Shown here: one piece after another, positions 1 through 64,000 of the stretch | Layout: the number at the start of each line of letters is the position of its first letter | How positions within the stretch are numbered: position 1 is the first letter of the stretch | Source of the DNA: Octopus sinensis | Taxonomy: Eukaryota | Assembly (NCBI RefSeq): GCF_006345805.1 | Contig: NC_042999.1 | Span: forward strand, 123,070,001 to 123,134,000 | DNA: 64,000 nucleotides | Direction: 5' to 3' | Translations under genes and position numbers: made by a program | The notes under the pieces: generated by a model | The model's input: the letters and a program-made list of their open reading frames with translations, nothing else | The model's database searches: none | What the model was told of the DNA's origin: nothing

Positions 1-59
1 TCCCACTTGCTGCTCTGCTTTTCAAATAGGTTAATATTGCACATCTGTGTAATCATATT

Positions 60-720
60 TTGCATATTTCTCTTCAACTTTCACAAATCTTTTGCATTTA
101 ATACCCTTGTACCTCAGTCGAGCAACATTATTTTTCATACACATCTTTATAAAGTTTCTTTTCATGGGAAGAAAGAAAGACCTTTATTGCCTATAAATGC
201 AACAGCTGCTTAAATATCTCCTTCTGCTTCTTTACTATAGAAATTATATTTTTGCTATAGCCACTGTCAGCATTAATTAGATCACCTATGTAGTAAAAAT
301 TATCAAACATGTCTAGTAGGGCTGATCATAGATGTTCTTACATCTATGCCTCTGTAACATCCTAAATTATGATTCCCAATCAATTTGCCAGCTCCTTCTG
401 TACATTTTGTGTATCAGTTTCTCCCCTGCAATTGATACACAATAGCATGGACTGTGAACTTCCTTGATACTTCCTTCCTACATGTTGACCAAGGCCATTT
501 ACCTGGAGCACTGGTATTTTGTGCTCTCTGTTAGTAATTAGCATTTTAAACTTTGTCATGTTAAACTTGAGACTTCTGAATTCTTCTGCATTCTTCCAGG
601 TTCTTATGATTTCTCTGCAACACTTTGATAAATTTTCCCATGAGAACTATGTCATCCACATTCATAAACCACCTATTTTAAATATAGGGACTTTTGGTGA
701 TGCTGGTGATGGTTGATATT
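60..720 (-). mobile_element. Highly decayed LINE reverse-transcriptase remnant (RTE-like)
   Basis: The minus strand near 560-670 gives a YADD-like core followed by ...WKNAEEFRSLKFNMTKFK, resembling the RTE L..W..LE..GLK.N..KTK block. Many stops. Confidence 0.4.
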
Positions 721-1303
721 TGCTGTGAAACTGAAATTTAGCTTTTGTTTTTGGAGCATCTTAAAACTACTTTGAATGGTTTCAGTTATCAGAAAAACAG
801 AGACATCAATAAAAGATGCTAAAAATAATACTTTAACATTTCTCTATTCATTATTTGGCAAATGGTTGACAATATATGCACCATGGCTTTTGACACTGAC
901 AGCAAAACTATTACTGTTCAAGGGAAATATCTTATTTCAGCAACAATCAATTTTAACTGTTGCTCTAAGTACCTGTGGGAATTAACAATAATGACTATTC
1001 AAAAGACTGTTATCAAAAGACAAACTAATGACTGACATAGCTTCAACTAATAAAGTGAAACATGTTTACATGTGAGTATTCCATGTTGTATAAAAGAATA
1101 TGTATAGAGTTACTTGGATATATTTAAATTACGTATGAGTATTCCATTGACTGCAGAATGTATTAAGGTATCCTAAACATGTTGCTTATGACAATTTAGA
1201 AAGTGAAACAATCTGCTATTCAAAATGTAGGGTACAACATTGATAATATTACAGGCAAATATCCATATCTTTCTTAGTTTATTTTTCTGCATCTCATTCA
1301 ACG

Positions 1304-2402
1304 TATGAGATGCATTCAAATATCATCTAACGTTTGGGCATAAAAAAAATCAACAAATTTTATTTAATCTCTTTCAAAATACTCCCATTGGGAGTTCGTA
1401 TACTTCTTCTTGCAGTTCTACCATTGCTGGTAACACCTGGAACAAATTATCTGGAATGATATGGAGCTCCATCATCACTTTTCACATAATTTCCCTTTAT
1501 GACTCAAATCATTTCCCTTTGAGCATGGTTTCCAGTTTGGGAAAGAACCAGAAATCACATGGTGCCAAGTTGAGAGTGTAGGGAGCCTGTTGAACAAGTG
1601 GTGTGTTGTTCTTGACCAGGAAAGCGTGGATTATGTGGGCAGAATGAGCAGGTGCATTGTCATGAAGTCGATAATTCTTTGCTACCTCCATGTCCAGTTG
1701 TTTTCGACACAGTATCATGAAGGCAACATATAACCTCCGGGTAGTATTCCTTACTGATTGTTTGGCCTTGTGGTTTGTATTCAGGATGCACAATACCACA
1801 GGAGTCAAAGAAACAGGTAAACATTACCTTCATATTGCTGCAAACTGTTGTGCTTGTTTGGGCCTTGATGATGATAGATGCTGCCATTGGAAGGACTGGG
1901 ACTTGGGCTCTGGGTCATAACCATAAAACCATGTTTCTCCACATGGGCCGATGATCTTCATGAATTCTGGGTCATAGTTTGCCCAGTCTAGCATATCCTA
2001 AGCAATTTTCACCTGCACCTTGGGGATGAATTTCGCTGACACTCTCTGCATGCACAAATCCTCTGTTAAAATGGAATGCACTGATCCTATGCTTATTCTC
2101 ACTTTGAGAGCAGTTTCTTGGATTGTTACACAATGGTTTTCCATAGCTATTTGCCAAACTTTCTGAATTGGTTCCTTGTTTCGGCTTCTGGATGGCCTGC
2201 CTGAGCATTCCTCATTCTCCACTGAGGTGCAGCCATGTTTGAAGCAACTGTACCACTCCTTGATCTGAGTTCACTCACGATATTAATTATTCTACATGCA
2301 CAGGAAGTAAGGCATCACTTCTCACCCAAAGGATTTTACCCATGCAGTTTTAGCATTGGCCAGAAAAAATAAAGTCAGATGCTTTTTGAACACACCTTGT
2401 TA
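1304..2402 (-). mobile_element. Mariner (DD34D) DNA transposon, inactivated, with decayed terminal inverted repeats
   Basis: Minus-strand ORF pieces: EECSGRPS...SIGSVHSILTEDLCMQRVSAKFIPK (HTH and WVP-like linker), KVMFTCFFDSCGIVH, and HDNAPAH...APYTLNLAPCDFWFFPKL with exactly 34 residues between the 2nd and 3rd catalytic D. The left end tatgagatgcattcaaatatcatctaac aligns with the reverse complement of the right end (..acaaggtgtgttcaaaaagcatctgac). Frameshifted. Confidence 0.93.
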
Positions 2403-2762
2403 CATCCACCTTAGTGAAGGCAGAGATATTGTTTTCAGTCATGTTTGCTTGTCCATGGACAAGATATCTTAAGAACCACTGGATGGATTTGGATGAAACT
2501 TTCAGGGATGTTTGGCCTCATGACTGGCACGAATTGTTTAGATTTTGGGATCAATTTGGTCCTGGACAAGTATTCTGGATTATTTTTCCTTGTTTTTTAC
2601 TTAATTTTTGAGAGGAGTTGGGTTCATTTTTAGTATTCTCATTTGTGAGAGCAGTCAAGTTTATTTCAGATATTCTCATTTTAAAAATCATCTCTGGCTA
2701 ATCATTGAGAGAACATTGGTGTTGCCTTGGCAGAGGTTTGCACTCTCTGAGTGCTCTTGTTT
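2401..2762 (+). mobile_element. Helentron-associated non-autonomous element (HINE/DINE-1-like)
   Basis: 5' acatccaccttagtgaaggcagag..gttttcagtcatgtttgcttgtcc, internal ggatttggatgaaactttcagg, 3' subterminal ccttggcagagg followed by hairpin gcactc-tct-gagtgc (2740-2754) and a T-rich end. This is the standard HINE architecture. Confidence 0.65.
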
Positions 2763-2829
2763 TTATCTTTAAATTGACGATTGACTTTATCACCCTAAAT
2801 CCGCCTTTGATTTCTCTTTTGATTTTGAG

Positions 2830-3153
2830 ATATCTTTTACTTGTTTCAGTCATTGAGCTTTGACCATGCTAGGGTACCACAGTGAATGGTTTAGTCCAAA
2901 TTGACCCCAATACTTATTGTTTTAACCCTGGTACTTATTCTGTCAGTCCTTTTCTGCCAAACTGCTACATAACAGGTATATACACAAACCAACATTGATT
3001 CTGAAGCAGTGTTGGGGGATGAAGACAAACATGTGCACGTACACACACAGATATATCCATATATATACATGTATATATGTGTGTGTGTGTCTCTCTCTCT
3101 CTATACACGTACACACACACACACACACACATACACACACACACACATATATA

Positions 3154-3195
<42 letters not shown>

Positions 3196-3290
3196 AAAGT
3201 AGAAGGCATTTGCCCATGGTGTCATACACTGGGATTGAACCTGCAGCATGTTGTTGAGAAGCAAACTTCTTACCACACAGCCATACCTGT
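2830..3290 (-). mobile_element. tRNA-derived SINE (family B here) with internal CA/TA microsatellite
   Basis: Reverse complement aligns along head and tail with the plus-strand copy at 9887-10270 (ggctgtgtggtaag..ggttcaatccca head; gaataagtac..ggggtc..catgg..aatgactgaaacaagtaaaaga tail). Confidence 0.88.
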
Positions 3291-4108
3291 GTATATACTT
3301 GGTTTATATTAAAATATTTGCTGGGGATAGTATTTATATCTGAAATAATTTCAAATATATTATCTTCTCTTGATTATGCGTTAGTCAGAAATTTTACAGC
3401 TGTTTCAATTTTTCTAAAACAAAAGTTGCTAAACTTCCATTCATTTGATTAACACATTGTCTTTACTTGATCTTTGCTGAAACTCCAAACAAGATTCTAT
3501 GATAGATTTATGGTTCCTCTCAGATTATTTAAGACATTTTCTGGTTTCATTTATTATGTTTAAACATATTCATGATGATGTAGTTTGGTATATTTTAATG
3601 AATAATTAAAATACATTACAAATTCTAATGAAGATCAGTTATTTAAATGAAACTACATCCTATGAGCATAAACATCAGCAGAGGCTATATAAAGTTTACA
3701 TCTTTCATTATGATTAGTTTCTGTAACTGTGTGTGTTCTTGTAATCCCTTAAATAAAGATTTTATTTTGCATGCTTTATTTGAGACACTGCTCTCCAAAC
3801 CTCAGTGATATATTTGGGACTACTTTGTAATATTCTTCTGAACAGTTTTGCTAACTATAAAAATTTCCTATTATTTTTTCCCTTCTTCTCAATGGTATTT
3901 CCACTGGTAAGTTTTTTTTCTCATTGCCCGCAATTTTGGTTGACTGTACAGTTATAAAAGAGACTAAATTAATATTTTTCTTTTTCTTCATCATACTACC
4001 TTCTTTACAATATTGGTATGTGCTGCAGATATCAATAGTACAGTACATTACTATTCTTCATAATCCATTTTCTAATTATCAGCATATATGGTTTGGCTTT
4101 TTTATCAG

Positions 4109-4123
4109 TACCTGCAAAATCAG
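4109..4123 (+). CDS. Candidate 15-nt microexon of an unidentified plus-strand host gene
   Basis: tttggctttttttatcag|TACCTGCAAAATCAG|gtagag; frame-preserving; TGCATG at 4236-4241. Confidence 0.45.
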
Positions 4124-4479
4124 GTAGAGTAGTAAGACTAAATTATTGACCAATACAGTTTGTTTTAAATGTAAAAGAACCCCAAACACACAATAAATTA
4201 CCTTTTGATTAAGTATTGCTTTTAATCAGCCATAATGCATGCATATAAGCTCACACATTCATTTTAATTATAGATTTCATATATTTCATTAATATATATA
4301 TTATATATGTAAAATATACATATATAATATAATATATTTTATGCCTAAATATATTTTATATATCTGTATTTAATAGATATATTTTATATATTTTATACAA
4401 GTAAGTGAATAAGCAAAAGAAAGTAGCACTCTACAAATTTAGTTTGGGTTACATGTATTTCATAACAATTAGACTCATC

Positions 4480-4850
4480 TCTATTCCTTAGAGCATAAGC
4501 GAAAAAGATATGCTATAATATACATCTGGAAGATCCTGGAGGGACTTGCCCCAAACCTTGGTATCAAGAGTTACACAAATACTAGAACAGGGCACCACAG
4601 CATAGTGCCAAGGACTCTAAATTTGTCATGAAGATATAGGACAAGATATTGCAATAGCCTGGGCTTCAGGGGACCACAGCACTTCAGTATCCCCCAAAGG
4701 ACCTGAGAGACCTGCATAGAGTGGATGTAGGTGTCTTCAAAATGAAACTGGACCTATTACTGTCAAGTATCTCAGACGAACCAACTTCACAGCCGGATGT
4801 GCAGATGAGGGCAGCAGCATCGAACACTCTCATGCACTAAATGTCAATTT
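4480..4850 (+). mobile_element. CR1-like LINE 3' fragment (RT C-terminus)
   Basis: Translates to ..RKRYAIIYIWKILEGLAPNLGI...NSLGFRGP....PKDLRDLHRVDVGVFKMKLDLLLSSISDEP.., typical of CR1-group ORF2 ends. Confidence 0.8.
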
Positions 4851-5149
4851 CTAAAAAGAAATAGTGAAGTAAAATACATTAGCTCTTTCAGTAATTACTC
4901 TAAGGCTATTACAAAGAAATTAGTTAGGAATATTTCGCTTAGACTTTCTAGATTATCTGCTAATGTTGATATCTTCAACGATAAAGCTGAAGCAGGCTAT
5001 AAAGAAAAAATTACCTATATTAACCCTATTGACATTAATTCTGCCTCTATTAATCAGGACATGAAATCAAATTGTAACAAAGCATCTTTGAAGTGATCTC
5101 CGTAGTTATCTGCATCAGAAAAACAGTAGATAATACCTATGATAAAATT

Positions 5150-5885
5150 GAGGTCAGTCACATGCATTATTAGTGCATTGCCCATTCTGTTGGAGTGGGA
5201 GAGGAGGACATTTGTTGCCAGGTCTTCTTGGATGAAGATCGCTACTTCTCCTTGTTTTCATACTCTGTGGTCAGTTCTGAGTAGTACATAACCTGACATA
5301 TGTACTTCCGCATCCAGTATATCTGAGGTCAGATGCGTTTCACTTAGTGCTACATATATTGTCCTTTCTCACTATACAAGGTCTCACTTGTGCAAGGTCT
5401 CTAAGATAGGATACATTTGTTTCATTTGTGAAGTGTGAAAGACCTCATAATTTCGACATTATTATTGAGTTGAGTTTGTCAGTTAATGACAGCAATGGTT
5501 TGGTTGTGTGCTGGGGTAATAGCAGTGGTTGGTGTTGTATGAGAGCTAGAAGGTTTTTCTTTTAATTTCTTTTGCCAGATTCATCATCACTGAAGAAGAA
5601 TTTTCTTGTTTTGGGAGGAGTTGTTGTTTGGAGTTGGTATGGTTGCACTGTTGAATATGGTTATAGTTATTTCATTTGCAGCTGTTGATTTTACTATTGT
5701 ACTCAGTAGATATCTGGGTGACTTCTTGGCTTCAATGAAAGTCTAGAGCAACACTGCCACTGTAAGGGATGTTTTATTGTGGATTTGGTGGTGGTTTAAT
5801 AATAATTTCCTATTATTTTTCCCTTATTCTAAATGGTATTTCCACTGGTAAGTTTTTTTCTCATTGTCCGCAATTTTAGCTGTTT
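5150..5885 (-). mobile_element. CR1-like LINE apurinic endonuclease N-terminal fragment
   Basis: Minus strand gives NIYVALSETHLTSDILDAEVHMSGYVLLRTDHRV*KQGEVAIFIQED, matching APE motifs (SETHL, GY..R.DR, GGVAIY). Confidence 0.8.
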
Positions 5886-6099
5886 AAACACTATCAATAT
5901 ATGATACTCCTTGAGAGCATTCTATATCATTAAATGTCTAAGCTTACTTTTATAAAGCATAAATGCATTTATGTCTTATAAACCAGACATACAAATGTTA
6001 GTTTTGTTAAAATGCTAGAACTGGACAGTTAAGTTTTTTTTTTTTTTTAGAAAACTGTGTGTAGAGTACAATAGACTTCTAATTAATTTAATGAAAAGG

Positions 6100-6862
6100 G
6101 TTCAAATAATAGTGCTCACCACAACATCAAGAACAACAAGTTTGAAGAAATTTACCGCTGGGCTCTGGATGGTGTTGCTGAACCACCAGAGAAGTGTGGT
6201 TGACATAAAGAACCACAAGCTGCTTTAAGAACTTTGTTTAACATTTTGCATGAAGTTATGTTTGATGAAACTACAGAGCTTTGAATGAAATCTCATTTGT
6301 CACATGTTTTGCAAATTGTTGTTTAGAAGGAAAAGCCTCAGGAAAGGCTTTTGGGATACGTCAATGTCAGCAAAGACAGAAAAATTTTAAATACCATTGT
6401 TTAAAAATTTTTAATTCAGTTCAGTTGGATTGTTGAATCTGAAGCTTTTTCATGCTTACAATAAAAATTTTTGATGGAAGCACTTTTATTGAATGTTTGT
6501 AAGAACATTAAATTTAGATGGATTGAAATGTGAGCTAAAACCAATTAATGCTGCAGATTTTGCAAATTAAGTGTCAAAAATGCAATAAGTTACAGACATA
6601 ATATGGAAGCTTGAATTAAATCAAGCTCTAGCCAAAGTAACAAAATTATGATTGATTCTGACCATAACTACAACATCTGCTTTCTGGAATATATTGCTTT
6701 CTTCATTAAAATGAGTAAATAGTTATATGAGGTGTTCCCAAAGTAAAGAGAAATTCAAAAATTTAGTTTTCTATTTCATGAATAAAGACCTTTTGAAGAA
6801 GATGAAGGCAGACCATGGTGCTGATACGTTTTATATTAAAGTAATCAATAAATTTGCCATCA
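6100..6862 (+). mobile_element. hAT transposase remnant (internally deleted)
   Basis: VMFDETTEL*MKSHLSHVLQIVV..KPQERLLGYVNVSKD (DETTD..SQLS..ERFLG motif) and LTITTTSA...LK..YMRCSQSKEKFKNLVF..NKDLL...VINKFA (hAT dimerisation domain). Confidence 0.8.
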
Positions 6863-6934
6863 ACCCCTACCACTGTTCGTCTCGGGTTGGTGATCATTAT
6901 CCCAAACAATGGTCAACCATCTAACTTAAAAGAA

Positions 6935-7490
6935 GGCCATTAATGCCAAATTTAGTGAATTTGATATTAAAGGGGCTGTTTGCCTCCTCTCTGTCCTCCC
7001 TTGCCCAGTGTATTACAGATTCTCTCAATTGACTGAAGTAAAAACATACTCCTGCTCCTCGGGATGAGTACCTACACTGGCCCAACCCACCAGGGTTTTT
7101 GCCTCTGATAATGTCGGGAAGGTGACTGCATCCTTTCTGGCAGGTTCTGGCACTGGGATCAATAGCTCATGACCTCAGCATCTCAAAGATGGTATCTCCC
7201 AGTCAACTGATTGTACTGGTCTTGAGAGCTCTTGGAAAACCTAATGCAGTTCATTAACTTGTTCTCATCTGAGTGCCCTTTCCTACAGTCATCCTCTGTT
7301 CTTTGGGACCAAACTATTTGGTCTCACCAAGCCCAATGGCGACCTCCACCCCATAGCCATTGGTTGTGCTCTCCAATGGTTTACTGCAAATATGCATCTG
7401 TCCTCAGGTTCTAACTGCCTGTCTGCTGATTTTTCCCCTGTTCAGCTATTCACATTGCTATTTAGTCAGGTGGGATGCCCAGAGGCATTA
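6935..7490 (+). mobile_element. CRE/R2-group LINE RT internal fragment nested in the hAT remnant
   Basis: KFSEFDIKGAVCLLS, SFLAGSGTGINSS*PQHLKD and GLTKPNGDLHPIAIGCAL resemble CRE-type RT domains 0-2 (SF..GSAGGPDGLRPQHLKD; K..GG.RPIAVG). Confidence 0.6.
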
Positions 7491-8694
7491 TCAAAACTTA
7501 AAAGAACCTTGAAATTTAAATTATTATTTTTGTTTTTGCAATATTTTTTAAATGTGGAATAAAAATACATATTGAACCATTCTTCAAACAACTGTTTTGT
7601 CACCCAAGCCCTTTTATTCAGTTTCCAAATAGAAGTGGGAGTATTTCTGTTTCAAAGTTTTTGAGTGGTAATTAATAGGCAGAAAGCATTTTTTATTCAA
7701 TGCTAATTTTTATGAAAAGAGGCGTGTCTGGATATTTTCTATAAACTCATGAAAAAAGATCGGATAACTATATGAATTTTGGTTGAATTTCAAGGAGTTT
7801 TGTCGATTTATTTTGAATGTACTAGTTAAGTAGTTGAAGGTGTGGCACATGATCTCATGCATGAAGGATTGGTGCGGAACTGAAGATATGGTGCTGCCAA
7901 TGCTTCAAAGGGTTTGTGCAAAAAAGAAAACAAAAAAAAACAACAAACACTTATTGAAATGAGCTAATCAAATTTGACACAACATATATTAAGGGGCAGT
8001 CTCAAAAATTTTTTGCACACTAATCATGGGGTTCCTGTATACATTTTGGAAATGTTTGTATGTAGGTTTCTCATACTTCAAAACTGCATCGAAGGAGGGG
8101 AACTATTTTCATTTCCAGACTCTCTATATCTCAGAGCATATAATACTATACTTTTCATGGAAAATGGGATAGGGTGGAACACTAGGAAATTCCCTTCCCC
8201 AACCTTAGTGTGTGGTGGTGGGGGTGGGCTGCATGCCCTAGTCACCCTTTGTCATTGATATATATGTATATATATCTTTAAGTCTATAGCTATTTAATGC
8301 TTGCAACCACTTATATTATTGTTGTTATTATCAACTATTTATATTACCATGGATAACAATAACAATATCTATATAAATATTCACTCCTGAATATTTGCTC
8401 CTTATTGGTATATTTACACTGAGGCTGTTCTGATTTTGGCACAAAACAATTCAGAATGCTGGCAGATTTCAATGTGACAAGGAAGGTGAGGCTGTTTGCC
8501 AGACCACAAACGATGGTCCACATATATCCAAATACCAAGAAATATAAAGCATTGGGCTATATAGGTATGTGGAAGATTTTTGTGGCCCGTTCACCTGACT
8601 ACTGTTGTTTTTCTGTTATATTTTTAAGTGTTTTTATTATTGGTTTAAATGAGGGTTTCAACTCCTCTTTCTAGCAAGTAGGCACCTATGGCAC

Positions 8695-8741
8695 CTATAC
8701 ATATATATATATATTATATATATATATATATATAGACATAT

Positions 8742-8783
<42 letters not shown>

Positions 8784-8791
8784 TATATATA

Positions 8792-8834
<43 letters not shown>

Positions 8835-8900
8835 TACATGCATATATATATGTATATATCGACACAAACAGATAGATATAGATGTATATATATATCTATA
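8695..8900. repeat. (TA)n microsatellite with interruptions
   Basis: Directly visible. Confidence 0.98.
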
Positions 8901-9362
8901 TAATTTGAGGAACTAAAGTCCCTTAAGGGATGCTGGCATTCTAGTGCTTTGATTTTTACCAGCATTCAGTGAAAACCAAGTATATTAGTATATCACTGAA
9001 ACATGTAGGATTTTCAGCAAAGTTTAAATTAAGAAAATGGAGATGACAGAAAAGATTTTCATAGAAATGTTTCTATCTAAAGTCATTCAAATAATGCATA
9101 TCAAGTCTTACCTACAGCTGTTTTGATACAGAATTCATTAATTTAAGATATAGAATTCCATATACGAAACAGTGAATTGCGTATATTCTCATTGAGAAAT
9201 TTTTAAAGAAATTTAGTAACATGTCGGCTAACCTTCGACAAACTCAGAAAAGGTTTGTTTTCTTTTTAACACAAATGTTCCTTGGAAACCTTCATTGCCA
9301 CATATACACAAAAACGCATACTTTCTACACATCCTTACTCATGCCAGTATGATGCACAATAA

Positions 9363-9590
9363 TGTTCGTCCTTCGGTTCGAAGATGACCAACTGACATCA
9401 TCTGATGGAACTGCCGCCATGAGACCTGAGGTGGCTGCTGAGGCCAATCCGGGCAAGGAAGCCCCTCCCACAGGTGGGGCAGAAGTGGGTAGGGGCCGTG
9501 CTACTGGTGCAGGCGGCTCTGGCTTTACGCATCTGACGTTTCTGCTCCGCTGACCGAATCCGTCCCTCCTCGGCTGTCCCTGCTCCCACT
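9363..9590 (-). mobile_element. RTE (BovB-like) LINE, 5'-truncated 3' end
   Basis: Minus ORF 9398-9589: AEQKRQMRKAR...THFCPTCGRGFLARIGLSSHLRSH, the RTE C-terminal C2H2 motif, followed by a short 3' UTR. GC-rich with CpGs retained, so young. Confidence 0.9.
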
Positions 9591-9886
9591 AGTTCATTGA
9601 TGGTTTTATGATAGTTAAGATATAGACATTATCGAGAGAAAAAGAATAGTGGATAAAACTAGTGAATGGAGGAGAACGTTATAGATTAATTGTTAAAGAG
9701 AGAGCAGCTAGACAAGACAGTTCATTGAGCCTATGCCTGTCGATAATAATACAGTTTAATGAAACATATATCAAACTCCACCTAACTGAAATCAAAATTG
9801 CTATGTTAATCAATGTTTATGCAAATACACTGTCTATATGTATCAAGTAAATACAAATGGAACCCATGTATCACTAGATTAACCAA

Positions 9887-10270
9887 CAGGCACAGGAGTG
9901 GCTGTGTGGTAAGTAGCTTGCTAACCAACCACATGGTTCCGGGTTCAATCCCACTGCGTGGCATCTTGGGCAAGTATCTTCTGCTATAGCCCCGGGCCGA
10001 CCAATGCCTTGTGAGTGGATTTGGTAGACGGAAACTGAAAGAAGCCTGTCATATATATGTATATATATATGTTTGTGTTTGTCCCCCTAGCATTGCTTGA
10101 CAACCGATGCTGGTGTGTTTACATCTCCGTCACTTAGCGGTTCAGCAAAAGAGACCGATAGAATAAGTACTGGGCTTACAAAGAATAAGTCCCGGGGTCG
10201 ATTTGCTCGACTAAAGGCGGTGCTCCAGCATGGCTGCAGTCAAATGACTGCAACAAGTAAAAGAGTAAAA
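9887..10270 (+). mobile_element. tRNA-derived SINE (family B), near full length and young
   Basis: Pol III box A (tggctgtgtggtaag) and box B (gggttcaatcccact), body gtggatttggtagacggaaactgaaagaagc, internal TA/TG run, tail ending caagtaaaagagtaaaaga. Confidence 0.92.
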
Positions 10271-10394
10271 GAGAGAGTACAGAAAATAAACACACACACA
10301 CACATATATATCCATACATACACTCATACATATATACATACATATATATACACACACATACACATATACCAATACATATACATGTACAAATACA

Positions 10395-10428
<34 letters not shown>

Positions 10429-10744
10429 CATTTTATTTAAACGTAAATATCTGTAATATAAGCGATTATCAATGATTACTCCAAACCTAATAATAATTCC
10501 TAAATGTCTATTTTGATGCATGGACACAAGAAAATCCCATTTCTATTTAGTATTTAATAGACTTCTCCAAACTTGAATCAAATACAGCACTTCTAAAGAA
10601 AGAAAGCAAAAACACTTACCAGGTTTATAAGCAGTAGCCTGACTTATAATTTCGGTGGTGGGTATTTCTTGGGCTTAAATAATCCACTTACAAATTAGTC
10701 CTTTTCTTCAGTAATGCTACTTATTGGTGTATCATTTTTGTTTA

Positions 10745-11546
10745 TACATATATATATATAGTTATATATATATATAGATATAGATATATATATAGATATA
10801 GATATATATATATATAGATATATATATAGATATAGATATATATGTAGATATAGATCTATATATATAGATATATATATATATAGATATATGTCTATGTTTA
10901 TATATATGCATATATATATATATATATGTATATGTTTATATATATATGCATATATATATATGTATATGTTTATATATATATGCATATATATATATGTATA
11001 TGTTTATATTTATATACGCATATACATATATATGTATATGTTTATATATGTATATATATGTATATGTTTATATATGTATATATATGCATATATATATATA
11101 TATATGTTTTGTATATATATATATATATGTTTATATATATATGTTTATATATATAAGTATATTTATATATATATATATATATATGTATTATATATATATA
11201 TATATATATAATATATATATATATATATGCATATATATATGTATATTTATACATATATATATATATGCATATATATATATATGTTATATATATGTATATG
11301 TTTATATATATGTATATGTTTATATATATATGCATATATATATATGTATATGTTTATATATATATGCATATATGTATATGTTTATATTTATATACGCATA
11401 TACATCATCATCATCGTTTAGCGTCCGTTTTCCATGCTAGCATGGGTTACATATATATGTATATGTTTATATATGTATATATATGTATATATATGTATAT
11501 GTTTATATATGTATATATATGCATATATATATATATATATGTTATA

Positions 11547-11577
<31 letters not shown>

Positions 11578-11750
11578 GTAATATATATATATATGCATAT
11601 ATATATATATGTGTATATATATATATATGTTTATATATATGTATTATATATATATATGTTTATATATATGTATATATATATATATGTTTATATATATATG
11701 TATAATATATATATGTATATGTTTATATATATGTATATGTTTAATATATG

Positions 11751-11835
<85 letters not shown>

Positions 11836-11840
11836 ATGTG

Positions 11841-11882
<42 letters not shown>

Positions 11883-12260
11883 TATATATGTATATGTATA
11901 TATATATGTGTATATATGTATATGTATATATATATGTGTATATATGTATATGTTTATATATATGTATATTTTATATATATGTATGTATATATGTATATAT
12001 ATGTATATATATATATATGTGTATATATGTATATATATGTATATGTATGTATATATATGTATATATATATGTATAATATATATATATATATATATATGTA
12101 TATGTATATATGCATATGTATATATACATGTTTTAATATATATGTTTACGTACATATGTATGTTTATATATAGATATATATATATATATGTGTATGTTTG
12201 TATATCTATATATATATGTGTGTGTATATATCTGTATGTGTGTTTATATATATGTTTATA
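10745..12260. repeat. ~1.5-kb compound TA/TG/TAGA microsatellite with higher-order units
   Basis: Directly visible. It produces all the IY/YI-rich ORFs in the track. Confidence 0.98.
11403..11447 (-). mobile_element. Extreme 3' tail of the (CAT)n-tailed retroposon family, embedded in the microsatellite
   Basis: catcatcatcatcgtttagcgtccgttttccatgctagcatgggtt matches the tails at 40003 and 53641. Confidence 0.85.
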
Positions 12261-13483
12261 TATTCTTTCCTCCTCATTTTTAGATTACATGATTGTTGTA
12301 AATGAGTGTCACTGTGAATCAAGCAGGTTCATGTCTTCCTGATCTTCTATGAAAATATACCCTAACTAGAATCATATCTAACTAGAATCATATCTGGCTG
12401 TAGAAACTCTGCCTGAAAGTATTTTATTTGCCTTATTTGGAAACGTAAGCAATAAAACCTTGATTATAATCATGGTAATAACTATTGGATTCAAGTAGTA
12501 CCTTCAATAAGGGTTCTTACATACCACAATGCCTTATGCTTCAAGTCTTTCTGTGAATTGTACTGCATCGAGGGTCTTTTATTATGTTTTTTATATACTA
12601 GCACATTTGCATTCACTCACACAAAAACGCTGCTGAAAGTTGTTTAGATGATTTTGATAAATGATTTAATGTAAATCAATAATTTCTGCCAACCTTTCTA
12701 ATCAATTGGCTAAATTTCCTTAGAGATCATCTTTGTATTGCCAATTTTAAATCAGGAAATGATGGATTATAATATCATGCCTGTACATGGAGTTATTAAA
12801 GCATTTTACAGAGAAGCCTTACCTATGAATGTTTAGCTGAAAGCAGCCTACTTGTAATATTACATTTCAACATTTTCTATTCAATTTTCTTACATTAGTT
12901 CTAACAAGAAATAATTAAATTTTATAAACATATCCTTCAGCGAAGCTAAATTAAAATCCTTGATTTGCATCACTCAGGGTAAAATAAAAATGTGTTACTG
13001 ATGCCCAGTCTAGCATTTTTGTTACTACAATACAGTTTTTACTGATGTTATGATGCTATTTTTACATGCCAGGTGAGACCATCAAGTTTACAATGCTTCC
13101 ATTTTCCTTGAAAATATTTGACAGATTTCAAGCCAAAACAAATTTATTAGTTGAAGATCAAGCTTTGTGAAAATAAATCATAGTAAAAGTTGTCAGCTTC
13201 AGTTTGTCTTATTATTATTAATGTCAAATCTTAACGTTATTACATTTCTGCTTCTATATTGAAAAGAAAAAATAGAACAGAAAAAGAAAAAAAAATGCTT
13301 AAGCAACTAACTACTGCTGTTATTTTCTGTTTATTTTACACTATATCTTAGATTTGTTTCTTTATCTTGTTTATTCTTAATTTATTTTCTGTTTATTTTA
13401 CAATATATATCAGATTTGGTTTTAATTCTTGTTTGTTTATTTTGGCTCTTTTTATTGTCTTCTTTTGCTTCTTTATTATGCAG

Positions 13484-13492
13484 GACCAAGGA
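13484..13492 (+). CDS. Candidate 9-nt microexon
   Basis: Long T-rich tract ..tcttttgcttctttattatgcag|GACCAAGGA|gtaatt. UGC motifs lie in the tract. Confidence 0.5.
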
Positions 13493-14149
13493 GTAATTCA
13501 AACTAGAGATCATAAGTTGAGTTCTTTTACTTTGCGATTTTTTTTCCTCTCAGATTACGGTTTTATGTTTGTTTCTGTTATATAGTGCAATGTATTAAAT
13601 TCCACATAACTAGGTTATTATTGACCATATAATGTAGCCATTGTTGGGGTAGTACAGTGTTTATTATTTTGCTGAGTCTGTTATTTCACTTCTTAATTCT
13701 ACAAGCTACATTTCAATTGGCTGTTGAAAAGAGACTACAGGAATATTAGCTTCTATAAGCAGATAACCTACCTAAGCAGACACTGATTACAACACACACA
13801 CACAAACTAGAAAGGTCCCATTATTTCATTACTGTGTGTGTGTGTGGGGGGGGCATTTGCACATGGATATATGTTTATATTTATATATATATGGGGATCA
13901 GTTTTTGTTTTAAGGATGTTGTATTGAAACACAACTATGGTAAAATTTGATTTTTTTTTCTTTATTGGCATCTTCTATATCTGCATATCATTCCAAATGA
14001 TAAAGTTCCCAATTCCATTCTTATCATCAATGGTTCTAGAATATTTAAGCCTCATTTTCAGAATGTAGAATTGTTTTTGACTTCTGTACTACCCTTCTAT
14101 GATTGATCATATATCATCATTTAATGTTTGTTCTCCATACTATATATAG

Positions 14150-14217
14150 GAGGAAGTCATTCATCATTCATCCCTGATGACGTGGCTGGCTCATCAGAGG
14201 TGATGTTTGATGATAAG
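14150..14217 (+). CDS. Candidate 68-nt coding exon (phase 1 to 0): GSHSSFIPDDVAGSSEVMFDDK
   Basis: tttgttctccatactatatatag|GAGGAAGT...GATGATAAG|gtattc. Only this frame is open to that donor. An alternative in-frame donor GAG|gtgatg lies at 14199/14200. Composition is more GC-rich than the flanks. Confidence 0.55.
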
Positions 14218-14699
14218 GTATTCAATGGAAAGCCTTAGTACACTGCTATCTTCCTTAGAGCCAAAACAAATCAACTGTCAAAGAAAACAGAAGAAAAGAA
14301 AAGAAAAGATGAAATTTGGTCAATGTGGCATTTATACAGAACTAGCTTACCTGTTCTAGCCATCAACCTTAAAGTATATATTGTTGCTATTATGCAAAAG
14401 TGTTGTAAGTCCAAAACGTTGCCTTTTCAGAAAACGAAAAAATATTTTCACCATTCCATAGCAAAACTGTTGTACTACACTTTGGCAATTTTTGATATCT
14501 TGGCATCTGAAGCAGCTGGAGATATGATAGTTTAACCAAATGAACCAGCTATTGCAAGCAAACATAAATATTGAAGAAAACGCATTTGGCCAAATTTGGA
14601 CATGTGACAGTTTAAAATAATTGCAACAATATATAAAAGAATTAAATTCAAAGAATTGAAGAACCCAGCATAAGCACTTCAGATGAGGATCCATCTATT

Positions 14700-15300
14700 A
14701 GGTCACATAGTTAATAATAGATTCTGTGGCAGATTGAGCAACAAGCATTTTTGAACTTTGCTTATTTTCTAGGTATTTGGAGTTTAGTGTACTGGTATTC
14801 TGTTTTTGGTTATTTCTGTTGCTTGTGGGTGATCAGGTGTAGGTTTGATTTAGCTTACAATGACTAGAATTTAGAATATATTTAAAGTTGGGAGTAGTTG
14901 AATAATATAGTTTTATTGTGTTGCAAATTTGGTTTCTTCAGTGCTAATGGAATGATATTTTCCTCATTAGTTTGAAGATGTTTTTGCCACAAGAGTGTCA
15001 CTGCAACATTGAAAGGTTAGTTATACCAGGTGTTTGTGTTTCTGTTCCTATTTTCCATTCTAATATTTGTCTGGTTTGGCGGCTCTTTGATATATTGTAT
15101 CATCTTTGTTAACCTGCTTCTTTACAGGGCTTTTTCATAATATGAAGTTTGGCTTCTTGGGATTCAGTTTTGAGATTCTGGGTGAGTTCCTTGTGAACAA
15201 GCTTTGTTTATGTCTTTTAGGTGGTTTGTGTGTTACCAGGTTCCATTCCTATGAACTGCAACAGAATATATATTCTAAAACATACTGGATAATGCTTGAA
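14700..15300 (-). mobile_element. Decayed LINE fragment, probably R4/Dong-like ORF N-terminal region
   Basis: Broken minus-strand frames (LQFIGMEP.., ..N..FNVAVTL) resemble regions upstream of the RT in R4-group elements. Weak. Confidence 0.4.
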
Positions 15301-16180
15301 ACCTTTTATATGAGTGAAATGAAATTGTTTAATTAAGAAAAACACAATAAAAAGACTGGCATTGTGAAGTTTATTTGTTTTTTGTATTGTTCACTTTCTT
15401 TTTTATGAAGGACTTTACTTTTTTTTTAAATATATTAAGAATCTCCTAACATTTAGCCAGCCTCTTTAACTTGCTGATAGAAAAACTGAGGTCATCAGTG
15501 ATTATGAAAATCAAACTAAATTATCTAATTTCACCATGGTTACAATGATGGCCATGTGGCTGTGTTGTTTGTTTCATAACCAGCTGTTTCTTGGTTCAAT
15601 CTTACTTTGAATCTTGAGTGTCTTCTAAAATAGACTCAAGTTAATCAATGTTTTGTGAATGAAATTTGTAAATCGGTGACTGGCCTGCTGAAAACCTAGA
15701 ACTAATGATACCATTGTTCATAAAATGCATGACATGAAATAGGAAAATAAAAATAACCATACATAACTGATCATTGTTATATTGACATTATATACTTAAT
15801 CAATGATTGTGATGCTTTACTTCTATCTTATTTAGCCTTTATTCCTTATGATGAACACCAAATTGTTGGCAAGGCAAATTCATAAACTGTTTTTTTTTTG
15901 TTCAGAACTGCAGCTCAGTTCACATCTTTATGCTACTAATGCTCTTAAGAAATGCATGAACACCACACAATCTGGTTCTCCTACCTTATAGATTTGTGAC
16001 CTTGCGCTTAAGTAGAAATCAATACATTTGAATGCCTTAACCTCACTTGATAATCATTTCATATATTTTGTACAACTTCTTGACAAATTCAATGCTTTCT
16101 AGGAATTTAAAACATTTCTGCTATTATTGTATCTCACTTATCTTTTAAGTCGACCCCCTTTTTCTCCTATTTTGAATTAG

Positions 16181-16195
16181 CTGGTAGAAAATCAG
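16181..16195 (+). CDS. Candidate 15-nt microexon (LVENQ in phase 0)
   Basis: ccccctttttctcctattttgaattag|CTGGTAGAAAATCAG|gtaatc. Confidence 0.5.
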
Positions 16196-16544
16196 GTAAT
16201 CAATATTTCATTGAAGTTTTTTGTTCATGAAGCTATTGATTTCTGATTTATTTATTTATTTTTTGTATAGCAACTAACTCCTCCAAAATACTTTCCAATC
16301 CCATTCAATAATGTTGAGCTTATTTGTAAGTATGCCTTCTCATATTAGAGAAATGTAAACTAGAACAGAAGAAATACTTATACATACAGGCCAATTATCT
16401 TATAGTCTCTACTGCAGCTGTGTCTATTGTTATTGCACCGTTATTAAATTATTTTAAAGTACAGTTGGTTAGTTACTGAATTGCAGCATCCATGTCAAAC
16501 TTAATACTAATGATAGCAATGATGATGATGATTATAATAATGAT

Positions 16545-16778
16545 AATAATAATAATAATAATAATCTTTCTTTCTGCTGTAGGCACAAGGAAAATTATGG
16601 GAGTGGGCATTTAATAACATTGACCCCAGTGTTCAGCTGGTACTTTTTTTTTTTTACCTCAAAAGGATGAAATGCAAAGTTGACCTTGGCAGAATTTGAA
16701 CTCAGAATGTGAAGGTAGACAAAATGCTTAGCAGCATTTTGTCTGGCCTGCTAATAATTCTGCCAGTTTGCCACCTTG
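16545..16778 (-). mobile_element. tRNA-derived SINE (family A) with (ATT)n tail
   Basis: Reverse complement: ggcaaactggcagaattattagc...ttctgagttcaaattctgccaaggtcaactttg..aagtaccagctgaacactggggtcaat. Same family as 31.7, 42.6, 49.8, 56.1 and 57.0 kb. Confidence 0.9.
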
Positions 16779-16783
16779 ATAAT

Positions 16784-16815
<32 letters not shown>

Positions 16816-17209
16816 ATCAATATTATAATAATATTCAAATTATGAATTAGAAGAAGCACTAGTATTGCAAACATTATCAAACACACACAATGTATGTGCT
16901 TTGCTTGTCCATTAGTAGGCAGTGATTTAACAGTGGAGATAACTCTCAAAGTGTTGGGTTTTAAAACATTTGATGTCATAGACAGGTGAGACAACTCACC
17001 CCAAGTTCCATTCAGGAGTGATGGACATCGATGTTTTCCCATTTTTATGGCTTCTTAACATCATGTTCCTGAACCAAACTGGAAGTGTAGTGAATAGCCT
17101 GTCCATGACTACATGCAAGATAGTGTAAAAACCATCTCACTCAATAATAATGATGATGATGATGATAATAATAATAATGTTAATAATAATAATGATAATA
17201 ATAATCATC

Positions 17210-17263
<54 letters not shown>

Positions 17264-17289
17264 GCACTAGCACATGCTAATTTAGTTAA

Positions 17290-18330
17290 CATATGTTTTA
17301 TCTTGAGGTTTGATGACAAGTTTTATCAATTCTGAAGAATCTTTCTCAGAATTCTTGAGAATATAGGATGGTACTTTTCTGCAGGTTAACAATGCAAGTT
17401 TCAATTTCAGTCTTTTAGGTAGCATTTTGGGTATTGTACCTAGTACACCAATTACAACCTTGTTGTCTTGGTCTTACACAACCTCCTCAGTTCTCTGGCT
17501 AGATATTGATATTTCTCAGTTTTTTTTTCAATTTCTTTGGTATCAACTCTGCTATCATAGGGAATTGCCAAATCTATAATTTTACACTGTTTATTTTGTC
17601 CCCTATGATAATGTCCAGTCTTCTTTCTGCAGTAATATGTTTAGTCTTTACAGGGAAATCCCATCTTGTAAATTTCATTTTCTGTCACAGCCTCTGGCTC
17701 ATGTTCAAACCACATTTCTGTTTCTTTGAAACCATTCCAATGTTCTCTTTTGCCTATGCAGTCATGTCTGCATTTATACTCCTTTTGCAGTAGTATTCTG
17801 CACTTGCACGAAAGGTGATTGATACTTTCATCTCCTTTCCTGTAGATTCCATCCTTTTCCATCTGTTTTTCCTATTGTTCTTTCTTTTCTTTTTGAATTC
17901 TCCTACTGTTTTGGTCACTTTTTGGGTATCTCTGGCTGCCAATAGTATTCTTCCTTTACTTCTTTTCCAGACCTAGTATTGCAGTATTAACCATACCTTC
18001 TACATTTAGTAATTCTCTGCTATATTTTCTTGGTAGGTAGAGTCAGCTAGTATTGCTTTCAGGGTAGAGTGCATGGTGCATTGTAGACAGTTTTCTCATT
18101 CTTCCATCCAAGTTCTGTAACTCAATCTTTGTCCATTTCAGAAAAGGAGCAGAGTATCTCAGTACAAGTATAGCCAGTGTATTTATGGCTTTAATGATGT
18201 TTCAAGCACCTTCCTAATTCAAGCACCTTCCTAATTCAAGCACCTTGTACCCTTTAGTAACGTTCTCTCTAATTTCTCCTTCCATTATCCTACTGTCTTG
18301 TAGCACTCCAATGTATTTGTACCCCTTGAT
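17290..18330 (-). mobile_element. R4/Dong-like LINE (RT C-terminus plus restriction-like endonuclease)
   Basis: Minus strand: GYKYIGVLQ.., RYSAPFLKWTKIELQNLDGRMRK..MHHALYP...LYLPRK, then RRLDIII.DK..IDLAIPYDSRVDTKEIEK.EKYQYLARELRRL..VVIGVLG (RLE motif). Both flanks are (TAA/ATT)n. Confidence 0.85.
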
Positions 18331-18331
18331 T

Positions 18332-18386
<55 letters not shown>

Positions 18387-18389
18387 GAA

Positions 18390-18772
18390 AATTCTCAGCT
18401 TATTTTACTGGGTATGATGGAAAGTGTCAGCTGTCCACAGCTAGAAGACTAAGGTGACACTTGTCTTTTTGGTCATGCTCCATGAACACTGGGAAGAATT
18501 CTTGCAGCTCCAAGCAATACTGATTTTTGAAGCTGTTCTACCTTCGTACTTGTGCCGATCATTTTCAGACATGATAGTTGAGTGCCGATACTTCCAAGTG
18601 CACCAATTACTATTAGTATCACGTCTACTCTCTTCATTGACCACAACCTTCATATGTCCTTCTTCAGATCGTCATAGTTGTTTATTTTTTATTTTTCTTT
18701 CACATTGATCCTGTTGTCACTGGGGCATGCTATATCGATTATCATACGTTCTTTCTTCACCAGGGCATGCCT

Positions 18773-18775
<3 letters not shown>
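18390..18775 (-). mobile_element. Second R4/Dong-like LINE 3' fragment (RLE domain and 3' UTR)
   Basis: MIIDIACPSDNRINVKEK..YDDLKKDI.RLWSMKRVDVILIVIGALG..LQKSVLLGAARIL, flanked by (ATT)n and (GTT)(CTT)(ATA) triplet runs. Confidence 0.85.
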
Positions 18776-18808
<33 letters not shown>

Positions 18809-19824
18809 CTTCTTCTTCTTCTTCTTCTTCTTCTTCTTCTTCTTCTTCTTCTTCTTCTTCTTCTCATTATCATTATAATAATAATAATAATAATAATAAT
18901 AAGTAACTATATGATGATTAGAATTCAGAACTGTAGGAACTGCAGCTTTTGGATCTACAGAGATTGAGTGGGAAGTTATTTCATTAAGCCATGTTAAAGA
19001 CAAGTAAATCTGTAGTGAAATAAGTCTATGATTTTATTTGTAAATTTGATAATTAACAGAACTAGAAAAAAGAACTGTTTCAAGATGATGCACAGTGCCT
19101 ACAATATCTGAAATCAGCCCTCCTAGAATTGTATTCTAGCCATGGTTGAATGTGGTGCATATTTTGTAACTTTATCTTTTTTTGACATTTATTCTATAGC
19201 TTTACATGAACATGATTAACATGAGAATTTTGAAACAGTATTAATTATGATCTAATTAGGGTGTAAGATGTATTCATTTATCTGCATATAGATTTGTATA
19301 TTAATGCATATCTTTACTTTGCATCTTCAAACCAATAAAGAACAAAAAAAGATTATGAAAGACTGATTGTGATTGTTGGTTTCTGATTCAATGAAGTGTA
19401 TGCTGAAGTTAAAAGGAACATATAGAGAAAGCAAAGCAAGACTGGAAATTAGCAATTTAGAAACAATGAAACTGTGGGTGTTTAGCAAATTGTGTGATTT
19501 ATCCACATCAAACTAATAATGAATATTATTAGATTAATGGAAGCATTATATGGTAACCAGATTATCAAATGGTTATGCTGAATCTACCAAATGGATTCTT
19601 TTAAGTGTGAGTGTTATATAAAAAGATCTACGTTTGCTTTAAAAATTGAAAGATTGTTTTGAATAGTATTTCATGACAGACGTTCATTAAAGAAGTTTTA
19701 AAATGAAATCTTGATTTATTATCTATCAAATGAAATAATTTTATTTTATTAAAGATATGTTTTTGAAGTGTGTATACATGCAAATAGTTTTCCTCTGTAA
19801 TATATATTAGACATAATCAAATTT

Positions 19825-19867
19825 TTATATCTTTTTCTCTTTTTCTTTTTTTTGCTTTTAGGTAAGT
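19825..19867 (+). promoter_or_regulatory. Candidate recursive splice site (zero-nucleotide exon) TAG|GTAAGT
   Basis: ~30-nt nearly pure pyrimidine tract ctttttctctttttctttttttttgcttttag immediately followed by a perfect donor GTAAGT. The AG is at 19860-19861. Confidence 0.6.
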
Positions 19868-20952
19868 CTTATACACGTTTGCTGTTTTCATTGGTAATGT
19901 ATACATCAATTTGCTGTTTAAGATTTTGGTAAATGTGGCATTTTATGTTTAAAGTATATAATAAAAAAGAAATGTGATATTTTTCTTTTATCTACTAACT
20001 TTAATGTACTGTGTGCAATAATTTCAACTTAAATTTCATGCTATATCCTCTTTATGTTTTAACTATTATAACATAATTATAATTTATGAAAGATGTCTGA
20101 ATAATTTCTGAAATTCAGTAGCAATGAATATTATTTTAGGTGACTGAAAAAGAATACATATAAGCTATTTTATGCTGATGCAACCAGTTTCTTTCACATT
20201 CAGTTGCAACCTATTATGTATGATGCAATTAAATGTTTTTGTTCTTTTTTGCTTTTGCTTTCTCAGTTATTAACTTGTGCTTTTCACCCAAGTTCTATTG
20301 AAACTTATTTTAATAATCATTAAGTTATTTTCTTCTATTTAATACCTGTTTACTAAAACTACCATTCCCATGATTTTTTCAACGCTGTTATTTTTTCTGT
20401 AATAAATGTACAATTATTGGTAACTTTGTAAAAATTAACAGAACTGACAAAATGTATTGAATAATAATATTCTCTTTGTTTTTTGTATATCTTTATTTTG
20501 GTTCTGTTCAATAGTTTAATACAAAATAATTCTTATAACTTATTTGGCTATTAGTAAAAGACACAAAATTTCTCATTAGCCAGTTATTTTCATTTGATTG
20601 ATTAAAGAAGTACCACTCCAGTATTTATATTCTTTTAAAAATAATTACAGCATTTCCGTAATTTGATAAAAAGTGATTTGGTTCCGATAGATTTTTCTTT
20701 AAAGAGCAGGACATTTGTTTTGTAGGGTTTTGATTAATGATCACTGCAATATTCATATTTATTACATCTCACTAAAATGTCAAGTTCTCTATAGTAAAGA
20801 CTGATTTCTGTAATAAATTTGTAGTATTGAACAATTGCTCATAGTATTGCTTGTTCATAAAATATTTTCAGTGGGGTTTCAGCAAGCAGCAGCTCTTGCT
20901 ATGACTTACTTCATAGCATTACATGTTCATTTGAATTTTATTTCTAGAATAG

Positions 20953-21006
20953 ATCTCTGCCAATTCAAGTGATGACTTATTGTTTAAAGATGTGAAATCT
21001 ATCAAG
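20953..21006 (+). CDS. Candidate 54-nt coding exon (phase 0 to 0): ISANSSDDLLFKDVKSIK
   Basis: gaattttatttctagaatag|ATCTCT...ATCAAG|gtaatg. One frame open, the other two have stops. Protein not recognised. Confidence 0.6.
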
Positions 21007-21095
21007 GTAATGTACGAACATGTTGGAATTATAAATTGTTCAATATTTTGGGGAAGTAATATTGAAAGTTGATTTGAATTTTTTTTTTCTGCTAG

Positions 21096-21097
21096 AA
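21096..21097 (+). other. Candidate 2-nt microexon (AA)
   Basis: aattttttttttctgctag|AA|gtaagt, 89 nt after the donor of the 54-nt exon. Confidence 0.3.
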
Positions 21098-22196
21098 GTA
21101 AGTCTCCTCAGTTGCTTTAGCTGTATTATATTCATTTAATAACTTACAAATCTAATGAATTTCAAACTATATGGAAACCCGATAAAGTTTATCAATAGGC
21201 ATAATTTAAAATGAGTCAAAATTATGAGACGACACCAGTATAAAATTGGATTCAATTTATTTTTATTTTTTCTGAAAAAAACATTTTGCTGAAATTTTAA
21301 TAGCATTTGTATTGGACAAAGGATTAGAGATGCTTTAAACTTTCCAGTTTAGAGAAATTAAAACCAACAACAACCAAGAAAAAAAGACAATTAAACAATC
21401 CCAAGTTTATTTTTGTTTTATTGTTATTCTGATTGATATGATAGAAGTTATTTAGCATAAACATCTTACCTTCATTCAGATATACAAATTTACTGTTTTA
21501 TATGCAGTAGTCTGTGGCCCAAATATTTTGTTCTTTTTTAAATTCAGTGTTAAACAATATTTAATAGGTTAGCATATTTATATGTAAAAGCACATAATTT
21601 CTTGTATTTTCCAGCCATTTTATCCTACTAATCATTGGCATATGGTTGATTGAACAATATTTAAGCAATCTCATTAAAGATTAAATGATACTCTGATAAC
21701 TTAGTGAAATAGTTTATGACCAGAGAGTATTAATGCCTAGCTGTTTTACAACATTGAACTTTGAAGTAATAGCATGTTGAAATAGAATTCAGCTTTGTAT
21801 AATTTGAAACAAGGAGTTACTTGTCAATCATGTAGCTTCTATCAAGTACGTCAGTACAGAGCTAAGGCACATGATGGGAAAACTAAATTAGGATTAGTAT
21901 TAAGTGTTCAATTTATTCTTGTTCTATTCCCCTATCTATTTTCTTAGGTTTGCTTCCTTAAGGTTGAATAGAACAACAATATCTGCAAAACCAGAATGGT
22001 TTTCTATTTTTGGCATCTTAGGCTGAAGAAATGAATATAATTTTGTACCAATTCTGGCACAAGTTTTGACTTAATCTATGCAATATATTGAGAAGTAGAA
22101 ATCTGCCTGCTTTTTATTTAAAAAAAAATTATTCTTTATCTGAAGTTTTCTTTCTCAGTTCTTTTATTTGGATATTATTGCAACTTAACTTTGTAG

Positions 22197-22200
22197 GAAG
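22197..22200 (+). other. Candidate 4-nt microexon (GAAG), or the end of a 42-nt exon starting at 22159
   Basis: ttgcaacttaactttgtag|GAAG|gtaagc. An upstream acceptor gttttctttctcag at 22158 would give 42 nt instead. Confidence 0.35.
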
Positions 22201-23669
22201 GTAAGCAATGTTTGTCCCATAGAATGCAAGAGTGCACATATAAATATATGCATCACTGCTAAAGGTTTTAAAAAAATTTATTCTCTTTCTTTTTCTTTGT
22301 TTTGTGCTGTGCAGAAATACTTGTTTAGTACATCTCATGATAGTTTTTGAAAATTGATTAGTAGACTAGATAACAAGATGAGAAGAATGATAGTTAAACA
22401 GTTTTTTGTTAATAAACGTAAAGTATTAATGACAGGATCCTGAGCTTAATCTAGATTACCAAAATCAGATTTTATTCTGCATAGAAAGTGTTGAATTATA
22501 TGTCACTTATCCATCCCTTAAATATAGAAATGCACTGTATTGTAGTTTCCAACATACTTTTTTGTGTGTCTGTGAGACATTCTGTATATAACTTATACTA
22601 AACATCTTAATACTTTCTGTTGGCCTATATTTACAAAAGTATGAAAAATAATTGGCAGCATAAAATTTGAAGACTAGTTCTTATTGTTAAGCCTCAGTTT
22701 AACTCATATTGAGCAAATTTATGTTCAAAAGTGTTCAAATTGTGATCATCCTTTCTGTTTGAAACATAATACATCCAAAAACTATCTTGAATATATTGTA
22801 CTTCAAATTGTGATGGTAGGGTATTTTGAGAGATTTTTGGCTGCTATTTCTAACAAGCAACCCTTTAGAGGCTCCTAAATTATCACTTGACTCTCTCTCT
22901 CTCTCTCTAACCAATAGTTGATGATGAGCAAATATGCAAAGTGACTTTACCTTGCTCTAAAAGGTAGCTGTAGTTGTTATATATTGTTTGCATGTCCAGT
23001 AGGTACCTACTAATACTATTTATGTATTAACAATGTACAGAGAGCATTCTACAAGCTGAAACAGAAGAAACACTTCAATGACTCATTATAAAAACTCTCA
23101 TATAATTTCACAACAGCCCTTCAGACAAGCAAAAAAATATATATTGATAAGCTATAGTCACTGAGGAATATGCGTCTAAGACCAAATAAAAACAAAGTAC
23201 TTGTTAGCAAATAGTCACTTAGAACTCAGCTTTTAGTTCTTATGTGCACTAATGCAAAAGAGTATTCCTTGCCAAGCTTGGTCCAGAGACTGGTGGCTAT
23301 ATTTCTTAATTGGTGGATAAATAACTCTATTGTTAATGATTTCAGTTACATATACATATAAAATTTTACCCTGTAGTTGTTTTTATTTGGTTATGATTTT
23401 TAATACAACAATAGAATTCTTCCTAAATTTTACAGTTATTTTACCCTTTTCGTTTTAGCTTAATTTCAGTTAAGCAAAATTGTTTTTTTTTATGTAGTCT
23501 AAATGTATGACTTCACTTAATAAAGATATGGAATTTGTTTGGCATTCTCATAGTCAGACAGGTATTTTAATTTTCTCCAGAGTCAGCACTGTCATATCTA
23601 ATTAATACATACTTCTTTTGATCAAAACAAGTAAAGATGCACATGAATATTTACATTCATGTGTGTATG

Positions 23670-23717
23670 TGTATTTTAACAATATTTGCCTTTTTATCTC
23701 TCTTGCATCAGGTGAGT
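23670..23717 (+). promoter_or_regulatory. Candidate recursive splice site CAG|GTGAGT
   Basis: ttttaac (branch-like) ..tttgcctttttatctctcttgcatcag|GTGAGT with no other AG in the preceding ~70 nt. The AG is at 23710-23711. Confidence 0.58.
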
Positions 23718-26700
23718 GGGTCTACAATTCTAAAAACTAATGTCACCAGTTTAACACTTGTTTTCAGGTCTTCACTGGTTTTCTATTTCTGGTTATTTCT
23801 ATTTTGAATTTGTAGAGTATTTTTTCACCCACCATTGGCTAAGACCATCATGCTTGTATTGGCTAAGACCATTAATATCTAATTGCATTCTTAAAATCAC
23901 TTACTTTTAGCTTACTGGGAAGAGTGTGAGTCTATGCCTTACTTGTGAACATAATTCAAGACATTGCTGAGTTGCACAAAAGACACCTGTCTTTTTATGG
24001 ATATATGGTGTTAAGAAGTTCTGCATAGTGACAGTAAAATGTATATATAGTTGCAGAAGGTGAAAGAGGATAAAAGAATAAGGTCTCAGCATATTAGATT
24101 CCACAATGATGATGACATAAAAATGAGATGATTAGCGGTACATGTTTTTGCAAACATATCTAACAAATGGATGTTAAAACTATTAAAAAATGCCTATGAT
24201 AGCAGCTAACAAAATGGTTATCTGTTCAAATGTTAGTTTAACAATTGTAGTGAACACCTGGGTTGAGTTTGATGAATCTGGTTGTTTAGGCTGTCTTTTT
24301 TCACAACAACTTCTATGATTTCTGTTGAAATTTAGCAGTAGGAGGGGCATCCAGCATCAAAAGCAATTACTTATTCCATTATTATGAAAATACCCTAATC
24401 TGCATAAACTCTCACCCATTTTAACATGGAAAAGATTAATGTAAAATGTGTGCATATGCATATGTTTTACTGCAGACTGTAGAATACAACATTAGTCATG
24501 TAGCAAACTATAAAGTAGAGAAGGCTTCCACTTTTATACACAAGTGCTGGAAAACTACTAAATGCTTTGAAATGTTAACTATTGTTGGAGAGTTAACTCC
24601 ACCATTATTTTTACTACTTTACATTTTCTCTTGGTCAAGAAGTTGTTCAAAATGTAAACAGGTTTAATCTAATAGGCTTTGTGATCCCAAACATATAGGC
24701 TTTATGATATATATATATATATATATATATATGTGATATTGTATATGATATTGTTTGGCATGTGACTGGTTAGAATGTTATCATTGGTGTTGCACCAACC
24801 ATTGCGCCTAGACCATTCATGGCTTTTTAGACATACTGACTGGAAGTGCATGGCCTGTTTTATGCTGGAGGTACATAGAATCTAAGTTGGCTCAATCATG
24901 GTATAAAGAAATGGAATGAAACATCTTGAAACACATTATATCATTTTTTTCAAGAGTTATTTATCAAGGATTGGTGTTAGCCATGACTGAAGTGTGTAAG
25001 CTAAATGTATGTGTGTATTGTTCCATAATTCAAAAATAGATATGTCCATGCTGCCAAAATGAATTTGCATTCATGAGAGCAGCATCCAAGTTTAGGAAAG
25101 CAACCAGTCCATGTAAATCTTTTAGAATGATTTTCCTCTCATCTAAGCATAGCTTGCACCTTCTGCTTCCATTCAGATGTGGCCCAGAATGTTTCAGCAA
25201 CTTTCAGTTGATTTTGTGCAGTTATAAATAACCACTCTGTTATTTATGCTGAGCATGCTTTTTTCTGATTTATGGACAACTAATTCATAGTGTGTGTGTG
25301 TGTTTAGATAATCTGAAAATTATATGTGGGCATGTTGATCAAAGCATGATTAAATACTGAAAGGTTGATCTATTTGACTTATCTATTATCACCTCAAAAA
25401 TATGGAAATGTAAATATAATTCTGCTAGGCAAGGCAGTTCTAAACTTGATATTTGGTTTGTTTGTTATATCAAGCAAAGCCTTTACAATATGATGTTGTT
25501 TATTGTTGTTTATTGTTTGCTGGAGTAGTACTAGGTTGAGGCTTTGCAGCCCCTATTAATTTGAAATAAACTAATAGAAACATTGGCTTTCCAGTATTTC
25601 AATTCATCAACATGAGTAATATTGCATATGGCATTCATTAAAATGGCAATTAAGTATTTCAGTGATATAACATTATGAGAGGGAATAAAAATTTATCCAA
25701 ACTGCAAAAATATACACATTGTGGCTCACTGCTGTTGCATAAATCATAATAGCTTAGATCTCGTAAATAATTTTCCCTTAAAAATATTATGTCTTTATAA
25801 TTATTTTTCATGCAACTATATATATATCTCATTGTTGGCTCTGCAGAAAAACAGCATGTGCAAACTTTCCTTATACCATTTTAGAGTTTCTTTTATTCTT
25901 ATGTTACCTGTAATGGTTGAAATGCATAAAAACACAAAGGCTTTTATTGTTTCTCTCTAAACTGCTGTCATTCATATAATGAGTGAAACACTTGTGCAAA
26001 CAGTCTGTTATAGTTGATATTTGTACGCTATTTCATTGTGGGAGGTAGACTATTGTCTACGAAGAATAAAAGACTATTATACAATTTGTGGATGTTTTTG
26101 TATTTCTCTTTGAAAGCTAGTCAGATCAGATTAACAAGAATTTATTGGGAGAGAGTTTGGTCAAAATACAGATGTTGTAGTTTTAGTGAAGCATTGAATA
26201 AGAATTCTTTTTACAAACACACATGAATGTTCATGCATGTAAGTTTTTATCTGAAATTATTATAAATCCTAGTTTGATTATGCCTCCCCGAAATGTAGCT
26301 TATGTTTCTCCTTTTTTGTGTCATTTTCAATATATTAACTGGAGTTTAAAATGAGTTCAAAAAGATTAAACAATTGAAAATTATTTCTTTTTTGTACTTT
26401 GAAACATTTCTTAAAGTTATTTTTCTTGGTGTGATACAGTACATTGAAAAGAAATTGTGTACATGTTGTTGTGTAGTAACTTTTTGGATCTTAGTATGAG
26501 AGTTTTGTTAGTGGACAACTTTTGTATTATATTGTGTAAGTTCTCATTGCTGTGTATTTGGTGTCTTTGTGATATTATATTTAGTTGTAGATTGTGTATC
26601 TATTTTATCATTATATTCATGTCCTTACTGCTTTTTCATACTGTCAGTGATTTAAATTATATTTCTGTATCGTTTTTGTTTTCTTTTATTGTTTTATGTA

Positions 26701-27848
26701 ATATTTGAATTGTTCAAACACTAATTTCATCACTTAATTTGTGGAAAATGATGTCAATTGTCCTTGGCCTGCTAAGTGTTCCTAGATTCTTTGTTAATAA
26801 TGATAATTTTATCACCATTTCGTCACACATGCTCCTACATTTTTCATTAATAATGTTGATAGTTTTCCAACTTCATCATCTCTTACTACACAGTTTTTCG
26901 TCTGTAGAAGAAAAACTACTCTGTCTTCTCTTGATTATTTTAAAAGAAGAGCTAAGGCAGGGATAATAGCAATGTTTAGACCAGCACCTAGCTCAGTTTT
27001 ATAAAGAAAAAATGCTAATTTTATTAATTTTTGTTTTTAAAATATTCTGTAAAATATTGCTAGCATGTGTTCAGAATTTAAACCTGACTAGAGTTGTGAT
27101 TAACACTAATTCTAGTTTGTTGAATGAGTGCTCCTTAGGGAGAAGCTTATGAGTCCCAAAGATGCGACCTGTTTCCCCTTCATTTTGTCTGTACATGCTG
27201 AGCCAAATGACTGGGTTTTTTTTTCCTTTCCTCTTTAAATTCATGCACTTGTTTGGCTAAATCGATTCTAGTAATGTGAAGGAAATTGAAAGATTTTGCA
27301 GCAGAAATAGTGCAAACCTTCCATCAAATATTGCTCTTTTCATGGAAGACCAATATGTATTTATTTGGACAATTTCTATCTCCATTTGCATTTGAAATAC
27401 TCTTAATAGGACTGAATATGAGATTTTTTGCTGCACATTTTAGCACACAAATTTTGTTAATATCTCATACTTTTTCCTTTATTTTTAATAAAATTGTTAT
27501 GATGTCTGTTAACTCCTTTACCCATTTACTTTGGCCTTCATTATGAATAGGGTTTTTAAGAATAATTGTCTCTATCTGGCCTGTGAAATCTAGTTTAGGC
27601 TTCAGTTCAGGCTGCAACACCAGATGTTCTTGACACCTCTGAGCCAAGGGCTCATTGTAGGCTGAGAAATTGTTAGTAACTTGGTTGTCATATTAACTGT
27701 CAGAAGGGTGATATTATCAAAGCTTAATCTTCATGTCTTAATTTGCATGCTGGCTTTATCATTAGTTTTATTATTTTATCAGTTCATAACTTGTGAGATA
27801 ACTTATAATTATAATGATCTTTAGTTTTTTCTTATGCATCTATTCCAG

Positions 27849-27851
27849 ATG
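27849..27851 (+). CDS. Candidate 3-nt microexon (ATG)
   Basis: ttttttcttatgcatctattccag|ATG|gtacac; TGCATG at 27914-27919. Donor is only moderate. Confidence 0.33.
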
Positions 27852-28531
27852 GTACACAGTACACTTTTGTTATCTAACACACATTGTTCCTTCACATTAT
27901 ATATTGAAACCAGTGCATGCACATACTCACAGATCCTCTCATTCATGTACTAATCAGTACCTCTAATAGCCAGTCAGCCTTTCTCTTTGTTTACAGTCAG
28001 TCTCTCCTGTCCATATTGCATGCAAATTTAATAGATCTTACTTGTTCTTTTCCAGTTGCTGCATTGTTATTTATCACAGACATGTCACATATCTTTAGTA
28101 TCTAAAGATGATCATCACATAGAACTTAAATTCACAAACCTCACTGGTTTTTATCTCTTGCATTAACTGGATTACTATATGTAGGATATGATTATTCTCT
28201 TCTATACTCACTATACATCATTTTCCTGTTCTCTGTTTGCATATCATCAAGAATGACTACATTATTGATTTCTCAGTACCTTTTTCCACCAGGTGTACCA
28301 GAAACAAAATTCCTTTATTACTTTCATGATCAGCTTGAAACCTTTTCATTTAGGCCTCTGATATTCTATAATTTCATGCAATCTGATTGGATAGGAAAAT
28401 GTTAACAACAAGGTTTAGGTATTGAATTTTCTCTCAGTTTTTCCATTGATCATCAATCTCTATCACACGGATTTAAGTTAAGTATGTTTTCTAAGTTGAC
28501 AAATGTAGAATACAATCGTTTTCTATTTTAG

Positions 28532-28540
28532 CTGAGACAG
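28532..28540 (+). CDS. Candidate 9-nt microexon (CTGAGACAG)
   Basis: atcgttttctattttag|CTGAGACAG|gttcct; TGCATG at 28587-28592. The intronic part of the donor is weak. Confidence 0.33.
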
Positions 28541-30049
28541 GTTCCTAATACTGTCTTTCTGGTTGTGGTATAAAATACATTTGTAATGCATGAGTTTTTA
28601 TTTTTAACACAAAATTCTACCATCTTTATAACTTCATCTTATTATATTATTATTATTGTTGTTGTTATTAACTTTATTATTTATTTTTTGTTTTGTTTTT
28701 AAAGCTCTCATACTTCTAACAACATTTAACAGAAGCAGTTTAATGTTATATTGACATCTCAATGACAGTGGATACCCTACTACTTAACTAACCTTATAAT
28801 CTGATTATTTAAGTCAGTGCCCAACAGCACTGATTCAACTGTACTTGATCCTGAAGTTGTTAAATGTCTTCAGTTCTCTTTTCTGTATTTCTAACTATTT
28901 TATTAATTTATTAATAGTTAACCTTTGGGATCACTAATACAAACATTTTCTGTTATATGTATCAAATATTTTAATATATTTCTATTTTCTTTCCCCTTTT
29001 TTACATCTCTGTACCTTTAATCTCAAATTCTCCCTCAATATCATCATACTGTCAAAATAATGTGTGCACTAAAATGCTTATTTAACCTTGATTCTTTGCA
29101 GACAGTTTCAAGTCATCTATATAGAGGATTACTTTATGTTGTCTACATCTAATTAACGGTGGTGCATCAGCATGACTGCAGCTCTGAGCTGAAACTAGAG
29201 AGAAAAAGAAAATATGTTCATGTTTTAGCTATTCATAATAGCAGTTTTAAAATTCGTTATATTACTACAAAAAATAAGGAAGACAAACTATCACCCTGAA
29301 AAATTCCTCTATTGGTCTTATACCTCCTACCTTTACTCCAGAGTAGGATAATTTTGCTTTATTTTGGCCAACTGGGAATCTCTGCTACTCTTTCCTTCTC
29401 TAGGCATCTTATTATGTTAAAATTAGGAATCCTGTCATTGTACTTTTTATTAATCAATCAGGTCTGTGTAATCCTGTGATCTTAGATTTATCAATTATTA
29501 ATTTATCCTAAATGCATATATCTTTCCTCTGGTATCCTTTCTGATAAAGTGATGATGTAATCTATCTATCTGTCTGTCTGTCTGCCTGTCTAACCATCCA
29601 TCTGTCCATTTGTCTATCTGTCTGTCTGTCTGTCCACTTTAGCTATTATAACAGTCAGTTGTATTTTTTGAGAGAAATATGTCATTAGTTAAGGCGCCCA
29701 TAGGTGATACATATTGACCTGCCAATTTTTCTCAGGTCATTTCATACCATCTTAAAAAAGGAGAGTCACATTGGATAGTAGGAGGGTTACAGTGGCTATA
29801 CAAAAAGATGGAATGATCAGGACTGTAATGCCTTTGGTTATAGATCTGTTTGATCTAATAGGGCCAAACACTAACAATATGTTGTCATTCTAACTGTTAG
29901 CTGTATTTTCTTTTTAGCTCCCTTAATGTTTTCTGTATGACAGAATATTGTTTATTTTCCCAGATATTTTTCCTTATAATAGGAAGGGAATTTTGTTTAT
30001 AACAAACATTCTTGTAATTCTTCAATACTATGGGCTTTACTGATCATTA

Positions 30050-30900
30050 TTTAATTACAATTTCATAATGAGCTGCTGTTTTGTCATTATAAAGTCTGCT
30101 TGTTTACCACTGGCTGTATTTTCTGCAGTATTTAGCATTTTTTTCTTTGCTCTATATTTTGTTCTAATGCTGTTCACATTCTTCAGTATTAAGGGTGACC
30201 TTTTCATTGTTCCAGTCCATGTTTATCTTGTGGTAATACCACCTTTGTTGTATGCAAAATATAATTCTGTCTGTTATTTTGTGTGTCCTATGCTGCAATA
30301 TTTCATTTTAGTTGTATAGACCATGAATCCTTACTTAAGGTTACAAGTTTTTTTGCATCTCAAGAAATCAAGCACTGCAAAGATTCTAGTTCTATTCTGA
30401 TATCTCTGTAACACACTTAACTGCTACTGCAATATTTTGAGGTTATTGTGATTCATCTCTTTCACAAAGAGTTTAATTTTTGTTAGTGATTTGCTCCTCT
30501 TTCTAATTTCCCTGTTATGCATATTCAAAAGCATTTAGAAGCTTGTTCATCTGTGTTAGATGATCAAATCTAATATAGTATTAATTTTGTCTGAGATTGC
30601 ATTCAACTTTTGTTTTACACATCTTTACTTTTCCAAGTTCTTAATCTTTGAAATTTTCCTCTTTAAGTATGTTCTGTTTTAAGATATATTCTCTTTTGTC
30701 ACTTCCTAATGTATCAGTAGTCAGTTCACCTTTCATCCTAATTGGTTTCTTAGGTATATTATCTAGTTTCTTACTATTTTTCATAGTTCAGTTTTTTATC
30801 GTTATTTTTTATTGTTACTTTTGCTTTCTTGTTATAAAAAGTGGATTTACAGAATCAGTAGAGTTTCAAACAAAATGCCTTGCAGTATGTAGTAACATTG
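30050..30900 (-). mobile_element. Decayed LINE endonuclease remnant (RTE-like)
   Basis: Broken minus-strand frames with TW..SP..N/ADFIMT..DQ-like APE C-terminal motifs. Heavily mutated. Confidence 0.35.
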
Positions 30901-31149
30901 TTGCACCTTCTGGGTAAGAAGCTTTTCTCCTTATCATGTTGATAGTATAGGTGTTAGTCAAATACTGTGGCAATTTAATACACTATTCCCTACTCTAAAA
31001 TTTATTATTTCTAATAATTGTTTTAAAATTTCAGCGCAATGCCTTATTGAACATTTGCTTCAACAAGAAATCTTATTCTTAATTTTCAAAATGCTGTTTA
31101 TTATTATATTAACAGAGTAGTTAGCAAATATTTATCATCATGGATAAAG

Positions 31150-32700
31150 CTTTCACTTCTACATCAATATCCATGGACTTTGGTTTGGCTTCAGTTCAAC
31201 TTACTATCACCTATCAGCATAGAAGTATCATCTTTTATTTCCTCTGAGACACAACACTCTCATCTCATATCTGTGTCTCATCTTTATATTCCATCTCTTT
31301 AGCTTACTCTTTTTACAACCAGCAATTATTTGACTTCTTCTAATCCCACATCAGGGAAATGTATTTCAACTTACATCTCTCTAATGCCATAATCTTTGCT
31401 GACTTCATTGCACACAAATCCCATTAGCTCTAACCCTCTCCTGATACAATCAAAGATAATGCGAATGCGAAATAGTTGGACTTCCTCAACTATCTTCACT
31501 GTTCAGTGTCTTTATACTTACATGTATCCCTGACCATCATAGCAACTACTATAACATCCTTGACCTCTTCCTCATATTTTCTCAGCCATTGCTGTTTCTG
31601 CTTTCATCATAGTATCTGAACACAGCTTAATCAACAGAAACTACATAATCAAAACACAATCGTTACCAAAGCACAATCAATGCCAAAGAAAATATCTTGT
31701 AGCAATTGACTCTTTCCCTACTCTTGAATAACCTTTTCTACTACAGACACAAGGCCTGAAATTTGGGGGAGAAGTAGTCAATTACATCAACCTCAGTACT
31801 CAACTGGTACTTATTTTATTGACCCCGAAAGGATGAAAGGCAAAGTTGACCTTGGCAGAATTTGAACTCAGAATGTGAAGACAGATAAAATACTGCTAAT
31901 CATTTTGCCTGGCGTGCTAATGATTCTTTTCTACTCTAGGCACAAGGCACTAAATTTTTGGGGAAGGGGCCAGTTGATTAGACCAACTCCAGTACAGAAT
32001 TGGTATTTAATTTATTGACCCCAAAAGGACGAAAGGCAAAGTCGACCTTGGCGGAATTCGAACTCAGAACATGAAGATATACCGCTTAGCATTTTGCCCA
32101 GCATGCTAACATTTCTGCCAGCTCACTGCCTTCCTACTCTTGAATAATATCACAAAGACTCTCAACTTTGCTTCAGATGACAATCTCACAATTAGTGATC
32201 GTTGTTCATGGGGACCACATATGTGTATTATTGAGTGGGAACTGCATTCCAAAAGCTAGGTTTTCTCTTCATGATTAGGCTCTACAATGCAACACCTAGA
32301 GTATTCTTCACATATCTTGTATGTAACAGCTACTTCAGATACAGATTTTATCCTAGATATTTATTTTATAAAAATAGACATTCAGCCATTCACCAACTCA
32401 ATCAATAACCCACAGAGATGGTTATTCTTATTTCTCTACTCTTCTACCGTCATTATAAGAAGATGTGTTCCTTCAGTCTAGCTAACTATGAACCACCTCT
32501 GCCCAAGCCCACCTTATGTATGGGTGTTACCACCTCTCATTAATCCACCTGTGTGTCACCCAACAAAACCCATATTAGTTTTCCTCAAAGCTTCCTTTGT
32601 GGGGCTGCTATTTGCTAAAAACAGAGTCTCTACTCATATATTTCTCTACTTATATTCCAACAGAACATCAACTACTTTGAGCTCATATACTTGCGGGAGG
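31150..32700 (+). mobile_element. Old CR1/L2-group LINE (EN and RT C-terminal remnants) interrupted by a SINE dimer
   Basis: FYINIHGL..FLxxT.. and AIIFADFIAH (APE motifs). Downstream: KLGFLF..QHLEYSSHIL..QPFTNSIN..LFLFLYSS (RT thumb region). Confidence 0.55.
31732..32132 (-). mobile_element. Head-to-tail dimer of family A SINE inside one 15-bp target-site duplication
   Basis: cctactcttgaataa at 31717-31731 and 32133-32147 brackets two tandem SINE units. Confidence 0.88.
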
Positions 32701-33059
32701 GAATGCCAAACATTTGCTTTATACTAAACATCTCAGCTCTTCTAAAGAGAAGGTATTTCTCACAGAAAGTACTCACTAAGTTTATATAAACATAATTTAT
32801 GTAATCATTTATATAGCACGTATAGAAAGTTATGAGATAAATCAGAAATAACCTCAAGAAATGCAATGACACTGCATAGAGAATAAATTCCTGGTTACAG
32901 ACTAAAATCTCTTAGTGAGCGGCATGTTGATACATGTACTGCAAATTATCAACTGAATTCAAAAACATTTTCTCATATATGAATGTACTGATAGAACATG
33001 TGAAGAAAAGGTAAATATGGATGGGCTACTGTGAACATATCGTCTCCCAAATTTCAATC

Positions 33060-33223
33060 ATACATGTGTGTTTGTGTGCTAATATACATATATATATATA
33101 TATACATATATGTACACACATATGTATGTATATATATATATATACATACATACATATATACATACATATATGTACACATATATATCTGTATATATATACA
33201 CACACACACACACACATATATAT

Positions 33224-33256
<33 letters not shown>

Positions 33257-33294
33257 ATATATATATATATACATATATATATATACACACACAC

Positions 33295-33340
<46 letters not shown>

Positions 33341-33470
33341 TCATATATATCCATATATGCATACGGATGACATCTTCCATGGTCACCCATGACCGATGGA
33401 GGCCCTGGATATATATATATACAGATACATATATATGCATACACACACACACACACACGCACATATATAG
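33060..33470. repeat. TA/CA microsatellite
   Basis: Directly visible. Confidence 0.97.
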
Positions 33471-33554
33471 TGGAACAAGTAAAAAGAATACAAAGAAAAT
33501 GCACATTACATATAAAAAAATTAAGGCTTTTTTAAAGAAAAGCAAAGATATATC

Positions 33555-34058
33555 CGTATAATTAGATGATTTGATGTGTAATTATGAAGTATAAAATTCA
33601 TTGTTATGAATCATTATGGGGATTCAAAGTCATACTGGTATCGTCAGAGTTGATCACTGACTTTGAATGAATACTGATTTCCAAACAGTGTTGGCTGTAA
33701 TAGTACCTGAGTGAAAAGATTACATGCAAGGGAGGTAAGCTGTTCTGAAAGTGATGCTATTAATTAAGATAGATATAAATACTGGAATATGAATGGTGTA
33801 TGAGGTGTATGGAGTATAGTGGGATTAAATGGTGTATGGGATGTATAGAGATTAGTGGGATTAAATATCATCCACAACTCAACATGAACAAAACTTTTCA
33901 CTCAGGTACTATTAGACCCAACAACATTTGGAAATCAGTGTCCATTCAAAGTCAGCGATCAGCTCTGTCTATACCGGTATGACAGTGAATCTCTATAATG
34001 ATTCATAATAGTGATTTTTATACTTCATAATTACACATTAAATAATTTAATTGTATGT
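33555..34058. mobile_element. Foldback/MITE with ~160-bp terminal inverted repeats
   Basis: 33555-33718 aligns with the reverse complement of 33894-34058 (e.g. atgtgtaattatgaagtataaaa, atgaatcattat, ctgactttgaatg, taatagtacctgagtgaaaag). The spacer holds a ~37-bp tandem duplication. Confidence 0.85.
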
Positions 34059-34090
34059 ATATATATATACACACACACATATATATATAT

Positions 34091-34123
<33 letters not shown>

Positions 34124-34239
34124 ATACATATGTATCTATATTTATATATATATATACATTTACACACACACACACATATATATATATATATGCATATATA
34201 TACATATGTATCTATACATATATATATATAAATACATTT

Positions 34240-34290
<51 letters not shown>

Positions 34291-34637
34291 CATACATATG
34301 CATGTATACATATATTTATATACATACATGAATCTACAGAATATAAATATAGTGTTCAGTTTGGGTCTGCCTATCAACCTTTGCTGGTAACTGACAATGT
34401 GATTACATTACTTGTTTCTTTTCATGATCTGGCATTACGTGGTAATTATGCTATCACCTATGTAACGTTTACCACATAGTATTCTAGCATACGGCAGTGA
34501 AGCGCAGGTACAATATATGTGAAGTATGATGTAATAAAAATTTTAAATGAATTGCTTGTTTTATCCTGATCTTTTGTATATGTATCTATATCTATGTGTG
34601 TCTATACATATATCTGCATATGTATATATATTATGCA

Positions 34638-34810
34638 ATGTACACAGTATACAGTTATGAGCTACTAATAGTTTCATACCTTGGAGATGTATTCTAGGCA
34701 AGTTTTAAGAACACACCCTGTGTCTCCAAACAATCTTTAAGGCATGTTATTAAAACTTGCCTAGACTACATCTCCAACTAATAGTAGCTCATAACTATAC
34801 TATGTACATT
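34638..34810. repeat. Inverted repeat / small MITE-like hairpin
   Basis: agttatgagctacta..ttggagatgtattctaggcaagttttaa versus ttaaaacttgcctagactacatctccaa..tagtagctcataact. Confidence 0.85.
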
Positions 34811-35389
34811 AAATATTATTTGTTTCTCACTGGATGAAGTACTTTTTTTGTTGACCTTACAGTAAGATAAAAGTAAATTTTGTATATATATAATAAATAT
34901 ATATATATATGTATGTACAAGCACACACGCACACATACACTAAGTTAAGCACAGTTACTTGCCACACACCCAAACTCTAAGCATACACACACGAACACAC
35001 ACACACACACACTACAAACGAAACACACACACGATACATATACATACACGCACACACACATACCTCTTTGTTTTTGACCTGTGACTGGACCCAAAAACAC
35101 CACTCCTTAATTCTTACATACTGGCCTGCTACTAGCCAGTTGTTCGCCATACACACACGTGTCATCATTGTACACACACACGTGCACACGCTGATCTCCC
35201 TGCACGCACACACCCACACACATTCCCCCTCTCACTTTCTTTACCATACTGTCTTTGATAAACTCTCCTGTCTTTAAAAAACATTATTCTTCTACCTTAC
35301 TACTTCCGTCTTTCAATATGTGACCTCTCGAGTACCACTGGTGATCTTTTTCCTCTGTCTTCCCTTCTCGGGATCTTTCCTTCTCCTAT

Positions 35390-35424
35390 GTTTCCGACGA
35401 AGAGCTCCGCTCGAAACGTTAAAC
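35390..35424 (+). ncRNA. Minimal type I hammerhead ribozyme motif (PLE/retrozyme-like) with a C4 variant core
   Basis: GUUU-CCGACGA-A-GAGC ucc GCUC-GAAAC-GUU/AAAC. Helix I GUUU:AAAC, helix II GAGC:GCUC, palindromic loop-less helix III (AC/GU). Confidence 0.7.
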
Positions 35425-35497
35425 CCTCCTTCCCTTCTTTCCTGAGCATCCAATACGTCCTTGCGTTGTTGTGGTTTTTTGTTTTCTTGTTTGGATT

Positions 35498-35522
35498 AAC
35501 TATATATATATATATATATATA

Positions 35523-35610
<88 letters not shown>

Positions 35611-35630
35611 TCTATATATATAGCTGTGTA
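35498..35630. repeat. (TA)n(GA)n microsatellite
   Basis: Directly visible. Confidence 0.98.
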
Positions 35631-37849
35631 TATATGATTCTTTCAGGAAGAATGATTCTTAAAGCACACATAGCTATGAATAATAGCATGTAAATTTGGG
35701 GTTGAAATACCCTTTTGGATACAGAAGTCAAAGGCAAGTCTTTATGAATTTTATGACATAATATACTTCAATACTCTGTACACATAAGCACACACAACTA
35801 TAAAGCATGGCCATATCTATAGTTGTATAATTATGCTCAAATTCATCAGCATAGTGGAATTTTTCTGAAGATCGATTTTGTTGGAATGAAGATATGTCTG
35901 GTAGGTTTCAGTATTGGTTGGTCTCTAAAATCTTGTTTGGCTTTGAAATCAGTAGCATTTTCAGTTAGGCATAGTTTGATGTTTCTGTATTGCCTTTGTC
36001 TTATTAGAATATATGAAGATTATGCCTGATGATGAAAGATGTATTTAAGAGTAACAAATATCACTTGCGAATAGAATGCTGAATTTAAAATCAACAGAAA
36101 TTAATGGTTGTGCTATAGTTGTAGATAGAAACATATTGAATATGTTGGAATTAGAAGTTCACGGATTAAAAATAGACAAAAATTTGGATGATAAATCTTG
36201 GTGGATACAGCATAGACTGAATGTTGCAAAGGTAACTTCAGCAAAACAGCAGTGTCTGACAAAGGTTATTTTGTTGTGTAATCCACCGAAAGAGATATTA
36301 GCCATACATTGTAAATTATTTTCTTAATATCAAGTGTAGCAGGTGGTTGTCATATATGTGCACACTTCCATATGAATTCATATGCAGACAGACACACACA
36401 TGCACTTTTCTAGAAAGTATTGTGGACAGAGAAACATATGTCTGTATACATAATGTGTTTACTCAGTGTAACAGATGTTTGTCTTGAAATATTGAATCAA
36501 ATAAAACACTGATTAATGAAATAATAGATGTGACAGAAGTTTATTTTTAACAGTAATATTCATGATGAAAATAAATGATTCCTGTCTAATAAAAATTTGG
36601 TACTAGCAAAAAGCTTCCATATTTGTCATAATATATGAAGAGTCAAAATATCATGAACGAAAGTAAAGTGATAGAGTAAAATCAATATAACACAAAGGAA
36701 GTAACATTAGATTGACTGAGATAGTATTACGGAAGAACATTTTTTTTTATTTAAAAAAAATATTAGTTCATTATATGCTTGAGGTATAAACTTTTTTTAT
36801 TTTTAATAAAAGGATGCACAGATCCATTTTAGATTTTTTTGTGTGTAAATAAAATAAAAATAGGTGTAAAGTCAAGTGAGTGTTTTCATAATCTTTTAAT
36901 ATAATGACAGTACTATGAAAACTTAAAAAGTCGGAAGGTGTATAATTTGGAATTAAAAATATAATAAAACAAAAGCTAAAGGAAAATGCAAAATGTCACT
37001 GATTGACAGCTTGTTATATTTGATGGACAGTAAAAATAACTCTAAAACAAAAAGATGAAAACTAGAAACAAATAGAAAATAGAAACTACTATTTTGAAAG
37101 GAAAACAAAACTCCTGGAAAGTTTCAATTTTTGTGCTTCATTAATTTCGTTCATTTTCTTGATCTAAAAAATATAATAACATTACTAAGAAAATATAAAA
37201 TAATATAGAACAATATAAAACAATTGGAACATATATTTAAAATGATCTATTGATCAATTCACAGCAAGGCTTCTAAGCTTTTTCTGAGGTAATTTTAACG
37301 CTAGATATGTAACTCTTTGTTGAACAAATAATTTCTCTTGATGATTGCAATACTGATTAAGATCTTTTTTGGTTGAAATTATTTACTTCTTCAATTAATT
37401 TAACATAAGGACATCCCTTGATTTAAAAATAATTAGAACTGTTTCTTGAAAAATAGATCTTCTAGACTCTTGGCCTACTCAAATTAGATTTCAATATATA
37501 ATCCAATATCATATCGATGTTCATAAAAATGTCAATTACTAACTTGACGTCTCTTAAATATCATATATAATATATTTGGACATAGAGAACTCCTAAATAA
37601 GGAACTATAGAATAGATTGGATTATAAAAAAAAAAATTAGCAAAAATAAGACCCTTTATGTTGTAAATTTTATTTTCAGTTTTTAGCTGTAGGAAATAAG
37701 TTAAATTAATAAATATAGATAGATTCCTAAATCATCTGTCTCACTTTTTTTTTTCAGTGATTATAAAATTTTTTTTTTTGCACTTTAATTTATAATTTCT
37801 TATATCTGTATTCTTTCCAACCACTGAATATATATTGCAGTCATGTTGG

Positions 37850-38080
37850 TTCTCTACTCTTTAGCATTCAAATTATTCTGTTAAATTTAATGCTTATTTA
37901 TTCACATTGTTTTGAACTAATTATGCATTATTTCATAGCTTCATGATTTTGATGATATGAGTATTTATTTTTAGAAGGATATTGTAGGTAGGTGTGAGAG
38001 GCCTGATCTACCTGGCTTGAACATAAAACATCTGGGATATTTGGGCCAAATATGGCCAATTTAAATGCTGAAGGGTTAAG
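37850..38080. mobile_element. piggyBac-type MITE (degenerate)
   Basis: Right end aaatgctgaagggttaa (GGG-TTAA) is complementary to a worn left end ctctttagcattc. Confidence 0.5.
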
Positions 38081-38496
38081 GATATTTATGAGCTTTTAAA
38101 AATCAATATATTATTGTTCCATTGAGTTTCTCAATTCTATTTGAAAATTTATAATTGGAACATTTTCAATCTATGAAACTTTTATATGAGACTTTTATAT
38201 TTAGGAATACATCAAATATGTAACGCTGTCATTGAGCAATTTTGCAAAACATGAATACATACACAATTATGTTAGACCATTTGCCACACACAGTAGCCTA
38301 TTATACATTTTATTTTTGGTTTCTTCATTTTTCATAACATTAACATTTAAAACTATATGAATATAAGTACAATTAACTAGAAGAAAACTGAGTTAAGCAT
38401 CAAAATGTATATATGATAGTTGTTTTAATTATTTTTCATTGTTATATTGAAAGAAGATTGAAGAGATAGATATTTGCATTTTGCATTCACATTCAG

Positions 38497-38571
38497 CAAA
38501 CAGACTAGAGTATCCCATTAAAGACATCCCTGATACGAGCAATTGCTTCAAATATCTAGTTTTTGGCAAAG
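38497..38571 (+). CDS. Candidate 75-nt coding exon (phase 1 to 1): xNRLEYPIKDIPDTSNCFKYLVFGK
   Basis: tttgcattttgcattcacattcag|CAAACAG...GGCAAAG|gtaata; frame-preserving; two UGC in the tract; TGCATG at 38620-38625. Confidence 0.5.
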
Positions 38572-40002
38572 GTAATATATTGGAAGAGTAAAGGACATTA
38601 CAGTAATATTTATAGAAGATGCATGACAATAGGCCAAAGAGGATGAGCAATGGTGAATTTTAAGATAAGCTACCAAAGATTGCAATATAAGAGCAATTTT
38701 ATTGTATAGGCATTCTTGTATTTTATAGAATGTCAGCTACTGCTTAGAATTAAAATACTTCTTGCTTGAGTTTCAGTTTAATTTTGTATTTAAGTTTGAC
38801 AATCTTAGCATCTTTGTTCATCTCTGATCCCAAATGATCAAGTGAAAACTAAAAGTGCAAAACAAAACTTAAAATTCTAATAAGAAGCATCCTTGCTAGA
38901 ACATTCATGCTGAGTTAAAGGTTTGGCAGTTTGTATCTTCTTAATGGTATTACTGTGTCCAATATATAAATGAAGCCAAATCCATCCAGATATAAATTAG
39001 ATATGAGATAGAAAGGTATCAGCAATTTAAGCAATAGCAGCATTTTTTTTTTCTTTTAGAGAGGGTTATAAAACTCTCTACCAAAAACTTTAACCTTATC
39101 TTGAAAATGGCATCAGTCCAGATGTTCTTTTTTTTTATTCCTTTGCAACTGAAAATTACTATGGTCAGTTTCACTGCTCTAACCAACCTTTTGATTGACC
39201 TACCTCTACTGTTGATACTATCTACTAACAATTCATGGTACTGCTTCCAGCTGTTACTTCCAAAACATAAAATTTATCTTTACTATGCTAGACATGTCTG
39301 CATATTGATAAGATATGGAACACTTGAAGTACTGTTGAGATAAATGGCTGAAGCAAATAATTCCTCCTGAAATAATTTACATAAAATTAGTTGGCTATAT
39401 CTCATGAACATATTTTTATGTCATGAATGAATATTTTTAGCCTTGTCTTTTTTTTTCTTTCTATCGGGCATTCAAGATAGTAATTTCATTGTGCAGAAAG
39501 TTATTCAGTTTTGCTTGTGTTTGCAGTCTCAATATTTAACATTTTAAATACCAAAAATATACATTTCATATCTCTGATTAGTATGTCTCACTTAAAGGAC
39601 AGAGCTACCTAGAAATCACTTTAGAATAACTTACAGGTTTAACACTAAGTATATGTTATGCTTCTGATCTAAAACTACATTTGTCATGTAGTAGTTGATT
39701 AATCAAAGGTTCTAGAGTAGCCTTAGTGGGCATAACAAACTGGTTAAGTATGTAACAATGTAACCTCTTTCTTTCTGAGAAGATGACACTGAGTCTAGAT
39801 GTATCAAGGCAATTGATATTACAGTTATTTGTGTGCCTTTTGATTCAAATTTGTCTCAAAAATGAGTGTAAGCACTATCTAGGGATGTGTTCTAAGAGTG
39901 TTTTAGAGGACTCCTGGTAGGTTCAGGCATTTTTTGGTGAATTCAAATGTTAGCTGATTTGGAAATAATTCAGTCATGAACTGTATAAGGGTTTCAATAT
40001 CA

Positions 40003-40320
40003 TCATCATCATCATCGTTTAACGTCTGCTTTCCACGCTAGCATGGGTTGGACGATTTGACTGAGGGCTGGCAAACCAGATGGCTGCACCAGGCTTCAGT
40101 CTTGATCTGGCAGAGTTTCTACAGCTGGATGCCCTTCCTAATGCCAACCACTCCAAGAGTATAGTGGGTGCTTTTATGTGCCACCGGCACGGGGGCCAGT
40201 CAGGCGGTACTGGCAACGATCACTGGTACTGTATACTGGTACTCAAATCTTTTTACACATGCCACCAGCACAGGTGCCAGTAAGGCAATGCTGGTAATGA
40301 TCACTGGTACTGTATACACC
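40003..40320 (-). mobile_element. (CAT)n-tailed non-autonomous retroposon with internal ~70-bp tandem repeats
   Basis: catcatcatcgtttaacgtctgctttccacgctagcatgggttgg.. ggatgcccttcctaatgccaaccac.., then two gccacc.gcac.gg.gccagt.aggc..t.ctgg.aa.gatcactggtactgta units. Confidence 0.85.
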
Positions 40321-42559
40321 AAGCCTAAATCAACTGTGTTATGCAATACAGTTGTTACTGTTATGATTGAATGAATCATTTACTCTCATTAACACATCTA
40401 CACTATGTAGATCTAGTCTAACAGTTTGTAATAACATGCTTAATAACTAGCTGATATATACAAATCTTATCTATAACTTTCAGCAAGTAACTATAAGTCT
40501 GGATAATTTAGCATGCTCCTGGCCATAAAAAGAAAACTATAACTAGGATATATTTGCCATTGAAGATAAAGTGGCAGCAATGATTGCATCAGGAAATCTA
40601 AATCCATACACAGTTGTAAAGTTAAAATTATCTCAGAAAAATCAGTACAACTCATTAAAAATCACCACCAAACAATCTAGAAAACTATAATAGCAGAGAA
40701 TTATTAGAAAATTTAATGAAAAATTGGAACTACTATCAATATTATTTAGAAAATCACTCATTCCCTTATTACCAAGTATTCGCAGTCTTCTTCTAAAGCA
40801 GCTCCAATCAAGTAAACCTTGAAAGAACATTCAGCACATTAAATAATAAATTCAATATACTACAACAAAATCCAGTAAAATCTTCCAAAAAAGCAAGCTT
40901 TTACCAATAACTAATCTTGATAAATGAGATCTACACTAAAACCTATTTGAAGTTGTTGACTACTTTTCTCTGGCAGGTGTAGGTTGTAAGTGAGAGGAGT
41001 GGCCTACTAGATACACTTACTCCATGTGTGCAGCTAGTATAACTAAAAATTAGCAATATTTTCAGTCAAAAGTTTGATATACTGTGTGGTTTAAACTGTA
41101 ACTTTTGATAATCAAATTTCTTGGAGCTTTAGTGTCTTAAATTAATCTCAAAACCCTTGTATTTTTATGATCTAAGTTGCATTAGAGAATCAGTTAAACT
41201 GAACAATTTTTGAATTCTATAAAATTTTGAAGTAAGCCTATGTATAAAATATCAGAAAAATAATTTTTTTTTAATAACATGAGCTCCATAACATAAATCT
41301 ATGGCAAAGTAGTGCTTAACTATACCAAATAATTTGATTTCTCTGAGTCCATATCTGACCAAATTTGTATCGGCCTTTCTTTTGTTTCGGTTCAATCTCT
41401 GAATAAACTAGGAGAAATGATTCCGGTTTTAGTATAATACAGGTACTGAATATTCTTTATTAATGGCTTAGACATATGAGAAAGTGTAGCACCCATGACC
41501 TTTTCCGAGCTCTCTCAGACTAATGAGAAGAAAGTAGGAAGTTATCCTCAGATCAAAACCCTGGCCTAACTGTTTGTTACAAAGCATATTCCATGAACGG
41601 TATCCAAGGACCAAATTGTTGTATTAAACTAGGTCAGAGATTATGATAAGCAACCACAACATATTGATGCACTGTGTATATATTGCCTCAGGTTAACTTT
41701 GCAAGAATATATAACCACAGCAATCTGCCTCTTTTGGATATGTTCAAATAAAATACAATGAATTAAAAGCTGAAGCAAATATAATCACAGGCAACTTAAT
41801 ATAAAAATAACATATTCAACAGCAGTTAATTTTCAAAAAAGATATGTGTGTGTGTGTCTATTTGATGTGATCAATCAGTGTTATATATTCAAATGTTTAC
41901 TGGACATGTTCTCTTGTAATGTAAATTAGTAAATTAAGCCATGCTTAATTTACCCCTTTTCTCTTCAAAATACTTACCATCACCGAATTTTAACATTTGT
42001 TACTTTTGGGGAACTAAAAATTTGAAATTCATGAGTCCATATTTTTGCACTAATTTAGATGCAAAAATATTTTGGCTTACTAGAAGCTTTCTAATTTCCT
42101 CTGCCAATTTGTAGAATGAAGAATATTCTTGCTATTAGTATTATTTTTTTCCTATTTATAAGTATTTAAATAATTTATACTGTTCCCTTGAGATTAGTGG
42201 GATTACAATCTACTGTTTCTGCAATATCTGTGTGATAAAATGAATGTGTTCAGTAAGCTATGAAGATGGTCAGGAATCAAAGTAGTCAGGGAATTGTTCA
42301 CATGAGAGAAGACTAAAATTGGATGAAGTGATGAAAATTAAAGCAAACTCCTTGTTGATTGTAATCTAAGGTAGTTATCACTGAGGTAAGAATGTTAATG
42401 GAAAAATAGAAACATATACTTGTGTGTACACTAAACAAGCACATGTGTGAATGAGAAGAAAGATATGCAAATCTGACTGGCAGGAATTGAACTATTCATT
42501 TGTAGATTTATATCTGATCTTTGTCATTTTCAGCCTAAGCTAAAATTTCTATTTCTTTA

Positions 42560-42778
42560 CTACCCACAAAATCACAGAGAGGACAAACAAGGACAGACAA
42601 ACGGATTAAGTCGATTATATCAACCCCAGTGCGTAACTGGTACTTATTTAATCAACCCCAAAAGGATGAAAGGCAAAGTCGACCTCGGCGGAATTTGAAC
42701 TCAGAACATAGCAGCAGACGAAATGCCGTTAAGCATTTCACCCTGTGTGCTAACGATTCTGCCAGCTTGCCGCCCTTA
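42560..42778 (-). mobile_element. Family A tRNA-derived SINE, young copy
   Basis: Retains CpGs: gtcgacctcggcggaatttgaactcagaac..gctaacgattctgccagcttgccgcc. Confidence 0.92.
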
Positions 42779-42964
42779 AAACATGCATTCCCATGCCAAG
42801 CTAAAATTCCAAGAGTTTGAATAAGAACTTTTAATTTCCAAGTTCCTTTGCTAAATTTTGAAGAAGCAATCTTCTTATTAGACCTCATAATGAAATCAAA
42901 ATATCTTCATAAATGTTTGTCATGCTGTCATTTGTGATCTTTAATGCACAGTATAAGGTACAAA

Positions 42965-43160
42965 AGTGAAGGTGCATGGCTTAACAGTTTGGGTGTTGGA
43001 CTCATGATTGTAAGATTGGGATTTTGATTCCTAGACCAAGCAATGTGTTGTGTTCTTGAGCAAAACGCTTCATTTCACATTGCTCCAGTCCAATCAGCTG
43101 AATATAATGAGTAATCTTGCAATGGACTAGTGTCCCACTTAAGGAACAATACATACTCCA
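42965..43160 (+). mobile_element. tRNA-derived SINE (family C), old
   Basis: Box A/B-like head, then gtgttcttgagcaaaacgcttcatttcacattgctccagtcca, shared with the copy at 43390. Confidence 0.75.
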
Positions 43161-43386
43161 TAGAAACCAGGAAACCAGCCCTATACTCCTTACAGAATAA
43201 TTTGAACTAAGCCCCCCACCATGTAAGGTTCAAAACATCTCTATATTCTATGCAAGTGACAATTATTTTTTGACCCTTAGTTCTGATTGAGCAACCATAT
43301 GATGAAAGATGTTCCTATCTTGTCCTTTCATCTTCATTCCAGATATAATATATCTAAGATTACATTATTCAATTTGTCCTTTTAGT

Positions 43387-43695
43387 GAAGTCATGTGGCT
43401 TAGTGGTCAGGGTATTCAGCTCATGATCATTAGGTCATGAGTTCACTTCCCAGTGGTGTATTGTATCCTTGAGCAAGACACTTTATTTCAAGTTGCTCCA
43501 GTCCTCTCAGCTGGCAAAATTTCAAAGGGCCAGCCTTGTCGCATTCTGTATCATGCTGAATCTCCCTGAGAACTATGTTAAGGGTATGTGTGTTTGTGGA
43601 GTGCTCACCCACTTGCACATTAATTTCATGAGCAAGCCGTTCCATTGATCAGATCAACTGAAACCCTCATCATAACCAATGGCGTGCCAGTTCAT
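43387..43695 (+). mobile_element. tRNA-derived SINE (family C)
   Basis: gtggcttagtggtcagggt (box A), gagttcacttccc (box B), ccttgagcaagacactttatttcaagttgctccagtcc. Confidence 0.82.
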
Positions 43696-45699
43696 TCTTT
43701 CAAAAATGTGTGGTGAGATTTGGTTATTATTTCTAGTAGGTCAACTTTCCCAATAAAAGTTTCCTATCAACTTGTTTAGGGATAACTGTTATTCTACCTG
43801 AACAAGCAGACATGATTGAAAAAGCATTCTTACTGTGACAACCTCAACTTTTTATAGGTATGTAGGACTATAATGAATGCTTTGTTTATTCAAAATAATA
43901 GGGTGGGATTTGAGGTAGATTTGTTTACTATTTCTAGCTGATTGACTGACCATTTTGAAGCTCTCTTTTTGGTGACTACTGAGGAAATTGGAGGAAAAGC
44001 AATAAATAATTTTGAGTTGACTAATAGTCGTTTGATTAAAATACTGAATTTCATATACCTTATGTGATAAAATAATTTGAAGTAGTTTTTTTTTTAACAT
44101 CAATTTGTTAAACAGGTTATTTGCTAAAATCTAAAAGTAAATTTGGAAGAAAATTTTCAATTTGAAAGAGACTCTTATATATATCACAGGCACATGCATA
44201 TCCTTCCACATACATTAACACAAAAATTGCCATTTGAAACTATGACCACTGTTTGTATTTTCAGAAAAGATATGTCAGACCTGATTGTGTTCCATAGTCT
44301 TAATACTTCTATTGTTTCTATATGAATATTGATCAAATTGTACATTTTCCCCAGTCTTGATTAGGCTCCAAATACCCAATTAAAATGTTCTCTATTTTGT
44401 TGCAAAAATACAGGAATCTAATTCCATCCAAACAACAGGTCTTTTCCTGTAGTCTTCACTTTCTTATAAGTTCTTCCTGTTGACTTTTCATTTATGCATG
44501 TTGTTGTTCTATTCTAAATTGACAGCCAGCCAAAATAATGTATAAATATGATATAATAACTGTAACAAATTCTCTGAGAATCCAGGAAGTGTATTGTATT
44601 CAGCTTATCTAAATTTATAGCAGAACAGTAAACACCTTAGTGCTTGTAGATTTAAGGAAGATATACTCCTTTGCAGTACATATGTAAGCAAACATGTGAA
44701 ACAGTAGCATACAATACATTTTACCTAATATGCAACAACCCTAAAGTTATCTAAATTAACTTTGTACCTATTTATTTATTATTAAAATTAAAAAAATATT
44801 CCTTTATTTTATTCATTTAAATCTTAATGTCTTTTAGGTAAATCAATTTAGTAACAAATTAATGCTTAGATTTGGTGGTAAGAAGTAGTAGCAAATATAT
44901 CCTCTTCATTCATATATCTATTTTTAATTCCACACCAGCTTTGTGTAAATTTCTGTACATTAAATTTGCTTTATTCTTTTTTGATAGTATTTCAGATAAT
45001 AAATATGTTTACTAAAATTTTCTTAAATAAAGTAGCCAATTTTTGAGGAAAAAAAATCAAGAAAGAAAAAAAATTAATTAATTTTAGTGGTGGATATTAA
45101 TTACTGTATTTCACTGCTGGAAAAAATATCAAGGTTATGATTAGTACATTCATATAAGTAACTTTATTTGCCACATATTCCATAATTTATTTGTTAATCC
45201 ATTCAAACGAAAGAGTAAGAAGTGTTCATTACATTATATATGAAATATATTTTTTTCTTTAAGTAAAGATGTTGGGTGGTTTAGACGAGGTAGAAATATT
45301 TTAGAGAAAATTTAATTAAATAGGTTATTGTTCTGATTTCCATAAATTCTTTTGAAAATAACACTGTTATAAAAATATATTTTTTTAAGTAGTGGAAAAA
45401 TTTTCACCAATATGTCTAGTTAGTTTGTAATGCAGTAACAAAAGTAACTAAGACTGAACTGTTCTGCAGCCAAAATGAAAATTACTTATGACCACATCCA
45501 CATTTCAGATTGCTGATTCTATTACATTTTTCTTTGGATTAAATGCAAGTATTCCCAACCACATATTATTGGTAATTGTCTACATAATATGAAGTCTGTT
45601 GCTTAGTTTTCATAGGTAGCAATGTGTGAGCTGAAATTTCTTGTTACTACTTGTTCTATGTATTGTAGATTACAGCTCATTAATCACAGTTCTTTTCAG

Positions 45700-45789
45700 A
45701 GAGAGAGCGCTCCTTCAACTGAACTACTACATTGCTCTTTGAGTTGCTTCCAACACCTAAATGAAAATGGCACTATTCGAAATTTGTTT
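45700..45789 (+). CDS. Candidate 90-nt coding exon (phase 0 to 0): RESAPSTELLHCSLSCFQHLNENGTIRNLF
   Basis: cacagttcttttcag|AGAGAG...TTGTTT|gtaagt. One frame open, two closed. Confidence 0.5.
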
Positions 45790-47989
45790 GTAAGTCTTCA
45801 TAATGCTTGTGCTCTATTCCTATTGTTATAGAAAATTATTCAGTGTGAAAAAAAAAAAAAAGATATCTTACTAATGGAAAGCTAAGTTATCACTTTCTCT
45901 TTTCCTTCTTTTCATTTTACTTGGATTATAATCAACTTGCCAGTAGGTCATGTAGCATTTCAATGTGATAATCTTTATCCAAATGAGCCGGTTGTGTGCT
46001 TATGGTTTATTAACACTTCCCACTCACCTTGTTTAAATATCTACTACACTTGCTTTTTAAGAAATATGTTGCTTGGCTCTTGCGAGAGAGAAGATAGTTT
46101 TGTAAAATATGTGATATTGCTAATGCTATACGCTAGTATCAGCAGTGATATTACAATGTACGGAAGTTATCAAGTGAACGGTAGTATTGATTTCTGTGTT
46201 GAAGTGAATTTCCTATTTTTGCCCATTTCTCGTATGTTCTAAAACAAGGCTAGAATGCTAGTTGTGTTCCTTTTGAAGCATGACATTTGATATACAGTCT
46301 GCTCTTATCTTCACTTGTGAAGTTAAACTTGTGTGATATAGAACTAAATGCTTTGTTTATGTGTAAGATATACTGAAATTGCACACTTATTTTGTTGCTT
46401 AATACTTTTACGACTGAAGTAAAGAAAAATGTTTTCCTTCCTCACTCTTACTCAATATTTATATATATATTAGGTTTGTCTAATAAAACTAAAAATGAGC
46501 ATTTTTACTGGAAAAATGTTTTAAATAAGATGCTTACCTCAATAAATTACAGCAAGAAAAATTATATTCACCATTTTCTGTTTGGTTTGTTGATTTTTTT
46601 GCTTCTAAAATTCAATTCTTCGGTTTTTATCACCCTTTAACTTCTATACAAATAATGAATTTTTCTTTCTCTCACAGAGGGGACTATATAACATTCTACA
46701 GCTTCCATGCTGTAACTACTGTAAAGAGAATATGCTTGTGCAAATGTGTATCTGTTGAACATAAATACAGCATACTTACATAAATATATATATATGTTTG
46801 TGTGTGTGTGTTCAACAGATATATAAGTAAAGACATACCTACCTGCCTGTATCTATCTCTCTATATATAAAATATACAATGCTTAATATTTTCCTGTTAG
46901 TGCCTGCCGTTTTTTCATTTCTAGTTGGTACCTGCTGTTCTCAGTCTCTGAGAGATGCAGCAATTCCATAATCACTTATGTTTCTATTATTTTATTTTTC
47001 AATGCTTTATGCCTATGTAAGAAATCATTACTTTATTTCATAATTCTAATTCAAAATAACTGTTTAGTATTTCATTTTAATTACATGAGATATATCTTCA
47101 TATACTCACTTTTGTTATTTTATTTGGCTTTCTAATAAAAATTCTTCTTCGGTTGACATAAATAACCACTTTTTTTTATTGTTCATTTTCCATCCTTTTG
47201 AGAAATATTTTTCCACTATGGAGGAAAATATGAAAACTCAAATAAAATATTGAACTTGAAATATTGTAAATATGTGTGTAGTAATATAATACATTATTAA
47301 CTTTATATCAAATTCTTCAATTTACCATACATATTTAATAAAAATATATATATTGAGGTTTTAGACTTGGAATATTTAAAATACTACAGATATTAGAAGT
47401 ATAGTTGATATATAAATTCATATGTGTATTTAGTATACCTTGTGTGAGTATTCCACAAATAAATTTTGTTAATTGAAAAATTCCTCTAATTATTTTGGAA
47501 GTAAAATTTTATTTCTGTTGTCTAAATTCCTTTCAAAAAATGTTTTAGAAATATTTTGATAGTATGTTTTTTACATCAGATTACCAGAATCTAGAATTTA
47601 TGACTGCACCGTATGTGTGTGTGTGTAACTAGAGTGTGACACATGTTCAGACACACACATATACATAAACACACACATGTGTGTGTGTGTATACATACAT
47701 TCATGTGTGTGTGTATATATATGTACATGCACACTCACATGCATGCACACAAGCATATATACACTGTACAATATAATGGATCCATTTCAGCCAATTTTAC
47801 CAATCAGTTTTGCTCACAAAAGTTCAGGTAAAAAAAAAAATACTTGCTACTTATCAGAAGGGCTCAAATATGATTCTTATATGAAACTGACTGTTAAAAT
47901 CAGCAGAAATGGATCTACAAATGTTAATATGCCCCCTCTGTTAACCAATATACAAGTTCCTGTTATTTCTAACTCCAGGATTCTTAGCT

Positions 47990-48030
<41 letters not shown>

Positions 48031-49759
48031 TATATATATATATATATTAATAAATCTCAGGGTAGCAAAAAAATTTAGAAAAATTCTTTGCTACCAGTGG
48101 TCTAGCGAAAAGAAAAAACTACTCAATAGACTTTATATTATTCATATAAAAATATAGTGGTTTGTAGTTTAACTGCTCTTTCTAGCGAGTCAGATGTCCT
48201 GTTATGGCCATCTCTTATGTGTTTAAATGTACACTGTATTTTTATATATATATATATATATCATGTTAGATGTGGGTGCATGCATGTGTATATGTGTGTG
48301 TATATATATATGTGTGTGTGTGCATATTCATACACATTAATTCATTGATATATATACATTGACTTTTATGCATTTGACTTACTGTATTTAAATAATTTGT
48401 GTATATATGAACAAAGTTTTCACATTTACTTTTTAATTCATTCTAAGTAGATTTGTTCCTTTATTCTTCTTAGATTTCAATCATACCACGTGCACTTTTT
48501 CTTAAGTAACAAGAAAATTGTATGCTCTCTAATTTATTGATACGTTCTGAATAGATGTATCAAATTTGGTTTAAAATAACAATTTTCCAAATATTATAAT
48601 AATCATATGCAGTACACTAGCTAGATGCAGGTGGTTAAATAATGTTCACTTTGTTGTTTTCTGGTTAGATTTCAGCTACACTTTCTATCACAGAATTGTG
48701 AAATTATCAACGTAATGAAATATTTCCTTCCTTAAGTTTATGCTGATGAGGTTCTTATGTGTGTAGCATGCATAGATTAATACAACACTACGAGTAATAA
48801 CATTATTTGAACATATCTGTTGTAGGAATGTTGTATTGTTGCAGCTTTTATATTTACTCTGATACATATAAAACATTACCAGACGCTTGATAAGTTTGTG
48901 AAGTGATGTATATGACCTATCTATGCCAAAAACAGAACAGCAAACAATATATTGGTTAATGATGATGTATGATATTAAAATTTATTTTATGTTTATTCTT
49001 GTACATTTTAAATACATTTTAAATGCATTTATTCTTAATCTATTTTAAATATTTATGCAGCTGCATGAAAAATATATGTTGGTTATTTTTTATCCTCTCA
49101 TATATATATATTGTAATGATGTAAAAAAAACTAAAATTCATGCATTTGTGTGTGTTAATATTTAGTGTTTCATTTTATGAATATAAAATTCCATAGTGTA
49201 AGAATTATGCGGTGCACTTAACGGAAAAAGTTCTAGGCTCCCCTCCTCACCTGCACCATACGTGGGTGATGTAATATACTTTTTAGCATTGTATTTTTAC
49301 ATCATTTCTAATCATCTTAATAGCTTGTATGATCCATTGCTCACATCTTCATCTTTCAACTACAGCTATAGGAGATATTTTAGCAATAGGGTAACATGTT
49401 ATGCTTGCTAACTTTTCCCCATGTTTGTGACTTGAATTTGCATATCATTGATTAATTAGATAACTGAAGAACTAAACTATAACTATGCAAACTTTTAAAT
49501 ATATAAAGATATATATTTAAGTATGATTTTTCTTCATTCATGTATGCACATATTGCTAAGTGCATAGCAGCATTAATTATGCATAGGCATACACACTGCT
49601 GTTTATTGGGCCAATTATATATGTATGTGTGTGTAAGACTATGTTTGCAGAAAGATTTACATACATCTTAAAAGTGCATTTCACTTAATCTTTGTCTAGT
49701 TATTATTAAATGTGATATGTGTTTGCTAGAAAACTTCATTGGATTAACTGTGATTACTA

Positions 49760-49960
49760 AATTAGGCATAGGGACTGCAATTTTGAAGTGGCTGGGGTAG
49801 TCAGTACCATTTAGCCCAATGTGTGACTCTTACTTCATTGACCCTGAAATGCAAAATTTACTTCAGTGGGATTTGAACTCAGAATGCAAAGATGTAGAAC
49901 AAATACTACAAAGCATTTTTACTCAAGCTCTAAAAATTCTGCTAATCTATCATACTTCAT
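49760..49960 (-). mobile_element. Family A SINE, old copy
   Basis: ttgaccctgaaatgcaaaatttacttcagtgggatttgaactcagaatg... Confidence 0.75.
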
Positions 49961-50112
49961 CATATAAATAGTAATAATAATAATCTAAGGGGCTGAGAAA
50001 TTGCTTCCTGCGTATTCTGAACATTTGTCTATTTTGATGTTATTAATAAGGATTGTTATAGCATTCATCCATTGAATTACATGTCCCCCTATTTAAGTCT
50101 ATTATGACTTAC

Positions 50113-50212
50113 NNNNNNNNNNNNNNNNNNNNNNNNNNNNNNNNNNNNNNNNNNNNNNNNNNNNNNNNNNNNNNNNNNNNNNNNNNNNNNNNNNNNNNNN
50201 NNNNNNNNNNNN
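50113..50212. other. Assembly gap (100 N)
   Basis: Run of N adjacent to a TA microsatellite. Confidence 1.
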
Positions 50213-50217
50213 ATATG

Positions 50218-50252
<35 letters not shown>

Positions 50253-50873
50253 ATACTTGCCCAGGCATTGGTCAGCAACTTTGAGCTATAGTTGAAGAAA
50301 CTTGCCTAAGGTGTAGTGCCATGCAACTAGACCTGAAAATGCATAGTTGCAAACTTCATAACCACAGAGCTTCTATGTAAAATATAGATTATATCTATAT
50401 ACGTATAAATATATTCTATATCTTCATGCATATGTCTACACACATGTCTCTGTACATATATATTTATATATAAATGTGTGTATTGGAGCTTCTGGTGCCA
50501 ATGCCAAGCAGTACAGTATGTAGTCTCCAAATTTCTGACAGAATGAATTGCATCATGGTGCTGTTAATCTCACAGACAGTGCCCAACTGACCCTACTATT
50601 CTGTGTGGTCAACAAAATAAAAAGTAAACAGTGCACATACATGAAATTATAAATATAGTGGCAACAATTTACCCATCGCACCCTGTATATATATATATAT
50701 ATATATACATACACACACATACATATATATATTGTGTAAGGTATAAGTTAGAGGTTTTTGAATCCGCTAAGGGATAGATATATCCAAAGGCACTCCTAGG
50801 AATTACCTCAGTAAGTGTCTTTGGTGCTAAAAAGGCATTATTTATTTAATATGTTAAGCATGGTGAGGGTAAA

Positions 50874-50922
50874 AGTGAGTTTATAGCTGTTTCTGTGTAC
50901 CATAACTGGTACATAGCATTAG
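50874..50922 (-). ncRNA. Second, more decayed hammerhead copy in the inverted pLTR
   Basis: Reverse complement: gctaatgc-tatgtacc-agttat-ggtacaca-GAAACAGCTATA-aactcac. The CUGAUGA core is mutated. Confidence 0.45.
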
Positions 50923-52119
50923 CAAAAGAACTTCACACTTCTCTTCCAACCTAGATAGCTTTAACAAGTATAAGGAATTCTACAGTAGTGCATTAGAAAA
51001 CGCAGGTATAAACCAAAAAATTAAATACCTAGACTTAGAAAACTATACAAATAACCAGAACAACATACATGCCCAAGACAATTATCACAACACTAACCAC
51101 AATCCAAATGAAACGTAATCGCAAATAACCATATGAAATCTTATATAGGAGCCATGATAAACGAAATGATACTTAGATACAATTCCCATCAATCTACCAT
51201 TAGAAACAGAAGTAAAGCAAACTCTACAGGACTGAGTAGCTATATTTGAGAATTAAAAAACAAAAAATCGACTATAGTTTAGAATGGTGGATCCTAGCAA
51301 AAACTTTGTTCTATAACATTAACAATAAGTGATGTGAACTCTGTATAACAGAAAAACTACTAATTTTAATGGCCAAATCAGATTCATATCCTCCTTTAAG
51401 TTTCTTTAAACCCATTCATTCATGTATACACCACTTTCTGCTAGCTTAATTGTTATTAGCACACCTACTTATCAACGTATTACCTACCTTTAACCTTCCC
51501 AAACCTTAATTAGCTTACGCATATCCAATCTGCATTATAAATAGATATTTAATATCTACATTCTATGCTAACCTACTCCAACCCACAATATCAATAAATA
51601 ATTTGTATACCTAATCAACATACTAGCCTACTTTTTTTCCTATAATTCATTTCAGTAGAGAATGACCTACTCTTTTTACATGGAAAATTTCCCCTTTCTT
51701 TCTTTTTCTTTGCATTGCACTCCTCAAACCAAATATTATTCCAACACTTTGTCTATTTACACACTAAAACGTATTGCTGTTAGATATAAACTTTACCCTT
51801 ATTTATGGCTTCCTTTGTAAATATACGAACTACCTACAACCTATAAGTTAATGACACATAGGTTCTAATAACCACATCGGTTATCCCTAATTAGGGATAA
51901 CTCCCTCAGATTACACTGGCAGTCAACTAGCCAAACAGGCAGACATGTGGAAGTCATGCTAATAATTAATTACGAGACCTTAGATCTACCTCACAATGGA
52001 TTTAATGAACTTTGAACCTAACTAAAATGTAAAACTTTCGAATCATTGAACATTCTCATTTCTGGTTTCTCCCTTTATCTTTCGCTCTAGTCTCCTCTTT
52101 GTCTATCTCTGCCTTCTTT

Positions 52120-52200
52120 GTTCTGATGATGTCTACCATTTGCAATGAGGTAAATATATATTTACCTCAATTTATGGTACACAGAAATAACTGTAAATTC
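52120..52200 (+). ncRNA. Degenerate hammerhead ribozyme in the Penelope pLTR
   Basis: gtt-CTGATGA-tgtctacc...ggtacaca-GAAA-taact-GTA-aatt. The inverted copy reads GAAACAGCTATA, so the consensus helix III is the palindrome ACAGCTGT. Confidence 0.6.
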
Positions 52201-52849
52201 ACTCTTACCCTCACCTTGCTTAACTAATTAAAGACACACTTCTCATTGTTGTTTTTCCTCCATTTTCTTATCATCTATATATTTATATGAAGTGTGTGTG
52301 TGTGTGTGTAGTAATGTAAGCACACAGTGTTATAAATCCATTGCAGTCAATTTTACCAATTAGTTTGACATTGGATATTAGGCAACCTAATAATTATGCT
52401 CATCAGAGATGGCAGGTATGGGAAAAATGAGGTCTGCTCTTTGTTACTGGTGGTTGTTGTTGTTGTTGTTAAGCATCAAGATGGGTAAGGGTGATTAGGT
52501 GATGGTCTAGGGCTTAGGGGCGGGAGACCCCAGACCTTGGGGAAATAAAAAAACCTTGGTCGTCTTGTTGTAGTTGAGGGCTCTTCATTGACGCCCACCA
52601 CCACTGGGAGGTGGCCCTTGAAGTTACTGGAAATGGAGATCTCCAGGTCCAAATTCTTGGACAGCTGTTACTGGTGATGAGGAGGTGTCACATCTTGTTT
52701 GTGGTTGCTTTAAAGAAGATGAAACAAAGAAGTAGGAGACAAGTTAGCAAAAATTATGTCCCTTAGTCCACCTCTCAAATCTTTATGAGCTGGGAGGCAG
52801 CAAAAGTGTGCCTTAATATGTGTGTAAGTGGTGTGGGTACAAATGCATA

Positions 52850-53590
52850 TGTATATCTATACGTATTTAGTTTGGTTTGGTCAAAGCTTTGCTTGGTGGT
52901 TCTCAGGATGTGATGGTGGAAATCTTAGTTTGAGCCCATTTATCAGCCATCATGTATACTCTCTCATGAGAACATGGTCTAAATATTATTCTCCTGCAGT
53001 TTAGATAGATGTTTGGGATATTTTAAAGTAATTCTTCCCTTGGCTACATATAGCCTGCACTTTCTGCTACTGTTCAAATAAAGCTTGGTCTTCTCCAGGA
53101 TTTTCCATTTGATCTTGTAATCTGTGACTGACGCTTTACATCAAAGACCATGTATTCATAACCAGGGCTGTAGCATTGCATTTCTTTTGGTGATTAAAGA
53201 ATGGCCTATGGTTGATAAATCTGCTCCTGAAAGGAGCTTCTGTTATGGCCATATATTTCCACATTTTTAACTGTAGTGAGAGTGACATGACTCTTGATAA
53301 GTCCCCCTCACATTTGTCTCCCATGACTTCCTTTCATCTTTACAGCAACCACAAACCAGATGTGACGCTTTGTCACTTTCTGTAACAAGAGAGCAATTGT
53401 CATTTTTTTCCATACTTACCTTCACTGATGAGCACATTTGTTAGACAATCTTTCAGAAACCTAATATCTGGTGTGAAACTGGTTGAAAAGATTGATTGTA
53501 ATGGAACTACAATACTGTATAATGTGATTGATATACCCACTCTGTTAACAAATGTAGGAGTACATGTTTTTCTGACTTACAGATTATTAG
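52850..53590 (-). mobile_element. Second Penelope-like element remnant (GIY-YIG)
   Basis: ORF 53136-53324: KMWKYMAITEAPFRSRFINHRPFFNHQKKCNATAL..W.L, the PLE YIG..F..R..NH..T.LS..W.L pattern. Confidence 0.75.
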
Positions 53591-53594
53591 ACAA

Positions 53595-53640
<46 letters not shown>

Positions 53641-53643
<3 letters not shown>

Positions 53644-53945
53644 TCATCATCATCATCCGCTTTCCATGCTAGCATGGGTTGGATGGTTCAACTGGGGTCT
53701 GGGAAGCCAGAAGGCTGCACCAGGCTAGTCTGATCTGGCAATGTTTCTACGGCTGGATGCTCTTCCTAATGCCAACCACTCCGTGAGTGTGGTGGGTACT
53801 TTTACATGCCAGACAAGGCTGGCAACGGCCACGATCGGATGGTTTTTTTTACTTGCCACCGGCATGAGGCCAGTCGGGGCGGTGCTGGCAACGGCCACAT
53901 TCAGATGGTTCTCTTACGTACCACCAGCACTGGTGTCACAGCTGC
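53641..53945 (-). mobile_element. (CAT)n-tailed retroposon with internal tandem repeats
   Basis: Same family as 40003-40320. The tail abuts a (TA)n run. Confidence 0.85.
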
Positions 53946-54239
53946 AATTTCCATTGATGCTGATTGATTTTGATTTTGATTTTTTTTTTTTGATTATATA
54001 TATATATACACACGCACACACACACACACACACCACAACTTGCAAGCACAGAACCTGAATGCACTGTGATCTCAGAGTTACCAGGCAATGAGAGACTTGG
54101 GGATCAGTATGTATAATGATCTGTCGTTTTATGTGCATCTTACCAAAATTGCAATAAAAGGTAGATAATTGTCAATTTGAACACTTAGATCCTTCACGAC
54201 AAGGGACTAAGTAGTAATATTGACCCTGTGGAAGATCTT

Positions 54240-54720
54240 TGCTCTCAGCCTTCTGGGCTATTGCTCTCAGCTGTGGCCACCATATACTGCAAAACAAACT
54301 GATTGAAATGATTCAATGCCATGACATTGAAAAGATTGCCACAGTGCAGCAGATGAACTACTGAGAGGGGTTGAAGAAGTCTATAACTTTATTCCCAAGA
54401 ATGAAGATGCAAGAGATATCTATCGACATACATGTGGGAAATTTTGAAGTGGTAGCATCTAACTTTCACATCTAGAGGTATACAAATTCCTTTACAAGAC
54501 ATCTCTGCATTGTACTGAAAGTACCATCTGCTCCATCTAAAGTGGGGATCAGATGCTGCTATAATTTAGGTTTCAAAGTCCCACTGCTCTTCAATGCTCT
54601 GCCAAAAGAATTAAAATATTTACACAATGTGGATGCCTTCAGAAAGTAATTTAACAGCCTCCCATACATGATATCAGATGAGCAAACATCCCGTGCCAAA
54701 CTCCCTCACACCCCAGATGA
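54240..54720 (+). mobile_element. CR1-like LINE 3' fragment, old
   Basis: YCSQLWPP.., ..YMWEILK.., NLGFKVPLLFNALPKELKYLHNVDAFRK..ISDE.., homologous to 4480-4850. Confidence 0.72.
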
Positions 54721-56139
54721 GATCACAATCAGGAAAAACAACCACATTGCATGAGTGGTTATATGTGATCCTATCACCTAGAAGAAATCAACCGCTTAAG
54801 ACAGCTGGGAAAAAGTAGAATGTCATATTGATTCCCTCCAGCATGACCACATCCACATGCATAAAAGAAATGTGTGCGTTGCTGCTATCACTAATATCTC
54901 ATTCGTTTATACTCTGTTAAATTTTTGTGACACTGCTGGTTGTTTCACCATTATTATACTATATCTGATTTTTGTTCTGGAATTTTGTCTGAGTGTGGGC
55001 TGCTGCTGATGATCTGCTGAACAGTGAAGCCCTGTGATGTGGCAGAGCCATCCACTGGTGCAGATGATCATTTCATCAGCCAAATATAGTCAATGCTCAA
55101 TGAGACTGTCATCAACATGAAATGGTATCTCTGGACATAAAAAGCAGTTTAAGGCATCAAGACAACATAATAGGGCATAATAGGTTTATATTTGTTTGTA
55201 TGTGGTTTCTGTGTCATGAACAGTGATAAGCTGTCATTCTATGTAGAGGACGGAAACAAAGTCAATGGATGCAGATACAAAATAAGCAAGAATAAAGAAA
55301 AACCCATTATTAATTAGAGAAAAAAGTTCAATGTAATTTTTTCCCACCTTCATCAGTCATAAATTATGCTCTCTTTTCTACAACATATAGTAATACCCTG
55401 AGATAACATTTGACCAATTCTCCTGTGTCTGTTTCTGTGCATCAGCTGCATTAGTATATTGATAGCACCATACGTGACTGAAATCCAGTACTGTCCAAAA
55501 CTCAAACGCCAGCACTTAAAGACATACATTATTTATGCATATAGATACACTATATAATGCACGTTTTATTGATAATAAAATTATTTTACTTGCCATATTC
55601 ATTTGCATAATTGCCTGATCATTTGAATATAGCAACAATTCAATTGCATGGTCATCAGAATACAGTAATATTTCATACTTGTTCATTCTTACTAACATTA
55701 ATGTAAATACTGAAGCAACACCCCACCCTCTTCCCTTTCTCATACACATGTACACAAACACACATGCTCTGATGTAAATGGGAGGGAACAGATATTATTC
55801 AACTATAATTGCTGACATTTATTTATGGGTAAATATATACTTGTGCATTGTGCATTATTTTCTTTAATGTATGTGTAAACATGTCAAAAATAAATCGTAT
55901 TTTGTTTTCAAATATGAATGGAGTTAACGTGAAGCCTCTAGAGTCTCGTTCATCAACACCAGAAAACAAACAAAACTGCTGTACATCCACTCATGAAATA
56001 TACATAGCTCAAACCATTTCATTTATTGTGAATAGTAGGTCTTCTAATTGGTGATAAACTTTTCAGGAAGATACATTTCTCAAATTTGCATTACAAGTAT
56101 TAGGTTTTGTTTTCAAGGAGAGAAATATTGCTTTCAAAT

Positions 56140-56345
56140 CTTGGCCCAGGGTTATCACTTTCAAGGGTTGGGGTAAGTCAATTACATCGACCCCACTGCT
56201 CAACTGATACTTACTTTATCAACCTCCCAAAAGATGAAAGGTAAAGTCAGCCTTGATGGAATTTGAACTCAGAACATAAAGACGGACTAAATGCCTCTAA
56301 GTCTTTTGCCTAGCATGCTAACAACTCTACCAGCTCACCACCTTT
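56140..56345 (-). mobile_element. Family A SINE
   Basis: acatcgaccccactgctcaactgatactt..atgaaaggtaaagtcagcc..atttgaactcagaac..ccagctcacca. Confidence 0.88.
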
Positions 56346-56779
56346 TCAAGGACAGAAATATTTAAACCATTTAGAATTCCTGACCTAAACATTCCACTGT
56401 CCTAAACCTTCCATTGTAGAGTTTTATGGACAAATCTAGGATCATTCATGTATTATGCACATGTTTTTGCAGAATGTAGCCCCTTATCCCACCAAAAATA
56501 TAACAATAGTAGCAATATCCACCTAAAAGATAAACTTTGTAGATGGATACTAGTAGATACTAACCAAAACACTATAATTTCAAGTTGTTGGGGGTCATTC
56601 CTCTTTTCTGTTGTTACAACATTGACTGTAAATGCTCACATATCTAAACCATCTGTATAAACTTGCCATTATTTCTACCATCTATAACATCTAAACCATA
56701 CTAAACCCTTTACACTTCGTACCAGAGCTGTTGTTCATTTGCAATTTTCCATGAAAACATGTTGGGCCATTATGCTGAT

Positions 56780-57450
56780 CATTTTTTAGAAGAAGGACAT
56801 CCTGAGTTCAAATTCTGCTAGGCTTGACTTTGTTCTTACTCCTTTTGGGTTGAATAAAATAAGTTCCAATTATAGACTGAGTTTGATGTAATTTCCCACC
56901 AAATATCAGGCAATGTGTCTATTGAAGAAAAAATTATTATTATTATTCTTATAACCAAACAGAAGGCTCTGAGCTGGCAGAATCATTAGCATGCTGGACG
57001 CAATGCTTAGCAGTATTTTGTCTGTCACTACGTTCTGAGTTCAAATTCTGCTGAGGTCAACTTTACCTTTCATTATTTCAAGGTCAATAAATTATTACAT
57101 TTATTCGAGGTCAATAAATGATTACATTGTCCCCAGTTGAATATTGAGGACAATGTAATCAACTATACCACCCTCCTTTAAATTTCAAGCCTAGTGCCCA
57201 TAATAGAAAGGATTATTAGAACCAAACAGAGTAGTTACCACATTGGACAAGATGTTTAGCAGCATTTCTTCCAACTCCTTTTGTTCTGAATTGCAATTCC
57301 ACCAAGGTCAAGTGCGCCTTTCATCCCTCTGTGGTGGTGGTGGGGGGGGGGATGAAACAAAGTATCAATCAAGTACTGGACTTGATGTCATCAACTTGCC
57401 TCCTCCCTTCCAAATTACTATGCCAAAATTAGAATTATTATATTTACTAA
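56780..57450 (+). mobile_element. Cluster of three family A SINE copies; middle copy flanked by the direct repeat aaccaaacaga
   Basis: gagttcaaattctgct heads at ~56805 and ~57037 and a third worn head at ~57285. aaccaaacaga occurs at ~56953 and ~57221. Confidence 0.8.
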
Positions 57451-57604
57451 TCATGCAGGCATATTGTCACACCAAATATATATTATTTCTAAAAGAAATT
57501 AATTTCATATATATATATATATATACACACACATACATACACATATGATTTTGGTGCGAATGGTATTTTTATATAAGGTTAAAGCTTATGGCGATCACCA
57601 TGCA

Positions 57605-57740
57605 ATAACTAAGGAAAATAGTCTAATAAAGGGGCACATAAGCCCTTGACAGAAAAAAGAAGGCTTTGCTATCCATATGTGAGGGTAGGATCTGTCATGG
57701 GCTTATATGCCCCTTTATTAGACTATTTTCCTAAGTCATA
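57605..57740. repeat. Inverted repeat / MITE-like hairpin with ~45-bp arms
   Basis: aggaaaatagtctaataaaggggcacataagcccttgacaga versus tctgtcatgggcttatatgcccctttattagactattttcct (2 mismatches). Confidence 0.88.
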
Positions 57741-57758
57741 CACATGCAAATATATATA

Positions 57759-57808
<50 letters not shown>

Positions 57809-58108
57809 ATTAATTTTTCTTAGTTTTTAAAAATGAGATATATACATGTTGTGAGATAATTTAATATGGCTGGTCAGTCTTGCAGCCATTTTTCTATATC
57901 TATTTTCTGTCCATTTTTGTTGCTAACAGCATATCAGTTTTATTCTTTAATGTTATTTCTTTCTCCTACAAAATGTTTAATTCTAATAGATTTCAACATT
58001 CTTGCTAATACCTGCCTGCATTTTCCTCTGTCCCTGTACCTTCTTTTGTGTGCACCAATTAAAATTACCCTTGCTGCCAACTTTAATTCATTTTAGTGCT
58101 TTTTTTAG

Positions 58109-58118
58109 GAGTTTCTAC
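58109..58118 (+). CDS. Candidate 10-nt microexon (GAGTTTCTAC)
   Basis: ttttagtgctttttttag|GAGTTTCTAC|gtaagt; UGC in the tract; perfect intronic donor. Not frame-preserving alone. Confidence 0.42.
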
Positions 58119-58559
58119 GTAAGTGTACAGCTTGTACATTGTTCGTGTTATTCCTAACTCCTCTCATTTTTTACATCTCCATTTTTTTTAGATTCTACTG
58201 TTTTAGTATTTGGTGTTGGTTCCTTGTCTGTTGCTATCATTGCTTTTGTTAATGAAAAACATATACATGGTAGTACATTACCATTATTCAAGACGACTAG
58301 AAATAGGTCACCAAGTGAAAGTGAAGGTTGTAATGTGTTAAGAAGAAATAAAAAGATTATTAGTTTGGACATAAAACTTGATTAAACAAAAATGTGATGT
58401 GGGAGACTAACTCATCTATATTGTAAATGCTTGGAGTTCCTCAGTGGAAATAATGTGAAACAATAAAAACAGTTTGAGTTCAAGTGTTTAGTCAGGTATT
58501 TTGTTAGTTGTTTGAACATTGGTTTCTCATAGGTCTGATATAATGTTTCCTATGATAGA

Positions 58560-59760
58560 GTTCCTGAGTGTGTGTGGTTAAATGATCAGAGTGAACATAA
58601 TGTGCTAATAAACACAGCACCCATTCCTGCAAAAGTTAAAAGTTTGTGTAATAATTTACAGAGAGAAGTACAACATTTGATGCAAAACATTCTCTGTCTA
58701 GTAAAGGCTGGTTTGAAAGGTTTAAGAGGTATCTTATTTTACATATTAGAATGACCAGTGAAGATGCTAGGACTGATACAAAGGCTGCCATTAATTAACC
58801 TGAAGAGCTGAAGAAAATAATTGCTAAGGGAGGTTGTACACCAGAACAAGTGTACAATGTCGATGAAATTGTGCTTACTTAATGTGAAGAATAATTGGCT
58901 TCCAAAAATTTTCTGGAGCTTTTTGTAGGAAAAAGGCAGCTGGTAATATGAAAGTAAAGCTCGTACTTGTGTATCACTGAAAATCCAATGGCTTATGAAA
59001 GGCTTCTCAAAATTTAATCTGTTTGTGATTTAACGTTGAGGAAGGGCTGAATGACAATGATCTTTCTCTGAAACAATTTTACAAATTTTCTTTTGCCCCA
59101 CTTTTGGAAGTTAAGGTATCAGCATAATATTTCTAACAATGCGTTGCTCATTCTAGACAATCTATGAAGCCACCCAGTGAACATAAAAGACTTTTCTGAT
59201 AATATGAGAACATAACTTCTTGGCTCAAGCCAATGAATCTAGGTGTAATAGTTAACTTCTGGGTATAGTATTTGAGAAGATATTTAAATTAACTCATAAA
59301 AAGATGATAAACCTACAGTTAGAATCTATTTGGAAAAGTTCAATATTATGGACGCTGTAGATAACATGCCTGAGTCATGAAATATTAACCTTCAGCTATG
59401 AATTATGTTTGGATATGCAGATAGTCAGTCTGCATCCATGAATTTAACTGACATAACTGATTTTCTATTAGCAGAAAGCCTACACCAATTTCAATACAAT
59501 ATTGTAACAGCAACAAATGATGTAGTTTTACAATCATAGATGATGTAGTTGAGTTGCTAAGGTCCCAAGAATAAGTCTATTTAATGAGGAGCTCATGCAG
59601 TTTGAACAAGAGCTAGTTGTAGAGCAAGGAGTGTACACACACACACATGGATGTTAAATGATGATGATGATTTATATAAGGTTTCTCCATTCCACTTCAG
59701 TTGGCTGCAAGATATTTGGTTAATCTGTTGGTGCTTATAAAGAAAGGTTTGTAAGTCTTT
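58560..59760 (+). mobile_element. Tigger/pogo transposase remnant (CENP-B HTH plus DDE_1)
   Basis: SSKGWFERFKR, GCTPEQVYNVDEIVL, AAGNMKVKLVLVYH.ENP, ALLILDN..GHP-like, QPMNLGVI.NF..YLR. Many frameshifts. Confidence 0.85.
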
Positions 59761-60309
59761 GTTGAAAACACTCCCTACCATTAATGTAACATTAAAATTA
59801 CAAGGGAAACTCACAATGCATTCTGTTCCTACACTGAGCTGCACAAAAAGATGGTATGCTATAAACATCAAACAGCTTTGGATAAGCCCTTCACCACTTG
59901 AACAGATGCTAATGGTGATCAACAAGAAAGAAGATAATGCACCTCTTCTTCCTAGTAACTCCCATTGCACCACCTCTCAGCATGCAGCAGTCAGTATCTT
60001 TTGTCATCATTATGTACCCTATCCTATTATGATATTATCGAATTCTTATTCATTCCCTTGTGTGTATCTCTTCAAATATTTTTCATATATCCATACAGCA
60101 CTGTGTGAGTTTGCAAATTGTTATTTTCATGCGTAAAGTGGTTGCTTTTTTGAAAAAAAAATTATGCTGGAATTCATCTCAATTTATAACATGAAAATCA
60201 ATGAAAAACTTGATACATGATTCTGCATTATAGTAAGATTTTCAAAGGCCCAATGTTTCAGCAGCCTCTTTTTCTTTCTCTTACCCATGCCTCCTATACT
60301 CCTAAGTTT

Positions 60310-60351
<42 letters not shown>

Positions 60352-60523
60352 AAACTTCAAATCAATCCTTCAAAAATCTCTAGTCATTATTTGCCTGAGG
60401 ATCCTGTGAATATGCAGGCAAAAATCCAAAGTAGCAAGAAACTAATTTGGTCAAAGAAAACATATTAGTCTCTGCTATGGTATTGAGAACTCTATCTCCT
60501 GATACTCAACATGAGTGTGTCTG

Positions 60524-60602
<79 letters not shown>

Positions 60603-60726
60603 ATATATATATATACACACACCACACACACACACATATATATATACACATATGTATATATATATATATATATATACACATATATGTATATATATATAGG
60701 TGAGAAAGTTGGTGTATACACATATG

Positions 60727-60776
<50 letters not shown>

Positions 60777-60811
60777 TGAGAAAGTTGGTGTATACACATA
60801 TATGTGTATGT

Positions 60812-60876
<65 letters not shown>

Positions 60877-60900
60877 CACACACACACACACATATGTATG
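60310..60900. repeat. TA/CA microsatellites with an internal duplicated unique 30-mer
   Basis: taggtgagaaagttggtgtatacacatat occurs twice (~60697 and ~60774). Confidence 0.97.
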
Positions 60901-63094
60901 TATTCCTTTAAGAAAGGAAGGGAAGAAAGAAATGTGAGAGAGAGATTAAAGAAGAGAAGAATTGTCCCCTTTATTAGGCTAGTACTTTGTTTATTGCCCC
61001 TGAAAGGCTAACAAACAAATTTGATCATGGCAAGAACTGAATTCAGATTGTTAAATACTGAAATGACTACTACAAGTTATTTTATGTGATATTTTAATGA
61101 CTGCCAATTCACCTGTAATATACTAGTGTCAATTTAATTGGGTAAATTTCTTTACTACAATTTATATCATTGTGAAGATTATTATTTTTATTATTAATAA
61201 TGTTATTATTATTATTGCAGCTAATAAAGAGATTTGTTACATTTTATGACACTAAGCGATCAATAGATATTCTTAACTAATGAAAAATTGGTTTAATATT
61301 TTAGTACCCAAGTACAGATTGAGATTAATTTCCCAAATGGACAATGATAGAAGATTCGTTCCTACTTTTCATACTTGAAGGTTTTTAGAGTGATATCAAC
61401 ATTTCTCATATACATCCATCGGCTTTTAAGTTTGGTGTAAGAATACCTGCTTGTATGAAGATTCCTGGTTTACTCATTCTCTTGTTACTTTTTTGATTTC
61501 CACCCCTTTTGAAAATTTTCTATCTATATTTATTCATACTCTGCAAATAATGAGAGGTTTAATAAAATGGTGATAAACAGCAATTTCTAAATTTACTTGA
61601 TGATATTTGAACTCTTGCTATGGGTTAGTGATTGTTTCGATATAGTAGTCAGATTGAGGGTTTTACCATTTAGTTTTTCTCTTGCATAGCTAAGTCTCCA
61701 TCAGTGGTAAACAAGGAGCACTTGTTTAAATCATGATCTTACTTGAGATTCATTGGAGTATGGTTGGTAACCTAATAAAACTTTGTTTGTAAGTTCTTTT
61801 ATAACGTTGCAGCTACATTAGTGAGCCAATGAATTTGTGTTTCTAAGATATGTAATATTTTGTAATATTACTTAATGTATTACATTCAGATGATTGAAGT
61901 TGAAAGATATGTGCAATTATTACTTCTTGGAGCAAATTTAGAGCAATGCAAATTACTTCCATGTACAAGTTAGATTCCTTATCTAACAGCATTTCAATTA
62001 AAATAGTCTTGGCCTTAATTCCCCTGTTGTATTTTTTAAATTTTAATATACTTATCTTTCTTTTGATATGTTTGGATCACATCACTTGTGATATAATTTA
62101 ATCTCAATGTCTTAATTTGCATGCTGTAGAGACTGTGTCATTAAAAGAAAAACATTCTTATAGTCCTTGTTTTATTTACATATAATATATGATATACCCA
62201 TGCAGGAATCAGATACCATTCCTACTTCATGGTTAATGGACAGTAACGGAATAAAGGCATTGATCTGTAACATTATTGGCCTCTATACGTATGCAAAAAT
62301 ATCATAAATCATTACAGCCATGCTAGATCTTCAAAACAGATTTAAACTTAAAATTTTCATTCATAAGCCTCACAATCTCACATTCTCATTTTATTATAGA
62401 ACTTGTATTGAGGCTTCTGCTGAAAATTTCTTTGGCTTCTCTTTTGATTTTCAACAAAGATATGCCTGATCAAGTCTGGAAGTAAACTGTATTTCTTTTA
62501 GAGAGCAGAGTATCATTGACTTGAAGCAAATACTTTCATTATTAGTAGTATTATTAGCAGTTCATATGAGCTATCATAAGGAACTGAGAACAGGTTACTC
62601 TTAAGAAATAATGAACTTTTTGAAAGAGGGTATAGTTAACTAGCTTTAGAAGATATCATCATCTTCTTTGAGATTGACATCATGCTCTCCCACTTCATCA
62701 TCACCGTCATCATCCCACTGCCTTCCTCATCATCAATCATCATTTCCAATTCCCCTTTCATCGCCATTGTTGTCATTTTCACCACCATCATTACCATCCA
62801 TCATCATTATGAAAATTCATTTCTGACATGTTTACAGATGCATATTAACATCCTGATTTTCATGGTCATGGAAATTGGATAAGATTACATAGTTTAGCGT
62901 CTATAAGTGAAGGCAGAAGAGAGGTTTCTTGCAGAGAAACTGCAGGAGCTGTTCCTATCTCAGCAAGCTATAGTTTAACAAAATACACAGCTAACTTCTG
63001 ATGTTGGCAGTATGAAATTCAGTTGCAGCTGCAGAAAATTGTCAAAATCCCTGGAAGAGATCCAATGGAAATCTGGCTGCTTTATTTTCTATAG

Positions 63095-63171
63095 CTAGCG
63101 ATACAAAGACCACCTTACAGAAATACCTGGGGTTCAAACTAAAGGAAGACAGCATGTCGTGTTATGCTTAA
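63095..63171 (+). CDS. Possible terminal coding exon (phase 1): xSDTKTTLQKYLGFKLKEDSMSCYA*
   Basis: ctggctgctttattttctatag|CTAGCGAT...GCT TAA. Good acceptor and an open frame of 24 codons, but no independent support. Confidence 0.25.
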
Positions 63172-64000
63172 AAATTGCACAAACATGCCCAAAAGAAAGT
63201 TTACTTAATAGAATTTTCTGAAGAGTGAAACTCATTAACCTGAAATTTCAGCGTTTCTTTGGCTGCATATTTAATTACGAGAATTTCTCAGTAGCAGTAA
63301 CTAATCTTTGACATTGTAGCTGACATTAGAAAATTTTCTGATGAGCTGAAAGATCATAATTTGATTAAAACTGGTTCCCTCTAAATGACCTTTTTATTCA
63401 TTTATTTTCCTCTTTCTTTTTGTTTTTATCATATTAAAATACATTTTTCTGCCTCCCTCCTCTTACTGATTATTTCCAATTACTTTAGTTATTTTTGCAA
63501 AGATATTTACATACCTTGAGATTACTATCTATCAGACAAATCATAAGTGTATGAAGTTTCTTTTATAGATATTTGTTAAACTTAGAAGAGTTGTGGAGTG
63601 AAAATTGGGTATGTTTAGCATATTTATCATTAATTTGCATTGAAAAGAATCTTGTATATGAAGGTATTGTGAAGGGATGCAATTCTGAGAGGCAAAGTAT
63701 GTAGAAAATGTTGAGTGTAAGATTTGAGGGATAAGGTATAATGCCTTAAACTTTGTTAAAAACATACCTCTCACTTAAAATACTTATATCATGTAAAGGC
63801 ACAAATAAGAGTATATGAGTGACTTTTATATTGGATTCAGATTGCAAAACAAGCCATAAGCTCAGAAGAGATACTACTGTTATTTATGTTAGAAATAATA
63901 AAAATAGAATACAACTTTATGTAGACCTAAATATTATTGAGTCTAAGTGATTGGTGATTTGTTTATCATCCAATAAATGTAGTCAATGTATGTGTGTGGT

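What the first reader, a model, noticed from the sequence alone, without database searches (positions are those of the whole stretch)
19825..19900. Textbook recursive splice (ratchet) site TAG|GTAAGT
Seen: a ~30-nt almost pure C/T tract ends in TAG directly joined to a perfect GTAAGT. Established: this is the Drosophila ratchet-point motif. In vertebrates and flies such sites are followed by a cryptic RS-exon donor, and here TTG|gtaatg lies 32 nt downstream (19862-19893, readable as GKSYTRLLFSL). Inference: the long intron is removed stepwise, with the RS-exon occasionally included.
Basis: partly seen in the sequence, partly recalled or inferred. Interest (0 to 1): 0.72.

Follow-up and report, generated by a model that had tools for sequence, protein, structure and literature searches.

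The report
Candidate recursive splice site, unverified
The sequence really does carry a near-perfect "splice in, then splice out again" signal of the kind flies use to remove very long introns in steps, and a second one lies 3.9 kb downstream, but no gene, exon, RNA or cross-species evidence could be found here to show that either is used.

Summary
Positions 19830-19859 are a 30-nt tract with 29 pyrimidines. It ends in AG (19860-61), joined directly to GTAAGT (19862-67). This joint motif is rare: about 0.003 expected per strand of the window, and 0.01 in shuffles. It meets the sequence-level criteria of fly ratchet points: TT at -5/-6, a branch-point candidate at -34, and a 51-nt AG-free zone.

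A second site of the same build lies at 23710|23712 (CAG|GTGAGT) on the same strand. Both + strand AG|GTRAGT sites have strong pyrimidine tracts; neither - strand site does (hypergeometric p = 6e-5).

- The "RS-exon donor" TTG|GTAATG is no better than 15% of all GT dinucleotides.
- The proposed upstream exon (14150-14217) matches no protein and folds as a hairpin.
- No coding exon was detectable anywhere in the 64 kb, so host gene, intron and transcribed strand are unknown.
- No orthologous DNA could be fetched.

Verdict: a good candidate recursive splice site (about 0.45), possibly one of a pair. The main rival is an unused chance motif (about 0.35). If real, it is a new member of a known kind.

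The parts
19824..19828 (+). [quoted passage not shown]
   Evidence: It lies within the -36 to -21 range of mapped fly recursive branch points (10.1101/006163). This is weak evidence: such pentamers are common in AT-rich DNA.
19830..19859 (+). polypyrimidine tract, 29 of 30 C/T, with TT at -5/-6 and a TGC at 19853-19855
   Evidence: 19 of 20 Y immediately upstream of AG; previous AG is 51 nt upstream.
19860..19861 (+). AG of the candidate 3' splice site
19862..19867 (+). GTAAGT, the 5' splice site that would be regenerated after splicing of an upstream exon to 19862
   Evidence: It matches the CAG|GTAAGT consensus at 8 of 9 positions and scores at the 99.6th percentile of all GTs on the + strand.
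19862..19893 (+). 32-nt interval to the weak donor TTG|GTAATG (19894-19899); possible cryptic RS-exon
   Evidence: Donor score -0.87, 85th percentile; length is not a multiple of 3. Not distinguishable from chance.
19862..19928 (+). alternative 67-nt interval to the weak donor TTG|GTAAAT (19929-19934)
   Evidence: Donor score -0.08; 67 nt is closer to the ~50 nt typical of fly cryptic RS-exons (PMC8605326). Also not beyond chance.
23675..23717 (+). second candidate ratchet point: TTAAC (A at 23679, -32), tract 23686-23709, CAG ending at 23711, GTGAGT at 23712-23717
   Evidence: 17 of 20 Y upstream; previous AG is 75 nt upstream. It lacks TT at -5/-6. Its flanks are unrelated to those of the first site (local alignment score 23 against a null of 24 +/- 3).

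Best explanation
The site at 19861|19862 is a zero-nucleotide recursive splice site (ratchet point) inside a long intron of an unidentified gene transcribed on the + strand.

Proposed course of events, all inferred:
1. U2AF binds the 30-nt pyrimidine tract and the branch point forms near A19827.
2. The 5' splice site of the upstream exon is joined to 19862, and the upstream part of the intron leaves as a lariat.
3. The new junction (exon end + GTAAGT) is itself a strong 5' splice site and is spliced onward. The next acceptor is either the similar site at 23711|23712 or the true downstream exon.
4. A weak downstream GT (19894 or 19929) may help the site to be recognised first as a short exon. 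It then loses to the much stronger regenerated donor, so the 32 or 67 nt are normally skipped. Their inclusion would shift the reading frame.

What is shown is only the anatomy, its rarity and the second site.
For: - Motif: one search shows the exact motif, and it is the best combined acceptor+donor site among the 381 AGGT sites on the two strands.
- Rarity: the joint expectation is 0.003 per strand and 0.01 in shuffles.
- Fly-specific features: TT at -5/-6 occurs in 99.5% of fly ratchet points but only 44% of ordinary fly acceptors (10.1101/006163). The branch candidate is at -34 and the AG-free zone is 51 nt.
- Second site: 23710|23712 has the same architecture on the same strand. Both + strand AG|GTRAGT sites fall among the 25 of 3242 AGs with at least 17/20 pyrimidines (p = 5.7e-5). 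Both - strand sites have 8-9/20.
- Independent origin: the flanks of the two sites are unrelated, so they are not copies of one repeat.
- Strand hints: in 12-32 kb the + strand has T/A 1.28 and AATAAA 16 times against 63 on -. It also has twice as many strong acceptor-like sites across the window.
- Donor competition: the regenerated donor is far stronger than the nearby downstream donors (6.4 against -0.9 and -0.1), the relation described for fly and mammalian sites (PMC8605326).
- Accessibility: the local RNA is not structured (z = 0.18).
Against: - No exon, gene or transcript could be tied to the window. Pfam found only transposase fragments. Intron status, intron length and sense strand are therefore all unproven.
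- The strand asymmetry is patchy. It fades beyond 32 kb and is mixed with C>G skew, so repeat content could explain it.
- The 3.85-kb spacing of the two sites is near the low end of fly recursive segments (2.6-63.6 kb, mean 18 kb; 10.1101/006163).
- The second site lacks the TT at -5/-6.
- The downstream donors are at chance level.
- In mammals most strong AGGT motifs in long introns are not detectably used (PMC8797253 reports that the event is rare in mouse brain).
- The thresholds of the association test were chosen after seeing the data; p stays at or below 0.003 for thresholds 15-17.
- No conservation data could be obtained.
Confidence: 0.45

Rival explanations
1. The site is an unused chance motif. 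A T-rich tract meets an AGGTAAGT octamer that composition alone predicts once per strand. Such a tract could be ordinary low-complexity DNA or the antisense remnant of an A-rich retroposon tail. The site is then never, or only noisily, used by the spliceosome.
For: - AGGTAAGT occurs at the expected frequency, and GTAAGT occurs 18 times on +.
- The + strand of 12-32 kb is full of acceptor-like tracts, with 46 strong ones on + in the window.
- No gene or exon was found.
- The downstream donor is at chance level.
Against: A second independent AG|GTRAGT with a strong tract lies on the same strand 3.85 kb away. It is expected about 0.011 times per strand-window. The - strand controls have no tract. 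TT at -5/-6, a long AG-free zone and a branch candidate all co-occur. No repeat membership was detectable within the window.
Confidence: 0.35
2. The site is the ordinary 3' splice site of a real expressed exon that happens to begin with GTAAGT (alternative, untranslated, poison or non-coding exon). Alternatively it is a dual-specific AGGT site, used as an acceptor in some transcripts and as a donor in others.
For: The acceptor is strong. Dual-specific AGGT sites are enriched among used unannotated human splice sites (PMC10809524). Expressed RS-exons such as the Ubx microexons have this same architecture (PMC8605326). The TGC inside the tract recalls the UGC elements of neuronal microexons; this last point is from my own knowledge and was not tested.
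Against: - The only donors within 70 nt are weak.
- 32 and 67 nt are not multiples of 3.
- The interval has no protein match, though it is too short to test.
- A GTAAGT immediately after an acceptor would compete strongly against any downstream donor (PMC8605326).
Confidence: 0.15

Closest known systems
Drosophila zero-nucleotide ratchet points (Burnette et al. 2005; Duff et al. 2015, preprint 10.1101/006163)
   Same: A prominent pyrimidine tract is joined through AG to GTAAGT. TT sits at -5/-6. The branch-point candidate is near -30. A possible second site lies in the same stretch (fly introns carry 1-6). The nearby downstream donors are weak.
   Different: The organism is not a fly. It is an AT-rich, microsatellite- and SINE-rich animal genome that I take to be a cephalopod from memory of its repeats; this was not verified. 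Host intron, junction reads, sawtooth coverage, lariats and conservation, which define the fly set, are all missing here. The 3.85-kb spacing is at the short end of the fly range.
Vertebrate and fly cryptic RS-exons (Sibley et al. 2015; Joseph et al. 2018, as summarised in PMC8605326)
   Same: An acceptor|donor pair is followed within 32-67 nt by a weaker donor. The interval is out of frame, as is typical of cryptic RS-exons.
   Different: The downstream donors here are no better than chance. At 32 nt the first interval is shorter than the ~50 nt typical in flies. Exon-definition dependence cannot be tested from sequence.
Dual-specific splice sites (AGGT used as either 5' or 3' site; PMC10809524)
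   Same: The same AG|GT core carries both acceptor and donor consensus.
   Different: Those sites are defined by observed use in both roles in RNA data; none is available here.

Membership tests
Intronic recursive splice site (ratchet point), Drosophila type | [quoted passage not shown] | tested here: met
   19/20 Y, TAG|GTAAGT. It is the top-scoring site of the 381 AGGT sites on both strands.
Intronic recursive splice site (ratchet point), Drosophila type | TT at positions -5 and -6 (99.5% of fly ratchet points, 10.1101/006163) | tested here: met
   ...GCTTTTAG has T at -3 to -6. The second site at 23710 has CA at these positions and does not meet it.
Intronic recursive splice site (ratchet point), Drosophila type | Branch point about 21-36 nt upstream, usually A | tested here: inconclusive
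   TTTAT with A at -34. The motif is present, but such pentamers are frequent in AT-rich DNA and no lariat data exist.
Intronic recursive splice site (ratchet point), Drosophila type | Lies in a long intron (at least ~11 kb in flies) on the transcribed strand | tested here: inconclusive
   No exon was detectable in 64 kb on either strand. This fits either a very long intron or intergenic DNA. The strand asymmetry in 12-32 kb favours + only weakly.
Intronic recursive splice site (ratchet point), Drosophila type | Exon-to-site junction reads, sawtooth intronic coverage and recursive lariats | not testable with these tools
Intronic recursive splice site (ratchet point), Drosophila type | Sharp evolutionary conservation of the AG|GT core relative to its flanks | not testable with these tools
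   No related animal DNA could be fetched. The metagenome scan with an exact 31-mer gave 0 hits, and window ORFs are not on record.
Cryptic RS-exon (exon-definition model) | A downstream 5' splice site tens of nt away that is weaker than the regenerated donor but functional | tested here: inconclusive
   donors at +32 (score -0.87) and +67 (score -0.08) against 6.44 for the regenerated donor. They are weaker, as required, but only at the 85th-90th percentile of all GTs.
Neuronal microexon | Very short, frame-preserving exon with a good donor | tested here: not met
   32 nt (mod 3 = 2) with the weak donor TTG|GTAATG.
Dual-specific splice site | The same AGGT is observed in use as both donor and acceptor | not testable with these tools
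   This needs RNA data.

The most novel reading that the evidence does not exclude
The sites at 19861|19862 and 23711|23712 are two working ratchet points of one giant intron in a lophotrochozoan, probably a cephalopod. Fly-type zero-nucleotide recursive splicing, complete with the TT at -5/-6 signature, would then be used outside insects and vertebrates and would probably be ancestral to bilaterians with long introns. In the paper library searched, one paper contains both 'recursive splicing' and 'cephalopod', and none has either term in its title or abstract. A broader search with 'octopus', 'mollus' and 'squid' listed no paper with a recursive-splicing hit among the 10 shown.
Probability: 0.35. 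Interest if true: 0.45.

Novelty: new member of a known kind. Interest (0 to 1): 0.3.

Why it matters
Recursive splicing has been mapped genome-wide only in flies and a few vertebrates. If this site and its neighbour are used, they would be a ready-made test case in a lineage with very long introns. They would also suggest that the fly-type motif can be used to predict such sites elsewhere.

As it stands, this is a well-formed prediction from sequence and not a discovery. The mechanism is known, the motif is the textbook one, and one RNA-seq experiment would settle it.

Tried and rejected
1. Host gene by homology.
- + strand open stretches of at least 18 aa from 12.3-33 kb, concatenated (3190 aa): no hit at E <= 1.
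- Non-repeat stretches of at least 36 aa from both strands outside 12.3-33 kb (4800 aa): no hit.
- Concatenation costs a few bits of sensitivity, so exons under about 30 aa would be missed.

2. Pfam on the same kinds of pieces.
- Nothing on +.
- Only DDE_1 and Transposase_1 on -. These also serve as a positive control for the method.

3. A simple splice-site, open-frame and GC-contrast exon finder gave only a few unconvincing candidates.

4. RNA genes: no Rfam family and no tRNA in the window.

5. Fetching related DNA.
- Exact look-ups of three window ORFs: not on record.
- Exact 31-mer scan of metagenome contigs: 0 hits.
- The other collections hold bacteria, archaea, viruses, phages and plasmids, so they were not scanned.

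6. Repeat origin of the motif. The site is not repeated in the window, and the flanks of the two sites are unrelated. An origin from the antisense A-rich tail of a retroposon was considered. It cannot be tested without genome-wide copies.

7. Neuronal microexon reading: rejected on length and donor strength.

8. RNA structure around the site: none.

Full report
**What the window is.** The 64 kb are AT-rich (27-39% G+C in most 2-kb bins). They are full of TA, CA and trinucleotide microsatellites, including a 1.5-kb (TA)n at 10743-12263. There is a 100-N assembly gap at 50113-50212. Several copies of a short interspersed repeat are present, as are transposase fragments (DDE_1 at 7469-7651 on -, E = 4.6e-8; a mariner-type Transposase_1 hit in 1.3-2.3 kb on -). 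This is animal nuclear DNA. From memory of the repeats I think it is a cephalopod, but no tool confirmed that.

**The observation.** One search confirms it base for base. Positions 19830-19859 are 29/30 pyrimidines, AG is at 19860-61, GTAAGT at 19862-67, and TTG|GTAATG has its GT at 19894.

**Is it more than chance?**
- The octamer AGGTAAGT is not unusual. It occurs once on each strand, against 0.6-0.9 expected on + and up to 1.25 on -. GTAAGT occurs 18 times on +.
- The combination with the tract is unusual. Only 11 of 3242 AGs on + have at least 18/20 pyrimidines upstream, which gives 0.003 expected joint sites on + and 0.001 on -.
- Dinucleotide-preserving shuffles give 0.01 per window for the pattern with at most one mismatch.
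- At genome scale that still allows on the order of a hundred accidental sites, so the motif alone does not prove function.
- The site is not part of a repeat within the window, and the RNA around it is not structured (z = 0.18).

**Fit to known ratchet points.** Duff et al. (10.1101/006163) define fly ratchet points by several features. Checked against this site:
- Juxtaposed acceptor and donor consensus with an unusually strong pyrimidine tract: present.
- TT at -5/-6 in 99.5% of cases: present.
- Branch points at -36 to -21: TTTAT with its A at -34 is available.
- The previous AG is 51 nt upstream.
- Location in introns of 11-133 kb, and strong conservation: these could not be checked here.

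Joseph et al. (PMC8605326) add a short cryptic exon of about 50 nt, usually out of frame, with a downstream donor weaker than the regenerated one. Here donors lie at +32 and +67, both out of frame and both far weaker than GTAAGT. They score no better than 10-15% of all GTs, so they are compatible with the model but carry no evidential weight.

**A second site.** Scanning all AG|GT junctions turned up 23710|23712: ttgcctttttatctctcttgcatCAG|GTGAGTgg. It has 17/20 pyrimidines, a 75-nt AG-free zone and TTAAC with its A at -32.
- It is the only other AG|GTRAGT on the + strand.
- The two on the - strand have 8 and 9 pyrimidines out of 20.
- The chance that both + strand sites fall among the 25 AGs with at least 17/20 pyrimidines is 5.7e-5. 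It is 3e-4 at threshold 16 and 3e-3 at threshold 15. The thresholds were chosen after the fact.
- The flanks of the two sites are unrelated, so this is not one repeat seen twice.
- Given the first site, a second on the same strand is expected only about 0.011 times per window.

This is the strongest new argument that the + strand is a spliced transcript here. Against it, the site lacks TT at -5/-6, and 3.85 kb is near the bottom of the fly segment range (2.6-63.6 kb).

**Host gene: not found.**
Its peptide shares no three 5-mers with any of 5.8 billion proteins. It has no Pfam hit, and the region folds as a hairpin better than 199 of 200 shuffles (z = -2.93).
- The 15-nt interval ending at 16195 is untestable.
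- Concatenated open stretches from the + strand at 12.3-33 kb, and from both strands elsewhere, found no protein at E <= 1.
- Pfam found only transposases.
- Rfam and tRNA scans were empty.

The window therefore holds no recognisable coding exon of about 30 aa or more. That fits the inside of a very long intron equally well as intergenic DNA.

**Indirect strand signals.**
- For +: in 12-32 kb the + strand has T/A = 1.28, AATAAA 16 times against 63 on -, and twice as many strong acceptor-like sites across the window. All seven loose matches to the ratchet pattern are on +.
- Against: the asymmetry is patchy beyond 32 kb and partly tracks repeat content. I treat it as weak.

**Related sequences.** None could be obtained, so conservation, the best sequence-only test, remains open.

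**Literature.** One paper in the held library contains both 'recursive splicing' and 'cephalopod', and neither term appears in its title or abstract. A broader search adding 'octopus', 'mollus' and 'squid' required any two terms, and none of the 10 papers it listed contained 'recursive splic'. Outside flies and vertebrates I found one motif-based prediction in a locust gene (PMC8892266). In mouse brain the process is reported to be rare (PMC8797253). That warns against equating motif with use in large genomes.

**Verdict.**
- Observation: confirmed.
- Interpretation: partly supported. The core site is a textbook ratchet-point motif and has a partner downstream, but the RS-exon, the upstream exons and the stepwise splicing itself are unproven.
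- Estimates: about 0.45 that the site is used recursively, 0.35 that it is an unused accident, and 0.15 that it is the start of an ordinary or dual-use exon.
- If real, it is a new member of a known kind.

Noticed in passing
window 23675-23717 (+): A second acceptor|donor juxtaposition, CAG|GTGAGT, with a 17/20 pyrimidine tract and TTAAC at -32.
   Followed up: partly
window 21082-21103 (+): TTTTTTTCTGCTAG followed two bases later by a perfect GTAAGTCT, the same 8-mer as at 19862. It is an acceptor-like site with a donor 2 nt inside.
   Followed up: no
window 43842-43863 (+): CCTCAACTTTTTATAG|GTATGT, a weaker AG|GT junction with a pyrimidine tract. All 7 loose matches to the ratchet pattern (at most 3 mismatches) are on the + strand.
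   Followed up: no
It folds into a hairpin at 14161-14212 with z = -2.93 against shuffles. It may be a structured element and not an exon.
   Followed up: partly
window 12001-32000: Strong strand asymmetry: T/A = 1.28 on +, and AATAAA 16 times on + against 63 on -. It fades beyond about 32 kb.
   Followed up: partly
window 10743-12263; 33082-33330; 34054-34326; 50113-50212: A very long (TA)n microsatellite of 1.5 kb and two further ones of about 250 bp. There is also a 100-N assembly gap flanked by (TA)n.
   Followed up: no
window 1300-2300 (-), 7469-7651 (-), 16549-16805, 31727-32133, 42607-42774, 56132-56344, 56797-57094: Degenerate mariner-type and Tigger/pogo-type (DDE_1) transposase fragments, plus five copies of one short interspersed repeat. 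Several further open stretches look like LINE 3' ends to me, but they have no Pfam support.
   Followed up: partly
It looks like a microexon but is too short to test.
   Followed up: no
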